Made by a program: the position numbers and the translations under genes. Under the pieces are notes generated by a model that made no database searches, had not been told where the DNA came from, and was given only the letters and a program-made list of their open reading frames with translations. From IMG/VR virus record IMGVR_UViG_2877263951_000003: a stretch of 62,478 nt of DNA. One strand, written 5' to 3'. Below, in pieces: positions 1 to 62,478 of this stretch. How positions within the stretch are numbered: the first letter of the stretch is position 1; the number at the start of each line of letters is the position of its first letter. Origin of the DNA: a virus. Taxonomy: Duplodnaviria > Heunggongvirae > Uroviricota > Caudoviricetes.

Positions 1-1812
1 ATGCTCAGAAACATTTCATCCTGTTTATTTCCACATATCAGCACAATTACATCCCCCAACCATTATTTGTCCGAATGGGATGATTGGGAGAAACAGGGGT
101 TACCGGAAGAACAGCGTACTGAGGCGGTAAGAAGACTTCGTGCATGTCTTACCTCTAAGGGGCATAAACTGGACCTGCGAGCCTTGGCGCTTTCCTCGCT
201 ACCTGTACTCCCTGCTTGCATTAAAAAGCTTGATGTGAGCTGTAATAAATTAACCATCCTTACTGATTTACCTGAAAATATTAAAGAACTTATTGCAAGA
301 GATAATTTCTTAACACATATATCTGCATTACCACATTATCTAATAACTTTGGATGTGTCCGAAAATCAATTAGAGAATCTGCCGTTATTACCAGACACCA
401 TCAAATCACTAAGCGCAGAGTATAATAGGTTATCCACACTGCCTTCATTACCCTTGAATTTAAAAAAACTTGAGGTTAGGAACAACGAACTGCAAACTCT
501 TCCATCTCTGCCTTCTAATCTTAAGATACTTAAGGTTGCGCACAACCATCTTACTGAACTGCCCCCTTTACCTAGGAGACTGCAACTTCTTTTTGCATAT
601 AGCAATAGATTAAGCAACTTACCAAACATCCAAGAAAATATTATCATGAGAAGATTTTTTTATTTTGAAAACAACCAAATAACTACAATCCCGACAAATC
701 TTTTTCGTTTAGATCCTCATATAACTATTGAGATTGCAAATAACCCCTTATCAGATCAAACTCTGCTATTCTTAATACAGCAAACTTCGGTTCCAAATTT
801 TAACGGGCCTCAGTTTCGTATTTCCCTGTCAGACCAAAACAGACTGTTTTTACGCCAGATGTTGCCGCAAAATTTACATTCGCGCCATATCAGAGTCATC
901 ACTGAAGGGGGGCAGAACTTTCAGATCCCCCCTCTTCCCGAAACTGTGGCAGCCTGGTTTCCTGAAGCAGATCGTCGGGAGGTTTCTACACAATGGACTT
1001 CTTTTTCCACCGAGGAGAATTCCCGGGCATTCTCCGCGTTCCTTGACCGCCTTTCCGATACCGTCTCTGCACGCAATACCTCCGGATTCCGTGAACAGGT
1101 CGCTGCATGGCTGGAAAAACTCAGTGCCTCTGCGGAGCTTCGACAGCAGTCTTTCGCTGTTGCTGCTGATGCCACTGAGAGCTGTGAGGACCGTGTCGCG
1201 CTCACATGGAACAATCTCCGGAAAACCCTCCTGGTCCATCAGGCATCTGAAGGCCTTTTCGATAATGATACCGGCGCTCTGCTCTCCCTGGGCAGGGAAA
1301 TGTTCCGCCTCGAAATTCTGGAGGACATTGCCCGGGATAAAGTCAGAACTCTCCATTTTGTGGATGAGATAGAAGTCTACCTGGCCTTCCAGACCATGCT
1401 CGCAGAGAAACTTCAGCTCTCCACTGCCGTGAAGGAAATGCGTTTCTATGGCGTGTCGGGAGTGACAGCAAATGACCTCCGCACTGCCGAAGCCATGGTC
1501 AGAAGCCGTGAAGAGAATGAATTTACGGACTGGTTCTCCCTCTGGGGACCATGGCATGCTGTACTGAAGCGTACGGAAGCTGACCGCTGGGCGCAGGCAG
1601 AAGAGCAGAAGTATGAGATGCTGGAGAATGAGTACCCTCAGAGGGTGGCTGACCGGCTGAAAGCATCCGGTCTGAGCGATGATGCGGATGCGGAGAGGGA
1701 AGCAGGAGCACAGGTGATGCGTGAGACTGAACAGCAGATTTACCGTCAGCTGACTGACGAGGTACTGGCCCTGCGATTGTCTGAAAACGGCTCACAACTG
1801 CACCATTCATAA
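1..1812 (+). CDS. ipaH: IpaH-family type III effector, LRR domain plus C-terminal NEL E3 ubiquitin ligase domain
   Basis: N-terminal half is leucine-rich repeats (LxxLPxLPxxL); C-terminal ~300 aa contains the CEDR catalytic Cys motif and ends ...ENGSQLHHS; C-terminal domain near-identical to the CDS at 59656..61419. The ORF begins at window position 1, so the true N-terminus may lie upstream of the window. Confidence 0.85.
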   Translation: MLRNISSCLFPHISTITSPNHYLSEWDDWEKQGLPEEQRTEAVRRLRACLTSKGHKLDLRALALSSLPVLPACIKKLDVSCNKLTILTDLPENIKELIARDNFLTHISALPHYLITLDVSENQLENLPLLPDTIKSLSAEYNRLSTLPSLPLNLKKLEVRNNELQTLPSLPSNLKILKVAHNHLTELPPLPRRLQLLFAYSNRLSNLPNIQENIIMRRFFYFENNQITTIPTNLFRLDPHITIEIANNPLSDQTLLFLIQQTSVPNFNGPQFRISLSDQNRLFLRQMLPQNLHSRHIRVITEGGQNFQIPPLPETVAAWFPEADRREVSTQWTSFSTEENSRAFSAFLDRLSDTVSARNTSGFREQVAAWLEKLSASAELRQQSFAVAADATESCEDRVALTWNNLRKTLLVHQASEGLFDNDTGALLSLGREMFRLEILEDIARDKVRTLHFVDEIEVYLAFQTMLAEKLQLSTAVKEMRFYGVSGVTANDLRTAEAMVRSREENEFTDWFSLWGPWHAVLKRTEADRWAQAEEQKYEMLENEYPQRVADRLKASGLSDDADAEREAGAQVMRETEQQIYRQLTDEVLALRLSENGSQLHHS

Positions 1813-1848
1813 TCACATCGCATAAACCACAGACCGGACTGACTCCGG

Positions 1849-1875
1849 AAAAACAGAGGCCCGCCCCCGGGCCTC
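1849..1875 (-). terminator. Rho-independent terminator downstream of left tfa, between convergent ipaH and tfa
   Basis: Hairpin GAGGCCCG-CCCC-CGGGCCTC at 1856..1875 with A-run 1849..1855 on the + strand (T-run for the minus-strand transcript); mirrored copy at 59593..59619. Confidence 0.5.
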
Positions 1876-1991
1876 CCCGGATTCATCCGTTTCCCTGTTC
1901 AGCCTGACAGCACGCCCCGGCGGCCGGATGACAGACTCCGCTTCGGTAAGCAAAGCGGTCTTCTGTGATTCCGCCAGTTGCGGCTTATTCA

Positions 1992-2555
1992 TTACTCAAC
2001 GTCAAACGCCCGAATTGAAGCCAAATCATCCAGACCGCTCAGCTCCTCTTTCATTTCACGCTGACGGCGATAAATCTCATCGTTGCGATCGACCTGCGCC
2101 TGCACCATTGCTGCCGCCAGTTCTTCCAGTTCCGGCATCGACAGTTTCACCTGCTGATTATCGGCATCACCCCACGTCATCACGTCCCGTACAATGTCGG
2201 ATTTCGCAGCCATTACCACCGGATAAAGGCGGCCCAGTGAGTTGGGGCCAGCATTCCAGATACGACCGTTCCATTCAAACGTGAACGGCTTCGCCTCCTG
2301 TTCTGTGCGCCATGCTTCAATTTCCTGACGTCTGGCCTCTCTGGCCGCTTCCAGCATTTCTGGTGTCACAGTGAATGGGGCTATCTCACCCCATTTGCCA
2401 CTTTGCAGTTCCTGCCAGATTCGCTGACCCGTCGGTGCGACATCATCAGCGGTGGCTGTGTAGGGGACTGCCTGGTCCCTGTCGTCAAAAAAAACGTCAC
2501 AGTCTACTGCGCCACTTTCGGTATAACGGGGATTAATGATTTTTTTAATTTCCAC
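1992..2555 (-). CDS. Phage tail fiber assembly protein (Tfa-like)
   Basis: Translation [38 protein letters not shown]... nearly identical to the Tfa at 58913..59476; GTG start preceded by GAGGA. The supplied ORF 1992..2636 runs on into IS600-derived codons; IS600 is inserted 55 bp upstream at 2611. Confidence 0.7.
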
Positions 2556-2674
2556 GGTGCATTCCTCACGATGTGCGAATAAAAAGCCCGGGCATTGCGC
2601 CAGAGACATGTGAGGTAGCCTGAGTTTAACGGACACTCCTTCCTGAAATAGAATGGCATCAGAAGGAGCTAATA

Positions 2675-2977
2675 ATGAGCAGAAAAACCCAACGTTACTC
2701 TAAATAGTTCAAAGCCGAAGCTGTCAGAACGGTTCTTGAAAATCAACTTTCGATCAGTGAAGGCGCTTCCCGATTATCTCTTCCTGAAGGCACTTTAGGA
2801 CAATGGGTTACCGCCGCCAGAAAAGGGCTCGGTACTCCTGGTTCCCGCACGGTGGCTGAACTGGAATCTGAAATTCTGCAACTGCGTAAGGCGTTAAATG
2901 AAGCTCGCCTTGAGCTCGATATATTAAAAAAAGCAACAGCGTATTTTGCACAGGAGTCGCTGAAAAATACGCGTTAA
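2675..2977 (+). pseudogene. IS600 orfA with in-frame amber codon at 2705..2707
   Basis: Reads MSRKTQRYSK then TAG where the other copies have GAG (KEFKAEAV...); the rest of the frame is intact. Confidence 0.8.
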
Positions 2978-3012
2978 TCGAACAATGGCGACAACAATTT
3001 CCCATTGAAGCG

Positions 3013-3831
3013 ATGTGTCAGGTATTTGGTGTATCCAGGAGCGGTTATTACAACTGGGTACAGCATGAACCCTCAGACAGAAAACAAAGTGATGAGCGGC
3101 TAAAACTGGAGATTAAGGTGGCACATATCCGCACTCGCGAAACATATGGAACCCGGCGGCTCCAGACGGAGCTGGCAGAGAATGGCATCATCGTTGGTCG
3201 TGACCGACTGGCACGTCTTCGTAAGGAGCTGAGGCTACGCTGTAAGCAGAAACGCAAGTTCAGAGCGACTACGAACCCGAACCACAATCTGCCAGTTGCG
3301 CCAAATCTGCTGAACCAGACGTTCGCTCCTACAGCACCAAATCAGGTCTGGGTGGCGGACCTGACGTATGTTGCCACACAGGAGGGATGGTTGTACCTCG
3401 CTGGCATCAAAGATGTTTATACGTGCGAAATTGTCGGCTACGCCATGGGAGAGCGCATGACAAAAGAGCTGACAGGTAAAGCCCTGTTTATGGCGCTCAG
3501 GAGCCAGCGCCCACCTGCCGGGCTAATCCACCACTCTGATCGAGGTTCACAGTACTGCGCATACGATTACCGGGTCATACAGGAGCAGTCTGGTCTGAAA
3601 ACATCAATGTCGCGTAAAGGTAACTGTTACGACAACGCTCCGATGGAAAGCTTCTGGGGAACGCTGAAAAATGAGAGCCTGAGCCACTATCGTTTTAATA
3701 ACCGGGATGAAGCCATCTCAGTAATACGGGAATACATTGAGATTTTCTACAATCGTCAGCGTCGTCACTCTCGTCTGGGGAATATCTCCCCGGCAGCCTT
3801 CAGGGAAAAATATCATCAGATGGCTGCTTAA
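3013..3831 (+). CDS. IS600 orfB transposase (DDE catalytic domain), 272 aa
   Basis: IS3-family signature WVADLTYVATQEGWLYLAGIKD ... HSDRGSQY ... CYDNAPMESFW; identical to the copies at 31063..31881 and 36752..37570. Confidence 0.9.
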   Translation: MCQVFGVSRSGYYNWVQHEPSDRKQSDERLKLEIKVAHIRTRETYGTRRLQTELAENGIIVGRDRLARLRKELRLRCKQKRKFRATTNPNHNLPVAPNLLNQTFAPTAPNQVWVADLTYVATQEGWLYLAGIKDVYTCEIVGYAMGERMTKELTGKALFMALRSQRPPAGLIHHSDRGSQYCAYDYRVIQEQSGLKTSMSRKGNCYDNAPMESFWGTLKNESLSHYRFNNRDEAISVIREYIEIFYNRQRRHSRLGNISPAAFREKYHQMAA

Positions 3832-3874
3832 AAAAAGAACAAATGGTAGTGTCCGCTATTGCCAGTACACCTCA

Positions 3875-4046
3875 TATTGGCTACGTAATTAAAACAGAAA
3901 ATAAAGAAACCCCATTCACTGTAGTTGATATCGACGGTCTATCAGGAAACTTTAAAACTCTTGTTGAAGGTGCCACAAAAATGTGCCTAGTTTACATCGG
4001 AAATAATCTGCCCGCAGAAAAAAAGCCGAATTTCTGGCAAATCTGA
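3875..4046 (+). pseudogene. C-terminal fragment of an unknown gene truncated by IS600 copy A
   Basis: Open frame runs straight out of the IS end (..IGYVIKTENKETPFTVVDIDGLSGNFKTLVEGATKMCLVYIGNNLPAEKKPNFWQI*); no start codon of its own outside the IS. Confidence 0.25.
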
Positions 4047-4088
4047 TTGCAATGAAATTAAAAGGTGAAATCTGAAAAAAAGAAAGCC

Positions 4089-4107
4089 TGCACAGTGTGC
4101 AGGCCTG
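4089..4107. terminator. Perfect 9-bp palindrome GCCTGCACA-G-TGTGCAGGC, terminator-like
   Basis: Stem-loop flanked by an A-run upstream on the + strand (T-run on the minus strand). Confidence 0.3.
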
Positions 4108-4174
4108 AGTGAAGAACCTGGGACATTTATTCATCACTCGCAGTAATTTTAATCTGAGTTGAGGTTAAAAAACA

Positions 4175-4800
4175 ATGAGCACAAAACCACTCTTCCTGTT
4201 ACGGAAAGCGAAAAAATCATCCGGTGAACCTGACGTCGTCCTGTGGGCAAGCGACGATTTTGAATCGACCAGCACCACTCTGGACTATCTGCTCGTTAAG
4301 TCAGGTAAAAAACTGAGCAACTATTTTAAAGCTGTTGCCACAAATTTTCCTGTCGTTAATGACCTTCCCCCTGAAGGTGAGATCGATTTTACCTGGAGTG
4401 AACGCTATCAACTCAGCAAAGACTCCATGACATGGGAACTAAAACCGGGAGCAGCGCCAGACGACGTTCACCACCAGGATAATGCTCAAGAAACCAAAGA
4501 ACTGGCGGGAGGCCAGGAAGAAAACGCGCAGGCAGACGCCCACGAGGATTGCCAGGATTGCGAAGTCTCTGTAGCCACTTTGCGGTTCACACAGCGTCTT
4601 CTGCACATTTTTACGTATGCTGCCGGGGATCGGAAATACCTGCATCATGCCACCCGTGAACAACGCAAACACATTACTGCTCTTGAGATGGATCAGGAAA
4701 ACAGCTATGTCCAGAATCTGCTGTTGGCCATACGCGGCATGGCAGAACCGACAACTCTGGATAATGCCGCCCTGCTCCGCCTGACTGATGCAATTAAGGC
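4175..4800 (+). CDS. Hypothetical protein, C-terminus replaced by IS600 copy B
   Basis: 208 codons after a plausible RBS (GAGGTTAAAAAACAATG); acidic central region; the last six codons and the stop come from the IS end at 4801. No family recognised. Confidence 0.4.
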
Positions 4801-5637
4801 TGAGGTGTACTGGCAATAGCGGACACTACCATTTGTTCTTTTTTTAAGCAGCTATCTGATGATATTTTTCCCTGAAGGCTGCCGGGGAGATATTCCCCAG
4901 ACGAGAGTGACGACGCTGACGATTGTAGAAAATCTCAATGTATTCCCGTATTACTGAGATGGCTTCATCCCGGTTATTAAAACGATAGTGGCTCAGGCTC
5001 TCATTTTTCAGCGTTCCCCAGAAGCTTTCCATCGGAGCGTTGTCGTAACAGTTACCTTTACGCGACATTGATGTTTTCAGACCAGACTGCTCCTGTATGA
5101 CCCGGTAATCGTATGCGCAGTACTGTGAACCTCGATCAGAGTGGTGGATTAGCCCGGCAGGTGGGCGCTGGCTCCTGAGCGCCATAAACAGGGCTTTACC
5201 TGTCAGCTCTTTTGTCATGCGCTCTCCCATGGCGTAGCCGACAATTTCGCACGTATAAACATCTTTGATGCCAGCAACATACGTCAGGTCCGCCACCCAG
5301 ACCTGATTTGGTGCTGTAGGAGCGAACGTCTGGTTCAGCAGATTTGGCGCAACTGGCAGATTGTGGTTCGGGTTCGTAGTCGCTCTGAACTTGCGTTTCT
5401 GCTTACAGCGTAGCCTCAGCTCCTTACGAAGACGTGCCAGTCGGTCACGACCAACGATGATGCCATTCTCTGCCAGCTCCGTCTGGAGCCGCCGGGTTCC
5501 ATATGTTTCGCGAGTGCGGATATGTGCCACCTTAATCTCCAGTTTTAGCCGCTCATCACTTTGTTTGAAGTGGCACACTGAATTTGGCCACCTGAACAGA
5601 GGTGATATGCTCACCTCAGAACAACACAGGTGCTCCA

Positions 5638-6806
<1,169 letters not shown>

Positions 6807-6922
6807 CCACTTCAGTTTTCTGTCTGAGGGTTCATGCTGTACCCAGTTGTAATAACCGCTCCTGGATACACCAAATACCTGACACATCGCTTCAATGGGA
6901 AATTGTTGTCGCCATTGTTCGA

Positions 6923-7225
6923 TTAACGCGTATTTTTCAGCGACTCCTGTGCAAAATACGCTGTTGCTTTTTTTAATATATCTCGCTCAAGGCGAGCTTC
7001 ATTTAACGCCTTACGCAGTTGCAGAATTTCAGATTCCAGTTCAGCCACCGTGCGGGAACCAGGAGTACCGAGCCCTTTTCTGGCGGCGGTAACCCATTGT
7101 CCTAAAGTGCCTTCAGGAAGGGATAATCGGGAAGCGCCTTCACTGATCGAAAGTTGATTTTCAAGAACCGTTCTGACAGCTTCGGCTTTGAACTCTTTAG
7201 AGTAACGTTGGGTTTTTCTGCTCAT
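6923..7225 (-). CDS. IS600 OrfA (copy B), 100 aa
   Basis: MSRKTQRYSKEFKAEAVRTVLENQLSISEGASRLSLPEGTLGQWV... intact. Confidence 0.85.
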   Translation of the reverse strand: MSRKTQRYSKEFKAEAVRTVLENQLSISEGASRLSLPEGTLGQWVTAARKGLGTPGSRTVAELESEILQLRKALNEARLERDILKKATAYFAQESLKNTR

Positions 7226-7440
7226 TATTAGCTCCTTCTGATGCCATTCTATTTCAGGAAGGAGTGTCCGTTAAACTCAGGCTACCTCAATATGCTTTCC
7301 TTCCAGGTAAACCTCGTGAACAATGTTATCAGTAGTTGCAACAGTGGCTTCATAATTGGTGTTCATGTTTTTCTCCTTAATTAAGGTTGAGCGAATCCCT
7401 GCCATTGCTGGCATAAATTCAGTTTCGAATAGTCAGTTAA

Positions 7441-7722
7441 TTAAAGTTCGTGTGCCATCTGGTCTTTTTCGGCGCAGATTTCACTACAATATTTGCGTTT
7501 CTTTTTCCTCATCATGGTTCCGTGCATGTAAATAAGTTCAGCAGTGTAAGCCTTATCAGGGCTTACTTGTCTGTCACACAGGCCATAAGCACAGGGAATT
7601 AAATCGGGATCACCTTTCTGCTGGAGGTTTTTTTTGATTATCCATAACAAATTTTTGATTCCGGTGTGTGTTATGGTCTGCTGAGGTGCAGAGGTAAAAC
7701 AATAATCAAGCATAGGGTTCAT
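7441..7722 (-). CDS. Hypothetical small Cys-rich protein (93 aa)
   Basis: ORF only; lies directly downstream of rha on the same strand. No family recognised. Confidence 0.3.
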   Translation of the reverse strand: MNPMLDYCFTSAPQQTITHTGIKNLLWIIKKNLQQKGDPDLIPCAYGLCDRQVSPDKAYTAELIYMHGTMMRKKKRKYCSEICAEKDQMAHEL

Positions 7723-7738
7723 ATCCGTAGCTCCATTT

Positions 7739-8293
7739 TTATTTTAAAGAAAGTAATTGTTCCACAGTCATATTTTTAATTGCGCCCCGGTTAACAAGAG
7801 TCCATCCCTGTTTTTCCAGATAAAACCGGAAAGTCTCCAGGGTACAGACCAGTGCGCCATCAGGAACGGTTTCGGTGAATTCGACATTGCCGAATTTGTC
7901 GAAGTGAACAACCAGAGTGCGACCATCACCCGGAATCATCTTGTCAGCAGGTGGGGTGTTATTCTGGCGCAGTTCGGCCTCCATGCGGTCGAACTCAGCA
8001 ATGTAGGCTTCCTTGAATGCGGCGGCTTTTTTGCCAGTGAAGCCCATCACCAGGAAAACGAAGCCGTTTTTGGTGATTTGGTACATTGGGCGTTTTTCGC
8101 CTTTGGCGTCGGTATAGGTGACGGGCTTAAAATTAAGCCGGTTAAACTCCGGCGAGCATTCGAGAGTTTCGATCTTCTGAATAACGTTTTTGTGCATTTT
8201 CCGGAAGAACTCCGCAACCGCAACAGACGTAGTGACAGCGCGACCATTTTCGATGGTTGCGTCAGGGTGAGAAAGGGTAAGGATAGTAGCCAT
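7739..8293 (-). CDS. Phage regulatory protein, Rha family (antirepressor-like)
   Basis: MATILTLSHPDATIENGRAVTTSVAVAEFFRKMHKNVIQKI ... ITKNGFVFLVMGFTGKKAAAFKEAYIAEFDRME. The supplied 318-aa ORF 7739..8695 runs on upstream through a terminator and a structured element; the start is taken at the ATG at 8291..8293. Confidence 0.7.
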   Translation of the reverse strand: MATILTLSHPDATIENGRAVTTSVAVAEFFRKMHKNVIQKIETLECSPEFNRLNFKPVTYTDAKGEKRPMYQITKNGFVFLVMGFTGKKAAAFKEAYIAEFDRMEAELRQNNTPPADKMIPGDGRTLVVHFDKFGNVEFTETVPDGALVCTLETFRFYLEKQGWTLVNRGAIKNMTVEQLLSLK

Positions 8294-8350
8294 GATGGCA
8301 GCCTCGATAGTCAGTTTAAATGACTCACCACCAGAGGTAGCAATCTCATG

Positions 8351-8429
8351 GGTGGTGAGACGCACAGGGTTGCTACAACCGGTGACTACCGAAACCGGCC
8401 AGCCTTGCGGCTGCCCTGCACGCCCCACC
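8351..8429 (-). ncRNA. Candidate structured RNA element upstream of rha (paralog of 22900..22978)
   Basis: 16-bp closing stem GGUGGGGCGUGCAGGG / CCCUGUGCGUCUCACC (4 G-U pairs) enclosing a GCAA-loop hairpin (CAGCC/GGCTG) and a CCGG-12nt-CCGG hairpin; same architecture with compensatory changes in the second copy. Confidence 0.4.
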
Positions 8430-8457
8430 ATAATCTGAATGTGGCTGTGCTTGACGC

Positions 8458-8484
8458 ATAAAAAAACCGCCTGAGCGCGGTTAT
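8458..8484 (-). terminator. Rho-independent terminator immediately upstream of the structured element
   Basis: Minus-strand AACCGC-GCTCAG-GCGGTT followed by TTTTTTT; conserved at 22846..22868. Confidence 0.55.
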
Positions 8485-9134
8485 GCGCAGTAGTCATCGT
8501 CGGGGTAGCAATCCCGGCACCCGTTTTATGAGGTGCAGGTGCACTATAATTCCACCCGTTCTGGTTTTCAATAGCTACATTCAACATTTTCTCTTTCCTT
8601 TCATCACCGAAGTGAACTTTGTTGATGCGGTGCCTGGTGCCTCCAGGTGACGTTAACCAGTTAACAATTACAGTTGGCTTTCCCACCCAAACCAATAAGG
8701 ACTAACATGACTTTTAACTGTGCCGCGTGCGCATAGCCGCATTCACCGCATCACAAAATTCACTTTAAAAAGGGCGGACATCAGCCAGCAATTAAACCGA
8801 TGCCGCCAACTGGTACTTCACACAGCAATGTCGTTATTTACAACCGGAAGCGCACTCCCACCATTTAAATTTCACAGACAAGACCGACTCTTTATGGATA
8901 CCGGAAATGCGCCTTCGTGTTGTGCCCGGTTTTATTTCACCACTTCCGGGCTTTGGTGGTATCTTTACTGAAGTTCTCACACAACCAGTAAGGAAATGAA
9001 TATGCCAACGTATCTCGCCAGAGTAGAACTATATAATGCTGAGTAGACTGGCCCCCTGAATCTCCAGACAACCAGTATCACTTATTTAAGTGATAGTCTT
9101 AATACTAGTTTTTAGACTAGTCATTGGAGAACAG

Positions 9135-9500
9135 ATGATTGATGTCTTAGGGCCGGAGAAACGCAGACGGCGTACCACACAGGAAAAGATCGCAATTGTT
9201 CAGCAGAGCTTTGAACCGGGGATGACGGTCTCCCTCGTTGCCCGGCAACATGGTGTAGCAGCCAGCCAGTTATTTCTCTGGCGTAAGCAATACCAGGAAG
9301 GAAGTCTTACTGCTGTGGCCGCCGGAGAACAGGTTGTTCCTGCCTCTGAACTTGCTGCCGCCATGAAGCAGATTAAAGAACTCCAGCGCCTGCTCGGCAA
9401 GAAAACGATGGAAAATGAACTCCTCAAAGAAGCCGTTGAATATGGACGGGCAAAAAAGTGGATAGCGCACGCGCCCTTATTGCCCGGGGATGGGGAGTAA
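9135..9500 (+). CDS. insC: IS2 OrfA (InsC-like)
   Basis: [56 protein letters not shown]... Confidence 0.85.
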
Positions 9501-10363
9501 GCTTAGTCAGCCGTTGTCTCCGGGTGTCGCGTGCGCAGTTGCACGTCATTCTCAGACGAACCGATGACTGGATGGATGGCCGCCGCAGTCGTCACACTGA
9601 TGATACGGATGTGCTTCTCCGTATACACCATGTTATCGGAGAGCTGCCCACGTATGGTTATCGTCGGGTATGGGCGCTGCTTCGCAGACAGGCAGAACTT
9701 GATGGTATGCCTGCGATCAATGCCAAACGTGTTTACCGGCTCATGCGCCAGAATGCGCTGTTGCTTGAGCGAAAACCTGCTGTACCGCCATCGAAACGGG
9801 CACATACAGGCAGAGTGGCCGTGAAAGAAAGCAATCAGCGATGGTGCTCTGACGGGTTCGAGTTCTGCTGTGATAACGGAGAGAGACTGCGTGTCACGTT
9901 CGCGCTGGACTGCTGTGATCGTGAGGCACTGCACTGGGCGGTGACTACCGGCGGCTTCAACAGTGAAACAGTACAGGACGTCATGCTGGGAGCGGTGGAA
10001 CGCCGCTTCGGCAACGATCTTCCGTCGTCTCCAGTGGAGTGGCTGACGGATAATGGTTCATGCTACCGGGCTAATGAAACACGCCAGTTCGCCCGGATGT
10101 TGGGACTTGAACCGAAGAACACGGCGGTGCGGAGTCCGGAGAGTAACGGAATAGCATAGAGCTTCGTGAAAACGATAAAGCGTGACTACATCAGTATCAT
10201 GCCCAAACCAGACGGGTTAACGGCAGCAAAGAACCTTGCAGAGGCGTTCGAGCATTATAACGAATGGCATCCGCATAGTGCGCTGGGTTATCGCTCGCCA
10301 CGGGAATATCTGCGGCAGCGGGCTTGTAATGGGTTAAGTGATAACAGATGTCTGGAAATATAG
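9458..10363 (+). pseudogene. insD: IS2 orfB (InsD-like) with in-frame amber codon at 10157..10159
   Basis: Frame stops at ...[12 protein letters not shown] and continues [19 protein letters not shown]... to 10363; the canonical IS2 sequence I recall has GAG here. Confidence 0.75.
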
Positions 10364-10604
10364 GGGCAAATCCACTGAGCCAGAGGATTACGAAGGGCTT
10401 CATAAATATATGCTCTCACTAGGATTCAGGAGAACGATCCCCCATGGAGATGGTTCGTATAATCAACTCCCGGACGGAACTTATGTTTCCGAAAAGGGCG
10501 GTGATATTTATCAAATTCGCAGCCAGATATCTGACTATGCAGACCGACTATCCGGGTATCGCGCGTCTGTTTTTGTTTGCGAATTCAGTCAATGCGCATG
10601 GTAT

Positions 10605-10805
10605 TTATACCCCGCCAAGACCCGGTGAATATCCTGCACGGCCTTCTGCTTTGTAGAAGGCTTCTTCGCTATCATAATCGCCAGATTCCAGCGCTTCTTT
10701 AGCCAGCCAGATGCGTGCCCCAGTGCCTGCATTTGGCTCCAGTTGCTGGAGGCGTTTTGCATCTTCTAGGAGTAGAGCGATAACGTGTTTTAATTCTGTC
10801 TCGTT
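10605..10805 (-). CDS. Hypothetical small phage protein
   Basis: ORF MNETELKHVIALLLEDAKRLQQLEPNAGTGARIWLAKEALESGDYDSEE...; sits between IS2 and the repressor, as the small ydaG/ydaF-type genes do in Rac. Weak. Confidence 0.3.
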   Translation of the reverse strand, partial: NETELKHVIALLLEDAKRLQQLEPNAGTGARIWLAKEALESGDYDSEEAFYKAEGRAGYSPGLGGV

Positions 10806-10809
10806 CATT

Positions 10810-10965
10810 TTACTCACCTGAATGTCTTCCCAACCAACGACGTGCGCCAGCTTCGGTTTTAAACGTTTTGCTTTTGGTATACGTTATGGCGGTGAATGTG
10901 CCGTCCTGGTTGGGGAACACGCCGTACACCGGAGATTCGTTGTTGCCAAGATCGATAGTATTCAT
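10810..10965 (-). CDS. Hypothetical small phage protein (51 aa)
   Basis: MNTIDLGNNESPVYGVFPNQDGTFTAITYTKSKTFKTEAGARRWLGRHSGE; ORF only. Confidence 0.3.
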   Translation of the reverse strand: MNTIDLGNNESPVYGVFPNQDGTFTAITYTKSKTFKTEAGARRWLGRHSGE

Positions 10966-11167
10966 GTTGACCCCATTTCCCCTTAACGCCGGGGTAGCGG
11001 AACTGTTTGCTGAGAACACCGTGCGGTGTCTTGATGAATAAAATTTAGAATAACCTAAGGAGGGTGATCAAGATTTTTGTGTAGAAAAACCTAAGTTTTT
11101 TGATGTAAAAAACACAAGTGTTTGAAAGTTTGTGCTTTTTATTACAGGGTGTGGAGAAAAAAGGGGA

Positions 11168-11575
11168 TTATTTGTTTGAGCTTCTTTTGCGAGCTTTGAG
11201 TAGTTCTTCAAAAAGTTTGTTGAAATTTTCAACTCGAGCACGCATCTCTGACAACAGGGCCTTTTGCTCTGACTCAGGCAGTGCGTCGAACAGTTGAAGT
11301 AACTCTTTTTGATCTTCTGTCAGAATGGCTGGCTGATTATCCGGGATCGGTTCGCCTGGTTGTTTATCTTCATCCCCAAAAAGAAGCCAAGTCGGTGAGC
11401 ACTGAAGCGCTTGGCTCAGTGCGAATAATCTTTTCCCCGCCGGCTGTGTTTCATCTCTTTCCCATTGAGAAATTGTTACGTGAGCCACTTTGACCAGCTT
11501 ACCTAATGCGGCCTGAGACAGTTTTAATTTTTTACGCCTATGTAAGAGGCGAGCACCGAAGGTTTCGTTTTTCAT
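11168..11575 (-). CDS. Prophage repressor, XRE-family HTH (RacR/CI-like, no peptidase domain)
   Basis: HTH segment LSQAALGKLVKVAHVTISQWERDETQP; divergently transcribed from a cro-like gene across a 76-bp region containing palindromes. Confidence 0.7.
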   Translation of the reverse strand: MKNETFGARLLHRRKKLKLSQAALGKLVKVAHVTISQWERDETQPAGKRLFALSQALQCSPTWLLFGDEDKQPGEPIPDNQPAILTEDQKELLQLFDALPESEQKALLSEMRARVENFNKLFEELLKARKRSSNK

Positions 11576-11576
11576 A

Positions 11577-11643
11577 TTAGGGAATTCTAATTTTTCTTGA
11601 CTTAGGTTTCTCTACGGCCTGGTTTCCTTAGGAAAATCTAAGG
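11577..11643. promoter_or_regulatory. Candidate operator/promoter region between repressor and cro-like gene
   Basis: Palindromes ATTAGGGAATTCTAAT (11577..11592) and CCTTAGGAAAATCTAAGG (11626..11643), extra CTTAGG half-site at 11601..11606, -35-like TTGACT at 11596..11601. Confidence 0.4.
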
Positions 11644-11651
11644 AGCTCGAT

Positions 11652-11877
11652 ATGTTGAAAATTGATGCTATAGCGTTTTTTGGCAGCAAAACAAAGCTTG
11701 CCAATGCCGCAGGAGTTAGGCTGGCAAGCATTGCTGCATGGGGGAACTGGTTCCTGAAGGTCGCGCGATGCGCCTGCAAGAGGCATCTGGCGGGGAACTT
11801 CAGTACGACCCCAAAGTTTATGACGAATATCGTAAGGCAAAACGACCTGGGAAGGTGATTCATGAAAATCAGGCATG
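11652..11877 (+). pseudogene. Cro-like (YdaS-family) regulator with a frameshift in a G5 run
   Basis: MLKIDAIAFFGSKTKLANAAGVRLASIAAW then a frame change at GGGGG 11740..11744; the other frame continues ELVPEGRAMRLQEASGGELQYDPKVYDEYRKAKRPGKVIHENQA* with a stop overlapping the next gene's start. Confidence 0.55.
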
Positions 11878-12284
11878 AGCACATCGAATCAGTGCTGTTA
11901 GCCTTGGCAGCCGAAAAAGGGCAGGCGTGGGTCGCTAACGCAATTACTGAAGAATATCTGCGGCAGGGGGGCGGCGAATTGTCTCTGGTACCAGGCAAGG
12001 ACTGGAACAATCAGCAGAATATCTATCACCGTTGGTTGAAAGGTGAAACGAAAGCGCAAAGGGAAAAAATTCAGAAACTGATCCCTGCGGTTCTGGCAAT
12101 TCTTCCGCGTGAGCTGCGTCACCGACTCTGTATCTTCGATACCCTGGAACGCCGTGCATTACTGGCGGCGCAGGAAGCGTTGAGTACGGCAATTGATGCG
12201 CATGATGATGCTGTCCAGGCCGTTTACCGGAAAGCACATTTCAGCGGTGGTGGGTCGCCCGGCGATTCTGTCGTAGTGCATTGA
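11862..12284 (+). CDS. ydaT: YdaT-like protein (Rac prophage toxin homolog)
   Basis: MKIRHEHIESVLLALAAEKGQAWVANAITEEYLRQGGGEL... 140 aa; recalled as near-identical to E. coli K-12 Rac YdaT. Confidence 0.6.
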   Translation: MKIRHEHIESVLLALAAEKGQAWVANAITEEYLRQGGGELSLVPGKDWNNQQNIYHRWLKGETKAQREKIQKLIPAVLAILPRELRHRLCIFDTLERRALLAAQEALSTAIDAHDDAVQAVYRKAHFSGGGSPGDSVVVH

Positions 12285-12361
12285 TTGAAATTAATCGTGC
12301 CGGATTGTTTTGTTCGGTATCAGTTAAATGTAACGCTGCGAGCGTTACAAGGTGAAAACAA

Positions 12362-13145
12362 ATGGCTTCAAACTGGATAAAGCTCGAGGTTATTACGCCG
12401 GATAAGCCGGAAATATTCAGGCTTGCTGAGATTCTGAATATTGATCCAGATGCCGCATTAGGGAAGGTTATTCGCTTCTGGGCATGGGCGGATCAACAAA
12501 TGATAGACGGTAATGCAGATTGTAACGCTCGCGGCGTTACAAAAAGTGCAATAGATCGCATCACTTTTATGTCTGGTTTTGCTGATGCGTTAATTCAGGT
12601 TGGATGGCTGGTCGAAAATGACGGTGGGCTTTCTCTACCTAACTTTGAACGTCATAACGGAAAAAGCTCTAAAAAACGGGCGGTTACAAACGAGCGAGTA
12701 ACAAAAATACGCGAACTGAAACGAAAAGGTAACGCTGCCAGCGTTACACAAACGGATCAAAAAGCGTTACCAGTGGAAGAGGAAGAGGAAGAGGAAGATC
12801 TAAATACTGATCTCCCCCTAAATCCCCCTCGCCAAAAACGAGCGTCTAAAAAATTCGAGCCGGAGGCTATTGAGCTGCCCGATTGGTTGCCGGAAACACT
12901 CTGGCATGAGTGGGTCCGGTTCAGACAGGCATTGCGAAAACCGATTCGAACGGAGCAGGGCGATACGGGAACTGGAAAAATTCCGTCAGCAGGGTTTTAC
13001 ACCTGAGCAGGTGATTCGACACAGCATCGCCAATGAATACCAGGGCCTGTTCGCGCCGAAAGGTGTTCGGCCTGAGACGTTGCTCCGACAGGTTAACACC
13101 GTCTCGTTGCCGGACAGTGCGATCCCGCCAGGCTTCAGGGGGTAA
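12362..13145 (+). pseudogene. YdaU-like replication protein, frameshifted
   Basis: ORF 12362..13006 and overlapping ORF 12870..13145 (..AIRELEKFRQQGFTPEQVIRHSIANEYQGLFAPKG..) are in different frames; together about 261 codons, consistent with one gene split by an indel near 12900..13006. Contains a (GAAGAG)n run encoding EEEEEEE. Confidence 0.5.
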
Positions 13146-13151
13146 CGGACC

Positions 13152-13898
13152 ATGAAAAATATTGCGACAGGCGGCGTTCTGGAACGCATCCGCCGACTGA
13201 CCCCGCAACATGTAACCGCCCCATTCAGAACGGTAGCGGAGTGGCGCGAGTGGCAACTTGCTGAAGGCCAGAAACGTAGCGAGGAGATCAACCGCCTGAA
13301 TCGCCAGTTGCGGGTGGAAAAAATTCTGAATCGCTCAGGCATCCAGCCGTTGCACCGTAAATGCTCGTTTGCGAATTACCAGGTGCAGAACGACGGCCAG
13401 CGATACGCGTTAAGCCAGGCGAAATCCATCGCCGATGAACTGATGACCGGGTGTACAAATTTTGCGTTCAGCGGAAAACCTGATACCGGGTAGAATCACT
13501 TAGCGGCAGCTATCGGGAACCGCCTGCTGAAAGACGGTCAGACAGTGATTGTGGTTACCGTGGCTGATGTTATGAGCGCCCTGCACGCCAGCTATGACGA
13601 CGGGCAGTCAGGCGAAAAATTTTTGCGGGAGCTGTGCGAAGTGGATCTGCTGGTTCTTGATGAAATTGGCATTCAGCGCGAGACGAAAAACGAGCAGGTG
13701 GTGCTGCACCAGATTGTTGATCGCCGGACAGCGTCGATGCGCAGCGTGGGGATGCTGACAAACCTGAACTATGAGGTGATGAAAACATTGCTCGGCGAGC
13801 GGGTGATGGATCGCATGGTCATGAAAGGCGGGCGCTGGGTTAATTTTAACTGGGAGAGCTGGCGTCCGAATGTTAGCCATTCGAGGGTTGTTAAGTAG
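13152..13898 (+). pseudogene. YdaV-like DnaC/IstB-family ATPase with an amber codon in the Walker A motif
   Basis: ...FSGKPDTG-TAG-NHLAAAIGNRLLKDGQTVIVVTVADV...LLVLDEIGIQRE...; TAG at 13491..13493 where a Lys codon (GKPGTGK) is expected; downstream frame intact to 13898. Confidence 0.7.
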
Positions 13899-13912
13899 TT
13901 TCAGGAGGATTT

Positions 13913-14335
13913 ATGGCGAAACCTTTTACTCCCGAACAGCGGGAAGAACTGAAGACGCGAATTGTGGAACTCGTGCATCAGGACGGTCGGGTCACGATTC
14001 GGCAGTTGTCCGATGAAACAGGTATCAGTCGTGCGTCTGTCGGTCGCTTATGCATAGAACTGGTCGCAAGTGGTGATGTATATAATTCTGGCTACGGCTT
14101 ATTCCCGTCTGAACAGGCTCGCAAGGACTGGCAAAGCGCCCGCAAAAAACTCTCGAGAGTAAAGGTGAGGAAACCGGTTGTTGTTGATCCGGACCTTATC
14201 TGGTCATTACCTGACGGAGAAATACGCCGCTACGACAGGCGCCTGAATATAATCTGTCGCGAGTGCCGGAAGAGCGAAGCTATGCAGCGTGTACTGGCTT
14301 TCTATCAGGGTAATTTTCAGGAGGCGATACTGTGA
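13913..14335 (+). CDS. Hypothetical phage protein with putative winged-helix region
   Basis: ORF with RBS GGAGG upstream; motif VTIRQLSDETGISRASVGRLC. Confidence 0.45.
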   Translation: MAKPFTPEQREELKTRIVELVHQDGRVTIRQLSDETGISRASVGRLCIELVASGDVYNSGYGLFPSEQARKDWQSARKKLSRVKVRKPVVVDPDLIWSLPDGEIRRYDRRLNIICRECRKSEAMQRVLAFYQGNFQEAIL

Positions 14336-14392
14336 ATGAAATTAGCTATCAGGCTTCAATTACCGCTGGCATTCGCATCAAAGGAGAGGAGC

Positions 14393-14749
14393 ATGGAAAT
14401 AAAACCAGAAGATGAGTTAAGCAATATCGTTTTATTTCCGATAAAAGAGGATGACCCTCGTAATCAGGTTAATTTTCTTTATAAGCCATCGGAAAGACCA
14501 TATTGCCATCACGCCTCTGTACGGGTTGACGAAAAAGAGCGTCAGGTCCGCTGTAAAATCTGCGGTGCGGTTGTGGAGCCGTTTGACTGGATGCTCTCTG
14601 TGGCAAAAAGAGAAACCAGACTGGCAGATGATGTAAGGCTATTGCGCCAGGAGGAACAGGAAAGGCGGAGAAATATAGAAAAGCTGATACAGATTGAGCG
14701 TAACGCGAAAGCGCGGATACGCAGGGCGACAAAATCCAGAACTGAATAA
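14393..14749 (+). CDS. Hypothetical phage protein with CxxC pair
   Basis: MEIKPEDELSNIVLFPIKEDD...CHHASVRVDEKERQVRCKICGAV..; RBS GGAGAGGAGC upstream of the internal ATG at 14393. Confidence 0.4.
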   Translation: MEIKPEDELSNIVLFPIKEDDPRNQVNFLYKPSERPYCHHASVRVDEKERQVRCKICGAVVEPFDWMLSVAKRETRLADDVRLLRQEEQERRRNIEKLIQIERNAKARIRRATKSRTE

Positions 14750-14896
14750 TTAAATTTAGCACTGTTAAAAATTTAATCCTTAACCGGAGGGATTTCTGCA
14801 CCCTCAAATCATCAGGAGACCGCCCGAAAGGGCGGGGAGCAGTCACACATCTGTTTCCGATAGCCCCGTTCTAATGCTACACTCTTTGATATTTTT

Positions 14897-15583
14897 ATGA
14901 CCTCAATAAACATATTTATGACAGTTGCTGATTTCAAACGGCCCAAATTGGAGCTCCCAAACGGGGCAAACAAACTACTACTGCACTCTTGCTGTGCTCC
15001 ATGTTCCGGTGAGGTGATGGAGGCGCTTCAGGCCTCGGGAATCGACTACACCATCTTTTTCTACAACCCGAACATTCATCCTCAGAAAGAGTATTTAATT
15101 CGTAAGGATGAGAATATTCGCTTTGCTGAACAACACGGCGTGCCGTTTATTGATGCTGATTACGACACAGACAACTGGTTTGAACGAGCCAAAGGAATGG
15201 AATGGGAGCCCGAACGAGGGATCCGTTGCACCATGTGTTTTGACATGCGTTTTGAGCGGACAGCGCTGTACGCCGCTGAAAATGGTTTCAGTGTGATCAG
15301 CAGTTCACTGGGCATTTCACGCTGGAAAAATATGCAGCAGGTTAACGACTGTGGGCGGCGAGCCGTCGCGCATTATCCGGGCATGGTGTACTGGGATTAT
15401 AACTGGCGCAAGCAGGGCGGCTCGTCCCGTATGATTGAAATCAGCAAGCGCGAAAAATTCTATCAGCAGGAATATTGTGGCTGTGTGTATTCTCTGCGCG
15501 ATACCAATCTACACCGCAAATCTCAGGGACGCCCTCTTATCAAAATTGGTCAACTCCACTACGGTAAAGAAGAGAAGGAGTGA
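14897..15583 (+). CDS. QueH-like (DUF208) putative epoxyqueuosine reductase
   Basis: Motif [14 protein letters not shown] plus further conserved Cys (RCTMCFD, YCGCVY), which I recall as the Fe-S ligand pattern of QueH/DUF208; start uncertain (14897 or 14918). Confidence 0.5.
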
Positions 15584-15810
15584 TTTTATGGGGCACCTTT
15601 CTGATTGATTTCATATTGGCGAGGTAAGTAGAATGACTGCGGGTGCTTGAGGCTATCTGCTTCAGGCATGAACACCAAAAGGCAGATAGAGAAAAGCCCC
15701 AGTTAACATTACGCGTCCGGCAAGACGCTTAACATTAATCTGAGGCCAATTTCATGCTTTGCACATGTAGGTTAGCCTCTTACATGCCGAAAGGCAAGGA
15801 GAAGCAGGCT

Positions 15811-15966
15811 ATGAAGCAGCAAAAGGCGATGTTAATCGCCCTGATCGTCATCTGTTTAACCGTCATAGTGACGGCACTGGTAACGAGGAAAGACCTCTGT
15901 GAGGTACGAATCCGAACCGGCCAGACGGAGGTCGCTGTCTTCGTAGACTACGAATCCAGGAAGTAA
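15811..15966 (+). CDS. Hok/Gef-family membrane toxin (type I toxin)
   Basis: MKQQKAMLIALIVICLTVIVTALVTRKDLCEVRIRTGQTEVAVFVDYESRK; overlapping upstream mok-like leader frame from 15754; stem-loop-rich leader. Confidence 0.75.
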   Translation: MKQQKAMLIALIVICLTVIVTALVTRKDLCEVRIRTGQTEVAVFVDYESRK

Positions 15967-16043
15967 GAGTGACCGGGTGGGGAGCTGATCCCATCCCCGC
16001 CCACCTCTGATGTGTCAGGCATCCTCAACGCACCCGCACTTAA

Positions 16044-16089
16044 CCCGCCCATCGCTGTGATCTCTCAGCGTTTCGGCGGGTTTTTTGTT
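16044..16089 (+). terminator. Rho-independent terminator downstream of hok
   Basis: CCCGCC ... GGCGGG stem followed by TTTTTTGTTGTTT. Confidence 0.55.
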
Positions 16090-16215
16090 GTTTATTTCCG
16101 GTGAATTTGATTCGCGCACCTTCGCAGATAGAATCGACTCACTTAAGTAGCGCGCAGGGAGAAGAGGGATGGACCCCGAACAGGGGAGAGCTATTTATCT
16201 GGAAGGATTCTGAAG

Positions 16216-16503
16216 ATGAAAATCGAAGAATTGCGTGAAATTTTTAGTGAAAATGGCCTCTATGCTGTGCGCGTTGAGAATGGAGCGATTGTCAGCCATT
16301 GCCGCATTAGATGTTTGCAATCTCAACAAAGGAAGAGCGGTGCTGTGTTATTTTATTTTTGTAATGGACTTCTGACGGACGGTTTTATTTTGCGTGAGGA
16401 CGAATTTGTCACATCATTACGGGTTTTGAAAAAGATTGGTTTTAAGGCTGGTTTTCTGCTTTTGCTGAAGAATAAACTCATCTACAATCTTGAGCAGGAT
16501 TGA
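16216..16503 (+). CDS. Hypothetical protein (95 aa)
   Basis: ORF only, moderate RBS. Confidence 0.3.
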   Translation: MKIEELREIFSENGLYAVRVENGAIVSHCRIRCLQSQQRKSGAVLFYFCNGLLTDGFILREDEFVTSLRVLKKIGFKAGFLLLLKNKLIYNLEQD

Positions 16504-16953
16504 ACTCCTGCTGTGTAACACCGTGCCACCGGAGAAAGCCGATGGCACATATACAACTGGTCAAACAAACCTCTTCCGGATTACTTCTCCCGGCGACGCC
16601 GGAGAGTTGCGATTTTCTGCATCAAATCAAAATAGGTGAGTGGATACACGCAGACTTTAAGCGTGTGCGTAACTACGCATTCCACAAGCGTTTTTTCAAA
16701 CTCCTGCAACTGGGTTTCGATTACTGGACTCCGGTCGGTGGGGCGATCACGCCTCGCGAACGAAAACTGGTGTCCGGTTTCGTTGATTACCTGTGTGAAT
16801 CAGTAGGCCGGGAACATACGCCAGCTCTGAGCGAAGCCGCAGAGCAATATCTGAATACAGTTGCGACACGCAGAACCCGTGATACGGCATTGCTAAAGTC
16901 GTTTGAGGCTTGAGGTGTACTGGCAATAGCGGACACTACCATTTGTTCTTTTT

Positions 16954-17745
16954 TTAAGCAGTCATCTGATGATATTTTTCCCTGAAGGCTGCCGGGGAGA
17001 TATTCCCCAGACGAGAGTGACGACGCTGACGATTGTAGAAAATCTCAATGTATTCCCGTATTACTGAGATGGCTTCATCCCGGTTATTAAAACGATAGTG
17101 GCTCAGGCTCTCATTTTTCAGCGTTCCCCAGAAGCTTTCCATCGGAGCGTTGTCGTAACAGTTACCTTTACGCGACATTGATGTTTTCAGACCAGACTGC
17201 TCCTGTATGACCCGGTAATCGTATGCGCAGTACTGTGAACCTCGATCAGAGTGGTGGATTAGCCCGGCAGGTGGGCGCTGGCTCCTGAGCGCCATAAACA
17301 GGGCTTTACCTGTCAGCTCTTTTGTCATGCGCTCTCCCATGGCGTAGCCGACAATTTCGCACGTATAAACATCTTTGATGCCAGCAACATACGTCAGGTC
17401 CGCCACCCAGACCTGATTTGGTGCTGTAGGAGCGAACGTCTGGTTCAGCAGATTTGGCGCAACTGGCAGATTGTGGTTCGGGTTCGTAGTCGCTCTGAAC
17501 TTGCGTTTCTGCTTACAGCGTAGCCTCAGCTCCTTACGAAGACGTGCCAGTCGGTCACGACCAACGATGATGCCATTCTCTGCCAGCTCCGTCTGGAGCC
17601 GCCGGGTTCCATATGTTTCGCGAGTGCGGATATGTGCCACCTTAATCTCCAGTTTTAGCCGCTCATCACTTTGTTTTCTGTCTGAGGGTTCATGCTGTAC
17701 CCAGTTGTAATAACCGCTCCTGGATACACCAAATACCTGACACAT
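16954..17745 (-). CDS. IS600 orfB with 9-codon in-frame deletion (probably inactive)
   Basis: 263 aa; LTYVAGIKD in place of LTYVATQEGWLYLAGIKD, i.e. loss of residues just after the first catalytic Asp. Confidence 0.8.
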   Translation of the reverse strand: MCQVFGVSRSGYYNWVQHEPSDRKQSDERLKLEIKVAHIRTRETYGTRRLQTELAENGIIVGRDRLARLRKELRLRCKQKRKFRATTNPNHNLPVAPNLLNQTFAPTAPNQVWVADLTYVAGIKDVYTCEIVGYAMGERMTKELTGKALFMALRSQRPPAGLIHHSDRGSQYCAYDYRVIQEQSGLKTSMSRKGNCYDNAPMESFWGTLKNESLSHYRFNNRDEAISVIREYIEIFYNRQRRHSRLGNISPAAFREKYHQMTA

Positions 17746-17780
17746 CGCTTCAATGGGAAATTGTTGTCGCCATTGTTCGA

Positions 17781-18083
17781 TTAACGCGTATTTTTCAGCG
17801 ACTCCTGTGCAAAATACGCTGTTGCTTTTTTTAATATATCTCGCTCAAGGCGAGCTTCATTTAACGCCTTACGCAGTTGCAGAATTTCAGATTCCAGTTC
17901 AGCCACCGTGCGGGAACCAGGAGTACCGAGCCCTTTTCTGGCGGCGGTAACCCATTGTCCTAAAGTGCCTTCAGGAAGGGATAATCGGGAAGCGCCTTCA
18001 CTGATCGAAAGTTGATTTTCAAGAACCGTTCTGACAGCTTCGGCTTTGAACTCTTTAGAGTAACGTTGGGTTTTTCTGCTCAT
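17781..18083 (-). CDS. IS600 OrfA (copy C)
   Basis: Identical to the other intact orfA copies. Confidence 0.85.
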   Translation of the reverse strand: MSRKTQRYSKEFKAEAVRTVLENQLSISEGASRLSLPEGTLGQWVTAARKGLGTPGSRTVAELESEILQLRKALNEARLERDILKKATAYFAQESLKNTR

Positions 18084-18380
18084 TATTAGCTCCTTCTGAT
18101 GCCATTCTATTTCAGGAAGGAGTGTCCGTTAAACTCAGGCTACCTCAGCTTTCCGCGAGTGGGTAGCCATTCAGGCCGGATTTTACACCGAGCATTTTTA
18201 TCCGGACGGTAGCCGTGGGTGTCGGGCGAAATCTATCGCGTTTGCGAATATGGACGAAACCGAGTTTCAGCAGGTTTATAAATCTGTACTGAATGTGCTG
18301 TGGAACTGGATTCTGTTCCGTAAATTTTCCTCTCCGGAACAAGTCGAAAATGTGGCCGCGCAGCTGCTGGAGTTTGCGTA

Positions 18381-18671
18381 ATGGTGGATTTACTTAAAGC
18401 GGCGCGGGGGCAGATGTGCACCGTCAGAATTCCTGGCTACTGCAATCACGATCCGGAAACGTCTGTGCTGGCGCATTACCGACTGGCGGGAACGTGCGGA
18501 ACAGCGATAAAGCCACACGATATGCAGGCAGCGATTGCCTGTAGCTCGTGCCACGATTTAATCGACGGGCGGGTAAAAACCAGCGATTACACCAAAGAAG
18601 AATTACGCCTGATGCATGCAGAAGGTGTTTTTCGCACACAAGAAATCTGGAGAAAGGAGGGATATTTATGA
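18381..18671 (+). CDS. YbcO-like nin-region protein (DUF1364-type, putative nuclease)
   Basis: MVDLLKAARGQMCTVRIPGYCNHDPETSVLAHYRLAGTCGTAIKPHDMQAAIACSSCHDLIDGR; Cys/His pattern as I recall for DLP12 YbcO. Confidence 0.55.
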   Translation: MVDLLKAARGQMCTVRIPGYCNHDPETSVLAHYRLAGTCGTAIKPHDMQAAIACSSCHDLIDGRVKTSDYTKEELRLMHAEGVFRTQEIWRKEGYL

Positions 18672-18782
18672 TTTACCCAACGAATACAGGAAAAAGCGGA
18701 GAACACCTTCGTCTCACCACGCTGGAAAGTGTCTGGATTCAGGGAAAACTACGTATGTGGGGGCGCTGGTCGTATATTGGTG
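18668..18782 (+). pseudogene. N-terminal 38 codons of a gene truncated by IS911 copy 2
   Basis: MIYPTNTGKSGEHLRLTTLESVWIQGKLRMWGRWSYIG then IS911 end; no matching continuation after the IS. Confidence 0.3.
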
Positions 18783-18854
18783 TGAAGTGGCACACTGAAT
18801 TTGGCCACCTGAACAGAGGTGATATGCTCACCTCAGAACAACACAGGTGCTCCA

Positions 18855-20023
<1,169 letters not shown>

Positions 20024-20032
20024 CCACTTCAC

Positions 20033-21115
20033 AATGGGGTTGTTCAACTGGTTAACTCACTCGGCGGGTCATGCCGGACGCGAGTTAAAACTGGCGTGAC
20101 ATACACATACAAGGACGATAAGCGGCATGGGATGGATTCATACGAGGCAAGAATCAGACTGACAAGAGAAATCAGGGAGGCCATCCGTTCACCACGACTC
20201 AATGGCAGATTAACTGCGCATCGATTCGAGGGCTGTGGGGTATTCGTCAGGAATGTTGAAAAAATCGGCAATGCAGAATGCTTGTGTATTATGGTCGATC
20301 ACCCTCGCCACCTGTATGTAACCAGGGGATATGTGGCGACGCATAACACCGAGGTTGTCGGGCATATGGCACTTGAGGCAATGCGTCAGGGTGTGAAGAC
20401 GTGCATCGCGTCACTTGAGCTGAAGCCTGGTATTCTCCTTAAGCGACTTACCCGTCAGGCAACGTGCTGCAAGATGCCGCCAGTGCTGGAAATTGACTCT
20501 GCATTTAAATTTTATGACGAAAGACTTTGGGTGTTTGGCCTGACTGGAACGGCGAAAGCCGACAGGCTGATCGAAATATTCGACTACGCTCGCCGCCGAT
20601 ACGGGATCCAGTTATTCATCATCGACAGCCTGATGAAATGTGGCATAGGCGACGATGACTATAACGGGCAGAAGGCGTTTGTTGACTCGATTTGCGACTT
20701 CAAAAACAAAACAAACTCCCACGTCATTCTCGTTACTCACTCGCGAAAAGGAGACAGCGAAGAAAAACCAACCGGGAAAATGGACGTAAAAGGCTCTGGA
20801 GCGATAACAGGCCTGACAGACAAACTTTTCATCATCTGGCGTAACAAGGCTCGCGAGAGAGCGTTACAGAGAGTTCAGAGTGGTGAAAAGATGTCAGAGA
20901 AGGACGAACAGCTACTGGCATCTCCGGCATCTGTTTTGATGCTTGAAAAACAACGTAACGGCGAAGGTTGGGAAGGTGGTGTTCCGTTGTTCCTTGACGA
21001 GCAATCGCACCAGTTCCTGCAACTTGAATCAGGATCGCCATATAGCTACATCGCCAATATGCCGAAATCGGAATATGACGAGGCGTGGCGACAGGAAAAC
21101 GTGACGGAGTATTAA
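20033..21115 (+). pseudogene. RecA-fold ATPase, DnaB/RepA-like helicase C-terminal region, N-terminus probably removed at the IS911 junction
   Basis: Frame is open from the IS end; Walker B-like LFIIDSLMK and ILVTHSRKG, GSGAITGLTDKLFIIWRN; no recognisable Walker A. Confidence 0.35.
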
Positions 21116-21174
21116 ATGACCATCTACATCACTGAGCTAATAGCAGGCCTGCTGGTAATCGCAGGCCTTTTTAT

Positions 21175-21468
21175 TTGGGGGAGAGGGAAGTGAACGATAG
21201 CTACCGACAGTTTGAAAACTGGTGGTCAAAAGACAAAAGCCAGTTCACAGGAGACGATGAATTAAAAGAGTTTGCTTGGGTGATATGGCAGGCATCGCGA
21301 GCAGCTATTGAACTGGATATCGACTGGCCCGAATCGAATGACGACTTTTGGAAAGATGGTGAAGAAGGTGCTTATGCGATGGGGCATGAGGATGGGAAGG
21401 ACAAAACGGTAATTGCAGTAATGAAAGCTATCAGAGCCGCTGGAATTAAAGAGAAGAATTTTCGATGA
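21175..21468 (+). CDS. Hypothetical acidic protein (97 aa)
   Basis: ORF preceded by GGGGGAGAGGG; no family recognised. Confidence 0.35.
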   Translation: MGEREVNDSYRQFENWWSKDKSQFTGDDELKEFAWVIWQASRAAIELDIDWPESNDDFWKDGEEGAYAMGHEDGKDKTVIAVMKAIRAAGIKEKNFR

Positions 21469-21875
21469 AGCAAACAATCTTCCTCCGAACTAAGCAACAA
21501 CAGCAAGCCGCAATAAATGCCATCCTCTCAACTCCTCTCGATAAAGACAAGCCAGTCACCATCCGCATTACTGACTACAAGCGAAATCTTGACCAGAACG
21601 CAAAATTTCACGCGATGCTGGCGGATATCGCTCGTCAGGTTCAATGGTGCGGCAAATGGTTAAAACCAGAACAATGGAAGGTTTTGTTGATCAGCGGTCA
21701 TGCAGTGGCAACAAAACAGGAAGCTGATGTTTTGCCCGGCCTTGAAGGAGAATGCGTCAACATTCGCGAAAGCAGCGCGCAGATGAGCGTGAAGCGCATG
21801 GCAAGTCTGATCGAGTACACAACAGCCTGGGCTATTGGTCAGGGTGTCAGATTTACCGACAGGAGGTATGAATGA
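21465..21875 (+). CDS. ninB: NinB-like recombination protein
   Basis: ...[52 protein letters not shown]... resembles lambda NinB as recalled; stop overlaps the ninE start. Confidence 0.65.
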
Positions 21876-22048
21876 GGCGACATCGACGAAGTTTCACCGA
21901 CATCATCTGCGAAAACTGCAAATACCTTCCAACGAAACGCTCCAGAAATAAACGCAAGCCAATCCCAAAAGAATCTGACGTAAAAACCTTCAACTACACG
22001 GCTCACCTGTGGGATATCCGGTGGCTAAGACATCGTGCGAGGAAATGA
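21872..22048 (+). CDS. ninE: NinE (58 aa, below the ORF-track length cut-off)
   Basis: Translates [58 protein letters not shown], matching lambda NinE as recalled. Confidence 0.65.
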
Positions 22049-22089
22049 CTATTTATCCGGTGCGCCGCCAGAATGACGGCGCGGTGTGG

Positions 22090-22398
22090 TTAAACGAAGC
22101 GGATCTGGAGTTTTTTTCCAGTAGCGCGGGCGAATTTTTTTAGTGTGGCAAATGATGGGCCGCTGATACCTGATGCGAGATTACTTTCCATTCTGGTGAT
22201 CGCGGTCGCTTTTGTTCCCATTCGCTCGGCAACTTCAGCCTGAGTTAAGCCAGCTTCTTTGCGTGCTGCCAGCATTTCATCAAGCAGTGCGAATTCGTCA
22301 GCGATAGCGTCGTATTCTGCTTTAAAAGCCGGGTCTTCCATCCATTTGGCTGCCATTTCGTCGTGTGTCATGGTGGGGAGAGTGCGTTTACCAGTCAT
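22090..22398 (-). CDS. HigA-like antitoxin, XRE-family HTH
   Basis: ...AGLTQAEVAERMGTKATAITRMESNLASGISGPSFATLKKFARATGKKL; start overlaps the toxin gene's 3' end. Confidence 0.65.
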   Translation of the reverse strand: MTGKRTLPTMTHDEMAAKWMEDPAFKAEYDAIADEFALLDEMLAARKEAGLTQAEVAERMGTKATAITRMESNLASGISGPSFATLKKFARATGKKLQIRFV

Positions 22399-22716
22399 GC
22401 TTAACCTCCTTCATTCTGGTTTCAGCTTTCTTGCGTTCGGCTGGCGGTGTTTTCTGCGCTTTCTTTACAAAACTATGCAGCATGATGATGCGTTTCCCTG
22501 TCAGAGTGCAGTAAAAAACACGCGCGATCCCATCGTTGCCTTTAATTCTGAGTTCGAAAAGCCCGTCACCAAAGGCGCTGGTGTGAGGTTCTCCGAGATT
22601 GCTGCCGTATACCTTCATGCGTTCAACAAGATGCTGGTATCTGGCACGCATACTCAATGGAAGCTGATCGACCTCCAGTCGGACCTCTTCACTGTAGTAT
22701 TCGATAGTGTAGTTCA
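22388..22716 (-). CDS. RelE/HigB-superfamily toxin (gp49-like)
   Basis: MNYTIEYYSEEVRLEVDQLPLSMRARYQHLVERMKVYGSNLGEPHTSAFGDGLFELRIKGNDGIARVFYCTLTGKRIIMLHSFVKKAQKTP; toxin-then-antitoxin order as in higBA. Confidence 0.65.
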
Positions 22717-22845
22717 TACAGCAAAACATAACAAAATCGTTATATCTGCACAATATATTGATTCTGCAATTTCGGGACGTTACACTGTCTCTGCACCTTA
22801 TAAAGCGGGGGCCGGGATTGGCGTCCTGAAATTCAATATAGAGCA

Positions 22846-22868
22846 TAACCGCGCTCATGCGGTTTTTT
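22846..22868 (+). terminator. Rho-independent terminator upstream of the structured element and rha
   Basis: AACCGC-GCTCAT-GCGGTT followed by TTTTTT; paralog at 8458..8484. Confidence 0.55.
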
Positions 22869-22899
22869 CGTGTCATGAGCATTGCTACGCCCAAATTAT

Positions 22900-22978
22900 G
22901 GTGGGGCGTGCAGGGACATCGCAAGATGCGCCGGGTTCTATGTTGACCGGTTACGCCAACCCTGTACGTCTCACCACC
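22900..22978 (+). ncRNA. Candidate structured RNA element upstream of rha
   Basis: Closing stem 22900..22915 (GGTGGGGCGTGCAGGG) with 22960..22975 (CCCTGTACGTCTCACC); GCAA-loop hairpin CATC/GATG at 22917..22928; CCGG-12nt-CCGG hairpin at 22931..22950; stems differ from the paralog at 8351..8429 by compensatory changes. Confidence 0.4.
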
Positions 22979-23035
22979 TCTGTGATTGGCGTCCCATGTG
23001 GTGAGTTCTTTGAATTCAACATAGGGGCTGTCACC

Positions 23036-23599
23036 ATGACTACTCTCCCAACCCTCTCTCAACCTGAAATTGCCATCGTTGATGGTTAGGCTGTTACTTC
23101 ATCCCTGGCTGTTGCCAACTTCTTCTCTAAACGTCATGACGATGTTCTGAAAAAGATCCGCATTTTGGATTGTTCTCCAGAGTTTTGTGCCCGCAATTTT
23201 GCGGAGACATCAATTTTGGTACGCCAGCCCAACGGCGGTACTCGCAAACTTCCCTGCTACCAAATTACCCGCGGCGGCTTCGCCTTCCTTGCTATGGGCT
23301 TCACTGGTAAACGTGCCGCCCGGTTCAAAGAGGCATACATCAATGCCTTTAACCAGATGGAGAGGAGCTTATCAGGAGCTGGTGCGGCTGACATGTCATC
23401 TGTCGCACAAAACGCCAGAGGCGTATACCTGCATTTGCGTGAAATCCATCAAATCTGGACAAGCCAGCTTTACCCAATGCTTAAGGCCGTTGAATCTCCG
23501 CTGGCTGGCAAACTGTACGACCGTGTAGGTGATGCTGTTTTTGGTGCTGCACTTGTTGATTCCAGGCTGAATGGTTCTGACAAGGAGGTGCGCCCATGA
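23036..23599 (+). pseudogene. Rha-family regulatory protein with in-frame amber codon at 23087..23089
   Basis: MTTLPTLSQPEIAIVDG-TAG-AVTSSLAVANFFSKRHDDVLKKIRILDCSPEF...ITRGGFAFLAMGFTGKRAARFKEAYINAFNQME; the other rha copy has CGC (Arg) at this position. Confidence 0.65.
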
Positions 23600-23829
23600 T
23601 CCGCCACATCGTTAATTTCCTGTATCACCGATACAACCATTGCCCCCGTGTGGGGCAGTGGTTCACCACCAGCAACGGCTACGTTCTGCGGGTTTGCCTG
23701 GTCAGTACCGAAAGCCAGAAGGTTGTCTGCCAGGTTCAGGGACGTACTCATACCCTGAGTTATCCGCTGGTGGCGTTTCAGCCCGGAAAAATGTTTAAAC
23801 GCCTGGGAGGTGGCTATGCGTCCGTCTGA
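23596..23829 (+). CDS. Hypothetical small protein (77 aa)
   Basis: ORF only; start overlaps the rha stop. Confidence 0.3.
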   Translation: MIRHIVNFLYHRYNHCPRVGQWFTTSNGYVLRVCLVSTESQKVVCQVQGRTHTLSYPLVAFQPGKMFKRLGGGYASV

Positions 23830-24724
23830 TCTTCTGCTCGATTTTGGACATCCGGTTGCTTATTACCCTGGGCTCGTTAAATACATGGGAAGTCCGCACG
23901 CTGTTATTTTCTTTGGTCAGATTTTTTACTGGCAGGATAAAGCACATGCAGCGGAAGGCGTACATAAAACGCGTGAAGAGATACAACACGAAACCGGACT
24001 TACATTTGAACAACAGGCTGTAGCGCGTAAGCATCTTGTGTCCAGAGGCATTTTGGTTGAAACCAACAAGCGTCTTGAGCACAAAATGTTCTACCGTATA
24101 GATTGTGAGCGCCTTAATGAAATTATCAATGAAAACAATCAGTTTTCCCGAAATGGGGAAACCCGTTTTCGGGAAACTGTAAAACCCAATTTCGCGGAGG
24201 AGGGAAAGCCTTCACCGCGGACACGGGAAACCCCTCGCCGCGGAGAAGGGAAAACCAATTTCGATCTTACAGAGAATACAACAGAGATTACTTCAGAGAA
24301 TACTACAGAGAGTAAAAACACTATTGGCGCATCCGCTGACGCGTCTGCACCAGCGCGTTCTTCCCGACAGGAATATTCACCGGAATTTGAACAGGCCTGG
24401 CAGGAATATCCAAAACGTGCTGGTGGTAACTCAAAATCCGCAGCCTTCAAAGCCTGGAAAGCCCGGCTCAGGGAGGGAATAAAACCTGAAGCCATGCTTG
24501 ATGGCGTGAAACGCTATGCTGCCTGGGTACGTGCCACAGGAAATACCGGCACACAGTTCGTGAAGCAGGCTGCGACGTTCTTTGGACCCGATCGTCACTT
24601 CGAAGACTTCTGGCAACAGCCAGCCGCTCCCAGAGGTGGGCGACAGCGACAGGTCGATGTCCTGGCTGGCCTGGGAGCCATGTCTGACAAATTCGGTAAA
24701 TCCAGTGACAAACTGACATTCTGA
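23810..24724 (+). CDS. Phage replication initiation protein (O-like)
   Basis: Position immediately upstream of the DnaC-like/DnaB-like pair; N-terminal winged-helix-like region (..QQAVARKHLVSRGILVETNKR..). Family assignment by position and composition only. Confidence 0.5.
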   Translation: MAMRPSDLLLDFGHPVAYYPGLVKYMGSPHAVIFFGQIFYWQDKAHAAEGVHKTREEIQHETGLTFEQQAVARKHLVSRGILVETNKRLEHKMFYRIDCERLNEIINENNQFSRNGETRFRETVKPNFAEEGKPSPRTRETPRRGEGKTNFDLTENTTEITSENTTESKNTIGASADASAPARSSRQEYSPEFEQAWQEYPKRAGGNSKSAAFKAWKARLREGIKPEAMLDGVKRYAAWVRATGNTGTQFVKQAATFFGPDRHFEDFWQQPAAPRGGRQRQVDVLAGLGAMSDKFGKSSDKLTF

Positions 24725-24725
24725 G

Positions 24726-25613
24726 GTGACAGCGATGATGACGTTTAACCTGCGTGAACAACAAAAAAGACTACAGGCGCGAATGGATGAGTTACGGGCA
24801 GAGATTGCATTTGCTCAGAAGGGCGAAAAGCCATGGCCTTATCGTTCCTGCCTGATGCGTGAAGGTCGCGGATATTGCGAAAAACATGGCGAATATCACA
24901 CGCATATACTGGTGTGGAGCGATCGTAATGGCGAGGACAGAGAAGAAATTTCATGCTGCCCTGACTGCTTAATCGCTGAGGCCAACGATTTGACCATGGA
25001 GCTGTCGTCCATCAAGGCGGAAGAGCTGACTGATAACGCCGGAATTGCCCTGCGTTTTCGGGACTGCGAGTTTGATAATTATCTGGAGGTTAATCCTGGC
25101 GCAGCCAGAAATCTTGCGGCCTGTCGCCGCTATGCGGAGAACTGGCCAGATATGCTGGAGAACGGTACCAGTCTTGTTATGACCGGCAGTTGTGGTACCG
25201 GAAAAAATCATCTGGCTGTGGCTATGGCAAAACACATCATCCGTAACTATCTGGCCAGTGTGGAGATCACCGACGTGATGCGCCTTACCCGTGCTGTGAA
25301 AAATTGCTGGCGGAATGACAGCGAAAAAACAGCGGATGAAGTTATTGAGCGTTATGCGTCAATGGATTTGCTGATCATCGACGAAGTTGGCGTTCAGTTT
25401 GGCAGCGCGGCTGAAATGGCTATTTTGCAGGAAATTATCAACGCCAGGTACGAAAGTATCTTGCCCACCATTCTGATCAGTAACCTCTCACCGGAAGAGT
25501 TGTGGGCGTTCATCAGTCCCCGAATTGCCGACAGGATCACAGACGGGGGACGCAACTGGTTGTCGTTTAACTGGCCCAGTTACCGTTCTCGTATCAGAGG
25601 TGTGGCTGCATGA
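24726..25613 (+). CDS. DnaC/IstB-like helicase loader ATPase
   Basis: Walker A GSCGTGKNHLAVAMAKH, Walker B LLIIDEVGVQ; C-terminal half aligns with the ydaV-like gene at 13152..13898. Confidence 0.75.
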   Translation: MTAMMTFNLREQQKRLQARMDELRAEIAFAQKGEKPWPYRSCLMREGRGYCEKHGEYHTHILVWSDRNGEDREEISCCPDCLIAEANDLTMELSSIKAEELTDNAGIALRFRDCEFDNYLEVNPGAARNLAACRRYAENWPDMLENGTSLVMTGSCGTGKNHLAVAMAKHIIRNYLASVEITDVMRLTRAVKNCWRNDSEKTADEVIERYASMDLLIIDEVGVQFGSAAEMAILQEIINARYESILPTILISNLSPEELWAFISPRIADRITDGGRNWLSFNWPSYRSRIRGVAA

Positions 25614-27001
25614 CAACTCCAGTATGGCGTAACGATGACCTTGAAGGCGCTGTCATCGGCGCGTTCTTTCTGCGCGGAGCAGATCCTGAAGTGATGGATA
25701 TTCTGGCCACACTGCCAGCGGACGTTTTTTCTGTACGAGCGTATCAGGATATCTATACAGGCATCTGCAGACAGGCCCGTGTTTCAGGAGTGATTGACCC
25801 CGTGCTGTTGTGTAATGAGATGCCGGAACTTGCCCCGGTGATTACTGATACCGGGCGTAAAACCTGGGTGAAGTCTTCACTGGAGCACTATGTTGCAGCG
25901 TTGCGGCGCAATGCCGCACTGCGCGATGCAGAAAAAACACTGAATGAGGCGCTGCAGAAATTACGTGATGCGCATACCTGTGAAGCAGCTGAAGATGCCC
26001 TGAAGGATGCGCAGAACATGATGGTCACACTGTCGACAGGAAAGGGCGTCATTCAGCCGGTACATATTGATGATGTGCTTCCGGAAGTGGTTGAGCGTGT
26101 TGAATGCCGGAATCAGGGGCTGGAGAAATCCAGGACGTTGATGACCGGTATTGATGAACTGGACGCAAAAACAGGCGGTATGGAGCCCGGAGACCTGGTA
26201 TTCATTGCCGCCCGTCCTTCGATGGGGAAAACCGAACTTGCGCTGGACATCATCGACAAGGTGACTGAGCAGGGGCATGGTGTGCTTCTGTTCACCATGG
26301 AGATGGCGAACATCCAGATTGGTGAACGTATGGTGTCTGCGGCTGGAGGGATGCCAGTATCACGCCTGAAATCTGTGGCTCACTTTGAAGATGAAGACTG
26401 GACGCGTTTCTCACAAGGGGTGGGGCGGATGACCGGGCGCAATATCTGGATGGTGGACCAGGCGAACCTGGCCATTGATGAGATATGCGCAACAACGAAA
26501 CACCACCTGATTAAATATCCGGAAACGGCGCTGGTGGTGGTTGATTATCTCGGGCTGATAAAAACCCGAACCACGGGGCGTCATGACCTTGCCGTGGGTG
26601 AAATCTCAAAGGGGCTTAAAGGCCTGGCAAAATCCGGTGGTTTTCCGTTGATTGCGCTGAGCCAGCTCTCCCGCGGTGTGGAGTCCAGACCCAATAAACG
26701 TCCCATGAACTCAGACCTGAAAAATTCCGGAGAAATAGAGGCGGATGCAGACATCATTCTGATGCTTTACAGGGATGAAGTGTACAACCCGGATACGCAG
26801 GCCAGGGGCATCGCAGAAATCAATATCACGAAACAACGTAACGGTTCTCTGGGAACGATTTACCGGCGTTTTTATAACGGACATTTTCTGCCTGTGGACC
26901 AGGAAAGTGCACGGGTGCTTTCCACTCCCATGAAGCCCGGCAATCCGCGCAGATACAGTAATAAACGAACTGACAGCAGTAAGATGGAGCGTTTCTTTTG
27001 A
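25610..27001 (+). CDS. DnaB-family replicative helicase
   Basis: Walker A ARPSMGKTELALDI, ..LALSQLSRGVESRPNKRP..., ..IILMLYRDEVY.. typical of DnaB C-terminal domain. Confidence 0.8.
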   Translation: MTTPVWRNDDLEGAVIGAFFLRGADPEVMDILATLPADVFSVRAYQDIYTGICRQARVSGVIDPVLLCNEMPELAPVITDTGRKTWVKSSLEHYVAALRRNAALRDAEKTLNEALQKLRDAHTCEAAEDALKDAQNMMVTLSTGKGVIQPVHIDDVLPEVVERVECRNQGLEKSRTLMTGIDELDAKTGGMEPGDLVFIAARPSMGKTELALDIIDKVTEQGHGVLLFTMEMANIQIGERMVSAAGGMPVSRLKSVAHFEDEDWTRFSQGVGRMTGRNIWMVDQANLAIDEICATTKHHLIKYPETALVVVDYLGLIKTRTTGRHDLAVGEISKGLKGLAKSGGFPLIALSQLSRGVESRPNKRPMNSDLKNSGEIEADADIILMLYRDEVYNPDTQARGIAEINITKQRNGSLGTIYRRFYNGHFLPVDQESARVLSTPMKPGNPRRYSNKRTDSSKMERFF

Positions 27002-27255
27002 ACAACCAGACAATGACTTTTACCCCTGAACAATTGCGTAAACACGCGCAGGAAATGCTGCGTCATGCTGAACAACTCGAAAAAACGGGCATAACAAAAG
27101 ATGCTATCCGTAAAGATATGGTACCCGCGCTTCGGGAACTGATGCAGGCGAAGCATCGCGCACAGAAAGCAGTAGATGAGCTGGTGGACTGTGTGGCAGA
27201 GCTGGAAACCAGAGTCGGAAAGTTTGAAAAACTGGTGCAGGAGGCGCTGCGCTGA
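26998..27255 (+). CDS. Hypothetical helical protein (85 aa)
   Basis: ORF overlapping the dnaB-like stop (ATGA). Confidence 0.35.
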   Translation: MNNQTMTFTPEQLRKHAQEMLRHAEQLEKTGITKDAIRKDMVPALRELMQAKHRAQKAVDELVDCVAELETRVGKFEKLVQEALR

Positions 27256-27346
27256 TGCGCCATGAGTTTGTTTTGCCCTGGCTTGTGCGCGATCATTATG
27301 TCCCTGGTGGAAAGCCCGGGATAAAAATCACCGAACCGGAGAGTAT

Positions 27347-27550
27347 TTGATGAGCGTCAAAATTCAAACGATACCGGAACTGCTTATCCAGACACGAGGT
27401 AATATGACCGAAGTTTCACGAATGCTGAACTGTAATCGCGCCACGGTAAGAAAATATGCTGAAGATAAAGAGGGCAAAGGGCACGCCATTGTTGATGGTG
27501 TTCTGATTGTTCATCGTGGATGGGACAGGGGTAAAGACAGTGATGCGTGA
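27347..27550 (+). CDS. ninH: NinH-like protein
   Basis: [58 protein letters not shown] resembles lambda NinH as recalled. Confidence 0.65.
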
Positions 27551-27923
27551 TATTCAGCAGGTTCTTGAGCGCTGGGGCGCGTGGGTGGCTAATAATCATG
27601 AGGATGTGACCTGGTCGTCCATTGCTGCCGGTTTTAAGGGATTAATCCCTTCAAAAGTAAAATCCCGCCCGCAATGCTGTGACGATGACGCGATGGTTAT
27701 ATGTGGGTGTATGGCCCGCCTTAACCGGAACAACAACGATCTACATGACTTGCTGGTTGACTACTACGTGTTTGGGATGACATTCATGACGCTGGCGCGG
27801 AAGCATGGATGCTCAGATGGTTATATAGGAAAGAAGCTACAAAAAGCCGAGGGGGTGGTGGAAGGAATGTTGATGATGTTGGGTGTCCGGTTAGAAATGG
27901 ACAAATATATTGAACATCCCTGA
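27543..27923 (+). CDS. Late-gene antiterminator Q (phage 21/82-type, QuuD-like)
   Basis: [60 protein letters not shown]...; followed by a tR'-like terminator, tRNA genes and the lysis cassette. Start could alternatively be 27507. Confidence 0.7.
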
Positions 27924-28012
27924 TGGTAAGGGGCGACTTTCTAGAAAATATTTTACGTACGTAAAAAACGGGATATTCTGTTAAGAGTGGTTGCTTCGCC
28001 ACACAGCTTAAA

Positions 28013-28035
28013 CCCGCCTCCGGGCGGGTTTTTTA
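28013..28035 (+). terminator. tR'-like rho-independent terminator downstream of Q
   Basis: CCCGCC-TCCG-GGCGGG followed by TTTTTTAT. Confidence 0.7.
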
Positions 28036-28122
28036 TGCCTGAAAAACGGTACAGGACGTTAAACACGCTGGTGGTCAGATGAGTTTGCAGATGTGATGAC
28101 ATATGGTTATTATTCTGCCTCC

Positions 28123-28199
28123 GGCCCTTTAGCTCAGTTGGTCAGAGCGAGCGACTCATAATCGCCAGGTCGCTGGTTCAAGTCCAGCAAGGGCCACCA
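28123..28199 (+). tRNA. tRNA-Ile2-like (anticodon CAT; Met-type anticodon, Ile2 by similarity to ileX/ileZ)
   Basis: Cloverleaf: acceptor GGCCCTT/AAGGGCC, D-stem GCTC/GAGC, anticodon loop CTCATAA, T-stem GCTGG/CCAGC, encoded CCA. Confidence 0.8.
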
Positions 28200-28200
28200 A

Positions 28201-28277
28201 CCACCACTAGCTCATCCGGATAGAGCATCAACCTTCTAAGTTGACGGTGCGAGGTTCGAGTCCTCGGTGGTGGGCCA
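28201..28277 (+). tRNA. tRNA-Arg (anticodon TCT)
   Basis: Acceptor CCACCAC/GTGGTGG, anticodon stem TCAAC/GTTGA, loop CTTCTAA, T-loop TTCGAGT, encoded CCA. Confidence 0.75.
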
Positions 28278-28279
28278 GC

Positions 28280-28355
<76 letters not shown>

Positions 28356-28358
28356 TAT

Positions 28359-28433
<75 letters not shown>

Positions 28434-28442
28434 GTCAGAGTC

Positions 28443-28562
28443 TTTCAGTCTGCGATGATGGGAAATCCCGGAGTGACTGAAAGACGTTTAAGTTATGAAT
28501 GATCGCCTTTTTTTGCAAAATTGCTGTGCAGAAATACTAACCTTCGGGCGTGCGATCATTCA
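28443..28562 (+). repeat. Two long inverted repeats between the tRNA cluster and the holin gene
   Basis: GTCTTTCAGTC (28443..28453) / GACTGAAAGAC (28477..28487); TTATGAATGATCGC (28493..28506) / GCGATCATTCATAA (28549..28562). Confidence 0.35.
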
Positions 28563-28725
28563 TAAGCACTCTGCTTTTATTCCGATTAACTGTGGGTGGT
28601 TTGTTGGATAGAGTGCTTTCCTTACTGTATATATCGTTTCGCCCGCTTTTGCGTTTTTTTCTTTTCAAATCCCTTTCATTTCTCAGTGTAAAACTACGCC
28701 ATCCGTTATTTGCGGAGGTGAGGCT

Positions 28726-28941
28726 ATGAAATCCATGGACAAAATTTCAACGGGCATTGCCTACGGCACCTCCGCCGGCAGTGCCGGCTACTGGTTTTTG
28801 CAGTGGTTGGATCAGGTCAGGCCATCACAGTGGGCTGCGATTGGTGTGCTGGGAAGTCTGCTTCTGGGGCTTCTGACTTATCTGACGAATCTGTATTTCA
28901 AAATAAGAGAAGACAAGCGTAAGGCTGCACGGGGAGAGTAA
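28726..28941 (+). CDS. Holin (S21/EssD-like pinholin) with dual-start motif
   Basis: [71 protein letters not shown]; two TM segments, Met1/Met4 dual start, RBS GGAGGTGAGG. Confidence 0.8.
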
Positions 28942-28944
28942 ATA

Positions 28945-29574
28945 ATGAAGCATGAAGAAATGAATCAGCGATTCAATCACCTGGAAAATGAAATCACTGA
29001 GCTTAATAAAAAATTGTCGGCGTTGGTGAGTTCTGAAGATGAAAACAAACGCCGCGATGAGCATTATGCGGCGATTTACGATTACTGCCACAAAGTCGCT
29101 CACGAGACTTTTATGAAGTTTTTGCAGGAAAAGTTTTTACCGGCCGCATTGTCAGAAAAAGAGGCGGCTTACCTGCGGCCTGAGTACGTCATTACGGTTA
29201 ACAGTGCCGGAGAGGAAGAGCATAAAAGTGATTTTATTGCGTCTGCACCGGATAAAGACCAGGAACCCCATCGGCCTTTCAGGGTTTCCTGTGAAGAGGG
29301 TGAGTTCGTCGTTTATGAGAACGGAAAACCTGTCCGGGCATCGCATCATCACTGCCTGAAAATTATTAATCTCGCTATCAGATGCCTGAAAGACGAAAAC
29401 ACCAGAGTTATGAAACGCATTGGCCGTTGCATGGGGTATTTGCAGGTGGCGGCAGAGATTGAAGCACTTGCCAGTGGTGCAGACATGGATGCTGCGGTGC
29501 GGGAGGCTCTTCTTCGTGATTTCAATACTCCCCCTTTAAGAAAGAGCCTGATGACTGGATCCAGCCGGGGCTGA
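28945..29574 (+). CDS. Hypothetical soluble protein inserted between holin and endolysin
   Basis: 209 aa, no TM segment, coiled-coil-like N-terminus, HHHC and CxxC-like patches; no family recognised. Confidence 0.45.
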   Translation: MKHEEMNQRFNHLENEITELNKKLSALVSSEDENKRRDEHYAAIYDYCHKVAHETFMKFLQEKFLPAALSEKEAAYLRPEYVITVNSAGEEEHKSDFIASAPDKDQEPHRPFRVSCEEGEFVVYENGKPVRASHHHCLKIINLAIRCLKDENTRVMKRIGRCMGYLQVAAEIEALASGADMDAAVREALLRDFNTPPLRKSLMTGSSRG

Positions 29575-29639
29575 CTTATCTTAAAAGGCGTATATAAGTT
29601 GGCTCGTTATTTGTTGCCGATAAATCCTGATAAATATCC

Positions 29640-30173
29640 ATGAGCGCAAAAATCAAATACGGCCTGTCGGCTGCTGTTCTGGCGCTGATTGCCGCAGGCG
29701 CGTCTGCTCCCCAGATACTTGACCAGTTTCTGAACGAAAAAGAGGGTAATCACACAACGGCATACCGTGATGGTTCTGGCATATGGACCATCTGTCGTGG
29801 TGCCACAATGGTGGATGGTAAGCCTGTCATACCGGGAATGAAGCTGTCGAAGGAAAAATGTGACCAGGTTAACGCTATTGAACGTGATAAGGCGCTGGCA
29901 TGGGTGGAGCGCAATATTAAAGTACCTCTGACCGAACCCCAGAAAGCGGGTATAGCGTCATTTTGCCCCTATAACATTGGCCCCGGTAAGTGTTTCCCGT
30001 CGACGTTTTATAAGCGGCTGAATGCCGGTGATCGTAAGGGCGCATGCGAGGCGATTCGCTGGTGGATAAAAGATGTTGGGCGCGATTGCCGCATACGTTC
30101 AAATAACTGCTATGGACAGGTTATTCGTCGTGACCAGGAAAGCGCATTAGCCTGTTGGGGGATAGATCAATGA
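29640..30173 (+). CDS. Endolysin (lysozyme-like, probable signal-arrest-release type)
   Basis: N-terminal hydrophobic SAR-like segment [18 protein letters not shown], then [12 protein letters not shown]...; sits between holin and Rz. Confidence 0.75.
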
Positions 30174-30637
30174 GCAGAGTCACCGCGATTATCTCCGCTC
30201 TGGTTATCTGCATCATCGTCTGCCTGTCATGGGCTGTTAATCATTACCGTGATAACGCCATTACCTACAAAGAGCAGCGCGACAAAAACGCCGGAGAACT
30301 GAAGCTGGCGAACGCAACCATTACTGACATGCAGCAGCGCCAGCGTGATGCTGATGCACTCGATGCTAAATACACGAAGGAGTTAGCTGATGCGAAAGCT
30401 GAAAATGATGCTCTTCGGCGCAAGCTTGATAATGGTGGTCGGGTGCTCGTCAAAGGAAAATGCCCTGTGCCATCCTCAGCCGAAACCTCCAGCGCCTCCG
30501 GCATGGGCAATGATGCCACCGTCGAACTCTCTCCAGTTGCTGGACGAAACGTTCTCGGTATCCGGGACGGAATCATCAGCGACCAGACAGCATTGAGAAT
30601 GCTTCAGGAGTACATCAGGACTCAGTGCCTGAAATAA
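30170..30637 (+). CDS. Rz i-spanin
   Basis: N-terminal TM segment [20 protein letters not shown] plus coiled-coil periplasmic domain; ATG overlaps the endolysin stop. Confidence 0.7.
30390..30596 (+). CDS. Rz1 o-spanin lipoprotein embedded in the +1 frame of Rz
   Basis: [44 protein letters not shown]: lipobox VVGC followed by a Pro-rich segment. Confidence 0.65.
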
Positions 30638-31062
30638 ATTTTTTTGCAAATCACAAAGTCCATTTAATGAGCCTCGCACTTGCGGGGCTTTTATATGTCC
30701 GCAGTAAACCGCGCATCGCAGCGCGTAACAATCCCGAGTCTTTCAGAAAGCTGAGCCTGAGAACTGCCGTATAGGTGAGGACCTCTCGGGGACGGCTTTT
30801 CTGTGCGAACAGGCTCAACTTTCTAAAGGAAATACCGACATGAACAAATCATTAACCGTTCTTCCTTCTGGCGAATACCCGACCATGAGCAGTCTTGAGA
30901 TGGTGGATTACATTAATGCTGATCGGAAATCCAAAGCGGAGGCGGAGGGGCTTGCGTTCCCCTGTAAGAAATATCGCAAACTCGAACACCGCAGTTTCAT
31001 GAAGAAAGTACCCAGGGTCTGAGGTGTACTGGCAATAGCGGACACTACCATTTGTTCTTTTT

Positions 31063-31881
31063 TTAAGCAGCCATCTGATGATATTTTTCCCTGAAGGCTG
31101 CCGGGGAGATATTCCCCAGACGAGAGTGACGACGCTGACGATTGTAGAAAATCTCAATGTATTCCCGTATTACTGAGATGGCTTCATCCCGGTTATTAAA
31201 ACGATAGTGGCTCAGGCTCTCATTTTTCAGCGTTCCCCAGAAGCTTTCCATCGGAGCGTTGTCGTAACAGTTACCTTTACGCGACATTGATGTTTTCAGA
31301 CCAGACTGCTCCTGTATGACCCGGTAATCGTATGCGCAGTACTGTGAACCTCGATCAGAGTGGTGGATTAGCCCGGCAGGTGGGCGCTGGCTCCTGAGCG
31401 CCATAAACAGGGCTTTACCTGTCAGCTCTTTTGTCATGCGCTCTCCCATGGCGTAGCCGACAATTTCACACGTATAAACATCTTTGATGCCAGCGAGGTA
31501 CAACCATCCCTCCTGTGTGGCAACATACGTCAGGTCCGCCACCCAGACCTGATTTGGTGCTGTAGGAGCGAACGTCTGGTTCAGCAGATTTGGCGCAACT
31601 GGCAGATTGTGGTTCGGGTTCGTAGTCGCTCTGAACTTGCGTTTCTGCTTACAGCGTAGCCTTAGCTCCTTACGAAGACGTGCCAGTCGGTCACGACCAA
31701 CGATGATGCCATTCTCTGCCAGCTCCGTCTGGAGCCGCCGGGTTCCATATGTTTCGCGAGTGCGGATATGTGCCACCTTAATCTCCAGTTTTAGCCGCTC
31801 ATCACTTTGTTTTCTGTCTGAGGGTTCATGCTGTACCCAGTTGTAATAACCGCTCCTGGATACACCAAATACCTGACACAT
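31063..31881 (-). CDS. IS600 orfB transposase (intact, 272 aa)
   Basis: Identical to 3013..3831. Confidence 0.9.
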   Translation of the reverse strand: MCQVFGVSRSGYYNWVQHEPSDRKQSDERLKLEIKVAHIRTRETYGTRRLQTELAENGIIVGRDRLARLRKELRLRCKQKRKFRATTNPNHNLPVAPNLLNQTFAPTAPNQVWVADLTYVATQEGWLYLAGIKDVYTCEIVGYAMGERMTKELTGKALFMALRSQRPPAGLIHHSDRGSQYCAYDYRVIQEQSGLKTSMSRKGNCYDNAPMESFWGTLKNESLSHYRFNNRDEAISVIREYIEIFYNRQRRHSRLGNISPAAFREKYHQMAA

Positions 31882-31916
31882 CGCTTCAATGGGAAATTGT
31901 TGTCGCCATTGTTCGA

Positions 31917-32219
31917 TTAACGCGTATTTTTCAGCGACTCCTGTGCAAAATACGCTGTTGATTTTTTTAATATATCGCGCTCAAGGCGAGCTTCATTTAA
32001 CGCCTTACGCAGTTGCAGAATTTCAGATTCCAGTTCAGCCACCGTGCGGGAACCAGGAGTACCGAGCCCTTTTCTGGCGGCGGTAACCCATTGTCCTAAA
32101 GTGCCTTCAGGAAGGGATAATCGGGAAGCGCCTTCACTGATCGAAAGTTGATTTTCAAGAACCGTTCTGACAGCTTCGGCTTTGAACTCTTTAGAGTAAC
32201 GTTGGGTTTTTCTGCTCAT
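31917..32219 (-). CDS. IS600 OrfA (KKSTAYF variant)
   Basis: 100 aa, one substitution relative to the other copies. Confidence 0.85.
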   Translation of the reverse strand: MSRKTQRYSKEFKAEAVRTVLENQLSISEGASRLSLPEGTLGQWVTAARKGLGTPGSRTVAELESEILQLRKALNEARLERDILKKSTAYFAQESLKNTR

Positions 32220-32699
32220 TATTAGCTCCTTCTGATGCCATTCTATTTCAGGAAGGAGTGTCCGTTAAACTCAGGCTACCTCAGTCCTCGGGGATGCAGC
32301 TGCAAAATTTTTTGCAACTGATACCTATATCAACGGAACAGGTGGTGTTGTGGAGAGGGATATTTGCAATTTTCCCAAGCGTGAAGCTTGCCTCATGGCA
32401 ATGAGCTACAGCTATGAGCTTCAGGCGCAGGTGTATGACCACATGACGGAGCTTGAGGGCGGGAAGGACATTAACCTCCTCGATTTCTCTGGCCTGACCG
32501 ATATGGCAATCAGCGAAATGCAAAACCGTGTCGCGGCTGCTGAGAAGTTCTCATTTGAAATGCACGGTCAAGCAGGTAGCGCTCTCATGACTCGTCGGAA
32601 GAAAGAGAAGAAGGCCATTAAAAAGGCTGAGCAGCTTGTGAAGGATCTGATTCAGTTCAAGCTATGTGACATGGGGGATTTCCCTGATGGTAAACCAGC

Positions 32700-32912
32700 A
32701 TGACTCCGATTGATTTCATACATAAAAATGTAACAACCGAGTTAATAAAGCTTGGGTACGACCAGAACGCGGCTATGACTGGCGCTGACATGGCGGTGGA
32801 GCATTACCGCCGTTGTTCACAAGCCAGCAGAAAAGGCCGAGTTTTCGATGACTGCCTGTACATTGCAAAACAGTGGGCAGGTAGGCAGAAAAGGGAAAAA
32901 ATGACAACCTGA
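32700..32912 (+). CDS. Hypothetical small protein (70 aa)
   Basis: ORF overlapping the rha stop (ATGA); no family recognised. Confidence 0.3.
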   Translation: MTPIDFIHKNVTTELIKLGYDQNAAMTGADMAVEHYRRCSQASRKGRVFDDCLYIAKQWAGRQKREKMTT

Positions 32913-33010
32913 GAGCTACTTTCACAACGGCTCTTCATTACAAAGCCCATCTACTGGTGGGCTTTGTAATGGCTTATACCCTACACGGGATAACTTAACT
33001 GATATCCCTT

Positions 33011-33226
33011 TTAACGGATAAAGGTATTCAGGCCTGACACATCATGCGCTGTATCGTCGCTGTATTCCCGCATTAACCATGACCGTAGCCCGACGGGGAA
33101 CTCCTTCTGCGCGAGTGTGCGGGAATAATCAAAAACGATGCACACCGGGTTTTTACCGCGTTTATGGTTCGCGGGTTTGTCCCTCATGCTCGCCAGTCCT
33201 GTGCGGGGGTGGAAGAAACAGGACAC
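33011..33226 (-). CDS. Hypothetical minus-strand moron between lysis genes and cos
   Basis: 71-codon ORF with a 9-bp stem hairpin (32951..32976) just downstream on the same strand; weak. Confidence 0.2.
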   Translation of the reverse strand: MSCFFHPRTGLASMRDKPANHKRGKNPVCIVFDYSRTLAQKEFPVGLRSWLMREYSDDTAHDVSGLNTFIR

Positions 33227-33349
33227 TTACACTGATTCTTGTGGGTACGATGCTATTCCTTTCTGGATTATCCCGATGTCATTCATGCAGGGCGCTGTAT
33301 CAGACGTTCGTCATGGCTGTCAGGCTGACGGGTCCTCCCGGTGGGGTGG

Positions 33350-33510
33350 CCTGCCACGGGGCGGGAGCGGCGCAGAATTTCACTATTTATGAAAATTTTT
33401 CGGAAACCATGTCCGGTTTCTCTGAAGGTTAACCATTTGAAAAATATAGAAATGCGCTTTCTGCGAACCGGACATGCGCAAAAATTGAACACTCAAACCG
33501 GACATATATG
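33350..33510 (+). other. cos region (cosN plus cosB-like repeats)
   Basis: GGGGCGGGAGCGGCGCAGAATTTCACTATTTATGAAAATTTTTCGG resembles lambda cos as recalled; three copies of ACCGGACAT (one inverted) at 33407..33420, 33465..33476 and 33496..33507, immediately upstream of nu1. Confidence 0.5.
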
Positions 33511-34147
33511 CCGCGTTTCATAAAGTTGTTCGCAAGATGCATGTTTAAAACTCATGAGGGGAGATTTTTTGGCGAGGTGAACAGTGGCTACTCAGACTGA
33601 AGTTGCCAGGCATTTGAGTCTGACCGATCGCCAGCTTCGCAGATTACAGAAACTGCCGGGTGCCCCGGTTTCGAACAAGCGAGGACAACTGGATCTGGAT
33701 GCCTGGCGTGATTTTTACATATCGTATCTGAGAAGAAGTAAAAACGATGTGCCTGATGGTGATCCGGAAGAGGATTATGAAGAGAAACTGAGGTAGCCTG
33801 AGTTTAACGGACACTCCTTCCTGAAATAGAATGGCATCAGAAGGAGCTAATAATGAGCAGAAAAACCCAACGTTACTCTAAAGAGTTCAAAGCCGAAGCT
33901 GTCAGAACGGTTCTTGAAAATCAACTTTCGATCAGTGAAGGCGCTTCCCGATTATCTCTTCCTGAAGGCACTGAACCGCCCCGGGTTTCCTGGAGAGTGT
34001 TTTATCTGTGAACTCAGGCTGCCAGATCATCGTTTCCGATGGAAGCATAATAAGCTTTTTCTGCTTCTGCCGGAGGGATGTGGCCCAGCCTTTCCAGCAA
34101 TCGTCGATTGTTATACCAGTCCACCCACGTTAGTGTGGCTGAAGTGG

Positions 34148-35316
<1,169 letters not shown>

Positions 35317-35388
35317 TGGAGCACCTGTGTTGTTCTGAGGTGAGCATATCACCTCTGTTCAGGTGGCCAAATTCAGTGTGCCACTTCA

Positions 35389-36148
<760 letters not shown>

Positions 36149-36152
<4 letters not shown>

Positions 36153-36475
36153 TTTTTCCAGAGGCGGTCGAACTCCGCCTTCGCAAAATAAGCGGAAGCC
36201 TGGCGAAGGATATCGTTACTGCGGCGCAGTTCACGATTTTCACGCTCCGGCTCTTTCAGACGCTGACGTTCAGCGGTGGTGAGCCCTCCATCACCGCCCC
36301 CGGTATCCCGCTCATGCTGGCGACCCCAGACACGCAGAGTCTCCGGCGTACAGCCAATCTTTGGAGCAATGGAACAAATTGTCGCCCATTGTGAGTCATA
36401 TTCGCCCTGACTTTCCAGAACCATACGGACTGCCCGTTGACGGACTTCGGGGGAAAAACGAGTATTTTTAGTCAT
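36149..36475 (-). CDS. IS629-like OrfA
   Basis: [50 protein letters not shown]... Confidence 0.8.
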
Positions 36476-36751
36476 CCTGTTTACCTCTTTCTCAGGAAGT
36501 TTAGTCTCCAGGATTCCCGGGGCGGTTCACACTTTAGGACAATGGGTTACCGCCGCCAGAAAAGGGCTCGGTACTCCTGGTTCCCGCACGGTGGCTGAAC
36601 TGGAATCTGAAATTCTGCAACTGCGTAAGGCGTTAAATGAAGCTCGCCTTGAGCGCGATATATTAAAAAAATCAACAGCGTATTTTGCACAGGAGTCGCT
36701 GAAAAATACGCGTTAATCGAACAATGGCGACAACAATTTCCCATTGAAGCG

Positions 36752-37570
36752 ATGTGTCAGGTATTTGGTGTATCCAGGAGCGGTTATTACAACTGGGTAC
36801 AGCATGAACCCTCAGACAGAAAACAAAGTGATGAGCGGCTAAAACTGGAGATTAAGGTGGCACATATCCGCACTCGCGAAACATATGGAACCCGGCGGCT
36901 CCAGACGGAGCTGGCAGAGAATGGCATCATCGTTGGTCGTGACCGACTGGCACGTCTTCGTAAGGAGCTGAGGCTACGCTGTAAGCAGAAACGCAAGTTC
37001 AGAGCGACTACGAACCCGAACCACAATCTGCCAGTTGCGCCAAATCTGCTGAACCAGACGTTCGCTCCTACAGCACCAAATCAGGTCTGGGTGGCGGACC
37101 TGACGTATGTTGCCACACAGGAGGGATGGTTGTACCTCGCTGGCATCAAAGATGTTTATACGTGTGAAATTGTCGGCTACGCCATGGGAGAGCGCATGAC
37201 AAAAGAGCTGACAGGTAAAGCCCTGTTTATGGCGCTCAGGAGCCAGCGCCCACCTGCCGGGCTAATCCACCACTCTGATCGAGGTTCACAGTACTGCGCA
37301 TACGATTACCGGGTCATACAGGAGCAGTCTGGTCTGAAAACATCAATGTCGCGTAAAGGTAACTGTTACGACAACGCTCCGATGGAAAGCTTCTGGGGAA
37401 CGCTGAAAAATGAGAGCCTGAGCCACTATCGTTTTAATAACCGGGATGAAGCCATCTCAGTAATACGGGAATACATTGAGATTTTCTACAATCGTCAGCG
37501 TCGTCACTCTCGTCTGGGGAATATCTCCCCGGCAGCCTTCAGGGAAAAATATCATCAGATGGCTGCTTAA
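36752..37570 (+). CDS. IS600 orfB transposase (copy E, intact)
   Basis: Identical to 3013..3831. Confidence 0.9.
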   Translation: MCQVFGVSRSGYYNWVQHEPSDRKQSDERLKLEIKVAHIRTRETYGTRRLQTELAENGIIVGRDRLARLRKELRLRCKQKRKFRATTNPNHNLPVAPNLLNQTFAPTAPNQVWVADLTYVATQEGWLYLAGIKDVYTCEIVGYAMGERMTKELTGKALFMALRSQRPPAGLIHHSDRGSQYCAYDYRVIQEQSGLKTSMSRKGNCYDNAPMESFWGTLKNESLSHYRFNNRDEAISVIREYIEIFYNRQRRHSRLGNISPAAFREKYHQMAA

Positions 37571-37891
37571 AAAAAGAACAAATGGTAGTGTCCGCTATTG
37601 CCAGTACACCTCAAACTACTCATTGCCAGATGGGAACTGACCGCAGAACAGGCTGTCGCACAGCAGTTAAAAAATCAGGTGTCAAAAGGAAATCTTATCG
37701 ATACCGGATTTTGTATTTTTGCCCTTAGTAAGCTGGCGATGGCTTTATCCAGTACGCTTGACTCCATTCCTTTGTCCATGCAACGACAGTTCCCGGATTT
37801 AACGCCGCGTCATATTGATCATCTGAAAATCCTTATTGCTAAGGGAGCGAATCAGTGCGCGCGTGCGGGGGATAAATTACCGGATTTACTC

Positions 37892-39821
37892 GATGAATAT
37901 ATCAGAACAACAACTGAGTAATATGATGGTGGCAGTCACTATCGCACTGCAGCCACTGGTCAGGGTATTGCCGGTGACGGCTGTAGAATGGGCCGATCAA
38001 AATTATTACCTGCCTAAAGAATCGTCATACGGTGAGGGGGAATGGAAAACGCTGCCGTTTCAGGTCGCCATCATGAACTGCATGGGCAATGACGAGATTC
38101 GTACAGTTAACCTGATTAAATCTGCTCGTGTTGGTTATACAAAAATGGTGCTTGGTGTGATCGGGTATTTTATTGAGCACAAATCCCGCAACACTCTTCT
38201 TTTTCAGCCGACGGACTCAGCTGCTGAAGATTTTATGAAGTCTCACGTGGAAGCAACAATTCGTGATGTTCCTTGCCTGAAAAAACTTTCTCCCTGGCTG
38301 GGCCGGAAACACCGGGATAATACGCTCACACTGAAGCGTTTTTCCTCTGGTGTGGGGTTCTGGTGTTTGGGTGGTGCTGCTGCCAAAAACTACCGTGAAA
38401 AATCTGTCGATGTGGTCTGCTATGACGAACTCTCCTCGTTTGAACCGGATGTGGAAAAAGAAGGTTCGCCAACACTGCTTGGCGATAAACGTATTGAAGG
38501 TTCGGTATGGCCAAAATCCATACGCGGTTCAACGCCAAAAATTAAAGGCTCCTGTCAGATTGAAAAAGCTGCGAATGAATCTGCGCATTTCATGCGGTTT
38601 TATGTCCCTTGCCCTCATTGCGGGGAGGAGCAGTATCTGAAGTTTGGCGATGATGCGACGTCGTTTGGCCTGAAATGGGAGAAGGGTAAACCGGAAACGG
38701 TGTATTACCTGTGTGAACATAATGGCTGCGTGATCCGTCAGTCTGAACTTGATCAGACCGGGGGGCGCTGGATTTGTGACAATACCGGGATGTGGACGCG
38801 TGACGGTCTGACGTTTTTCAGTGCTTCGGGTAATGAAATTCCGCCGCCGCGCTCCATCACTTTCCATATATGGACGGCGTACAGTCCGTTCACCACCTGG
38901 GTACAGATAGTCTGTGACTGGCTGGATGCACTGAAAGATCCCAACGGCGTGAAAACTTTTGTGAACACCACGCTGGGCGAGACCTGGGAAGAGGCCGTGG
39001 GCGAAAAACTCGATCACCAGGTACTGATGGATAAGGTTGTGCCTTACACGGCAACGGTGCCTGTCCGGGTGGTTTATCTGACGGCGGGCATTGACTCGCA
39101 GCGAAACCGTTTTGAGATGTATGTCTGGGGGTGGGCTCCGGGAGAGGAAGCCTTTCTGGTGGATAAAATCATCATCATGGGACGTCCTGATGAGGAAGAG
39201 ACGCTGTTACGTGTGGATGCGGCGATCAATAAAAAATACCGCCATGCAGACGGTACCGAAATGACCATTTCCCGTGTCTGCTGGGATATCGGGGGGATCG
39301 ATGGCGAAATCGTGTATCAGAGGTCAAAAAAACACGGTGTTTTCCGGGTACTGCCGGTAAAAGGTGCCTCTGTCTATGGCAAGCCGGTGATCACCATGCC
39401 GAAAACCCGCAATCAGCGGGGTGTGTATCTGTGTGAGGTGGGGACGGATACCGCAAAAGAAATTCTCTATGCCCGAATGAAGGCCGATCCCACCCCTGTG
39501 AATGAGGCCACATCGTATGCCATCCGCTTTCCTGATAATCCGGAGATTTTTTCGCAGACAGAGGCACAACAACTGGTGGCGGAGGAACTGGTGGAAAAGT
39601 GGGAAAAAGGAAAGATGCGTCTGTTGTGGGATAACAAAAAGCGGCGTAACGAAGCGCTGGACTGCCTGGTGTATGCCTATGCGGCATTACGTGTGTCCGT
39701 GCAACGCTGGCAACTTGATCTGGCTGTGCTGGCGGCATCCCGCAAGGATGCAACTGCACAACCGACCCTTGAAGAACTGGCAGCGAAGCTGTCCGGAGGA
39801 GTGAATGGTTACAGTCGCTGA
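37892..39821 (+). CDS. Terminase large subunit (lambda gpA-like)
   Basis: MNISEQQLSN...TAVEWADQNYYLPKESSYGEGEWKTLPFQVAIMN...; closely resembles lambda A as recalled; start overlaps the nu1 3' end. Confidence 0.9.
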
Positions 39822-40008
39822 ACTGCAGGCGCTGCGTCAGGCGCGCCTTGATTTATTAACCGGTAAACGGGTTGTGTCGGTACAGAAAGACGGTCGCAGG
39901 ATCGAATATACGGCAGCGTCCCTGAATGAGCTTAACCGTGCGATCAACGATGCGGAGTCGGTTCTGGGTACGACCCGACGCCGCCGACCGCTGGGAGTGA
40001 GGTTATGA
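39805..40008 (+). CDS. Head-tail joining protein gpW
   Basis: MVTVAELQALRQARLDLLTGKRVVSVQKDGRRIEYTAASLNELNRAINDAE... Confidence 0.85.
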   Translation: MVTVAELQALRQARLDLLTGKRVVSVQKDGRRIEYTAASLNELNRAINDAESVLGTTRRRRPLGVRL

Positions 40009-41598
40009 AACGAACGCCTGTCCTGATTGATGTGAACGGCGTTCCGCTTCGTGAGAGTCTCAGCTACAACGGAGGCGGCGCAGGATTTGGCGGGCAAATG
40101 GCAGAGTGGTTACCACCGGCGCAGAGTGCCGATGCGGCCCTGTTGCCTGCATTGCGTCTGGGGAATGCCCGGGCAGATGATCTGGTGCGCAATAACGGTA
40201 TCGCGGCTAATGCGGTGGCCCTGCATAAGGATCATATCGTCGGGCACATGTTTCTTATCAGCTACCGTCTGAACTGGCGTTGGCTGGGGATGCGGGAGAC
40301 CACGGCAAAAAGTTTTGTCGGGGAGGTGGAAGCAGCCTGGTCGGAATACGCAGAAGGAATGTTTGGCGAGATCGACGTGGAAGGGAAACGCACGTTTACG
40401 GAATTTATCCGTGAAGGGGTGGGCGTGCATGCCTTTAACGGCGAAATCTTTGTGCAGCCGGTCTGGGATACGGAAACCACGCAGTTATTCCGTACGCGTT
40501 TTAAAGCCGTGAGTCCGAAACGGGTGGACACGCCAGGACACGGTATGGGGAACCACTTTCTGCGGGCCGGGGTTGAGGTCGATCGGTATGGGCGGGCGAT
40601 TGCGTACCATATCTGTGAGGATGATTTTCCGTTCTCTGGTGCCGGACGCTGGGAGCGGATCCCGCGTGAGCTTCCCACCGGGCGTCCGGCCATGCTGCAT
40701 ATTTTTGAGCCGGTGGAGGACGGGCAGACCCGTGGGGCTAATCAGTTTTACAGCGTAATGGAGCGGATGAAGATGCTGGACTCCCTGCAGGCCACGCAGC
40801 TTCAGTCGGCCATTGTGAAGGCGATGTATGCAGCCACAATCGAAAGTGAACTTGATACCGAAAAGGCATTTGAATATATCGCGGGGGCACCGCAAGGTCA
40901 GCAGGATAATCCGCTTATTAATATTCTGGAGAAGTTCACCCGCTGGTATGACACGAATAACGTGACGCTGGGCGGTGTTAAAATTCCGCACCTTTTTTCC
41001 TGGCGATGCGCTGAACCTGCAGACAGCGCAGGATTCAGACAATGGATTTTCGGCGCTTGAACAGGCGCTGCTGCGGTATATTGCAGCCGGTCTTGGCGTT
41101 TCCTACGAACAGTTGTCCCGTGATTACTCGAAGGTCAGTTACTCAAGTGCCCGCGCCTCCGCCAATGAGTCGTGGCGCTATTTTATGGGGCGGCGAAAAT
41201 TTATTGCGGCCCGGCTGGCCACGCAGATGTTTTCCTGCTGGCTGGAAGAGGCGCTTCTTCGGGGGATTATTCGTCCGCCACGGGCGCGTTTTGATTTTTA
41301 CCAGGCGCGTTCAGCCTGGTCACGGGCAGAGTGGATTGGCTCCGGAAGAATGGCCATTGACGGGCTCAAGGAGGTCCAGGAATCGGTGATGCGCATTGAG
41401 GCCGGACTGAGCACGTATGAGAAAGAACTGGCACTGATGGGCGAAGATTATCAGGACATTTTCCGCCAGCAGGTCAGGGAATCCGCAGAGCGCGAAAAAG
41501 CCGGACTCTCACGTCCGGTGTGGATAGCCCAGGCGTATCAGCAGCAGATAGCGGAGAGTCGCAGGCCGGAAGAGGAGACAACATCACGTGAGACGTAA
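40005..41598 (+). pseudogene. Portal protein (gpB-like) with +1 frameshift in a T6 run
   Basis: Two overlapping frames (40005..41060 and 40975..41598) together encode a lambda B-like portal; TTTTTT at 40993..40998 where five T would keep ...GGVKIPHLFPGDALNLQTAQDSDNGFSALEQ... in frame. Confidence 0.75.
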
Positions 41599-43093
41599 TC
41601 TTTCACATATTATCGCTGCGGCATTCAATGAGCCGCTGCTTCTGGAGCCCGCCTATGCGCGGGTTTTCTTTTGCGCGCTCGGGCGTGAGATGGGCGCAGC
41701 AAGCCTTTCGGTACCGCAACAGCAGGTACAGCTTGACGCTCCCGGGATGCTGGCTGAAACGGACGAGTACATGGCCGGAGGCAAACGACCTGCCCGTGTT
41801 TACCGGGTGGTGAACGGTATTGCTGTACTGCCGGTGACCGGCACGCTGGTACACCGGCTGGGTGGCATGCGGCCATTTTCCGGAATGACTGGCTATGACG
41901 GCATTGTCGCCTGTCTTCAGCAGGCAATGGCGGACACTCAGGTACGGGGCGTACTGCTGGACATTGACAGTCCTGGCGGGCAGGCCACCGGCGCGTTTGA
42001 CTGCGCTGACATGATTTACCGTCTCCGGCAGCTGAAGCCTGTCTGGGCACTGTGCAATGACACGGCCTGTTCAGCCGCCATGTTACTGGCATCGGCCTGC
42101 TCCCGACGGCTGGTTACCCAGACATCCCGTATCGGCTCCATTGGGGTGATGATGGGCCATGTCAGCTATGCCGGTCATCTGGCACAGGCCGGTGTGGATA
42201 TCACGCTGATTTACGCCGGATCGCACAAGGTGGATGGCAATCAGTTTGAATCCCTGCCAGCAAAGGTTCGCCAGGACATGCAGCAGCGCATTGATGCGGC
42301 GCGCCGGATGTTTGCTGAAAAAGTGGCGATGTATACCGGTTTATCTGTGGATGCGGTTATGGGAACAGAGGCCGCCGTTTTTGAAGGTCAGTCCGGTATT
42401 GAGGCCGAACTGGCGGATGAATTAATCAATGCGTCGGACGCCATCAGCGTGATGGCTGCGACGCTGAACACACACGATACAGGAGGCACTATGCCGCAAT
42501 TAACTGCAACGGAGGCTGCCGCGCAGGAGAACCAGCGAGTGATGGGGATCCTGACGTGTCAGGAAGCGAAAGGACGTGAACAACTGGCCACGATGCTGGC
42601 AGGGCAACAGGGTATGAGCGTTGAGCAGGCCCGGGCGATTCTGGCCGTGGCGGCACCGCAACAATCTGGTGTATCTGCGCAGAGTGAAGCCGATCGCATT
42701 ATGGCATGTGAAGAGGCGAAAGGACGTGAACAACTGGCGGCAACGCTGGCGGCGATGCCGGAGATGACGGTGGAAAAAGCCCGTCCGATTCTGGCTGCTT
42801 CACCGCAGGCGAATGCCGGACCCTCACTTCGTGATCAGATTATGGCCCTGGATGAGGCAAAAGGGGCAGAGGCGCAGGCTGAAAAACTGGCGGCCTGTCC
42901 GGGGATGACCGTGGAGAATGCCCGGGCTGTACTGGCGGCAGCCTCAGACAGGGCAGAACCGGTTTCTGCATCCACAACCGCCATGTTTGAACATTTCATG
43001 GCGAACCATTCACCGGCAGCGGTACAGGGTGGCGTGCCACAGACGTCAGCAGACGGTGATGCGGACGTGAAAATGCTCATGGCCATGCCATGA
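41588..43093 (+). CDS. Head maturation protease / scaffold (gpC-like, S49 peptidase) with internal repeats
   Basis: S49/ClpP-like core (GIAVLPVTGTLVHR...IDSPGGQATGAF...) and three ~40-aa repeats (..QEAKGREQLA..MSVEQARAILA..) in the C-terminal third. Confidence 0.85.
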   Translation: MRRNLSHIIAAAFNEPLLLEPAYARVFFCALGREMGAASLSVPQQQVQLDAPGMLAETDEYMAGGKRPARVYRVVNGIAVLPVTGTLVHRLGGMRPFSGMTGYDGIVACLQQAMADTQVRGVLLDIDSPGGQATGAFDCADMIYRLRQLKPVWALCNDTACSAAMLLASACSRRLVTQTSRIGSIGVMMGHVSYAGHLAQAGVDITLIYAGSHKVDGNQFESLPAKVRQDMQQRIDAARRMFAEKVAMYTGLSVDAVMGTEAAVFEGQSGIEAELADELINASDAISVMAATLNTHDTGGTMPQLTATEAAAQENQRVMGILTCQEAKGREQLATMLAGQQGMSVEQARAILAVAAPQQSGVSAQSEADRIMACEEAKGREQLAATLAAMPEMTVEKARPILAASPQANAGPSLRDQIMALDEAKGAEAQAEKLAACPGMTVENARAVLAAASDRAEPVSASTTAMFEHFMANHSPAAVQGGVPQTSADGDADVKMLMAMP

Positions 43094-43129
43094 AGTCAGT
43101 GCTGACCATCAATATGAGGTTTTTACAAT

Positions 43130-43477
43130 ATGGTAACGAAAACCATCACTGAACAGCGTGCGGAAGTACGTATTTTTGCCGGTAATGATCCGGCCCATAC
43201 CGCCACAGGCAGCAGCGGGATTTCCTCGGCAACACCGGCTCTGACGCCCCTGATGCTGGATGAGGATACCGGGAAACTGGTGGTCTGGGACGGACAGAAG
43301 GCAGGCCATGTGGTTGGCATACTGGTACTGCCGCTTGAAGGTACAGAGACGGTGCTGACGTATTACAAGTCGGGGACCTTTGCGACGGAGGCCATCCACT
43401 GGCCTGAGAGAGTGGATACACACAAAAAGGCGAATGCCTTTGCCGGCAGTGCCCTGAGTCACGCAGCGCTGCCGTAA
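43130..43477 (+). CDS. Head decoration protein gpD
   Basis: ...GNDPAHTATGSSGISSATPALTPLMLDEDTGKLVVWDG...YYKSGTFATEAIHWPE... Confidence 0.85.
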   Translation: MVTKTITEQRAEVRIFAGNDPAHTATGSSGISSATPALTPLMLDEDTGKLVVWDGQKAGHVVGILVLPLEGTETVLTYYKSGTFATEAIHWPERVDTHKKANAFAGSALSHAALP

Positions 43478-43534
43478 CATTTTATCAGGTCACTGCGGTA
43501 GCCTGACTGATTTCTGAATGAAAGGAACTGATTT

Positions 43535-44563
43535 ATGGGATTGTTTACGACCCGCCAGTTACTCGGTTATACCGAACAAAAAGTTAAATTTCGTGCGCTG
43601 TTTCTGGAGCTGTTTTTCCGCCGTACGGTGAATTTCCATACCGAAGAGGTAATGCTGGACAAAATTACCGGAAAAACGCCGGTGGCGGCCTATGTCTCCC
43701 CGGTTGTTGAAGGAAAGGTGTTGCGTCACCGTGGCGGTGAAACTCGTGTACTGCGCCCGGGCTACGTTAAGCCGAAACACGAATTTAATTACCAGCAGGC
43801 GGTGGAGCGTCTTCCCGGTGAAGATCCGGCCCAGCTGAACGACCCGGCTTACCGTCGCCTGCGTATCATCACCGATAACCTCAAACAGGAAGAGCACGCC
43901 ATTGTCCAGGTGGAAGAGATGCAGGCGGTGAATGCCGTGCTGTATGGCAAATACACCATGGAAGGAGAGCAGTTTGAAACTGTTGAGGTCGATTTTGGCC
44001 GGTCGGTGGGAAATAACATTACGCAGGCAGGAGGGACGGAGTGGAGCGCTCAGGACCGCGATACCTTTGATCCGACGCATGATCTGGATGCGTACTGTGA
44101 TTTTGCTTCCGGCACCATCAATATTGCCATTATGGATGGTAAGGTCTGGCGTCTGCTGAATGGCTTTAAGCTGTTCCGCGAAAAACTGGATACCCGTCGT
44201 GGCTCAAATTCACAGCTGGAAACGGCAGTGAAAGACCTGGGGGCGGTGGTGTCCTTCAAAGGGTATTATGGTGATCTGGCAATCGTGGTGGCAAAAACGT
44301 CCTATGTGGCAGAGGACGGTACCGAAAAACGTTATCTGCCGGACGGCACACTGGTACTGGGAAATACGGCCGCAGAGGGTATTCGTTGCTACGGTGCCAT
44401 TCAGGATGCGCAGGCATTGTCTGAAGGCGTGGTGGCGTCTTCCCGTTATCCGAAACACTGGCTGACCGTGGGTGATCCGGCGCGTGAATTCACCATGACG
44501 CAGTCCGCGCCGCTGATGGTGCTGCCGGATCCGGATGAGTTTGTGGTGGTGCAGGTGAAATAA
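43535..44563 (+). CDS. Major capsid protein gpE
   Basis: ...PGYVKPKHEFNYQQ...DPAYRRLRIITDN...KLDTRRGSNSQLETAVKDLG...GDPAREFTMTQSAPLMVLPDPDEFVVVQVK. Confidence 0.9.
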   Translation: MGLFTTRQLLGYTEQKVKFRALFLELFFRRTVNFHTEEVMLDKITGKTPVAAYVSPVVEGKVLRHRGGETRVLRPGYVKPKHEFNYQQAVERLPGEDPAQLNDPAYRRLRIITDNLKQEEHAIVQVEEMQAVNAVLYGKYTMEGEQFETVEVDFGRSVGNNITQAGGTEWSAQDRDTFDPTHDLDAYCDFASGTINIAIMDGKVWRLLNGFKLFREKLDTRRGSNSQLETAVKDLGAVVSFKGYYGDLAIVVAKTSYVAEDGTEKRYLPDGTLVLGNTAAEGIRCYGAIQDAQALSEGVVASSRYPKHWLTVGDPAREFTMTQSAPLMVLPDPDEFVVVQVK

Positions 44564-44614
44564 TCCGTGAGCGGGAGCTAAATGCTCCCGTTTTTCATTC
44601 AATCAGGAGCGGGT

Positions 44615-45001
44615 ATGGCTACGAAAGAAGAAAACCTGAAACGTCTTTGTGAGCTGGCTGAGAGGCTGGGGCGTGAACCGGATGTCTCCGGTAGTGCGGC
44701 AGATATTGCGCAGCGAGTGGCGGAACTGGAGGAAGAGCTTGGAGATGCGGGGGAGGTCGCAGAGCCGGATACGTACTCACCATCGAAAGATGATCCGACC
44801 GCGCATAAAGGCGAGTCAGTTCCTGAACAGCCAGGCATTGTTACCGGAGACGAAACGGGGCAGGTTACGGTGGTGGCACTGGCGACACTGCATACAAAAT
44901 GTAATGGTTCAGTGATATTTGTTTCACCGGGAACGTCGTTTCGTGTTTCTGCTGAGGTGGCTGCCAGCATGGCGGCAGGTGGTCTGGCAAAAAGGCAGTA
45001 A
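44615..45001 (+). CDS. DNA packaging protein FI-like
   Basis: Position between E and FII; acidic protein; start chosen at the ATG preceded by AGGAG (44615). Confidence 0.55.
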   Translation: MATKEENLKRLCELAERLGREPDVSGSAADIAQRVAELEEELGDAGEVAEPDTYSPSKDDPTAHKGESVPEQPGIVTGDETGQVTVVALATLHTKCNGSVIFVSPGTSFRVSAEVAASMAAGGLAKRQ

Positions 45002-45012
45002 CAGGAGATGTC

Positions 45013-45390
45013 GTGGACGGTTTCGATAATCTGTTTGATGCTGCGCTTGCCGGTGTCAATGAAGTCATTCTCCGTGATATGGGGATCAGCGCCGTCATTA
45101 CGTCCGGAGAACTTGAGGGGACACACCTGACAGGGGTTTTTGATGATCCCGAAAGTATTTCTTTTGTTGCCGGGGGGATCCGGCTTGAGGATTCCTCACC
45201 GTGCCTGTTTGTGAAAACGGCAGATATATCGCAGTTACGCCGTCAGGATACGTTAACTATCGGGGATGATTCTTTCTTTGTGGATCGTATTACTCCGGAT
45301 GACGGGGGATGCTGTTATATCCGGTTAAGGCGGGGCAGTCCTGCCCCACAGAATAATGCCAGAATGAGGCGATATGATGAAGGGACTTGA
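45013..45390 (+). CDS. Head-tail connector FII
   Basis: DGFDNLFDAALAGVNEV...GVFDDPESISFVAGGIRLEDSSPCLFVKT...LTIGDDSFFVDRITPDDGG; GTG start. Confidence 0.8.
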   Translation: MDGFDNLFDAALAGVNEVILRDMGISAVITSGELEGTHLTGVFDDPESISFVAGGIRLEDSSPCLFVKTADISQLRRQDTLTIGDDSFFVDRITPDDGGCCYIRLRRGSPAPQNNARMRRYDEGT

Positions 45391-45961
45391 GAATGCCATC
45401 CGCAATCTGAACAGCCTCGATACCCGCATGGTGCCACAGACCAGCGCATGGGCGGTAAACCGTGTGGCGGCAAAGATTGTTTCTGTCGCCACACGGCAGG
45501 TTGCGCAGAATACCGTTGCCGGGGATAACCAGGTGAAAGGTATTCCCCTGAAAACGGTCAGGGAGCGTGTCAGGCTGCTTAAAGCCAGCCCCTCAGGAAA
45601 AATGTATGCCCGCATGCGTGTTAACCGGGGTAACCTGCCCGCCATTAAGCTGGGTACCGCACAGGTCAGACTGGCCCGCTCCCGGCATGGCAGCAACTCA
45701 CGTCATCGTGGCAGCGTACTGAAAGTGGGGAAATACCTTTTCCGGGATGCGTTTATTCAGCAACTGGCGAATGGTCGCTGGCATGTGATGCGGCGTATTG
45801 ACGGCAAAAATCGTTACCCCATTGATGTGGTGAAAATCCCGATGTCCGGACCGCTGACACAGGCATTTGAAGATGCCCGCGACCGCATCATTGCTGCGGA
45901 AATGCCGAAACAGCTGGGGTATGCCCTGAAACAACAACTGAGGTTACATCTGAGTAAATGA
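45374..45961 (+). CDS. Tail completion protein gpZ
   Basis: Order and size match lambda Z; overlapping start/stop with flanking genes. Confidence 0.75.
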   Translation: MMKGLENAIRNLNSLDTRMVPQTSAWAVNRVAAKIVSVATRQVAQNTVAGDNQVKGIPLKTVRERVRLLKASPSGKMYARMRVNRGNLPAIKLGTAQVRLARSRHGSNSRHRGSVLKVGKYLFRDAFIQQLANGRWHVMRRIDGKNRYPIDVVKIPMSGPLTQAFEDARDRIIAAEMPKQLGYALKQQLRLHLSK

Positions 45962-46359
45962 ACCGACACACACAAATCCGTCAGAGCGTGCTGGCACGCC
46001 TTCGGGAACAGTGTGGAGACAGCGCCACGTTTTTTGACGGGCTTCCGGCATTTATTGATGCGCAGGAACTGCCTGCCGTGGCGGTGTGGCTGAGTGATGC
46101 TCAGTACACCGGAAAAATGACGGATGAAGATGACTGGCAGGCTGTTCTGCATATTGCCGTCTTCATCCGGGCACAGGCACCGGATTCAGAGCTGGATATG
46201 TGGATGGAGAGCACCATTTTCCCGGCCCTGAATGATGTACCGGCACTTTCCGGACTCATCGACACCCTGAACCCACTCGGTTTTAACTATCAACGTGATA
46301 ATGAGATGGCTACCTGGGCGATGGCGGAAATCACGTACCAGATCACGTACACGAATTAA
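45958..46359 (+). CDS. Tail terminator gpU
   Basis: ...ATFFDGLPAFIDAQELPAVAVWLSDAQYTG...ELDMWMESTIFPALNDVPALSGLI... Confidence 0.8.
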   Translation: MNRHTQIRQSVLARLREQCGDSATFFDGLPAFIDAQELPAVAVWLSDAQYTGKMTDEDDWQAVLHIAVFIRAQAPDSELDMWMESTIFPALNDVPALSGLIDTLNPLGFNYQRDNEMATWAMAEITYQITYTN

Positions 46360-46369
46360 GGAGGTGGTA

Positions 46370-47110
46370 ATGACCACACCAAATCCACTGGCAAAGACGA
46401 AAGGTGCGGGGACGACGTTCTGGATGTATACCGGCAACGGCGATGCGTTTGCGAACCCTTTGTCGGACACTGACTGGCTGCGTCTTGCGATGGTGAAGGA
46501 TCTGCAACCTGGCGAAATGACCGCTGATGCAGAAGATGACACTTATCTCGATGATGAAGATGCAGACTGGAAAACGACAACCCAGGGGCAGAAATCCGTT
46601 GGTGATACTTCGGCGACGCTGGCCTGGCGTCCGGGTGACAGCGGGCAGAAAAAACTGGTTCAGTTGTTCGACTCCGGTGAAGTCTGCGCGTTTCGTATCA
46701 AATATCCCAACGGCACTGTTGATGTTTTCCGCGGCTGGCTGAGCTCACTGGGTAAAACCATTGCCTCAAAAGACGTGATGACCCGCACTGTGAAAATCAG
46801 CGGTGTGGGGCGTCCGTATCTGGCAGAGGAAGGCACTGAAACCGTGGGTGTTACCGGACTGACGGTGGCACCGGCATCTGTCAGTGTCAAAGCGGGAGCA
46901 ACCACCACACTGACCTTTACAGTAAAACCTGACGGGGCCAGTGACAAAGCGATCAGTGTGCATTCGTCAGATCCTCAGACTGCTTCGGTGACCCTGAGCG
47001 GGCTTGTGGCCACGGTGAAAGGCGTGAAGCAGGGCAGTGTCAGCATCGTGGGCATGACCTCTGACGGAGAGTTTGTGGCAGTGGCTGCGGTGACCGTCAG
47101 CGCACCATAA
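46370..47110 (+). CDS. Major tail protein gpV with C-terminal Ig-like domain
   Basis: RBS AAGGAGG; MTTPNPLAKTKGAGTTFWMYTGNGDAF...; C-terminal ~90 aa Ig-like (VTGLTVAPASVSVKAGATTTLTFTVKPDGASD...). Confidence 0.85.
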   Translation: MTTPNPLAKTKGAGTTFWMYTGNGDAFANPLSDTDWLRLAMVKDLQPGEMTADAEDDTYLDDEDADWKTTTQGQKSVGDTSATLAWRPGDSGQKKLVQLFDSGEVCAFRIKYPNGTVDVFRGWLSSLGKTIASKDVMTRTVKISGVGRPYLAEEGTETVGVTGLTVAPASVSVKAGATTTLTFTVKPDGASDKAISVHSSDPQTASVTLSGLVATVKGVKQGSVSIVGMTSDGEFVAVAAVTVSAP

Positions 47111-47130
47111 CAGGACGATACTCATCATTG

Positions 47131-47152
47131 CCCCGGTTATCCGGGGCTTTTT
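47131..47152 (+). terminator. Terminator-like hairpin between V and G
   Basis: CCCCGG-TTAT-CCGGGG followed by CTTTTT. Confidence 0.45.
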
Positions 47153-47165
47153 GCATCCGGAGAAC

Positions 47166-47555
47166 ATGATGTTTCTGAAACAGGATACGTTTAATTATGA
47201 AAAACAGTCCGTGGTGCTCAGTGAGCTGTCCGGGCTGCAGAGAATTGAATATCTGACGTTTGTTCAGCAGCGAACGGCAAAGTTTGATGCACAGGAGGGA
47301 GAACTGCCGGAGGCTGAACGACAGATTGCTTTTCTGCGTATGGGAATGGATATCAATGCCTGGCTGGTTTCCCGCTCACTGTGGAATGCTGAGCAGTCTC
47401 AGGATGTTGAGACGCTTTGCGCATCCATTATGACAACATGGTCGTATGATGCGCTGGGCGCGGGGGCGGAGAGGGTTCTGTCGCTGAGCGGTATGGGGAC
47501 CATTGAGAATGCCGGGGATGATGATCATGAGGCGCTGACGCCGGAAAAGTCCTGA
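47166..47555 (+). CDS. Tail assembly chaperone gpG
   Basis: MMFLKQDTFNYEKQSVVLSELSGLQRIEYL...; supplied ORF begins at an upstream TTG. Confidence 0.8.
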   Translation: MMFLKQDTFNYEKQSVVLSELSGLQRIEYLTFVQQRTAKFDAQEGELPEAERQIAFLRMGMDINAWLVSRSLWNAEQSQDVETLCASIMTTWSYDALGAGAERVLSLSGMGTIENAGDDDHEALTPEKS

Positions 47556-47893
47556 CGCGGGAAATGCAGTTTGTCATGCGGCTTGCCCGGGAGTTCCGGC
47601 GGGCAGACTGGCGGCGGATGCTGTCGGATATGTCGGCCACTGAGCTTGGTGAGTGGGGCGATTATTTCCGGATGCAGAGCTTCAGTGATGTGTGGATGGA
47701 TGCGCAGTTTGCCTCGCTGAAGGCATTGATCGTGAGAATGGTGTCCGGCAGCAGCGATGCTGCGGTGGCTGATTTCAGCCTTTTACCGGAAGAGAACGGG
47801 ATACCGGAGCGAACGGACGAAGAACTGATGCATCTTGGGGAAGGTATTTCCGGAGGTGTGCGTTATGGACCAGATAGCCAACCTGGTCATTGA
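47531..47893 (+). CDS. gpT region, expressed as a G-T fusion by programmed -1 frameshift
   Basis: Open -1 frame overlaps the last 8 codons of G; the overlap contains CGGAAAAG (47542..47549) as the likely slip site. Confidence 0.65.
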   Translation, partial: GADAGKVLTREMQFVMRLAREFRRADWRRMLSDMSATELGEWGDYFRMQSFSDVWMDAQFASLKALIVRMVSGSSDAAVADFSLLPEENGIPERTDEELMHLGEGISGGVRYGPDSQPGH

Positions 47894-50800
47894 TTTGGGG
47901 ATTGATGCGGCAGAGTTTAAAAATGAAATTCCCCGTATCAAAAACCTTCTGAATGGTGCAGCCAGCGATGCAGAACGGTCTTCTGCCCGTATGCAGCGTT
48001 TTATGGAGCGTCAGACTCAGGCGGCCCGGCAGACAATGCAGGCGGCTTCTTCGGCTGCAACAGCAGCATCAGCCCATGCGCAGACGGTGGAGAAGAATGC
48101 ACGGGCTCATGAACGCATGGCCCGTGAGGTGGAACAAACCCGTCTGCGCGTGGATGCCCTGAATCAGAAAATGCGCGAGGAACAGGCGCAGGCCAGGGCA
48201 CTGGCGGAGGCGCAGGATAAAGCGGCTGCCGCCTTTTATCGCCAGATTGACAGTGTGAAACAGGCCGGTGCGGGGCTTCAGGAATTACAGCGTATTCAGC
48301 AGCAGATCCGACAGGCCAGAAACAGTGGCGGGGTTGGTCAGCAGGATTATCTGGCGCTGATTTCGGAGATCACGGCGAAAACCCGTGCCCTGACGCAGGC
48401 AGAGGAACAGGCCACCCGGCAGAAAGCGGCGTTTATCCGCCAGCTTAAAGAGCAGGCAACCCGCCAGAATCTGTCGTCTTCTGAGTTGCTTCGCGCCAGG
48501 GCGGCTCAGCTGGGGGTAAGCAGTGCTGCAGAAGTGTATATCCGCAAAATGGAGCGGGCAGGAAAAGCCACACATTCGCTGGGGCTGAAAAGTGCGGCAG
48601 CCCGGCGGGAGCTGGGGGTGTTAATCAGTCAGATGGCGCGCGGCAATTTTGGTGCGCTGAGGGGATCCGGGATAACGCTGGCTAACCGTGCCGGATGGAC
48701 AGGCGCACTGATGTCGCCGCAAGGCATGATGACTGGCGGCGTTATTGGCGGACTTGTCGCGGCGGTCCTGGGTCTGGGTAAAGCCTGGCATGACGGCCGG
48801 AAGGAGGGCGAGAAATTTAACCGTCAGCTGGCGCTGACGGGACATTATGCCGGTGTCACTGTCGGGCAGTTGTGGAAACTCAGCCGGGCCATATCCGGGA
48901 ATGGTATCACGCAACATGCGGCAGCCGGTGCGCTGGCACAGGTGGTGGGCAGTGGGGCATTTCATGGAAACGATATTGGTATGGTGGCGAAAGCTGCCGC
49001 ACAGATGGAGCGATCGGTTGGCCAGTCGGTCAGCGATACCATAAATCAGTTTAAGCGGCTGAAGGATGATCCTGTAAATGCCGCGAAGGCGCTGGACAAT
49101 GCGCTGCATTTTTTGAATGCCACTCAGCTTGAGCAGATACGCGTCCTTGGGGAGCAGGGGCGGTCCAGTGATGCGGCCCGGATCGCCATGTCTGCGCTGG
49201 CAGAGGAAACCGGTAAACGCACATCTGATATTGATAATAATCTCAATGCGCTGGGTAGTACGCTGCAAACCTTGTCTGACTGGTGGAAGCAGTTCTGGGA
49301 TGCGGCCATGAATATTGGTCGTGAAGACTCGCTGGATGCGCAGATTGATGCGTTACAGGAAAAAATTCAGCGCGCGAAAAAATATCCGTGGACAAACGCC
49401 TCCACACAGGTGGAGTACGATCAGCAGCGTCTTAACGATCTTCAGGAGAAAAAACGCCGGAAGGATTTGCAGGATGCAAAAGCGCAGGCAGAACGGAATT
49501 ACCAGGAGCAACAGAAACGCCGGAATGCTGAAAATGCCGCGCTGAACCGGATGAATGAAACGGAAGCTGCACGACATCAGCGGGAAATTGCGCGTATTAA
49601 TGCCATGCAGTACGCCGACCAGGCTGTCAGGGATGCGGCGATACAGCGTGAAAATGAACGTTACGAAAAAGCCATTAAGAAAAATACACGGGCAACCCGT
49701 AATGATGAGGCCACCCGGTTATTGCTGCAGTACAGTCAGCAGCAGGCACAGGTGGAAGGGCAGATTGCTGCTGCCAGACAGTCAGCAGGCATTGCCACTG
49801 AAAGGATGACTGAAGCGCATAAACAGCTTCTGGCCCTGCAGCAGCGCATCAGCGACCTGGACGGGAAAAAGCTGACGGCAGATGAAAAGAGTGTGCTGGC
49901 CCGTAAGAATGAGCTGATTCAGGCGCTGACGCTGCTGGATGTGAAACAGCAGGAGCTGCAGAAACAGACAGCGCTTAACGACCTGAGAAAAAAAACGGTT
50001 CAGCTGACCAGCCAGCTGGCAGACAAAGAACGTGCACTGCGTGAGCAGCACAATCTGGATATTGCCACTGCAGGTATGGGGGATAAGCAGCGGCAGCGCT
50101 ACCAGGCACAGTTGCGCATCCGGCAGGAATACCGGCAACAGTTGCAACAGCTTGAGAATGACAGTCGCCAGAAAGGCACTTACGGGACGGAGGACTACCG
50201 GAGGGCTGAGGAGGTGCTGAAGGGGAGCCTGAAGCGACAACTGAATGAAAACAAACGCTACTGGCAGGAACTGGAAGTGGCGCAGGGCGACTGGAAAAAC
50301 GGTGCCATGCGGGCGTTTCAGAATTTTACGGCGGATGCGGATAATGCGGCGGGAACGGCAGAACAGATGTTTACAGTGGCATTCAGCAGTGCCGGTAATG
50401 CACTGGCGACATTCTGTACCACCGGTAAGCTGAATTTTAAATCCTTCACCTCTTCCCTGTTGTCAGATATGGCCAGAATTATGGCACAGATGGCCATGAT
50501 GCAGGCGGTAAAGGGCGTCGGTTCTTTATTCGGCTTCACGACTAATGCTGATGGCGGTGTTTACCAGTCTGCTGATTTGAGTCGCTACAGTGGCACGGTG
50601 GTTAACCGTCCGACGTTTTTTGCTTTTGCAAAAGGCGCGGGTGTGATGGGGGAAGCGGGACCTGAAGCCATTCTGCCACTGCGTCGCGGTGCTGATGGTA
50701 AGCTGGGGGTTGTGGCGGATACTGGTGGTTCAGGCATGGTGATGTTTGCCCCGCAGTACAACATTGAGATCAATAACGACGGCACGAACGGGCAGATAGG

Positions 50801-50906
50801 TCCGGCTGCCCTGAAGGTGGTTTATGACCTCGGGAAAAAAGCGGCCGCGGACTTTATGCAACAGCAGGCCCGTGATGGTGGCCGGTTAAGTGGAGCATAC
50901 CGGTAA
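47865..50906 (+). CDS. Tail tape measure protein gpH
   Basis: 1013 aa, Ala/Gln-rich coiled coil, C-terminal Gly-rich membrane-interacting region; RBS GGAGG. Confidence 0.9.
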   Translation: MDQIANLVIDLGIDAAEFKNEIPRIKNLLNGAASDAERSSARMQRFMERQTQAARQTMQAASSAATAASAHAQTVEKNARAHERMAREVEQTRLRVDALNQKMREEQAQARALAEAQDKAAAAFYRQIDSVKQAGAGLQELQRIQQQIRQARNSGGVGQQDYLALISEITAKTRALTQAEEQATRQKAAFIRQLKEQATRQNLSSSELLRARAAQLGVSSAAEVYIRKMERAGKATHSLGLKSAAARRELGVLISQMARGNFGALRGSGITLANRAGWTGALMSPQGMMTGGVIGGLVAAVLGLGKAWHDGRKEGEKFNRQLALTGHYAGVTVGQLWKLSRAISGNGITQHAAAGALAQVVGSGAFHGNDIGMVAKAAAQMERSVGQSVSDTINQFKRLKDDPVNAAKALDNALHFLNATQLEQIRVLGEQGRSSDAARIAMSALAEETGKRTSDIDNNLNALGSTLQTLSDWWKQFWDAAMNIGREDSLDAQIDALQEKIQRAKKYPWTNASTQVEYDQQRLNDLQEKKRRKDLQDAKAQAERNYQEQQKRRNAENAALNRMNETEAARHQREIARINAMQYADQAVRDAAIQRENERYEKAIKKNTRATRNDEATRLLLQYSQQQAQVEGQIAAARQSAGIATERMTEAHKQLLALQQRISDLDGKKLTADEKSVLARKNELIQALTLLDVKQQELQKQTALNDLRKKTVQLTSQLADKERALREQHNLDIATAGMGDKQRQRYQAQLRIRQEYRQQLQQLENDSRQKGTYGTEDYRRAEEVLKGSLKRQLNENKRYWQELEVAQGDWKNGAMRAFQNFTADADNAAGTAEQMFTVAFSSAGNALATFCTTGKLNFKSFTSSLLSDMARIMAQMAMMQAVKGVGSLFGFTTNADGGVYQSADLSRYSGTVVNRPTFFAFAKGAGVMGEAGPEAILPLRRGADGKLGVVADTGGSGMVMFAPQYNIEINNDGTNGQIGPAALKVVYDLGKKAAADFMQQQARDGGRLSGAYR

Positions 50907-51235
50907 TGGAGACGTTTCACTGGAAAGTGCGCCCGGATATGAATGTGGTATCAGAGCCGAAAGTGGTGACAGTGAAGCTGGGCGATGGTTATGAACAGCG
51001 TCGTGCGGCGGGACTGAATAACCAGTTGTCGACTTACAGCGTGACGATACGTGTTCGTAAAGGTGAACACCCATCTTTAAAAGCCTTTCTGGAACGGCAC
51101 GGTGGCGTCCGCGCATTTCAGTGGACGCCACCTTATGACTGGAAACTGATCAGGGTGGTTTGTCGTAAATGGTCGGCAAGCGTGGGGGCGTTATGGGTGA
51201 CTGTAACGGCCGATTTTGAACAGGTGGTGAACTGA
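50906..51235 (+). CDS. Minor tail protein gpM
   Basis: Start overlaps the H stop (TAATG); order and size as lambda M. Confidence 0.85.
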   Translation: METFHWKVRPDMNVVSEPKVVTVKLGDGYEQRRAAGLNNQLSTYSVTIRVRKGEHPSLKAFLERHGGVRAFQWTPPYDWKLIRVVCRKWSASVGALWVTVTADFEQVVN

Positions 51236-51933
51236 TGCAGGATATCCGGCAGGAAACACTGAATGAATGCACCCGTGCGGAGCAGTCAGCCCGGGTGGAG
51301 CTCTGGGAAATCGATCTGACAGAGGTCGGTGGTGAGCGTTATTTTTTCTGTAATGAGCAGAACGAAAAAGGTGAGCCGGTCACCTGGCAGGGGCGGCAGT
51401 ATCAGGCATACCCCATTCAGGGGTCGGGGTTTGAACTGAACGGCAGGGGCTGTGCTGCCCGTCCGACACTGACGGTCTCTAACCTGCACGGCATGGTCAC
51501 CGGGATGGCGGAAGATCTGCAGAGTCTGGTCGGCGGAACGGTGGTCCGGCGTAAGGTTTACGCCCGTTTTCTGGATGCGGTGAACTTCGTCAACGGAAAC
51601 AGCGACGCCGATCCGGAACAGGAGGTGATCAGCCGCTGGCGCATCGAGCAGTGCAGCGAACTGAGCGCGGTCAGTGCCTCTTTTGTGCTGGCCACACCAA
51701 CGGAGACGGATGGCGCGGTTTTCCCGGGGCGTATCATGCTGGCGAATACCTGTATGTGGACTTACCGTTCTGATGAGTGTGGTTACACGGGCAGGGCAGT
51801 GGCTGACGAGTTCGACAAACCAACAACGGATATCCGGAAGGACAAATGCAGCAAGTGTATGCGCGGGTGTGAGTTGCGCAACAATACCGGTAATTTCGGC
51901 GGTTTCCTTTCCATCAATAAACTTTCTCAGTAA
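51235..51933 (+). CDS. Minor tail protein gpL
   Basis: Start overlaps the M stop (TGATG); conserved Cys cluster near the C-terminus (CSKCMRGCELRNNTGNFGGF). Confidence 0.85.
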   Translation: MQDIRQETLNECTRAEQSARVELWEIDLTEVGGERYFFCNEQNEKGEPVTWQGRQYQAYPIQGSGFELNGRGCAARPTLTVSNLHGMVTGMAEDLQSLVGGTVVRRKVYARFLDAVNFVNGNSDADPEQEVISRWRIEQCSELSAVSASFVLATPTETDGAVFPGRIMLANTCMWTYRSDECGYTGRAVADEFDKPTTDIRKDKCSKCMRGCELRNNTGNFGGFLSINKLSQ

Positions 51934-51937
51934 ATCC

Positions 51938-52681
51938 ATGACACAGACAGAATCAGCGATTCTGGCGCACGCCCGGCGATGTGCGCCAGCGGAGTCGTGT
52001 GGCTTCGTGGTGAGAACGCCGGAGGGAGACAGGTATCTTCCCAGCGAGAATATCTCCGGTGAGCCGGAGGAACGGTTCCGGATGGCTCCGGAGGACTGGC
52101 TGCGGGCACAAATGCAGGGTGAGATTGTGGCACTGGTCCACAGTCATCCCGGTGGTCTGCCCTGGCTGAGTGAGGCTGACCGGCGGCTGCAGGTGCAGAG
52201 TGATTTGCCGTGGTGGCTGGTCTGCCGGGGGGCGATTCACAAGTTCCGCTGTGTGCCGCATCTCACCGGGCGGCGCTTTGAGCACGGGGTGACGGACTGT
52301 TACACGCTGTTCCGGGATGCTTATCATCTGGCGGGGATTGAGATGCCGGATTTTCATCGCGGGGATGACTGGTGGCGTCACGGTCAGAATCTCTATCTGG
52401 ATAATCTGGAGGCCACAGGGCTGTATCAGGTGCCGTTGTCATCAGCACAACCGGGCGATGTGCTGCTGTGCTGTTTTGGTTCATCGGTGCCGAATCATGC
52501 CGCCATTTACTGCGGCGATGGTGAGCTGCTGCACCATATTCCTGAACAACTGAGTAAACGAGAGAGGTATACCGACAAATGGCAGCGACGCACACACTCC
52601 CTCTGGCGTCACCGGGAATGGCACGCATCTGCCTTTACGGGGATTTGCAACGATTTGGCCGCCGCATCGACCTTCGTGTGA
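51938..52681 (+). CDS. Tail assembly protein gpK (MPN/JAB plus NlpC/P60-like)
   Basis: HSHPGG motif (..VALVHSHPGGLPWLSEADRR..) and C-terminal Cys/His peptidase-like region. Confidence 0.85.
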   Translation: MTQTESAILAHARRCAPAESCGFVVRTPEGDRYLPSENISGEPEERFRMAPEDWLRAQMQGEIVALVHSHPGGLPWLSEADRRLQVQSDLPWWLVCRGAIHKFRCVPHLTGRRFEHGVTDCYTLFRDAYHLAGIEMPDFHRGDDWWRHGQNLYLDNLEATGLYQVPLSSAQPGDVLLCCFGSSVPNHAAIYCGDGELLHHIPEQLSKRERYTDKWQRRTHSLWRHREWHASAFTGICNDLAAASTFV

Positions 52682-53220
52682 AAACGGGGGCTGAAGCCAT
52701 CCGCGCACTGGCCACACAGCTCCCGGCGTTTCGTCAGAAACTGAGTGACGGCTGGTATCAGGTGCGCATTGCCGGGCGTGATGCAGGTGAAACCGAATTG
52801 TCTGCCCGTCTTAATGAGCCGCTGGCAAATGGTGCAGTGATCCACATAGTACCGCGTCTGGTGGGAGCTAAAAGTGGCGGTGTGTTTCAGGCGGTGCTGG
52901 GGGCAGCTGTTATGGCGGTTGCTATATGGATGCCGGGGGTAGGAATTATGGCGAGTAATCTGCTGTTTTCTCTCGGTGCCAGTATGACGCTTGGCGGTGT
53001 TGCACAGATGCTGGCACCGAAAGCCAGAACTCCCCGTACACAGACAACGGATAACGGCAAACAGAACACCTGTTTCTCCTCACTGGATAACATGGTTGCC
53101 CAGGGCAATGTTCTGCCTGTTCTGTACGGTGAAATGCGCGTGGGGTCGCGGGTGGTATCTCAGGAGATCAGCACGGCAGACGAAGGGGATGGTGGTCAGG
53201 TTGTGGTGATTGGTCGCTGA
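52579..53220 (+). CDS. Tail assembly protein gpI
   Basis: MAATHTLPLASPGMARICLYGDLQRFGRRIDLRVKTGAEAIRALATQLP...; recalled as almost identical to lambda I. Confidence 0.85.
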   Translation: MAATHTLPLASPGMARICLYGDLQRFGRRIDLRVKTGAEAIRALATQLPAFRQKLSDGWYQVRIAGRDAGETELSARLNEPLANGAVIHIVPRLVGAKSGGVFQAVLGAAVMAVAIWMPGVGIMASNLLFSLGASMTLGGVAQMLAPKARTPRTQTTDNGKQNTCFSSLDNMVAQGNVLPVLYGEMRVGSRVVSQEISTADEGDGGQVVVIGR

Positions 53221-53280
53221 TGCAAAATGTTTCATGTGAAACCGCCTGCGGGCGGTTTTGTCGTTTATGGAGCGTGAGGA

Positions 53281-56200
53281 ATGGGTAAAGGCAGCAGTAA
53301 GGGGCATACCCCGCGCGAAGCGAAGGACAACCTGAAATCCACGCAGTTGCTGAGTGTGATTGATGCCATCAGCGAAGGGCCGGTTGACGGTCCGGTGGAT
53401 GGATTAAAAAGCGTGCTGCTGAACGGTACGCCGGTCCTGGATAGCGAGGGGAAGACAAACTTTTCCGGTGTTACGGTGGTGTTCCGCGCCGGCGAGCAGG
53501 AGCAGACACCGCCGGAGGGGTTTGAATCTTCCGGCTCAGAGACTGTGCTGGGTACGGAAGTGAAATACGACACGCCGATCACCCGGACCATCACGTCGGC
53601 AAACATTGATCGTCTGCGCCTGACCTTCGGTGTGCAGGCACTGGTGGAAACCACCTCAAAGGGGGACCGGAATCCGTCGGAAGTCCGCCTGCTGGTTCAG
53701 ATACAGCGTAACGGTGGCTGGGTGACGGAAAAAGACATCACCATTAAGGGCAAAACCACTTCGCAGTATCTGGCCTCGGTGGTGGTGGGTAACCTGCCGC
53801 CGCGCCCGTTTAATATCCGGATGCGCAGGATGACACCGGACAGCACCACAGACCAGCTGCAGAACAAAACGCTCTGGTCGTCGTACACCGAAATCATCGA
53901 TGTGAAACAGTGCTACCCGAACACGGCGCTGGTCGGCGTGCAGGTGGATTCAGAGCAGTTCGGTAACCAGCAGGTGAGTCGCAATTATCATCTTCGCGGG
54001 CGCATTCTGCAGGTGCCGTCGAACTATAACCCGCAGACGCGGCAATACAGCGGTATCTGGGACGGAACGCTTAAGCCAGCATACAGCAACAACATGGCCT
54101 GGTGTCTGTGGGACATGCTCACTCATCCGCGCTACGGCATGGGGAAACGTCTTGGTGCGGCAGATGTGGACAAATGGGCGCTGTATGTCATCGGCCAGTA
54201 CTGCGACCAGTCAGTGCCGGACGGATTTGGCGGCACGGAGCCGCGCATCACCTGTAACGCTTACCTGACCACACAGCGTAAGGCGTGGGATGTTCTCAGT
54301 GATTTCTGCTCGGCGATGCGCTGTATGCCGGTATGGAACGGGCAGACGCTGACGTTCGTGCAGGACCGACCGTCGGATAAAGTGTGGACCTATAACCGCA
54401 GTAATGTGGTGATGCCGGATGATGGCGCGCCGTTCCGCTACAGCTTCAGCGCCCTGAAGGACCGCCATAATGTCGTTGAGGTGAACTGGATTGATCCGGA
54501 CAACGGTCATGAGACGGCGACAGAGCTTGTGGAGGACACGCAGGCCATTGTCCGTTACGGTCGTAACGTCACGAAGATGGATGCCTTTGGCTGTACCAGC
54601 CGGGGACAGGCGCACCGCGCCGGGCTGTGGCTGATTAAAACGGAACTGCTGGAAACGCAGACCGTGGACTTCAGCGTCGGCGCAGAAGGGCTTCGCCATG
54701 TACCGGGTGATGTCATTGAAATCTGCGATGATGATTATGCCGGTATCAGCACCGGTGGTCGCGTACTGGCGGTGAACAGCCAGACCCGGACGCTGACGCT
54801 CGACCGTGAAATCACGCTGCCGTCCTCCGGTACCACGCTGATAAGCCTGGTTGACGGAAATGGCAATCCGGTCAGCGTGGAGGTTCAGTCCGTCACCGAC
54901 GGCGTGAAGGTGAAAGTGAGCCGGGTTCCTGACGGCGTTGCAGAATACAGCGTGTGGGGGCTGAAGCTGCCGACGCTGCGCCAGCGCCTGTTCCGCTGCG
55001 TGAGTATCCGTGAGAACGACGACGGCACGTATGCCATCACCGCCGTGCAGCATGTGCCGGAAAAAGAGGCCATCGTGGATAACGGGGCACACTTTGACGG
55101 TGACCGGCGCGGCACGGTGAATGGTGTCACGCCGCCAGCGGTGCAGCATCTGACCGCCGAAGTCACCGCAGACAGCGGGGAATATCAGGTGCTGGCGCGA
55201 TGGGACACGCCGAAGGTGGTGAAGGGTGTGAGCTTCCTGCTTCGCCTGACCGTGGCAGCGGACGACGGCAGTGAGCGGCTGGTCAGCACAGCCAGGACGA
55301 CGGAAACCACATACCGCTTCAGGCAGCTGGCGCTGGGGAATTACAGTCTGACAGTCCGGGCGGTAAATGCCCGGGGGCAGCAGGGCGATCCGGCGTCGGT
55401 ATCGTTCCGGATTGCGGCACCGGCAGCGCCTGTCACTATTGAACTGATACCGGGGTATTTTCAGATAACGGTGGTCCCGAAACTGGCTGTATATGACCCG
55501 ACGGTGCAGTTTGAGTTCTGGTTTTCGGAAAAGCGGATTGCGGATATCAGGCAGGTTGAAACCAGCGCCCGCTATCTTGGCACGGCGCTGTACTGGATAG
55601 CCGCCAGTATCAATATCAGGCCGGGCCATGATTATTATTTTTACGTTCGCAGTGTGAACACCGTTGGCAAATCGGCATTTGTGGAGGCCGTCGGTCGGGC
55701 GAGCGATGATGCGGAAGGTTATCTGAGTTTTTATAAAGGGTTGATCAATAAAACGCATCTCGGCAAGGAGTTGTGGACGCAGATTGATAACGGTCAGCTT
55801 GCGCCGGACCTGACTGAAATCAGGACGTCCATTACGAATGTCAGCAATGAAATCACGCAAACCGTCAATAAAAAACTGGAAAATCAGAGTGCTGCAATCC
55901 AGCAGATACAGAAAGTTCAGGTTGATACAAATAATAACCTGAACAGCATGTGGGCTGTGAAGCTGCAACAGATGAAGGACGGACGCCTTTATATTGCGGG
56001 TATCGGTGCCGGTATTGAGAATACGCCAGCAGGAATGCAGAGTCAGGTGCTGCTGGCGGCAGACAGGATTGCGATGATTAATCCTGCGAATGGCAACACA
56101 AAGCCGATGTTTGTTGGTCAGGGCGATCAGATATTCATGAACGACGTGTTCCTGAAACGCCTGACGGCTCCGACCATTACCAGCGGCGGTAATCCTCCGG

Positions 56201-62478: not shown

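Follow-up and report, generated by a model that had tools for sequence, protein, structure and literature searches.

The 134 bases flagged upstream of rha in the window (the whole stretch of 62,478 nucleotides of viral DNA that was analyzed) comprise, judging from their sequence, a C4/CI-type antisense RNA and, before it, the terminator of an IsrK/seqA-type small RNA. By the same kind of evidence, they belong to an RNA immunity module of the P4/P1/Gifsy-1 type, a kind that is already known. The module lies inside a long open reading frame starting at ATG 8587, which, from its sequence, is probably a real, conserved nested frame and the counterpart of eta/kil of satellite phage P4. The overall reading that we favor, and which analogy with these systems makes rather probable, is thus an IsrK-C4 immunity module placed before rha in a Rac-like prophage and nested in an eta-like long frame from ATG 8587. 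The novelty is low, as both the RNA families and the module are known; the added value lies in the annotation and in an open frame that is maintained without selection on the peptide that it encodes.

IsrK and C4 RNAs upstream of rha

The whole window was scanned against Rfam with the curated gathering cut-offs as thresholds. Matches to isrK and C4 were recovered on the minus strand upstream of rha (copy A) and again on the plus strand in a second copy (copy B; Table 1). The isrK match of copy B scores 58.1 bits, likewise above the RF01394 cut-off of 50, and its C4 match scores 74.8 bits; the C4 matches of both copies cover positions 1-87 of the 87 positions of the RF01695 model. The claim of an earlier note, made from the letters of the window, that a terminator and a structured RNA are contained in the listed ORF was therefore well founded, with the isrK terminator at 8482..8459 and C4 at 8435..8348. 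The predicted stem of the terminator (8482..8465) is followed by a T-run and is part of the Rfam isrK match. Directly before the start of IsrK, and inside the long ORF, there is a predicted promoter (8571..8543), which occupies the same place in copy B and in the IMG/VR loci described below, and which corresponds to PisrK and to P4 PLE.

The C4 RNA consists of a 17-bp closing stem around two internal hairpins. Its predicted fold in copy A has a free energy of -48.3 kcal/mol (z = -5.1), with none of 200 shuffled sequences being as stable, and the copy B fold has z = -4.1. For comparison we collected 120 viral contigs from IMG/VR sharing an 18-mer of the C4 5' arm, which yielded 86 unique loci; the probe 18-mer includes the ATG inside C4, and the loci are related and recombining. 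Across these loci hairpin 1 of C4 is present in 18 variants, which are nearly all paired and include compensatory ones. Co-variation of the hairpin, and of the target sites considered below, was assessed by direct counts.

Copies A and B align without gaps across the 98 codons before rha. As previously noted, copy A has an intact rha (184 aa), whereas that of copy B carries an amber codon, with TAG 23087..23089 in place of the CAG found in 26 relatives. Hairpin 1 of copy B (22916..22929, plus strand) reads ACATC...GATGC where the relatives have GCATC...GATGC, and this mismatch of the closing pair, caused by a G-to-A change, is unique among the 86 loci. Copy B also lacks the start of the long form, which a recombination breakpoint at 22755 has removed; homology of the copy B region to an E. 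coli O121 prophage starts at this position, 3 nt before the -35 hexamer. The amber codon, the lost long-frame start and the C4 stem mismatch together suggest decay of copy B. Its immediate upstream neighbor, at 22090..22727 on the minus strand, is a toxin-antitoxin-like (higBA-like) pair, one member being Gp49/HigB-like and the other resembling an HTH_3 antitoxin.

Table 1. Features of the two IsrK-C4-rha copies in the window
Feature	Position	Strand	Basis or remark
Copy A: listed ORF, 318 aa, TTG start	7739..8695	-	list of open frames
Copy A: long nested ORF, 282 aa, ATG 8587, eta-like 'Ash-Rha' frame	7739..8587	-	
Copy A: internal sigma-70 type promoter, TTGAAA-17-TATAGT	8543..8571	-	10/12 consensus matches; predicted
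Copy A: IsrK/seqA-type small RNA including terminator	8460..8536	-	Rfam RF01394, 61.5 bits, cut-off 50
Copy A: b1 site ATTGCTACC, loop of second IsrK hairpin	8504..8512	-	complementary to C4 b'
Copy A: a1 site TGACTACTG in IsrK	8488..8496	-	complementary to C4 a' loop, 9 bp
Copy A: IsrK intrinsic terminator, hairpin AACCGCGCTCAGGCGGTT and T-run	8459..8482	-	6-bp stem, predicted
Copy A: C4/CI-type antisense RNA	8348..8435	-	Rfam RF01695, 75.7 bits, cut-off 45
Copy A: ATG in C4 5' arm	8429..8431	-	in frame with rha, 46 codons before rha ATG
Copy A: a' recognition loop of C4 hairpin 2, TTTCGGTAGTCA	8383..8394	-	
Copy A: b' single-stranded linker before C4 3' arm, TGTAGCAA	8370..8377	-	
Copy A: b2 target ATTGCTACC in rha leader	8336..8344	-	
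Copy A: a2 target TGACTATCGAGG	8302..8313	-	overlaps rha Shine-Dalgarno GAGG 8305..8302
Copy A: short form Rha, 184 aa, MATILTLSHP..., kil-position gene	7739..8293	-	intact
Copy B: internal promoter, TTGATT-17-TACACT	22758..22786	+	
Copy B: IsrK	22793..22869	+	b1 22818..22824; a1 22833..22844
Copy B: C4	22894..22981	+	a' 22935..22946; b' 22952..22959
Copy B: targets	22986..23026	+	b2 22986..22992; a2 23016..23026 over Shine-Dalgarno
Copy B: rha pseudogene	23036..23599	+	amber TAG 23087..23089

Open reading frames and start codons of copy A

The listed ORF begins at TTG 8695, and the ATG of rha (8293..8291) is located 134 codons 3' of it. A search with Pfam HMMs places PF10554 at residues 50-143 of the 318-aa ORF (74.2 bits, E = 1e-20) and PF09669 (Phage_pRha) at residues 155-239 (106.7 bits, against a cut-off of 29.9). 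By analogy, rha is probably a Bro-network regulator or antirepressor gene in a Rac-like prophage. The earlier proposal that rha has a start of its own, at MATILT..., is supported on two counts: the segment GAGGCTGCCATCATGGCTAC around its ATG recurs unchanged in P4 as the ribosome-binding site and start of kil, and codon periodicity in rha-type loci is first seen at this ATG, with none upstream.

Three further start codons deserve attention. The 36 codons from TTG 8695 to ATG 8587 are probably spurious, having been added by the rule used for listing open frames. ATG 8587 is preceded by AAGGA in copy A, and its equivalent is the start of a 282-aa 'Rha family' CDS of RefSeq in a 99% identical E. 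coli locus. The concern that annotation as a single protein hides the RNAs was hence justified: RefSeq carries just such a 282-aa protein, and Pfam has PF10554 over isrK-C4. Finally, an ATG within the 5' arm of C4 is in frame with rha and conserved in both copies (8431..8429 in A and 22898..22900 in B), which contradicts the earlier assertion that the upstream part has no conserved start codon.

Complementarity and co-variation of the recognition sites

Two segments of C4, the a' loop and the b' linker, are complementary to sites both in IsrK (a1 and b1) and in the rha leader (a2 and b2). In copy A, a' pairs with a2 over 12 bp, G-U pairs included, covering the GAGG of the Shine-Dalgarno sequence, and with a1 (8496..8488) over 9 bp, while b' forms 7 bp with each of b1 and b2, the motif TTGCTAC being present once in the rha leader (8343..8337) and once in an IsrK hairpin loop (8511..8505). 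Copy B has other sequences in the same geometry, and A-B cross-pairing does not rise above background; on these complementarities, the two copies in the window are of orthogonal specificities.

The 86 loci contain 26 different a' loops and 11 different b' linkers in 30 combinations, each of which is matched by sites in the IsrK and the leader that go with it. Over the 30 combinations, the mean helix with the own target is longer than that with the targets of other loci for a2 (10.3 vs 6.95), a1 (9.07 vs 6.70) and b2 (7.03 vs 5.01). The a' and b' segments of C4, the IsrK sites and the rha ribosome-binding sites thus co-vary, both between the two copies of the window and among the 30 types in the 86 loci. 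The distribution of the a' and b' variants over these loci gives the impression that two independent specificity determinants have been shuffled as modules.

Evolution of the PF10554 ('Ash') region

PF10554 matches the 98 codons upstream of rha in the window with 69.7 bits, and the same region of copy B with 43.4 bits. This family has been used as a marker for epsilon in a survey of P4-like satellites (PMC8628076), and a study of Stx phages lists the Ash domain as one of unknown function (PMC8951638). When two spans of P4 were compared (8168..8584 and 7888..8175), P4 epsilon was found to match PF25738 and not PF10554, whereas PF10554 matches residues 22-85 of an obsolete P4 ORF, the "cI gene product (AA 1-137)", which lies over the CI RNA. 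From these sequence matches, PF10554 'Ash' and the 'ash family protein' of RefSeq appear to be translations of the isrK-C4 locus. Recognizing them as such would prevent wrong functional inferences, and the 'Rha/Ash family' annotations affected run to thousands of lambdoid and Stx-phage proteins.

The earlier note had proposed in advance that substitutions between the two copies be compared by codon position and had predicted conservation of the upstream part at the level of nucleotides; the outcome was as predicted. Over the upstream 98 codons, A and B differ at 30/36/35 first, second and third positions, with a nucleotide identity of 0.66 and an amino-acid identity of 0.45. Over codons 1-38 of Rha, the differences number 14/6/20, with a nucleotide identity of 0.65 and an amino-acid identity of 0.53. 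The same holds for diversity by codon position in the 76 Rha-type loci from IMG/VR, which is 0.24/0.27/0.28 upstream and 0.28/0.22/0.48 in rha; the excess of third-position variation expected of a protein domain was sought in the PF10554 region of these loci and was absent there. This flat pattern implies that the upstream part is conserved at the nucleotide level, without selection on amino acids.

These results bear on the possibility that 'Ash' is a genuine folded domain fused to Rha, with the Rfam matches being incidental. The PF10554 match itself (E = 1e-20) and the hundreds of annotated proteins combining Ash and Rha speak for such a domain. Against it stand the flat diversity by codon position, an amino-acid identity lower than the nucleotide identity, the fact that the variable sites are explained by three-way co-variation of RNA segments, and the match of the same family to an obsolete P4 ORF ('cI protein') overlying the CI RNA. 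An AlphaFold2 model of the 282-aa ORF, built from a shallow alignment of 29 sequences, has a pLDDT of 23-35 over the Ash part, but as the model is poor overall (mean pLDDT 37.9), with the Rha domain likewise below 50, it weighs neither for nor against. We regard a folded Ash domain as very improbable indeed, and favor the reading in which the upstream conservation reflects the two RNAs.

Conservation of the long reading frame

If the upstream peptide is not itself selected, it may be asked whether the frame is open by accident. A census of stop codons was made over the span from 156 nt before the C4 ATG to rha, which passes through the promoter, IsrK, the terminator and C4, in the 76 Rha-type loci with their 21 specificity combinations. 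The rha frame has no polymorphic stop position in any of the 76 loci, whereas the other two have 22 and 24 such positions. A naive binomial calculation gives P ~8e-9 for this depletion, a figure that assumes independent positions and equal stop-proneness of the three frames, in loci that are related, recombining and selected by the 18-mer. Stop positions in the three frames number 0/12/17 before the C4 ATG and 0/9/8 after it, and the two length classes, of 138 nt and 141 nt, are both in frame.

The frame is also provided with starts. Among 37 distinct upstream contexts, 20 have a ribosome-binding site and an ATG or GTG in the rha frame, compared with 1 and 2 in the other frames. These starts lie 147-159 nt before the C4 ATG, just 5' of the internal -35 hexamer, and the contexts supply them although they are not homologous to one another. 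In the remaining 17 of the 37 contexts, which include copy B, no ribosome-binding site with a start was found nearby. It is common for the long-form start and the stop of the gene before it to overlap in an ATGA. E. coli O121 has a head-to-tail series of three CDSs of this kind, each with its own IsrK and C4 and each starting 54 nt before its IsrK. Tandem 'ash/Rha family' genes, in two or three copies, are present at 1173..3345 of locus L124 (E. coli O121) and at 3505..5015 of locus L008. Such tandem IsrK-C4 genes are joined by ATGA overlaps, are spaced ~656 nt apart, and sit in the interval bounded by cro-side and replication genes. With the modules so placed, transcription of the early operon must cross several RNA immunity switches.

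The frame is broken in 10 of the 86 loci, namely those in which a different gene lies downstream, the Gifsy-1 type among them; hence the long frame is not required for C4 modules in general. Long database homologs covering the upstream part, which the earlier note took as evidence that would speak against its view, do formally exist: the best 120 protein matches are 247-320 aa long, mostly 282-284 aa, and all contain both PF10554 and PF09669. We rejected these as decisive proof of a long protein, since gene callers derive them from this same open frame, and taken alone they settle nothing.

The principal alternative is that the upstream 98-134 codons are never translated, with the open frame being an accident of a conserved non-coding region, structured and GC-rich, across which gene callers extend rha. 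This would account for the lack of codon-position periodicity upstream, for a promoter and a terminator lying inside a 'CDS', for copy B and the other contexts without a proximal start, for the broken frames of other C4 modules such as that of the Gifsy-1 type, and for database 'homologs' that are predictions only. It sits poorly with the absence of polymorphic stops across 21 specificity combinations, with length variants that stay in frame, with the recurrence of a ribosome-binding site and start in frame 0 in non-homologous contexts, with ATGA coupling to upstream genes, and with the colinear eta gene of P4, which a summary of the P4 work (PMC10111431) gives as translated. On balance we consider a frame that is never translated rather unlikely. 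The stop avoidance, the in-frame starts with ribosome-binding sites and the eta precedent soften the view of PF10554 as purely spurious. Of the earlier description of the listed ORF as artificial, what stands concerns only the 36-codon stretch between TTG 8695 and ATG 8587, which looks spurious; the description does not extend to the frame from 8587, which is kept free of stops in the 76 loci. In our preferred reading of a conserved nested frame, what is selected is the openness of the frame and its start, and the sequence of the upstream peptide is not.

In the window itself, an IS2 insertion at 9044..10374 separates the copy A module from the upstream operon of the prophage, and the long form of copy A may for this reason no longer be expressed here. 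The insertion measures 1331 bp relative to E. coli FDAARGOS_943, carries IS2-like ORFs, splits the Rac-like prophage, and lies ~456 nt 5' of the long-ORF start, ATG 8587.

Comparison with P4, Gifsy-1 and P1

The closest parallel is with P4, in which PLE, seqA, CI, seqC and kil are all spanned by one ORF (8812..8168) without a change of frame. This ORF is colinear with that of the window (alignment E = 3e-14); its last 65 codons start "EAAIMATTLTPSHPE", the window counterpart being "EAAIMATILTLSHPD", and 20 nt around the ATG are identical. P4 and the window share the same two Rfam families in the same order, a distance of 138 nt from the ATG inside C4 to that of the short gene, a/b complementarities corresponding to the seqA/seqB/seqC sites of P4, and a long-frame start 5' of the internal promoter, which in P4 overlaps the stop of the upstream gene. 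As in eta/kil, a single frame of the window (8587..7739) spans the promoter, seqA, CI, seqC and the short gene, and in copy A the long-form start 5' of the internal promoter has a ribosome-binding site. The two differ in that the short gene encodes a 184-aa Rha-domain protein in the window and the 65-aa Kil in P4, that the module resides in a lambdoid (Rac-like) prophage and not in a satellite phage, and that the gap between IsrK and C4 is 24 nt, as against ~108 nt in P4. Control at timm by Rho-dependent termination is a feature of P4. According to a summary of the work on P4 eta (PMC10111431), the constitutive promoter lies inside the gene, Kil is a shortened version of Eta, translation of the full-length form occurs solely from the upstream promoter and is coupled to the upstream gene, and translation of eta prevents termination. 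IsrK-C4 has previously been equated with P4 seqA-CI, and such modules were noted in lambdoid prophages (PMC3632133).

The IsrK-orf45-anrP locus of Gifsy-1 has been dissected experimentally, revealing a translated leader and a processed RNA of ~80 nt, STnc1160 (PMC4825925), to which C4 corresponds. Like the window, Gifsy-1 has an IsrK small RNA with a terminator, a read-through mRNA, a leader ATG in the 5' arm of C4 and an antirepressor-like gene downstream. Translation of Gifsy-1 orf45, and of the coupled anrP, is driven from the first AUG, at +107 (PMC4825925), and ATG 8431 of copy A is the counterpart of this AUG. However, orf45 is out of frame with anrP, which it overlaps by AUGA, whereas the leader in the window is fused in phase with rha, and the frame of the window, unlike that of Gifsy-1, is also open 5' of the promoter. 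A separate leader ORF ending in AUGA was absent from the window and was seen only in loci resembling L050, with a leader of 45 codons.

Gifsy-1 raises the possibility that the module of the window has only a leader ORF like orf45, with translation running from ATG 8431 into rha and ATG 8587 being irrelevant. ATG 8431 is indeed in frame and conserved in both copies, its Gifsy-1 counterpart is functional as outlined above, and the authors of the Gifsy-1 study point to a fusion of orf45 to anrP in S. dysenteriae (PMC4825925). Such a leader would leave unexplained why the frame is equally protected 5' of ATG 8431, where the stop positions number 0/12/17, and why in-frame starts with ribosome-binding sites are found 5' of the promoter; moreover, there is no obvious Shine-Dalgarno sequence before 8431. 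We therefore find it improbable that the leader start alone is used, and retain the long nested frame from ATG 8587.

P1 offers a more distant comparison, since the target of its C4 is a separate leader gene, icd, coupled to ant, and the Ant protein belongs to a different family from the Rha of the window. In 1990 Citron and Schuster reportedly described that the a' and b' segments of P1/P7 C4 match a1/b1 sites upstream and a2/b2 sites at the ribosome-binding site of the downstream gene, and the specificity of the P1/P7 immI region (c4 - icd - ant) differs between related phages. To our knowledge, neither an IsrK-type terminator small RNA nor a long nested frame has been described in P1. A P1-type arrangement with a separate icd-like leader was considered for the window and rejected, there being no separate leader with its own stop.

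Proposed mechanism and implications for annotation

By analogy with these systems, the internal constitutive promoter (8571..8543) would produce IsrK, ending at its own terminator, and transcripts that read through would carry C4, to be excised as an RNA of ~80 nt. The a' loop and b' linker of C4 would then bind the rha leader at a2 and b2, as the computed complementarity and co-variation suggest. Since pairing at a2 covers the Shine-Dalgarno sequence, translation of rha from ATG 8293 would be blocked, and the untranslated RNA would probably be terminated. IsrK may sequester C4, or may as a partner in cis lock the leader, because the same two segments of C4 match a1 and b1. Only transcripts from the upstream early promoter would contain ATG 8587, and ribosomes crossing IsrK, the terminator and C4 would keep these structures from forming; translation through the RNA structures would in this manner bypass the switch.

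A bolder version of this proposal, about which our confidence is evenly poised, is that Ash is not a protein domain at all. The stretch would be translated only for the sake of translation over the IsrK-C4 switch, with its start and openness selected and its peptide not. Ribosomes from upstream would erase the switch as in P4 eta, and modules in tandem would gate early read-through. If this is true, such modules, which in many phages are lined up in tandem between cro and the replication genes, would control read-through of the early operon with many orthogonal specificities. The module also points to an RNA-based layer of immunity, with many specificities, in medically relevant Stx phages.

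As for annotation, each copy is due genes for IsrK and C4 and an internal rha start; the 318-aa ORF of copy A becomes one of 282 aa, as a nested long form, and copy B becomes a pseudogene.

Other features of the window

The window also contains a match to the sok antitoxin RNA (15641..15816, plus strand, 117 bits), and hokD is annotated at the corresponding end of the prophage in the 99% identical E. coli FDAARGOS_943 (locus L001). A match to the ALIL pseudoknot, a frameshift signal of the IS3 family, is seen at 36078..36194 on the minus strand (113 bits), and other IS families are repeated two to three times in the window (families D1-D6). Four tRNA genes form a tight cluster at 28123..28430 on the plus strand, which is typical of the late regions of lambdoid and Stx-type prophages.

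Follow-up and report, generated by a model that had tools for sequence, protein, structure and literature searches.

Four premature amber codons in a decaying composite prophage region of Shigella flexneri

Shigella reference genomes carry at least 199 pseudogenes (PMC7373316), and premature stop codons in enterobacterial pseudogenes are sometimes translated. In Salmonella, UAG made up 68.6% of the 35 in-frame pseudogene stops that were read through, and cytosine at positions -1 and +4 was reported as favouring UAG readthrough (PMC9122581). Genes of the phage and transposon category also have more than their share of in-frame stops (PMC7918605).

This work concerns a 62,478-nucleotide stretch of DNA (the window), in which a first-pass annotation had reported two insertion sequence (IS) genes and two phage genes each interrupted by a single in-frame TAG, attributing them most probably to independent pseudogenisation while describing the shared codon as a striking bias. 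We conclude that ordinary independent pseudogenisation very probably explains these alleles, with none of the TAGs being decoded. On this reading, four single-base nonsense mutations arose independently and are of differing age, each in a non-essential gene of a mobile element, within a composite lambdoid prophage region of S. flexneri that is degenerating; each TAG would simply truncate its product, with nothing decoding it.

Make-up and decay of the prophage region

Exact-protein matches place the window at approximately 1,045,985-1,108,462 of Shigella flexneri CP026765.1, and the sister accessions carrying the same alleles are S. flexneri genomes (PMC9455713). The closest annotated relatives in the E. 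coli collection include FDAARGOS_943/944, VL46 and CFSAN029787, which are ipaH-bearing and IS600-rich. The window is a composite lambdoid prophage region, decaying and rich in ISs: many IS copies accompany a prophage tRNA cluster and the early, lysis and structural modules of a lambdoid phage, and an ipaH gene lies towards either end (Table 1). Almost the whole window is bracketed by a 1.58 kb inverted repeat of 96.5% identity (1033-2610 and 58858-60435), which comprises the 3' half of an ipaH gene and a DUF4376 tail-fibre-assembly gene, and the approximately 56 kb between these repeats could undergo inversion through them. Three replication modules, respectively of the ydaU/ydaV type, with a truncated toprim primase, and with a DnaC-like loader and DnaB helicase, occur within this one "prophage", alongside two rha and immunity modules, and IS911-like copies stand at module joins (5560-6815 and 18777-20031). 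Hence the region looks like two or three prophages fused by IS-mediated deletion.

Decay near the amber codons, as for ordinary nonsense pseudogenes, is present in the form of a second lesion in the ydaV P-loop, five frameshifts (in cro, the ydaU-like gene, the portal gene, the tail-fibre gene and IS629 orfB) and at least seven IS disruptions, with insertions or IS-mediated truncations affecting recE, the DUF1367 and DUF1133 genes, the primase, a 198-aa rha-family gene and terS. Nonsense mutations therefore represent four of the at least 16 disabling lesions in the window. ISs have also been inserted into one another: within 33584-37918, terS is split by an IS600, the IS600 by an IS629-like element, and the IS629-like element is cut by an IS911-like element.

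Premature stops were surveyed by tblastn of annotated proteins from close, intact E. coli and EIEC relatives against the window, with DNA alignments added for 20032-22755 and 30632-33583. In the homology-supported coding regions of the window, this survey found the four TAGs and no further premature in-frame stop, be it TAG, TAA or TGA. A mechanical scan for stops between long open frames had returned 91 candidates, mostly TGA, which were uninformative, and the homology survey was used instead. In recE and the DUF1367 gene, what looked like additional stops lie inside IS600 ends and are not point mutations; further TAG candidates at 4439, 11612, 18542 and 58772 are out of frame, antisense or upstream relative to the real genes.

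Table 1. Coordinates of features in the window, with strand where assigned and the basis of each assignment.
Feature	Position	Strand	Basis or remark
ipaH gene	1-1812	+	one window end
IS600 copy 1, 1264 bp, otherwise intact	2611..3874	+	99.5% identity to copy 2 (self-BLAST)
TAG for GAG, Glu11 (codon 11) of orfA, IS600 copy 1	2705..2707	+	GAG in four other window copies or fragments
orfB of IS600 copy 1	3013-3831	+	272-aa open frame
IS600 copies with orfB deletion	4801-5566 with 6808-7289; 16911-18147
isrK and C4 antisense RNA region	8348-8536	-	Rfam
IS2, 1331 bp, CTGAG target-site duplication	9044..10374	+	inverted-repeat ends and duplication read directly
TAG for GAG, catalytic Glu of DD(35)E, IS2 insD/OrfB	10157..10159	+	comparison with intact IS2
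cro frameshift, G6 to G5	11740	+
Replication modules (three)	12362-13898; 20032-21115; 24735-27001
ydaU-like gene frameshift, 11-bp deletion	12958	+
ydaV-like DnaC/IstB-type helicase-loader pseudogene	13152..13898	+	PRK12377 profile; intact WP_000789009
GGT to GAT, Gly to Asp, ydaV P-loop (second disabling change)	13482..13484	+	orthologue comparison
TAG for AAG, Walker A Lys of ydaV-like gene	13491..13493	+	comparison with intact orthologue
isrK and C4 antisense RNA region	22793-22981	+	Rfam
rha (pRha-domain regulator) pseudogene	23037..23599	+	pRha profile match and orthologue alignment
TAG for CAG, Gln, in rha	23087..23089	+	99.4%-identical orthologue
Prophage tRNA cluster (CAT, Arg-TCT, Thr-TGT, Gly-TCC)	28123..28433	+	ARAGORN, Rfam, annotation of relatives
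IS600 copy 2	31020-32283		self-BLAST partner of copy 1
IS600 splitting terS	33789-33972 plus 36530-37613
IS911-like element cutting IS629-like element	34139-35388
IS629-like element, orfB frameshifted	35389-36529		ALIL pseudoknot 36078-36194
Portal gene frameshift, T5 to T6	40993	+
Tail-fibre gene frameshift, 4-bp deletion	58545	+
ipaH gene	59656-61419	-	opposite window end

Origins and spread of the amber alleles

Direct reading confirmed each of the four in-frame TAGs, and all four downstream frames run through to natural stops, as the first-pass annotation had described. Every TAG stands at a sense codon of the orthologous copies, and is one substitution away from it: the codons lost from IS600 orfA, IS2 insD, the ydaV-like gene and rha were GAG, GAG, AAG and CAG, through G>T, G>T, A>T and C>T mutations respectively. 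For three of the genes, these are the ancestral states that had been anticipated, namely the GAG of other IS600 copies, the GAG of intact E. coli IS2 and a Walker A Lys codon in ydaV. For rha, the premature TAG at a sense codon stood, but the CGC proposed as its prior state did not, as the 99.4%-identical orthologue has CAG; at the residue level, CGC is consistent with a 50%-identical paralogue in which Arg aligns with this position, but the paralogue does not show the ancestral state.

The two IS alleles are polymorphic. At the orthologous IS600 site, TAG was present in four of nine S. flexneri assemblies, and GAG in the other five. The window's IS2 has six differences from intact E. coli IS2. 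Relative to the Glu that it has lost, the second Asp stands 35 residues upstream and a Lys 7 residues downstream (...TDNGS...NGIAESFVKTIK), which identifies this Glu as the catalytic one of DD(35)E. The orthologous IS2 insertion site has TAG at three loci (L022, L025 and L045) and GAG at three others (L011, L013 and L018), and the TAG allele was found in approximately ten contigs from about five assemblies.

The amber IS2 also occurs elsewhere. Among the fetched loci (L021-L030), five more insertion sites, spread over four S. flexneri assemblies, have it without a single difference over its 1331 bp, each with a separate 5-bp target-site duplication (GGTTG, GCAAT, TTCAC, GGGAT and GTTAA); a sixth copy (L024) has three differences and lacks matching flanks. 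Hence this transposase-dead IS2 has transposed. IS3-family transposases have a preference for acting in cis, and the amber copies were presumably mobilised in trans by intact ones, to judge from these insertion sites. A look-up of IS2 orfA for intact helper copies in the source genome gave unrelated genomes only. The spread of a catalytically dead IS2 to several sites is the one item here that merits attention. Two IS600 copies have an in-frame deletion of approximately 27 bp in orfB in common (263 aa, compared with 272 aa), and thus a variant IS600 sub-lineage has been copied too.

The two phage alleles are far more widely indexed. The ydaV-like gene is 98.4% identical to intact WP_000789009. 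The AAG of the 98.8%-identical intact orthologue encodes the Lys of GKPGTGK, and the two fragments of the window's gene match the NCBIfam PRK12377 profile at positions 1-113 and 115-248, meaning that exactly one codon has been lost. The P-loop has become GKPDTG*, with the Gly-to-Asp change three codons upstream of the amber. This change was found in every genome with the ydaV TAG, both are common to all ten S. flexneri loci examined, and the truncated product is indexed in 437 blocks. Lineage-specific substitutions in ydaV number two to four across ten genomes, too few to gauge constraint downstream of the TAG. In rha, the part after the TAG matches positions 12-105 of the 108 in TIGR02681 (phage_pRha); the index has this downstream fragment in 1222 blocks, and the broken allele also occurs in independent Logan read assemblies.

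The reading frame of rha may begin at ATG 23037, or belong to an Ash-Rha ORF starting at 22898. Genes for isrK and C4 antisense RNAs lie directly upstream of both rha paralogues, an arrangement resembling the P1 c4-icd-ant or Gifsy isrK-type immunity modules. As these RNAs fall within the ORFs publicly annotated as Ash-Rha fusion proteins, translation of rha may in truth begin at ATG 23037, in which case the TAG would be its codon 18.

The very different spread of the four alleles in public assemblies means they are real and independent, of different ages, and not sequencing errors. The proposal that they are sequencing or assembly errors of one record is almost certainly wrong; it is refuted by each allele recurring in several assemblies made independently, among them NCBI long-read genomes and the Logan read assemblies. 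Recurrence in natural isolates likewise rules out engineered amber mutants.

Chance, readthrough and selection

To quantify how often nonsense mutation yields TAG, one-step paths to a stop were enumerated over 15.7 thousand codons of window genes. The expected TAG share of nonsense mutations under window codon usage was 0.39-0.52, being 41% for a uniform spectrum, 45-52% with a transition bias, and 39% for a G:C>T:A-heavy spectrum. The probability of all four being TAG was 0.024-0.073, and that of all four being the same stop 0.05-0.08, in both cases without correction for post-hoc picking of the pattern. The all-TAG set is thus barely more than chance, and with only four events a bias cannot be demonstrated. 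All four being TAG follows from TAG being the commonest one-step nonsense outcome under E. coli-type codon usage, in which CAG, GAG, AAG, TGG, TTG and TCG are common one-step sources. Hence the "striking bias" is not borne out, TAG being the most likely, or jointly the most likely, nonsense codon here (P ~0.02-0.07). The UAG share among read-through Salmonella pseudogene stops (PMC9122581) and the enrichment of in-frame stops in phage and transposon genes (PMC7918605) point the same way. There may be a mild real TAG excess, judged from one window at a nominal P of 0.02-0.07.

A lineage-specific mutational bias that makes TAG preferentially, such as oxidative G:C>T:A mutation, is very unlikely. 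Two of the four TAG events are G>T, and G:C>T:A accounts for three of about six polarised recent SNPs at orthologous loci, a very small sample. However, the remaining two events are A>T and C>T, and a G:C>T:A-heavy spectrum leaves TAG no more favoured than TAA (0.39 and 0.41, respectively), because GAA is common. The polarisation of SNPs was swamped by non-homologous IS insertion, which left only these six or so usable. Adding the IS2 amber to the three G:C>T:A SNPs of the source lineage (L012 and L038, set against sister S. flexneri loci) gives four such changes, a hint of a transversion-rich recent spectrum in a sample far too small for a conclusion.

Alternatively, the host lineage might tolerate or decode UAG, through either an amber-suppressor tRNA or a weak RF1 combined with near-cognate readthrough. 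Such decoding would soften the harm done by amber alleles and favour their retention, with some full-length protein still made from the four genes. We consider the decoding, and the retention that it would entail, highly improbable. All four of the nonsense codons are TAG, low-level UAG readthrough has been reported for enterobacterial pseudogenes (PMC9122581), and nonsense dgc pseudogenes of S. flexneri gave full-length products in E. coli BL21 (PMC11327459). Yet no tRNA with a CUA anticodon was detected in the 62-kb window by ARAGORN or Rfam; in the prophage tRNA cluster, the tRNA with a CAT anticodon is annotated as tRNA-Ile in relatives. Both ydaV (13896) and IS2 insD (10361) still end naturally in TAG, and TAG makes up approximately 2 of 65 natural terminators, which is low, but similar to the ~7-9% of E. 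coli given the sample size. The lost residues also differ (Glu, Glu, Lys and Gln), such that no single suppressor restores them. By established enzymology, no substitute is tolerated for either the DDE Glu or the Walker A Lys, and the ydaV P-loop additionally has the Gly-to-Asp change. The bases flanking the TAGs (A_T, A_A, G_A and T_G) lack cytosine at -1 and +4. Furthermore, the orthologues and sister IS copies have sense codons, and therefore the TAG positions are not conserved. Hence there is a very slim chance of a suppressor tRNA elsewhere in the genome, and it is extremely improbable that this S. flexneri lineage has elevated UAG readthrough, through such a tRNA or a weak RF1, with amber alleles partly expressed and preferentially kept. 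Were it so, the amber IS600 and IS2 copies could keep some activity.

Programmed recoding fares no better. The known recoding of the IS3 family is a -1 frameshift, and a recoding signal common to all functional copies is absent, as the other IS600 and IS2 copies have GAG. Within the window, Rfam detected the ALIL pseudoknot in the IS629 copy only. Pyrrolysine-type recoding is ruled out by the sense codons in orthologues, and by the differing residues.

The loss of function in these alleles could have been selected, with the loss of ydaV and rha grounding the prophage and the loss of transposase taming the ISs, and the use of TAG throughout being incidental. This is unlikely. Two TAGs fall exactly at catalytic residues (those of ydaV and IS2), the ydaV P-loop was struck twice, and fixation of the ydaV and rha alleles extends across many S. 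flexneri assemblies, but drift in a small-population pathogen predicts fixation equally. The nearby cro, ydaU-like, portal, terS and tail-fibre genes are broken as well, and consequently no single lesion was needed. Two of four TAGs at catalytic residues is not predicted by neutrality, and counts against neutral decay, although two cases prove nothing. The truncated products are probably inactive, and we infer that the alleles reached fixation through drift, or because active prophage and IS functions were selected against.

Comparison with known systems

The codons lost, the mutation classes, the spread of the alleles and the nearby decay all support the independent pseudogenisation favoured by the first-pass annotation, but not the bias that it supposed. 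The significance of the case is small: within a short piece of decaying genome, a run of identical premature stops need not mean recoding. Where codon usage is of the E. coli type, TAG is the class expected to predominate among nonsense mutations.

The "pseudo-pseudogenes" and UAG readthrough of Salmonella enterica are similar in being enterobacterial, and in that pseudogene in-frame stops are mostly UAG (PMC9122581). Unlike these, the TAGs of the window lack the reported cytosine context and are known here from sequence alone, and two of the sites need an exact catalytic residue, whereas readthrough supplies mostly Gln. With supE/supF-type suppression or stop-codon reassignment, the window has only the codon, UAG, in common; it differs in having no CUA-anticodon tRNA, in retaining TAG as a natural terminator, and in having TAG at positions that are sense codons for three different amino acids in orthologues. 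The amber IS2 resembles non-autonomous, transposase-defective ISs mobilised in trans, being catalytically dead yet present at several sites, although in this case the helper is putative.

The nonsense pseudogenes of Shigella genome decay are the closest match. These too arise through single-base sense-to-stop changes in dispensable genes, alongside frameshifts and insertions of IS1, IS2, IS600 and IS911 types, and their alleles vary between strains, with some fixed in lineages (PMC7373316). The window differs from this pattern in nothing material, its sole oddity being that all four stops are TAG, and it represents a compact example of prophage and IS decay in Shigella.

Follow-up and report, generated by a model that had tools for sequence, protein, structure and literature searches.

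A putatively cobalamin-independent QueH and a hok/mok/sok locus as probable separate cargo of a Rac/Qin-like prophage

The window, meaning the whole stretch of DNA analysed here (62,478 nucleotides; IMG/VR record IMGVR_UViG_2877263951_000003), carries a gene for a QueH-type epoxyqueuosine reductase adjoined by a hok/mok/sok type I toxin-antitoxin locus. The two are probably (at a rough probability of 0.6) independent moron cassettes of a lambdoid prophage, in the slot that separates its replication genes from the nin/Q region, with queH acting as a B12-independent back-up. Both belong to known families and have already been named by automated annotation.

Identity of the queH gene and its product

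The QueH (DUF208)-like open reading frame with a CCAPC cysteine motif that had been proposed at this position was confirmed by a profile search, in which Pfam QueH PF02677 (formerly DUF208) was matched over its full length (profile positions 1-174 of 175; E 1.9e-65; 220.6 bits, with a cut-off of 23.5 bits); the frame also contains the CCAPC motif. Read from position 14897, the frame (14897-15583, plus strand) gives 228 aa. The frame itself stands, while that start is probably seven codons too early: 14918 is most likely the true start, because it is the start placed by PGAP, because the N-termini of orthologues (Erwinia, Photorhabdus, Providencia and others) align there, and because nucleotide homology to chromosomal queH genes (blastn) begins at 14916. 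No obvious Shine-Dalgarno sequence was seen for queH. The gene is accordingly listed as follows:

14918..15583, plus strand: queH, epoxyqueuosine reductase QueH, 221 aa, predicted cobalamin-independent Fe-S enzyme (Pfam, PDB, fold, cysteines, PGAP, dN/dS)

On identical DNA in E. coli FDAARGOS_944, RefSeq/PGAP annotates the product as 'epoxyqueuosine reductase QueH' (WP_012421537.1). The T. maritima QueH structure (PDB 7LC5) was matched by sequence with E 5e-22, and the best PDB matches to an AlphaFold model of the window protein (pLDDT 68.7, pTM 0.70) were five QueH entries (TM 0.82-0.85, target-normalised; probability 1.0), the TM value for the predicted fold against 7LC5 being 0.83. Three cysteine pairs, C25/C26 (CCAP), C104/C107 (RCxxC) and C187/C189 (YCGC), were invariant when the protein was aligned with T. 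maritima QueH and six orthologues. Li et al. are said to have described in 2021 the six QueH cysteines as ligands of a [4Fe-4S] cluster and an adjacent iron. At 31-33% identity, the window protein and T. maritima QueH (PDB 7LC5, 7LC7) are alike in predicted fold and in all six cysteines. They differ in that the window protein has CCAPC rather than CCAPD, with Cys29 aligned to the acidic ligand of the T. maritima enzyme, Asp13 (mutated in D13N, PDB 9DCO). Since the same cysteine is invariant in 14 of 14 close proteobacterial orthologues aligned, Cys29 appears to be a lineage-wide variant and not damage; cysteine is also able to bind iron. A further difference from the structurally defined QueH proteins is the occurrence of this one on lambdoid prophages in QueG-bearing hosts. 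No NCBIfam model matched the window protein, and the corresponding PHROGs family, phrog_3217 ('unknown function'), has a profile without the first 33 residues and hence without the CCAPC motif.

Origin, upstream region and selection

The nearest QueH proteins outside Escherichia were those of Scandinavium (92%), Kluyvera (91%) and Enterobacter (89-90%), and identity to the chromosomal QueH of Scandinavium, Kluyvera, Enterobacter and Erwinia ranged from 80 to 92%. These chromosomal relatives stand among ordinary metabolic genes, without any of the prophage neighbours. Prophage queH derives from a chromosomal Enterobacteriaceae queH (~90% amino acid identity) that was captured by a phage.

Upstream of the gene lies one further feature:

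14875..14883, plus strand: TGCTACACT, extended -10-like motif, putative queH promoter (conservation; 34 nt upstream of the ATG)

The -10 hexamer within it is TACACT (14878-14883). ATGCTAC was invariant in all eight prophage upstream regions aligned, two of which have otherwise unrelated flanks, and GCTAC was found upstream in 121 of 131 close prophage copies. The chromosomal queH genes of Scandinavium, Kluyvera, Enterobacter and Symbiopectobacterium are preceded at this distance by TGCTACA(A/C)T, and either TGCTACACT or TGCTACAAT precedes the start codon by 35-45 nt, both in the chromosomal genes closest to it and in the eight aligned prophage regions. An initial reading of the blastn results, according to which homology was confined to the coding sequence and no native promoter had been captured, was overturned by this upstream alignment with its shared TGCTACA(A/C)T. 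The consensus promoter scan did not call the motif at 14875-14883. We infer that queH's own promoter travelled with the gene, and that the extended -10-like motif probably drives its expression in the lysogen.

Among five prophage queH alleles, dN/dS was 0.03-0.09 with dS up to 0.45 (up to 45 synonymous and at most 9 non-synonymous differing sites, and no frameshifts), a pattern that points to purifying selection. Some of the low dN/dS could stem from divergence that built up in chromosomal donors before the alleles were captured separately or recombined.

The hok/mok/sok locus

An apparently complete hok/mok/sok type I toxin-antitoxin locus (15605-16090) adjoins queH, and the stretch from queH to the hok promoter showed no terminator. 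The locus comprises the following features:

15605..15634, plus strand: hok/mok mRNA promoter, TTGATT, 18-nt spacer, TAGAAT (promoter scan)
15641..15816, plus strand: hok mRNA leader, +1 to the hok AUG, containing the Sok target (Rfam RF01794)
15641-15652, plus strand: tac element GGGUGCUUGAGG, 5' end of the hok leader
15690..15797, minus strand: putative sok antisense RNA gene (position of annotated sokW in 933W)
15754..15966, plus strand: mok frame, 70 aa, overlapping hok in frame (ORF list; mokW/hokW layout of 933W)
15811..15966, plus strand: hok toxin gene, 51 aa, HokD according to PGAP (Pfam HOK_GEF, HokD identity, PHROG)
16023..16035, plus strand: fbi (fold-back inhibition) element CCUCAACGCACCC, complementary to the 5' tac (MFE fold)
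16042..16090, plus strand: hok intrinsic terminator AACCCGCC...GGCGGGUU, followed by a U-run (fold -24.2 kcal/mol, z = -5.4)

The presence of a hok-family type I toxin, as originally predicted, was upheld by a Pfam HOK_GEF (PF01848) match to the 70-aa frame (E 9.8e-23; 79.9 bits, with a cut-off of 22 bits) and by canonical RNA elements. The same prediction gave the gene its own terminator; a stable hairpin with a T-run is indeed present (16042-16090), and the locus reaches to about 16035-16090, beyond the end at 15966 that had been assigned to it. The identical DNA in FDAARGOS_944 is annotated by RefSeq/PGAP as 'type I toxin-antitoxin system toxin HokD', 46 of 51 residues (90%) are identical to K-12 HokD, and PHROG 251 ('MokW-like host killing') was matched with E 1.3e-32. 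The mok (15754) and hok (15811) starts lie in one frame and lead to a common stop codon.

The +1 position set by the promoter (15641) coincides with the first base of the match to Rfam RF01794 'sok', which covered the full model (1-157) on the sense strand (15641-15816) with 117 bits (gathering score 59); this family represents the leader of the hok mRNA, on the sense strand as far as the hok AUG, and not the antisense RNA. For sok itself, promoter-like hexamers were recognised by eye (-35 TTGCCT at 15797-15792, a 17-nt spacer, and -10 TAACCT at 15774-15769), which the promoter scan did not call. The candidate Sok RNA, running from ~15762 to ~15690 on the minus strand, is predicted to fold into a long hairpin ending in a U-rich tail (z = -5.4). 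When 15641-16040 (400 nt) is folded at minimum free energy (z = -7.1), 15641-15652 pairs with 16023-16035. Across five hok loci the fbi element hardly varies, the single substitution being that of REL606.

The promoter -10, tac, mok/hok overlap, Sok position, fbi and terminator are held in common with hok/sok of plasmid R1 and with hokW/mokW/sokW of 933W, the -10 hexamer of the hok promoter being conserved in 933W, EC958 and REL606. Three indels are private to the window copy: the promoter spacer has lost 10 bp, the 3' hairpin has gained ~7 nt, and the loop of the terminator is larger than in other hok loci, which have the compact AACCCGC-TTCG-GCGGGTT followed by a T-run. The 10 bp are present between -35 and -10 in EC958 and REL606, and a different hexamer serves as -35 in the window; the deletion may alter hok transcription. 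In hokD/relF of the K-12 Qin prophage the leader has been replaced by relBE, whereas the window copy keeps the whole regulatory leader. The locus appears to be a canonical type I toxin-antitoxin system, in which a stable hok mRNA would be silenced by 5'-3' tac-fbi pairing and an unstable cis-antisense Sok RNA would block translation of mok, and hence of hok. Once Sok was lost, the 51-aa Hok peptide would be expected to damage the membrane, and the locus would thereby stabilise the element or abort phage infection.

Prophage setting and decay

The genes flanking queH and hok include RecE/exonuclease VIII, Rha, YdaT, ydaV and DUF977. A prophage adjoining ybhA in FDAARGOS_944 is 99.3% identical to window positions 10375-16911 and has the order RecE, Rha, YdaT, ydaV and DUF977, followed by QueH, hokD, DUF1367, DUF1364 and DUF1133. 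Relative to this intact copy, the cro-like gene of the window is frameshifted by a 1-bp deletion (11739), the O-like gene has lost 11 bp (12957), ydaV is cut short by a nonsense codon (13491), and an IS3-family element (16912-18147) splits the DUF1367 gene, whereas queH and hok have no coding changes. The window prophage is a dead lambdoid, Rac/Qin-like copy, because its cro-like, O-like and ydaV genes are mutated and an IS interrupts the DUF1367 gene; its description as a Rac-like prophage remnant agrees with both the flanking genes and the broken ones. With ipaH genes at both ends and numerous IS copies, the window comes from a Shigella or EIEC-like chromosome.

Distribution of queH and its neighbours

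queH was present in 995 of 5426 complete E. coli genomes (~18%), almost always as one chromosomal copy, and QueH was annotated in all 30 genomes sampled, 29 of them at 98-100% coverage. Carriers include ST131 EC958, APEC O1, an O157:H7 strain and E. coli B (REL606, BL21). In REL606 the gene lies in the Qin prophage and adjoins hokD, while in K-12 Qin queH is absent and relBE occupies that place. Presence in 18% of genomes and absence from K-12 Qin show the variable occurrence expected of a moron cassette.

The gene was always found after DUF977, downstream of the replication genes and before the nin/Q region. Among the IMG/VR viral-contig queH loci examined (n = 149), DUF977 lay upstream in 114 of the 140 with enough upstream DNA, and hok downstream in 90 of the 130 with enough downstream DNA (~70%). 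The downstream gene was hok in EC958, E. coli B and the window, an NgoMIV-type restriction-modification (R-M) pair in O157:H7 (Z1831), and a DUF1971 gene in GPEC657. QueH and hok are thus, by this comparison of gene order, independent cassettes in a variable cargo hotspot, since the downstream neighbour varies; the pairing of the two implied by the original prediction did not hold, hok being exchanged elsewhere for the R-M system or the DUF1971 gene.

The isolated phage HannyBb also encodes QueH (97.7% amino acid identity), labelled 'hypothetical'. In a second prophage type (L187), QueH is 88% identical and is encoded beside AIPR/AbiU, on the strand opposite to the early operon. 'Acinetobacter phage MD-2021a' (79% identity) was set aside as phage evidence, its contig having soxR, tadA and cynX and looking chromosomal. 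Most 'Bacteriophage sp.' faecal contigs with queH were short, unannotated and uninformative. QueH was 36% identical on viral contigs from one metagenome (L171-L183) and 75-83% identical on viral contigs L170, L173 and L176-L179. The wide spread of queH among prophages, its apparently retained promoter-like motif and the universal QueG of E. coli are points on which the original prediction was silent.

Role of prophage-borne QueH

Hosts of these prophages already possess an enzyme for the same step, as queG was found in all 5426 complete E. coli genomes, and E. coli is unable to make cobalamin de novo. QueG is cobalamin-dependent, as is the conversion of epoxyqueuosine (oQ) to queuosine (Q) in E. 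coli and Salmonella (Frey et al. 1988, cited by PMC4646009), and QueH has been described as a cobalamin-independent alternative (PMC5615194, PMC11906303). Both enzymes carry out the final reaction of queuosine synthesis, EC 1.17.99.6 (PMC4646009, PMC5372724). They differ in that QueG belongs to an unrelated protein family, needs cobalamin and is encoded in the core genome (5426/5426), in contrast to the accessory queH (995/5426). A putative QueG and a putative QueH in S. aureus have been proposed to be redundant and used according to cofactor availability (PMC13443448). The situation here is similar, in that one cell has two putative oQ reductases that are non-orthologous and differ in cofactor, except that both genes are chromosomal in S. 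aureus, whereas here the second enzyme is delivered by a prophage and present in ~18% of strains.

The most likely role of prophage QueH is therefore that of a B12-independent back-up for the conversion of oQ to Q in lysogens. QueH would reduce epoxyqueuosine-34 to queuosine-34 in the tRNAs for Asp, Asn, His and Tyr without cobalamin, and would free the last step of Q synthesis from corrinoid supply in QueG-bearing E. coli and Shigella, because the host QueG needs cobalamin, which these hosts cannot make de novo. The orientation of queH in L187, opposite to the early operon and next to AIPR/AbiU, fits expression in the lysogen. The original suggestion that a phage-borne queuosine enzyme could alter host tRNA modification is in this sense the best-supported reading, in that the gene appears to encode a genuine QueH; the change in host tRNA would be its expected consequence. 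Any selective benefit of prophage QueH is hypothetical, as no phenotype is known to distinguish oQ-tRNA from Q-tRNA.

It is unlikely that QueH instead serves lytic growth, being transcribed with the early operon and tuning the decoding of NAU/NAC codons for phage proteins. Such a role would agree with the arrangement in Rac/Qin-like prophages, where queH directly follows the replication genes and shares their strand, and with the presence of queH in the isolated phage HannyBb. Against it, tRNA turnover is limited within one lytic cycle, queH is intact in prophages no longer able to replicate, the L187 copy lies on the opposite strand to the early operon, and a housekeeping-type promoter-like motif has been kept. 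A link between queH and phage tRNA genes was also considered and rejected, as the four tRNA genes in the window (Met(CAU), Arg(UCU), Thr(UGU) and Gly(UCC)) include no Q-tRNA and no GUN anticodon.

A functionless passenger, redundant with QueG and hitch-hiking with hok/sok or defence cargo, is likewise improbable. The universal presence of queG, the absence of any known phenotype for oQ versus Q, and the nature of the slot as a hotspot for mobile cargo would all be expected of a passenger. The dN/dS of 0.03-0.09 across alleles with dS up to 0.45, the five alleles free of frameshifts, the annotation of QueH in 30/30 sampled genomes, and the retention of QueH where other genes replace hok argue otherwise.

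A part for QueH in conflict systems, either because the chemical state of the wobble base alters how readily anticodon nucleases or colicins attack GUN tRNAs or because loss of the B12 receptor BtuB becomes less costly, is suggested by the other occupants of the slot (hok/sok, an R-M system, AIPR/AbiU); it is very unlikely, as PADLOC gave no match for QueH and no dedicated partner gene co-occurs with it.

That queH is, or once was, part of a phage 7-deazaguanine DNA-modification pathway, as was also put forward originally, can practically be dismissed, since neither the window ORFs scanned nor the annotations of the related prophages show other genes of such a pathway. No Pfam domains of DpdA/TGT, FolE, QueC, QueD or QueE were found among 26 window ORFs scanned (20 larger ones at 1-31000, two from other parts of the window, and the four that neighbour QueH and hok), none of these proteins is annotated in the related prophages, and queH is a near copy of a chromosomal housekeeping queH. 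The substrate of QueH, oQ, is moreover made on tRNA by QueA. Phages do use preQ0-derived DNA bases, but among those with deazaguanine DNA Hutinet et al. detected none that encodes QueA, QueG or QueH (PMC6884629).

Significance

Queuosine influences the speed and accuracy of decoding. The hok/sok part of the locus is ordinary; what is modestly new is a tRNA-hypermodification enzyme as conserved temperate-phage cargo, present in ~18% of E. coli and redundant with a cobalamin-dependent core enzyme. No discussion of prophage- or phage-borne QueH was found in the literature searched (QueH with prophage, phage, BL21 or REL606). Prophage queH corrects two records, namely the 'unknown function' of phrog_3217 and the 2019 survey in which no QueA, QueG or QueH was found in the viruses analysed (Hutinet et al., PMC6884629).

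Should QueH prove active, a tRNA modification would set strains as common as E. coli B/REL606 and ST131 apart from K-12 when they are grown in the laboratory without B12, a contrast that would be relevant to translation studies. The Q pathway has also been tied to Shigella virulence via tgt and VirF (PMC1950534). A bolder proposal, which we advance only tentatively, sees in prophage QueH a lysogenic-conversion gene through which queuosine maturation no longer depends on corrinoid supply. If this were true, QueH-positive lysogens (~18% of E. coli, among them B/REL606, ST131 and the Shigella-like strain) would complete the reduction to Q without B12, whereas K-12-type strains would accumulate oQ. 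Such lysogens might then be fitter where B12 is scarce or once the BtuB receptor has been lost, and this would be the first step of tRNA hypermodification known to come from a temperate phage.

Lesions in the prophage around queH and hok

Lesions were called against the 99.3%-identical intact prophage lying next to ybhA in E. coli FDAARGOS_944, which aligns with 10375-16911 of the window. Against this reference, queH (14918-15583, plus strand) and hok (15811-15966, plus strand) carried no lesion; the four inactivating lesions that were called are listed below.

Inactivating lesions in the window prophage (window coordinates)
11739: 1-bp deletion, cro-like gene
12957: 11-bp deletion, O-like replication gene
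13491: nonsense codon, ydaV (DnaC-like)
16912-18147: IS3-family insertion, splitting a DUF1367 gene

Between the DUF977 gene and queH lies an ORF of 137 amino acids (14336-14749, plus strand; 118 amino acids in PGAP), which matched PHROG 1621, labelled 'unknown function', and gave a weak match, below the cut-off, to the zinc-ribbon family PF08271 (E 2e-4). Relative to the queH- and hok-bearing strains EC958 and REL606, the hok promoter region of the window lacks 10 bp at 15624/15625, which in those strains sit between the -35 (TTGGCG) and -10 (TAGAAT) hexamers; the window has instead another upstream hexamer, TTGATT, at 18-nt spacing from the -10.

queH in other prophages and in phage databases

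In another lambdoid prophage (IMG/VR UViG_2923634449_000004; L187, 5938-8521), queH is 88% identical, lies on the opposite strand to the replication genes and directly adjoins an AIPR/AbiU-like abortive-infection gene. Downstream of queH in E. coli O157:H7 (Z1831; L006, 6851-8861), a Dcm-type methyltransferase and an NgoMIV-family restriction endonuclease occupy the position filled by hok/sok in other strains. The Qin prophage of E. coli B strain REL606 bears queH (ECB_RS08105; L239, 35376-36041) and a complete hokD locus, whereas K-12 Qin (L240) has relBE where E. coli B has queH, and a hokD without leader. E. coli B tRNA is cited as the source of the first description of Q (reference 1 of PMC4646009).

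The PHROGs family matching 14918-15583, phrog_3217, is listed as 'unknown function', and its profile misses the CCAPC motif because it begins at residue 34; the family is QueH. The sequence record 'Acinetobacter phage MD-2021a' (CAKLQH020000001.1, 328 kb; L009), although filed among phages, was rejected as phage evidence: its QueH gene is surrounded by soxR, tadA, cynX and yagE, so that it resembles part of a bacterial chromosome rather than a phage.

Other elements in the window and the host chromosome

Further features of the window were as follows.

1-1812, plus strand: ipaH-type gene, cut by the window edge (NEL E3-ligase domain and LRR_TTSS)
8348-8536, minus strand: isrK and C4 antisense RNA pair, copy 1 (Rfam)
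22793-22981, plus strand: isrK and C4 antisense RNA pair, copy 2 (Rfam)
28123-28433: cluster of four phage tRNAs, Met(CAU), Arg(UCU), Thr(UGU) and Gly(UCC)
36078-36194, minus strand: ALIL pseudoknot (IS3-family frameshift element), within one of many IS copies
59656-61419, minus strand: ipaH-type gene (NEL E3-ligase domain and LRR_TTSS)

Each isrK/C4 copy is adjoined by Rha/Ash-family ORFs, and the two copies suggest two anti-repressor-type regulatory modules derived from two different prophage fragments. The tRNA cluster belongs to a second lambdoid prophage, which spans about 20100-58500 and is the more complete of the two, and is located there downstream of a Q antiterminator gene; the FDAARGOS_944 homologue of its tRNA Met(CAU) is named tRNA-Ile by PGAP. 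Transposase ORFs of 272 and 279 amino acids are present in three copies each. The two ipaH-type genes bracket the prophage DNA and suggest that the chromosome is that of a Shigella or EIEC strain in which prophages carry ipaH islands.

Follow-up and report, generated by a model that had tools for sequence, protein, structure and literature searches.

Two rha genes lie in the window, by which we mean the whole 62,478-nt stretch of DNA that was analysed, and each is preceded by the same arrangement of RNA features. The module of copy A is on the plus strand and that of copy B is on the minus strand, placing the two in opposite orientation. In both, the order is promoter, IsrK homologue, a spacer of about 30 nt, C4 antisense RNA, target sites and rha, and a pairwise alignment showed that the modules of about 330 nt are 82% identical. 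The rha gene of copy B (7739..8293, minus strand) is intact, encoding 184 amino acids with a Phage_pRha match of 108.1 bits in Pfam. The rha gene of copy A (23036..23599, plus strand) carries an in-frame TAG at codon 18 (23087-23089), where the E. coli O121 orthologue has CAG, and its Phage_pRha match (91.4 bits) lies downstream of this stop. The original prediction had described a terminator and an element of about 79 nt, at 22846-22978 in copy A, as a module shared by the two rha genes. Both parts are present in the sequence ahead of both genes, and the contents of that interval were described correctly. Three amendments are needed: the two copies occupy opposite strands, one of the two rha genes carries a nonsense codon, and the 5' edge of the unit was misplaced, as the unit begins upstream, with its promoter and RNA start near 22758-22793. 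A search of the window for further or degenerate C4 copies returned none, only weak reverse-strand echoes of copies A and B.

The upstream RNA gene is an IsrK homologue in both copies (Rfam RF01394, gathering score 50), located at 22793..22869 on the plus strand in copy A (58.1 bits) and at 8460..8536 on the minus strand in copy B (61.5 bits). Its 3' end is formed by an intrinsic terminator, which terminator prediction placed at 22847-22864 plus a U run in copy A (plus strand) and at 8482-8465 in copy B (minus strand). A promoter scan identified the isrK promoter of copy B at 8571-8543 on the minus strand (TTGAAA, 17-nt spacer, TATAGT), with 10 of 12 consensus matches. The copy A counterpart, a predicted sigma-70 promoter at 22758..22786 on the plus strand (TTGATT, 17-nt spacer, TACACT), was recognized by eye and aligns with the copy B promoter. 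It is weak, and the scan did not list it because its 8 of 12 matches fall below the scan threshold. The copy A IsrK RNA is predicted to start at G22793 on the plus strand. Both copies show the arrangement that characterizes the IsrK family, namely an RNA of about 77 nt that is bounded by its own promoter and a rho-independent terminator and lies directly upstream of C4 and a gene of putative antirepressor type. Membership in the c4-a1b1 motif (RF03163) was also considered and rejected, with both window copies (17.8 and 18.9 bits) below the gathering score of 46.7; this part of the module is also covered by isrK, the family to which the window leaders are assigned. The 79-nt element had previously been likened to the IsrK RNA of Gifsy-1. 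At the level of the locus this likeness stands, the region being homologous to Gifsy-1 isrK-anrP with the Rfam families in the same order. As an identity for the element itself it fails: IsrK is the adjacent terminator-bearing RNA (22793-22869), and the element is C4.

On sequence grounds, the 79-nt element can be identified as C4, the antisense RNA in the immunity switch of P1, P4 and Gifsy-1. It matches Rfam RF01695 (clan CL00128, gathering score 45) at 22894..22981 on the plus strand in copy A (74.8 bits) and at 8348..8435 on the minus strand in copy B (75.7 bits), with both matches spanning model positions 1-87 and with E-values of about 1e-13. The covariance-model check that had been proposed for this element placed both copies above the gathering scores of RF01695 and RF01394. 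Alignment to the annotated ends of P1 c4 predicts a mature RNA at 22900-22978 (79 nt, plus strand) in copy A and at 8429-8351 (minus strand) in copy B. Both window copies retain the RNase P-type ends AU/GG ... CACC, whose positions were taken from the P1 annotation. The minimum free energy (MFE) fold consists of a 17-bp closing stem, a first hairpin with a GCAA tetraloop and a second hairpin of the form GCCGG-12 nt-CCGGU, followed by a single-stranded linker. The closing stem with two internal hairpins was thus as originally described, except that the stem is 17 bp rather than 16 bp long in the MFE fold. The folds are unusually stable for their composition, at -41.6 kcal/mol in copy A (z = -4.3) and -48.3 kcal/mol in copy B (z = -5.4), and in neither case did any of 200 shuffled sequences fold as well.

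Homologues of the C4 element were collected by a degenerate pattern search of IMG/VR and then with a covariance model built from both window copies, which yielded 89 matches, 65 of them distinct. Among these 65 distinct homologues, 99.0% of the cells at paired positions hold standard pairs, as compared with 79% in shuffles, and double-sided changes occur in 22 of the 27 stem pairs. None of 500 shuffles reached any of the C4 covariation measures, and controls in which the pairing was slid fell to 28-55% paired. The search pattern fixed hairpin 2, and for that reason the invariance of the hairpin-2 stem is an uninformative artefact and was not counted as evidence. The compensatory changes first noticed between the two window copies can be read directly from their alignment: hairpin 1 is closed by CAUC/GAUG in copy A and by CAGCC/GGCUG in copy B, fully compensated, and the closing-stem difference of U-A versus U-G is likewise visible. 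The view that selection here acts on RNA structure and not on a protein is well supported by the covariation in the 65 distinct homologues. Structure arising by chance was also considered, and it is ruled out by the fold z-scores, the Rfam E-values and the covariation.

The antisense sites, which are lettered here (a, b) following P1 nomenclature, had been missed in the earlier reading of this DNA; neither a' and b' nor the two target sets were noticed, although they are the feature that explains the mechanism. In copy A (plus strand), b' is the loop of C4 hairpin 2 (22935-22946), and a' is the linker after hairpin 2 (22952-22962), which reads ACGCCAA. One target set lies upstream in the IsrK homologue, where a1 (22813-22825, CGGGAUUGGCGUC) is predicted to form a duplex of -15.5 kcal/mol with the C4 linker and b1 (22832-22845, UUCAAUAUAGAGCA) a duplex of -15.1 kcal/mol with the C4 loop. 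The other lies downstream of C4. Here a2 (22985..22993, AUUGGCGUC) is complementary to the C4 linker (-10.3 kcal/mol) and sits at a conserved offset after C4, in the same position as the annotated a2 of P1, while b2 (23015..23027, UUCAACAUAGGGG) is complementary to the hairpin-2 loop (-12.1 kcal/mol) and overlaps the rha Shine-Dalgarno sequence (GGGG). In copy B (minus strand), C4 carries the b' loop UUUCGGUAGUCA and the a' linker UGUAGCAACCC, which reads GUAGCAA, and IsrK carries a1 GGGAUUGCUACC and b1 UGACUACU; the duplex of the C4 linker with IsrK is predicted at -14.0 kcal/mol. Downstream, a2 is found at 8344-8336 (AUUGCUACC, -8.8 kcal/mol) and b2 at 8314-8301 (CUGACUAUCGAGGC, -14.4 kcal/mol), the latter over the rha Shine-Dalgarno sequence (GAGG). 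Both elements have the defining layout of the C4 family, with a' and b' complementary to downstream a2 and b2 and a second target set, a1 and b1, upstream. This family membership, together with the complementarity to the rha ribosome-binding site, supports the original suggestion that the element is an sRNA or a leader that would control rha.

Comparison among loci indicates that these complementarities are locus-specific. In a set of 59 distinct loop/linker combinations, loops gave a mean of -14.5 kcal/mol when paired with the downstream region of the same locus and -7.9 kcal/mol when paired with those of other loci; for the upstream region, the values were -13.0 and -8.5 kcal/mol. Linkers behaved similarly toward their own upstream region (-14.1 versus -9.7 kcal/mol). 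The contrast was small for linkers and the downstream region (-9.7 versus -8.1 kcal/mol), because the a'-a2 duplex is just 7 bp long and the a' sequence ACGCCAA is common to many loci. Cognate duplexes occur at fixed offsets after C4, whereas pairing copy A with copy B gives weaker cross duplexes whose positions are unrelated. The sites a'/a1/a2 and b'/b1/b2 differ between copies A and B in step and, therefore, each C4 should control only its own rha. This implies that the two copies would represent two separate specificities, like those of the heteroimmune phages P1 and P7.

Taken together, these analyses suggest that each rha gene is preceded by a complete IsrK-C4 antisense immunity module as found in P1/P7 (a1b1-c4-a2b2-icd-ant), P4 (seqA-CI-seqC) and Gifsy-1 (isrK-orf45-anrP), a reading to which we assign a probability of roughly 0.87. 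We predict that the promoter fires at about position 22793 in copy A and 8536 in copy B, and that most transcripts would end at the intrinsic terminator to give the IsrK RNA of about 77 nt. Transcripts that read through the terminator would carry C4 and the rha leader. By analogy with P1 and P4, C4 would then be excised as an RNA of about 79 nt, with RNase P cutting at AU/GG and a 3' end at ...CACC. Through b' and a' the RNA would pair with a2 and b2, and rha translation would be blocked in trans or, as long as the leader is unprocessed, in cis. Since IsrK carries the same two target sequences (a1 and b1), it could compete for C4 and act as an activator, as in Gifsy-1. Processing, repression, antagonism by IsrK and a role of Rha as an antirepressor-type regulator are likely, judging from what is known of P1, P4 and Gifsy-1.

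Whether the modules still work in this genome is a separate question. Both copies could be inert, lying in decaying prophage remnants riddled with IS elements and exerting no regulation at present. In favor of such relics, the module of copy A is 99% identical to one in E. coli O121 (4 of 346 positions differ). One of the differences is a SNP in the promoter spacer; the other three are damaging, namely a SNP at 22810 that disrupts a stem pair of IsrK, a SNP at 22916 that disrupts the first pair of C4 hairpin 1, and the CAG to TAG change in rha. Copy A is probably nonfunctional and looks decayed, based on the nonsense codon in rha and the two pair-breaking SNPs relative to E. coli O121. Copy B is hemmed in on both sides by IS elements (about 4844-7225 and 9090-10400), but its stems, its 10/12 promoter, its cognate target sites and its 184-aa rha are all intact. 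We consider it less likely than not that both copies are relics. In any case, inertness concerns present activity and not identity, and it is compatible with each rha being preceded by an IsrK-C4 module.

The leader itself has properties that could allow regulation without a separate antisense RNA. In copy A, the 3' strand of the C4 closing stem (22970-22977, CUCACCAC, plus strand) can pair with a downstream sequence (22998..23005, GUGGUGAG, plus strand); in copy B, the corresponding partner is GGUGGUGAG, within 8301..8344 on the minus strand. This alternative helix excludes the C4 fold. Among 46 distinct homologues, 88.3% of its cells are paired versus 31-58% when the partner is slid, and swaps among CG, UA and GC pairs are seen. 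For copy B, two nearly isoenergetic states of the leader were predicted, one with the C4 fold (-106.3 kcal/mol) and one with the alternative helix together with b' paired to b2 in cis (-106.4 kcal/mol); the MFE fold of the leader contains the b'-b2 pairing. In the leader ensemble, pairing of the Shine-Dalgarno sequence predominates, with unpaired probabilities of 0.14 and 0.21 in the two copies. By joining the 3' strand of the C4 stem to the conserved downstream GGUGGUGAG, the alternative helix would render the leader bistable. From this it could be argued that the element is a purely cis-acting leader, a structural switch or attenuator for rha, and that lambdoid prophages make no processed, trans-acting C4. 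The predicted bistability, the b'-b2 pairing in cis that hides the Shine-Dalgarno sequence and the covariation of the alternative helix are all in keeping with such a leader, as is the study of Gifsy-1, which explained regulation largely by alternative structures of the long transcript (PMC4825925). However, the same study detected a stable, processed RNA, STnc1160, downstream of IsrK, and found it to depend on the isrK promoter (PMC4825925). In addition, the P1 annotation treats c4 as a discrete RNA of 77 nt, the RNase P-type ends are conserved in the window copies, and tandem arrays of modules with different specificities are more easily explained by action in trans. A leader that works exclusively in cis is therefore improbable, and we favor an IsrK-C4 module in which the bistable leader may be one component.

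A long open reading frame also runs through the module in both copies. In copy B, an ATG upstream of the isrK promoter (8587-8585, minus strand, preceded by AGGA) opens a frame that passes through isrK and C4 into rha, and the ORF list gives this ORF as 7739-8695 on the minus strand. In the window, the frame through C4 runs in phase into rha. Its translation matches Pfam PF10554 (Phage_ASH; cutoff 26) with 74.2 bits in copy B and 49 bits in copy A. RefSeq annotates the orthologous region as one 286-aa Rha family CDS, with CDSs named 'ash family protein' upstream; neither RefSeq nor the phage records annotate an ncRNA over the orthologous region, and in both, CDSs span the module. The frame is kept open to an unexpected degree. 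Between the AUG at the 5' edge of C4 and the downstream start, 2 stop codons were observed in 49 distinct sequences as compared with 39.3 expected from independent columns, while stops in the other two frames of these sequences match expectation (45 versus 49.5 and 98 versus 95.3). The frame is fully open in 47 of the 49 sequences (21 +/- 3 in column shuffles, maximum 31). Through isrK, it is open in 55 of 59 sequences, compared with 6 and 24 for the other frames. An ATG immediately 5' of the isrK promoter recurs among homologues.

What the frame encodes appears not to be conserved as protein. Entropy is nearly flat over the three codon positions (0.79, 0.79 and 0.89), and the compensatory changes in hairpin 1 rewrite the encoded residues (TSQDA, QPQGW, PTSVG, EPKGS). 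As a protein domain, Phage_ASH is recovered by HMM score and lacks the signature of amino-acid selection, and the absence of stop codons is the sole conserved feature of the Ash frame. Phage_ASH also matches the obsolete 'cI' ORF of P4, which contains the Rfam C4 match; P4 epsilon belongs to a different family. The immunity factor of P4 is reported to be the CI RNA (Forti et al. 1995). P1 has an intact C4, yet its frame through C4 ends after 14 codons, in contrast to the window, where the frame is open into rha. Because the substitutions are RNA-like, a promoter and a terminator lie inside the block and the P1 frame is closed, we conclude from these sequence comparisons that the Phage_ASH 'domain' is the translation of the IsrK-C4 RNA module. 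The original prediction had named, as evidence against it, a location inside a conserved coding gene with a codon substitution pattern; an open frame is indeed present, but the codon pattern is absent and an RNA pattern is found in its place. Protein coding as the sole explanation is ruled out by the compensatory changes, the rewriting of residues and the flat codon-position entropy. RNA function and an open frame are compatible, but the frame is no substitute for the RNA function. The idea that the block is simply the N-terminal 'Ash' domain of a longer Ash-Rha protein, with its conservation driven by the protein, can draw on the Pfam scores, the RefSeq and phage annotation and the near-absence of stops, but it is very hard to reconcile with 22 of 27 stem pairs changing on both sides, the near-flat entropy, the internal promoter and terminator, the P1 frame that is shut while C4 is intact and the Phage_ASH match to the old P4 'cI' ORF, and we regard it as highly improbable.

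The openness of the frame nevertheless suggests a second use for the IsrK-C4 module. We tentatively propose, at slightly less than even odds, that in lambdoid prophages this unit of about 280 nt is dual-use, comprising two RNAs and a selected open frame whose translation from an upstream promoter yields an 'Ash'-extended regulator. The frame would begin at the ATG upstream of the isrK promoter, cross both RNAs and continue into the Rha/Bro-type gene. On transcripts that start at an upstream pR-type promoter, ribosomes would traverse and unfold the module, and the 'Ash'-extended regulator would escape antisense control. For the nested eta/kil genes of P4, Forti et al. reportedly proposed in 1999 that translation bypasses antisense control, and the stop-free frame fits this idea. 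It also fits the translation of orf45 in Gifsy-1 (PMC4825925). The stop-free frame through the RNAs bears on how the module might be bypassed in lytic growth. If the dual-use proposal is correct, the Pfam 'Ash domain' would be the translational shadow of an RNA switch and not a protein domain, and thousands of 'ash family protein' annotations would need reinterpretation; a 2022 paper on Stx phages describes the Ash domain without an assigned function (PMC8951638).

An IsrK-C4 switch in front of rha is already known, and the present locus is an ordinary, well-preserved example. Both RNAs are curated in Rfam, studies of P1/P7, P4 and Gifsy-1 have addressed the mechanism, and Barquist et al. (2013) reported IsrK-C4 immunity systems in lambdoid prophages, likening them to those of P4, P1, P7 and N15 (PMC3632133). 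Homologous DNA is also widespread: of 5426 complete E. coli genomes, 1145 contain it, as do 256 phage records. In the literature searched, we found neither a quantification of stop-codon avoidance nor an explicit statement that Phage_ASH and the IsrK-C4 module are the same thing. The locus carries a warning for annotation, as CDSs in RefSeq and phage records ('Rha family', 'ash family protein') span a promoter, a terminator and two RNA genes. It also offers a clean natural case of two apparently orthogonal specificities of one type of antisense switch in a single genome.

Rfam matches to the two RNAs occur in P1, P4 and Gifsy-1 with the order and spacing seen in the window. One close annotated parallel is P1, whose record lists promoters, a1, b1, a 77-nt c4 RNA, a2, b2, icd and ant. 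In their immI region, P1 and P7 share the order of the window modules, with a promoter, a1/b1, a hairpin-terminator, a gap of about 66 nt, C4, a2, a target at the ribosome-binding site and a regulator gene. Their C4 has the same three-helix fold, with a 5' end at AU/GGUGGGGCG and a 3' end at CCACC, and in P1/P7 as in the window, specificity resides in one loop and one linker. P1 c4 is known to block translation of ant around the ribosome-binding site (PMC12197685). The systems differ in the controlled gene, as rha (Phage_pRha) directly follows the leader in the window whereas P1 has icd and then ant (ANT/KilAC). They also differ in the host element, which is a lambdoid prophage in the window; P1 is a plasmid prophage and has a C1 operator. 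The upstream piece is classified differently as well: in a Rfam scan, P1 gave C4 at 68.8 bits, c4-a1b1 (RF03163) at 51 bits and, on the same leader, a sub-threshold isrK at 35 bits, whereas the window gives isrK at 58-61 bits and c4-a1b1 at 18-19 bits.

In P4, a Rfam scan placed C4 (74.9 bits) at the position of the CI RNA and isrK (60.8 bits) at that of seqA. In P4, as in the window, the RNA lies within an ORF, which in this phage stops where the next gene (epsilon) begins, and Phage_ASH matches this ORF. The genes that are controlled differ from rha. P4 CI is said, in work by Sabbattini et al. (1995) and Forti et al. (1999), to act mainly via premature transcription termination of the replication operon.

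The isrK-orf45-anrP region of Gifsy-1 resembles the window in both its Rfam matches and their spacing, with isrK (79.3 bits) and then C4 (69 bits) directly upstream of anrP, and with c4-a1b1 at 48.1 bits. Copy A and Gifsy-1 have exactly the same a' linker (ACGCCAA) and the same a1/a2 sequence (GAUUGGCGUC). In Gifsy-1, orf45 starts with the AUG located at the 5' edge of C4, and the second of the targets overlaps the regulator's Shine-Dalgarno sequence, as in the window. The Gifsy-1 C4 is 4 nt shorter and, as a result, orf45 ends with a TGA that overlaps the anrP ATG (ATGA, translational coupling), whereas the window frame continues in phase into rha. The modules are also positioned differently, after the Q gene in Gifsy-1 and before the replication genes in copy A. 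Orthology of AnrP with Rha was rejected, with no significant similarity between Gifsy-1 AnrP, which has an ORF6N domain, and the window Rha; the controlled genes are therefore analogous, not orthologous. Their domains, Phage_pRha in the window, ORF6N in AnrP and ANT in P1 Ant, are those of regulators that belong to the domain-swapping antirepressor 'Bro network' (PMC10111431). For Gifsy-1, Hershko-Shalev et al. (2016, PMC4825925) showed that IsrK, an Hfq-associated sRNA, acts in trans to activate translation of its own read-through transcript; residues C162 and C159, both in the linker region, are the pairing partners of its G28 and G31 (PMC4825925). The published models differ, as C4 is a trans repressor in P1 and IsrK is a trans activator of the orf45-coupled gene in Gifsy-1. 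The C4 elements of the window have their equivalents in the orf45/STnc1160 region of Gifsy-1, the CI RNA of P4 and the c4 RNA of P1.

A stop-free frame was found to run through both isrK-C4 antisense RNA modules of the window, copy A (+) and copy B (-), each of which lies upstream of an rha gene. In the frame that begins with an AUG at the 5′ edge of C4, only two stop codons were observed versus 39 expected (49-59 homologous loci, L001-L082), and the remaining two frames across C4 had stop counts as expected in these loci. The stop-free frame spans 22898-23035 (+) in copy A and 8431-8294 (-) in copy B, and in the window it continues in phase into rha. Upstream of C4, the same frame is open across isrK in 55 of 59 loci, and an ATG (in copy B, 8587-8585) recurs directly ahead of the promoter of isrK. 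When translated, the isrK, C4 and spacer module matched Pfam PF10554 (Phage_ASH) in the two window copies; the matching stretches are 8267-8548 (-) in copy B, with 74.2 bits, and 22783-23065 (+) in copy A, with 49 bits. Phage_ASH is without assigned function according to a 2022 paper on Stx phages (PMC8951638). The obsolete ‘cI’ ORF of satellite phage P4, which contains the CI RNA, also matches PF10554 (L125, 8168-8584, (-)), and P4 epsilon belongs to another Pfam family, PF25738.

Modules of isrK, C4 and regulator also occur in tandem, two or three per locus (L014, L015, L044, L048, L051, L053, L081 and L124), and every tandem module has its own, different combination of loop and linker. The array of E. 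coli O121 (L124, NZ_CP119441) spans 173-2345, with C4 at 328-415, 984-1071 and 1640-1727. In RefSeq, the tandem modules appear as CDSs named ‘ash family protein’ and ‘Rha family’ that overlap, with ATGA at their junctions; ncRNA features are absent.

Further pairings are predicted in the leader, where the C4 loop (b′) and linker (a′) are complementary to targets b2 and a2, respectively. The C4 closing stem can, through its 3′ strand, form an alternative helix with the conserved downstream GGUGGUGAG, and this pairing covaries (22970-22977 with 22998-23005 (+) in copy A; equivalent to about 8359-8352 with 8331-8324 (-) in copy B). The alternative helix and the C4 fold are mutually exclusive, and the former leaves a2 in its loop. 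In the MFE fold of the copy B leader, the alternative helix is combined with b′:b2 pairing in cis. The C4 loop of copy B, GGUAGUCA (8406-8395), could in addition pair with the sequence around the rha start codon of copy A, AUGACUACU (23036-23045; -10.2 kcal/mol), and, with wobbles, with the start region of its own rha, AUGGCUACU (8293-8285); these complementarities may be coincidental.

Copy B is flanked by further IS elements (nested IS3-family; IS2-like orfA/orfB) at 4844-7225 and 9090-10400, and a 279-aa IS3-family transposase ORF is present twice in identical form, at 5967-6806 (+) and 19184-20023 (+). An Rfam match to the ALIL pseudoknot (RF01497, 113 bits), the IS3-family frameshift element, indicates another IS copy at 36078-36194 (-). 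An IS burden this heavy is what one typically sees in E. coli genomes that resemble Shigella or are in decay. A sok antitoxin RNA match (RF01794, 117 bits, Rfam) implies a putative hok/sok-type toxin-antitoxin locus at 15641-15816 (+). Four tRNA genes are clustered within about 310 nt (28123-28430 (+)), roughly 1.1 kb downstream of the copy A prophage's DnaB-like gene.

An E. coli O121 module shares 99% identity with copy A; the four differences lie at 22772, 22810, 22916 and 23087. Three of these differences are damaging, namely a mismatch in the IsrK stem, a G-to-A mismatch in C4 hairpin 1 and a CAG-to-TAG change in rha, which suggests from sequence comparison that copy A is undergoing pseudogenisation. 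Divergently transcribed relative to copy A are a Gp49-like ORF (HigB/RelE-type, PF05973) and an HTH_3 (HigA-like) ORF (22090-22717 (-)). Homology to the E. coli O121 orthologue begins only at 22755, suggesting a putative recombination junction at the copy A isrK promoter. Where the window has the Gp49-like and HTH_3 ORFs, the E. coli O121 orthologue instead carries further ash/Bro modules.

Follow-up and report, generated by a model that had tools for sequence, protein, structure and literature searches.

We find that the 209-codon open reading frame between the holin and endolysin genes in a 62,478-nucleotide stretch of viral DNA (Caudoviricetes; IMG/VR record IMGVR_UViG_2877263951_000003; the whole stretch is called the window below) is, judged from sequence comparison, a domain-truncated and frameshifted variant of the YdfR family, a widespread and uncharacterised family of prophage proteins. 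The explanation that we consider best, and in which our confidence is about even, is that this is a real late-operon gene occupying a variable 'ydfR slot', that the intact protein would be a dispensable accessory, and that the copy in the window is probably crippled.

The ORF is located on the + strand at 28945–29574, beginning with an ATG at 28945 and ending with a TGA at 29572–29574. It encodes a stand-alone coiled-coil and C-terminal module that belongs to PHROG 1085, lacks the DUF1327 domain and has a frameshifted tail. The ATG follows the stop codon of the holin gene by 3 nt, and inspection of the sequence shows a good Shine-Dalgarno element (GGAG, 28933–28936, +) that lies 8 nt 5' of the ATG, inside the 3' end of the holin gene. 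Because more than 130 homologues were found and the window allele shows pairwise dN/dS values of 0.25–0.54 against the other alleles, the comparisons identify the ORF as a true gene and exclude a chance reading frame. The exact protein is already catalogued as a hypothetical protein (WP_001300760.1). It has a GRAVY of -0.63 and a pI of 6.1, and its maximum 19-residue Kyte-Doolittle value is 0.76, so that no transmembrane segment is expected and the protein should be soluble. Helices are predicted at residues 3–27 and 31–64, which is compatible with a coiled coil. An earlier note on this DNA had described a soluble, coiled-coil-containing protein that separates holin from endolysin, and both parts of that description agree with our results.

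The holin gene (28726–28941, +) encodes a 71-aa S21-type class II holin, or pinholin, with a dual-start MKSM, and matches PF04971 ('Bacteriophage P21 holin S', E=5.5e-35) as well as PHROG holin families. On the other side, a spacer of 65 nt separates the ORF from the gene for a 177-aa SAR-type phage lysozyme, the endolysin (29640–30173, +; PF00959, E=5.4e-24; phrog_7 endolysin, E=1e-62). The N-terminus of the lysozyme is Gly/Ala-rich and SAR-like, and the E-x8-D-x5-T triad is legible in its sequence. The cassette continues with the gene for the Rz i-spanin (30155–30637, +; PF03245, E=5e-30; phrog_13), in which an Rz1 lipoprotein gene with the lipobox VVGC is embedded (30390–30596, +), and closes with a terminator-like hairpin (30669–30690, +) identified by consensus scan only. 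The terminator scan of the cassette detected none between the ORF and S, R and Rz. Embedded in the lysis operon in this way, the gene is placed for co-expression with the late genes, as the earlier note had proposed.

Four tRNA genes (CAT, Arg-TCT, Thr-TGT and Gly-TCC; 28123–28433, +; identified with ARAGORN) lie 3' of the gene for the Q antiterminator (27507–27923) and 5' of the holin gene, within the late-operon leader. The same tRNA arrangement is annotated in two homologous loci (L001 and L009), and in the near-identical E. coli prophage L001 the first tRNA is tRNA-Ile according to RefSeq. The types and order of the lysis genes in the window are those of the canonical phage 21 cassette (the S21 dual-start pinholin, the R21 SAR endolysin and Rz/Rz1); however, the window has an additional gene between S and R.

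Scans of the window protein against Pfam, NCBIfam and PADLOC returned only sub-threshold coiled-coil noise. It does match PHROG 1085, a family of unknown function, with E=1.2e-73 over profile positions 117–288 of 296. The earlier statement that the protein belongs to no recognised family thus stands only in that there is no curated family of known function; the match corresponds to the C-terminal two-thirds of the long YdfR-family proteins on which PHROG 1085 is built. The portions of the profile left unmatched are the N-terminal 116 positions, which represent DUF1327, and the last 8, which represent the tail. DUF1327 (PF07041) itself finds no match in the window protein at E<=1, and comparison with the 104-aa YdfR by BLASTP (E=0.13) indicates that the two are unrelated. 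The window protein therefore differs from the YdfR family in lacking the domain that defines it, is unlike the short 103/104-aa YdfR proteins, and has a frameshifted tail.

The connection to YdfR is provided by longer relatives. Approximately half of the relatives are 259–333 aa in length and consist of an N-terminal DUF1327 (PF07041, which the long relatives score at E=9e-41) followed by the window-type module. P0004, a 333-aa protein annotated as 'YdfR family protein', bridges the two unrelated modules, as its residues 1–84 are 65% identical to the 104-aa YdfR and its residues ~118–333 are 82% identical to the window protein. The long forms from Salmonella carry an N-terminal domain that is a remote homologue of DUF1327 (hhalign 86%, E=5e-6). 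Taken with the long fused relatives and the P0004 bridge, this makes DUF1327 + coil + C-domain the likely ancestral architecture and the window gene a likely derivative that has lost DUF1327. No separate gene for a DUF1327 partner was found within the window. The order is reversed and split in certain E. coli prophages. In one of these (L004) a stand-alone C-module gene is followed by a 75-aa DUF1327 fragment (3170–3397, +), which indicates that DUF1327 and the C-module shuffle as units.

In protein searches, homologues were limited to prophages of E. coli, Shigella and Salmonella. Among 5.8 billion proteins, 132 relatives were identified, all of them named E. coli or Shigella. A profile search at the same scale (5.8 billion proteins) identified 323 and added prophages of Salmonella enterica, and only 39 were recovered when 1.84 billion cluster representatives were searched exhaustively with a profile. 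Several relatives are directly followed on the 3' side by a convergent ORF of ~104 aa (PHROG 1853, of unknown function; orf6 of Stx2 phage 86). This ORF lies on the - strand at 3777–4091 in L002, 4599–4916 in L007 and 2993–3307 in L010. It occurs both in Stx phages of E. coli and in prophages of Salmonella, with 50% identity between the hosts, and is absent from the window. The PHROG 1853 ORF and the YdfR-family gene may constitute a two-gene module.

The earlier note had regarded the gene as an unusual insertion, a view that the distribution of the family contradicts. In S21/R21-type cassettes the slot between holin and endolysin is usually filled by a ydfR-family gene, and only the window-type sequence is rare. 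DNA of the S21/R21-type cassette was detected in 4605 of 5426 complete E. coli genomes and ydfR-like DNA in 4248 of them, whereas window-type sequence at >=80% coverage was present in 18. A match to the window-type protein was likewise found in 20 of 50,697 phage records. In the close relative PhiR47_1, whose S and R are 95.5% identical to those of the window and which has the same tRNA cluster, a 104-aa YdfR gene occupies the exact slot. The same layout, with the family gene after an S21-type holin and before a SAR lysozyme, is found in Qin (essQ-ydfR-rrrQ), in phage mEp460 and in Stx2 phage 86 (orf5, a fused form). The pinholin and SAR endolysin pair is also commonly found without an intervening gene.

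The survey of homologous cassettes that the earlier note had suggested gives a divided result. In E. coli-type loci the family gene is located between S and R, starting 3 nt after the holin stop codon in all 85 loci surveyed. However, in Salmonella prophages it lies 5' of the holin gene with a convergent small ORF between the two, and the holin and lysozyme genes overlap directly. One more distant member shows a Salmonella-like arrangement with the family gene upstream of the holin, and in another the family gene follows Q and precedes a holin of a different family (PF16080). Based on these gene orders, the constant feature is a location early in the late operon and near the lysis genes, rather than a location between S and R.

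This variation bears on the suggestion that the gene is a regulator of lysis. A lysis-timing regulator of this kind would be a soluble partner of the S21 pinholin that binds the charged cytoplasmic C-terminus of the holin in the manner of an antiholin cofactor, and would tune the timing of membrane depolarisation and of SAR endolysin release. There is precedent in T4 RIII, which acts on holin T in the antiholin-cofactor model. A class II holin gene neighbours the family gene at every locus examined for this spacing, and the invariant 3-nt interval after it in E. coli-type loci suggests translational coupling and a fixed stoichiometry, and co-transcription with S, R and Rz, with no terminator between, points in the same direction. 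However, the occurrence of the family gene upstream of the holin in Salmonella and more distant members, with other ORFs between them and in one case beside a PF16080 holin, weakens this reading. In addition, the dual-start MKSM already supplies the holin gene of the window with an antiholin of its own, as in S21-71/S21-68. The window protein matches no PHROG lysis family and has no transmembrane segment, and DUF1327, to which the module is fused in relatives, is reported to have RNase E as its partner rather than a lysis protein.

T4 RIII, P1 LydB and Mu releasin gp25 are examples of small accessory proteins whose genes lie within or next to lysis cassettes and which are expressed together with holin and endolysin. 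The likeness of the window protein to these is positional only, as it shows no sequence, profile or fold similarity to any lysis-category family. The family also differs from the soluble lysis regulators in that its position relative to the holin varies among members, and the window protein has no transmembrane segment. The lysis-regulator idea of the earlier note therefore finds no support in this survey, and we consider a role in lysis timing unlikely.

Selection on the gene was examined in 35 intact stand-alone alleles. The dN/dS ratio is 0.54 for residues 1–30, 0.38 for residues 31–65, 1.00 for residues 66–110, 0.31 for residues 111–150, 0.17 for residues 151–197, and 0.18 for the C-terminal tail. 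Intact alleles are thus under purifying selection that is strongest in the C-terminal domain and tail (dN/dS ~0.2). An N-terminal dN/dS above 1 proved to be an alignment artefact and vanished once the long fused forms were left out.

An AlphaFold2 model of the window protein from a 16-sequence alignment was too poor for use (pLDDT 48). The intact 217-aa relative P0002, modelled with 84 sequences, gave a mean pLDDT of 73, with values of 73–92 in the C-terminal domain. The low-confidence segment of this model (residues 74–108) coincides with the neutral, indel-rich stretch. Regional dN/dS and model confidence together divide the protein into three predicted parts: a helical hairpin (~1–64), a disordered and fast-evolving linker (~66–110), and a conserved C-terminal beta-meander/helical domain (~111–217). 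Foldseek searches with the P0002 model returned nothing at E<=1e-3 against BFVD or against the PDB. With a mean pLDDT of 73 the model is only of moderate quality, so that the missing fold matches are not strong evidence of a new fold. When PDB sequences were searched with a profile, nothing scored below E=0.047, the weak matches being to stathmin and an oligopeptidase. The conserved C-terminal domain of intact alleles (~111–217) thus has no Pfam model and no detectable relative in sequence or fold. In agreement with the earlier note, searches of profiles and structures (Pfam, NCBIfam, PADLOC, PDB sequence and three fold searches) yielded no curated family of known function.

The earlier note overlooked that the window allele carries a frameshift in the most conserved segment of the family. 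DNA alignment with four homologous loci reveals a 1-nt deletion at 29530–29538 (+), where the window reads ACTCC-CCCTTT and the relatives read ACNCCNCCCTTT. The missing nucleotide falls at ~29531/29532. Past residue 197 the ORF reads LRKSLMTGSSRG and then terminates, in place of the conserved tail. The ancestral frame of the tail (29532–29597, +) is still open, however, and in the shifted frame encodes PFKKEPDDWIQPGLTYLKRRI followed by a stop codon, exactly the tail seen in P0004. Without the damage the gene would run to 29597 and encode 217 aa, with a spacer of 42 nt to the endolysin gene as in the other loci. The lost 20-residue tail is the most conserved part of the family and holds the invariant residues K199, W205, P208 and Y212. 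Its motif, PPFK-x2-P-x2-W-x2-PG-x2-YLK, is not in the window ORF but is legible in the shifted frame. In the P0002 model the tail has a pLDDT of 82–87, and the model suggests that it packs on the C-terminal domain.

The tail motif is present in 71 of the 85 loci. Thirteen carry the altered tail of the window and are identical there, which is consistent with a single lineage, and the remaining locus is disrupted otherwise. The annotation of one further relative calls it a frameshifted pseudogene. At least 1000 contigs carry the exact 209-aa protein under the name 'bacteriophage protein [Shigella flexneri]', and the frameshifted allele is fixed in Shigella flexneri. Because the most conserved 20-residue tail has been lost through a 1-nt deletion, the window copy is probably crippled, that is, weakened or dead. 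The broken allele persists beside intact S, R and Rz genes, which also counts against a role in lysis timing.

The surroundings of the cassette are those of a degraded element. A ~1264-bp IS3-family element with a 272-aa orfB is present in at least 5 copies (2611–3874; 4801–5282 and 6815–7289; 16911–18147; 31020–32283; 36530–37616), and repeat analysis places one of these copies (31020–32283, -) 383 nt downstream of Rz. A second IS of ~1250 bp with a 279-aa ORF occurs in three copies (5566–6815; 18778–20031; 34139–35393), the first of which is nested inside another IS. This IS load fits a Shigella chromosome and a degraded prophage, and the cassette most likely resides in an IS-riddled lambdoid prophage of Shigella flexneri. 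The many IS copies indicate that the prophage is decaying. A 60-aa ORF (30840–31022) ends at the start of the IS at 31020 and is apparently a gene truncated by the insertion; in this region the near-identical prophage L001 instead carries ParD/ParE-like and KilA-N genes. Inverted repeats are found near the ends of the window, at 993–2180 versus 59288–60475 (97%) and at 2200–2610 versus 58858–59268 (94% complementary), and correspond to neither of the main IS families.

It could be argued that the window allele is still fully functional, either because the tail is dispensable or because a -1 slip at C CCU UUA would yield the 217-aa protein (ending in TPPLKKEPDDWIQPGLTYLKRRI). The sequence C CCU UUA (29532–29538) is indeed a heptamer of the form X XXY YYZ and has the phase required, its zero-frame codons being CCU and UUA. 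No stop codon interrupts the out-of-frame tail, which matches that of P0004 exactly, and the allele, free of any second lesion, is fixed on at least 1000 contigs. However, the phase of the heptamer is an automatic by-product of a one-base deletion just 5' of the in-frame CCC UUU A, and the RNA downstream shows no more structure than its shuffled controls do (z=0.40). The frameshifted loci share one identical altered tail, as expected for a single lineage, while 71 of the 85 loci read straight through. Moreover, the tail is under strong purifying selection in intact alleles, and the prophage is decaying. Programmed -1 frameshifting was rejected as a candidate on two of these grounds, namely that no stimulatory structure lies downstream and that the two-frame arrangement is confined to one altered-tail type. 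Programmed frameshifting at C CCU UUA is therefore unlikely, and full function of the window allele by either route is in our judgement very improbable.

Under the explanation that we favour, a late-operon accessory gene of which the window holds a probably crippled copy, the intact protein would be a dispensable cytoplasmic factor that is produced when late transcription begins. It would act with the DUF1327 module or in place of it, on host RNA turnover or some other cytoplasmic target, and not at the membrane steps of lysis. The helical hairpin may mediate oligomerisation, possibly with DUF1327-coil proteins of co-resident prophages. The role alongside DUF1327 is suggested by the fusion of the module to that domain, a reported RNase E binder. 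The YdfR of Qin, which consists of DUF1327, bound the catalytic half of RNase E (residues 1–597) in two-hybrid and pull-down experiments, and also co-purified with RNA (PMC13232886). However, overexpression of YdfR had little effect on the transcriptome (PMC13232886), which counts against the explanation. Our literature search on the YdfR/DUF1327 family returned only this study of the RNase E interaction, whose subject is the DUF1327 part, and literature on genes between holin and endolysin in lambdoid phages contained nothing on the YdfR family.

Several other observations weigh against the accessory-gene explanation. The link of the C-terminal module to RNase E and RNA would be an indirect one, through fusion to DUF1327, and the window protein is without the RNase E-binding domain. 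In a large lineage the frameshifted allele has become fixed without further disruption, and it might still function or be partly rescued. Finally, a role in lysis would equally predict the constant nearness to holin genes. The specific mechanism, in which the accessory factor acts with DUF1327 on host RNA turnover or another cytoplasmic target, is thus tentative and in our view doubtful. Phages are known to encode RNase E modulators, including T7 gp0.7, T4 Srd and phiKZ Dip, which are products of early or middle genes. The analogy of the window gene to these is possible and functional only, as there is no homology and the window gene is late.

We also considered whether the gene is a moron that serves host interaction or anti-defence, with a target in host defence or physiology that has no connection to RNase E or lysis. 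It lies between Q and the lysis genes, where lambdoid and Stx phages classically carry morons and where toxin genes are close by. In the Q-holin region of the Salmonella prophage L007, an ORF just upstream of the family gene (2157–3137, +) has faint pertussis-toxin-S1/Scabin-like Pfam matches (ArtA-like). The family is narrow and mosaic, with shuffled modules and a linker dN/dS of ~1, and many relatives are paired with the convergent small ORF phrog_1853, all of which speaks for this reading. However, the gene has no promoter or terminator of its own and is embedded in the late operon, and late expression is odd timing for anti-defence. Neither the window protein nor P0002 matches a PADLOC defence model; a further relative, P0090, gave only PbeC at E=0.018, over the coiled-coil stretch. 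This reading has, in our estimation, a small likelihood, similar to that of lysis timing.

Among the lysis cassettes of prophages in E. coli, Shigella and Salmonella, those of Stx phages included, the one that contains the ydfR slot is one of the commonest, and the slot holds at least two unrelated modules, DUF1327 and the coil + C-domain, which occur fused, split or alone. The copy in the window is itself of small value, as it is a frameshifted, already catalogued allele whose prophage is decaying; it is the whole family that is worth experimental study. The variety of modules, the purifying selection on the C-domain and the unfixed position relative to the holin argue against assuming that a gene between S and R is a lysis regulator. 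It is conceivable, though unlikely on present evidence, that the C-terminal domain is a new phage domain that works with DUF1327 as a late modulator of a host cytoplasmic machine, for which RNase E is the sole candidate. If this were true, the ydfR slot would encode an unrecognised function in host takeover or in the protection of late mRNA, instead of a function in lysis.
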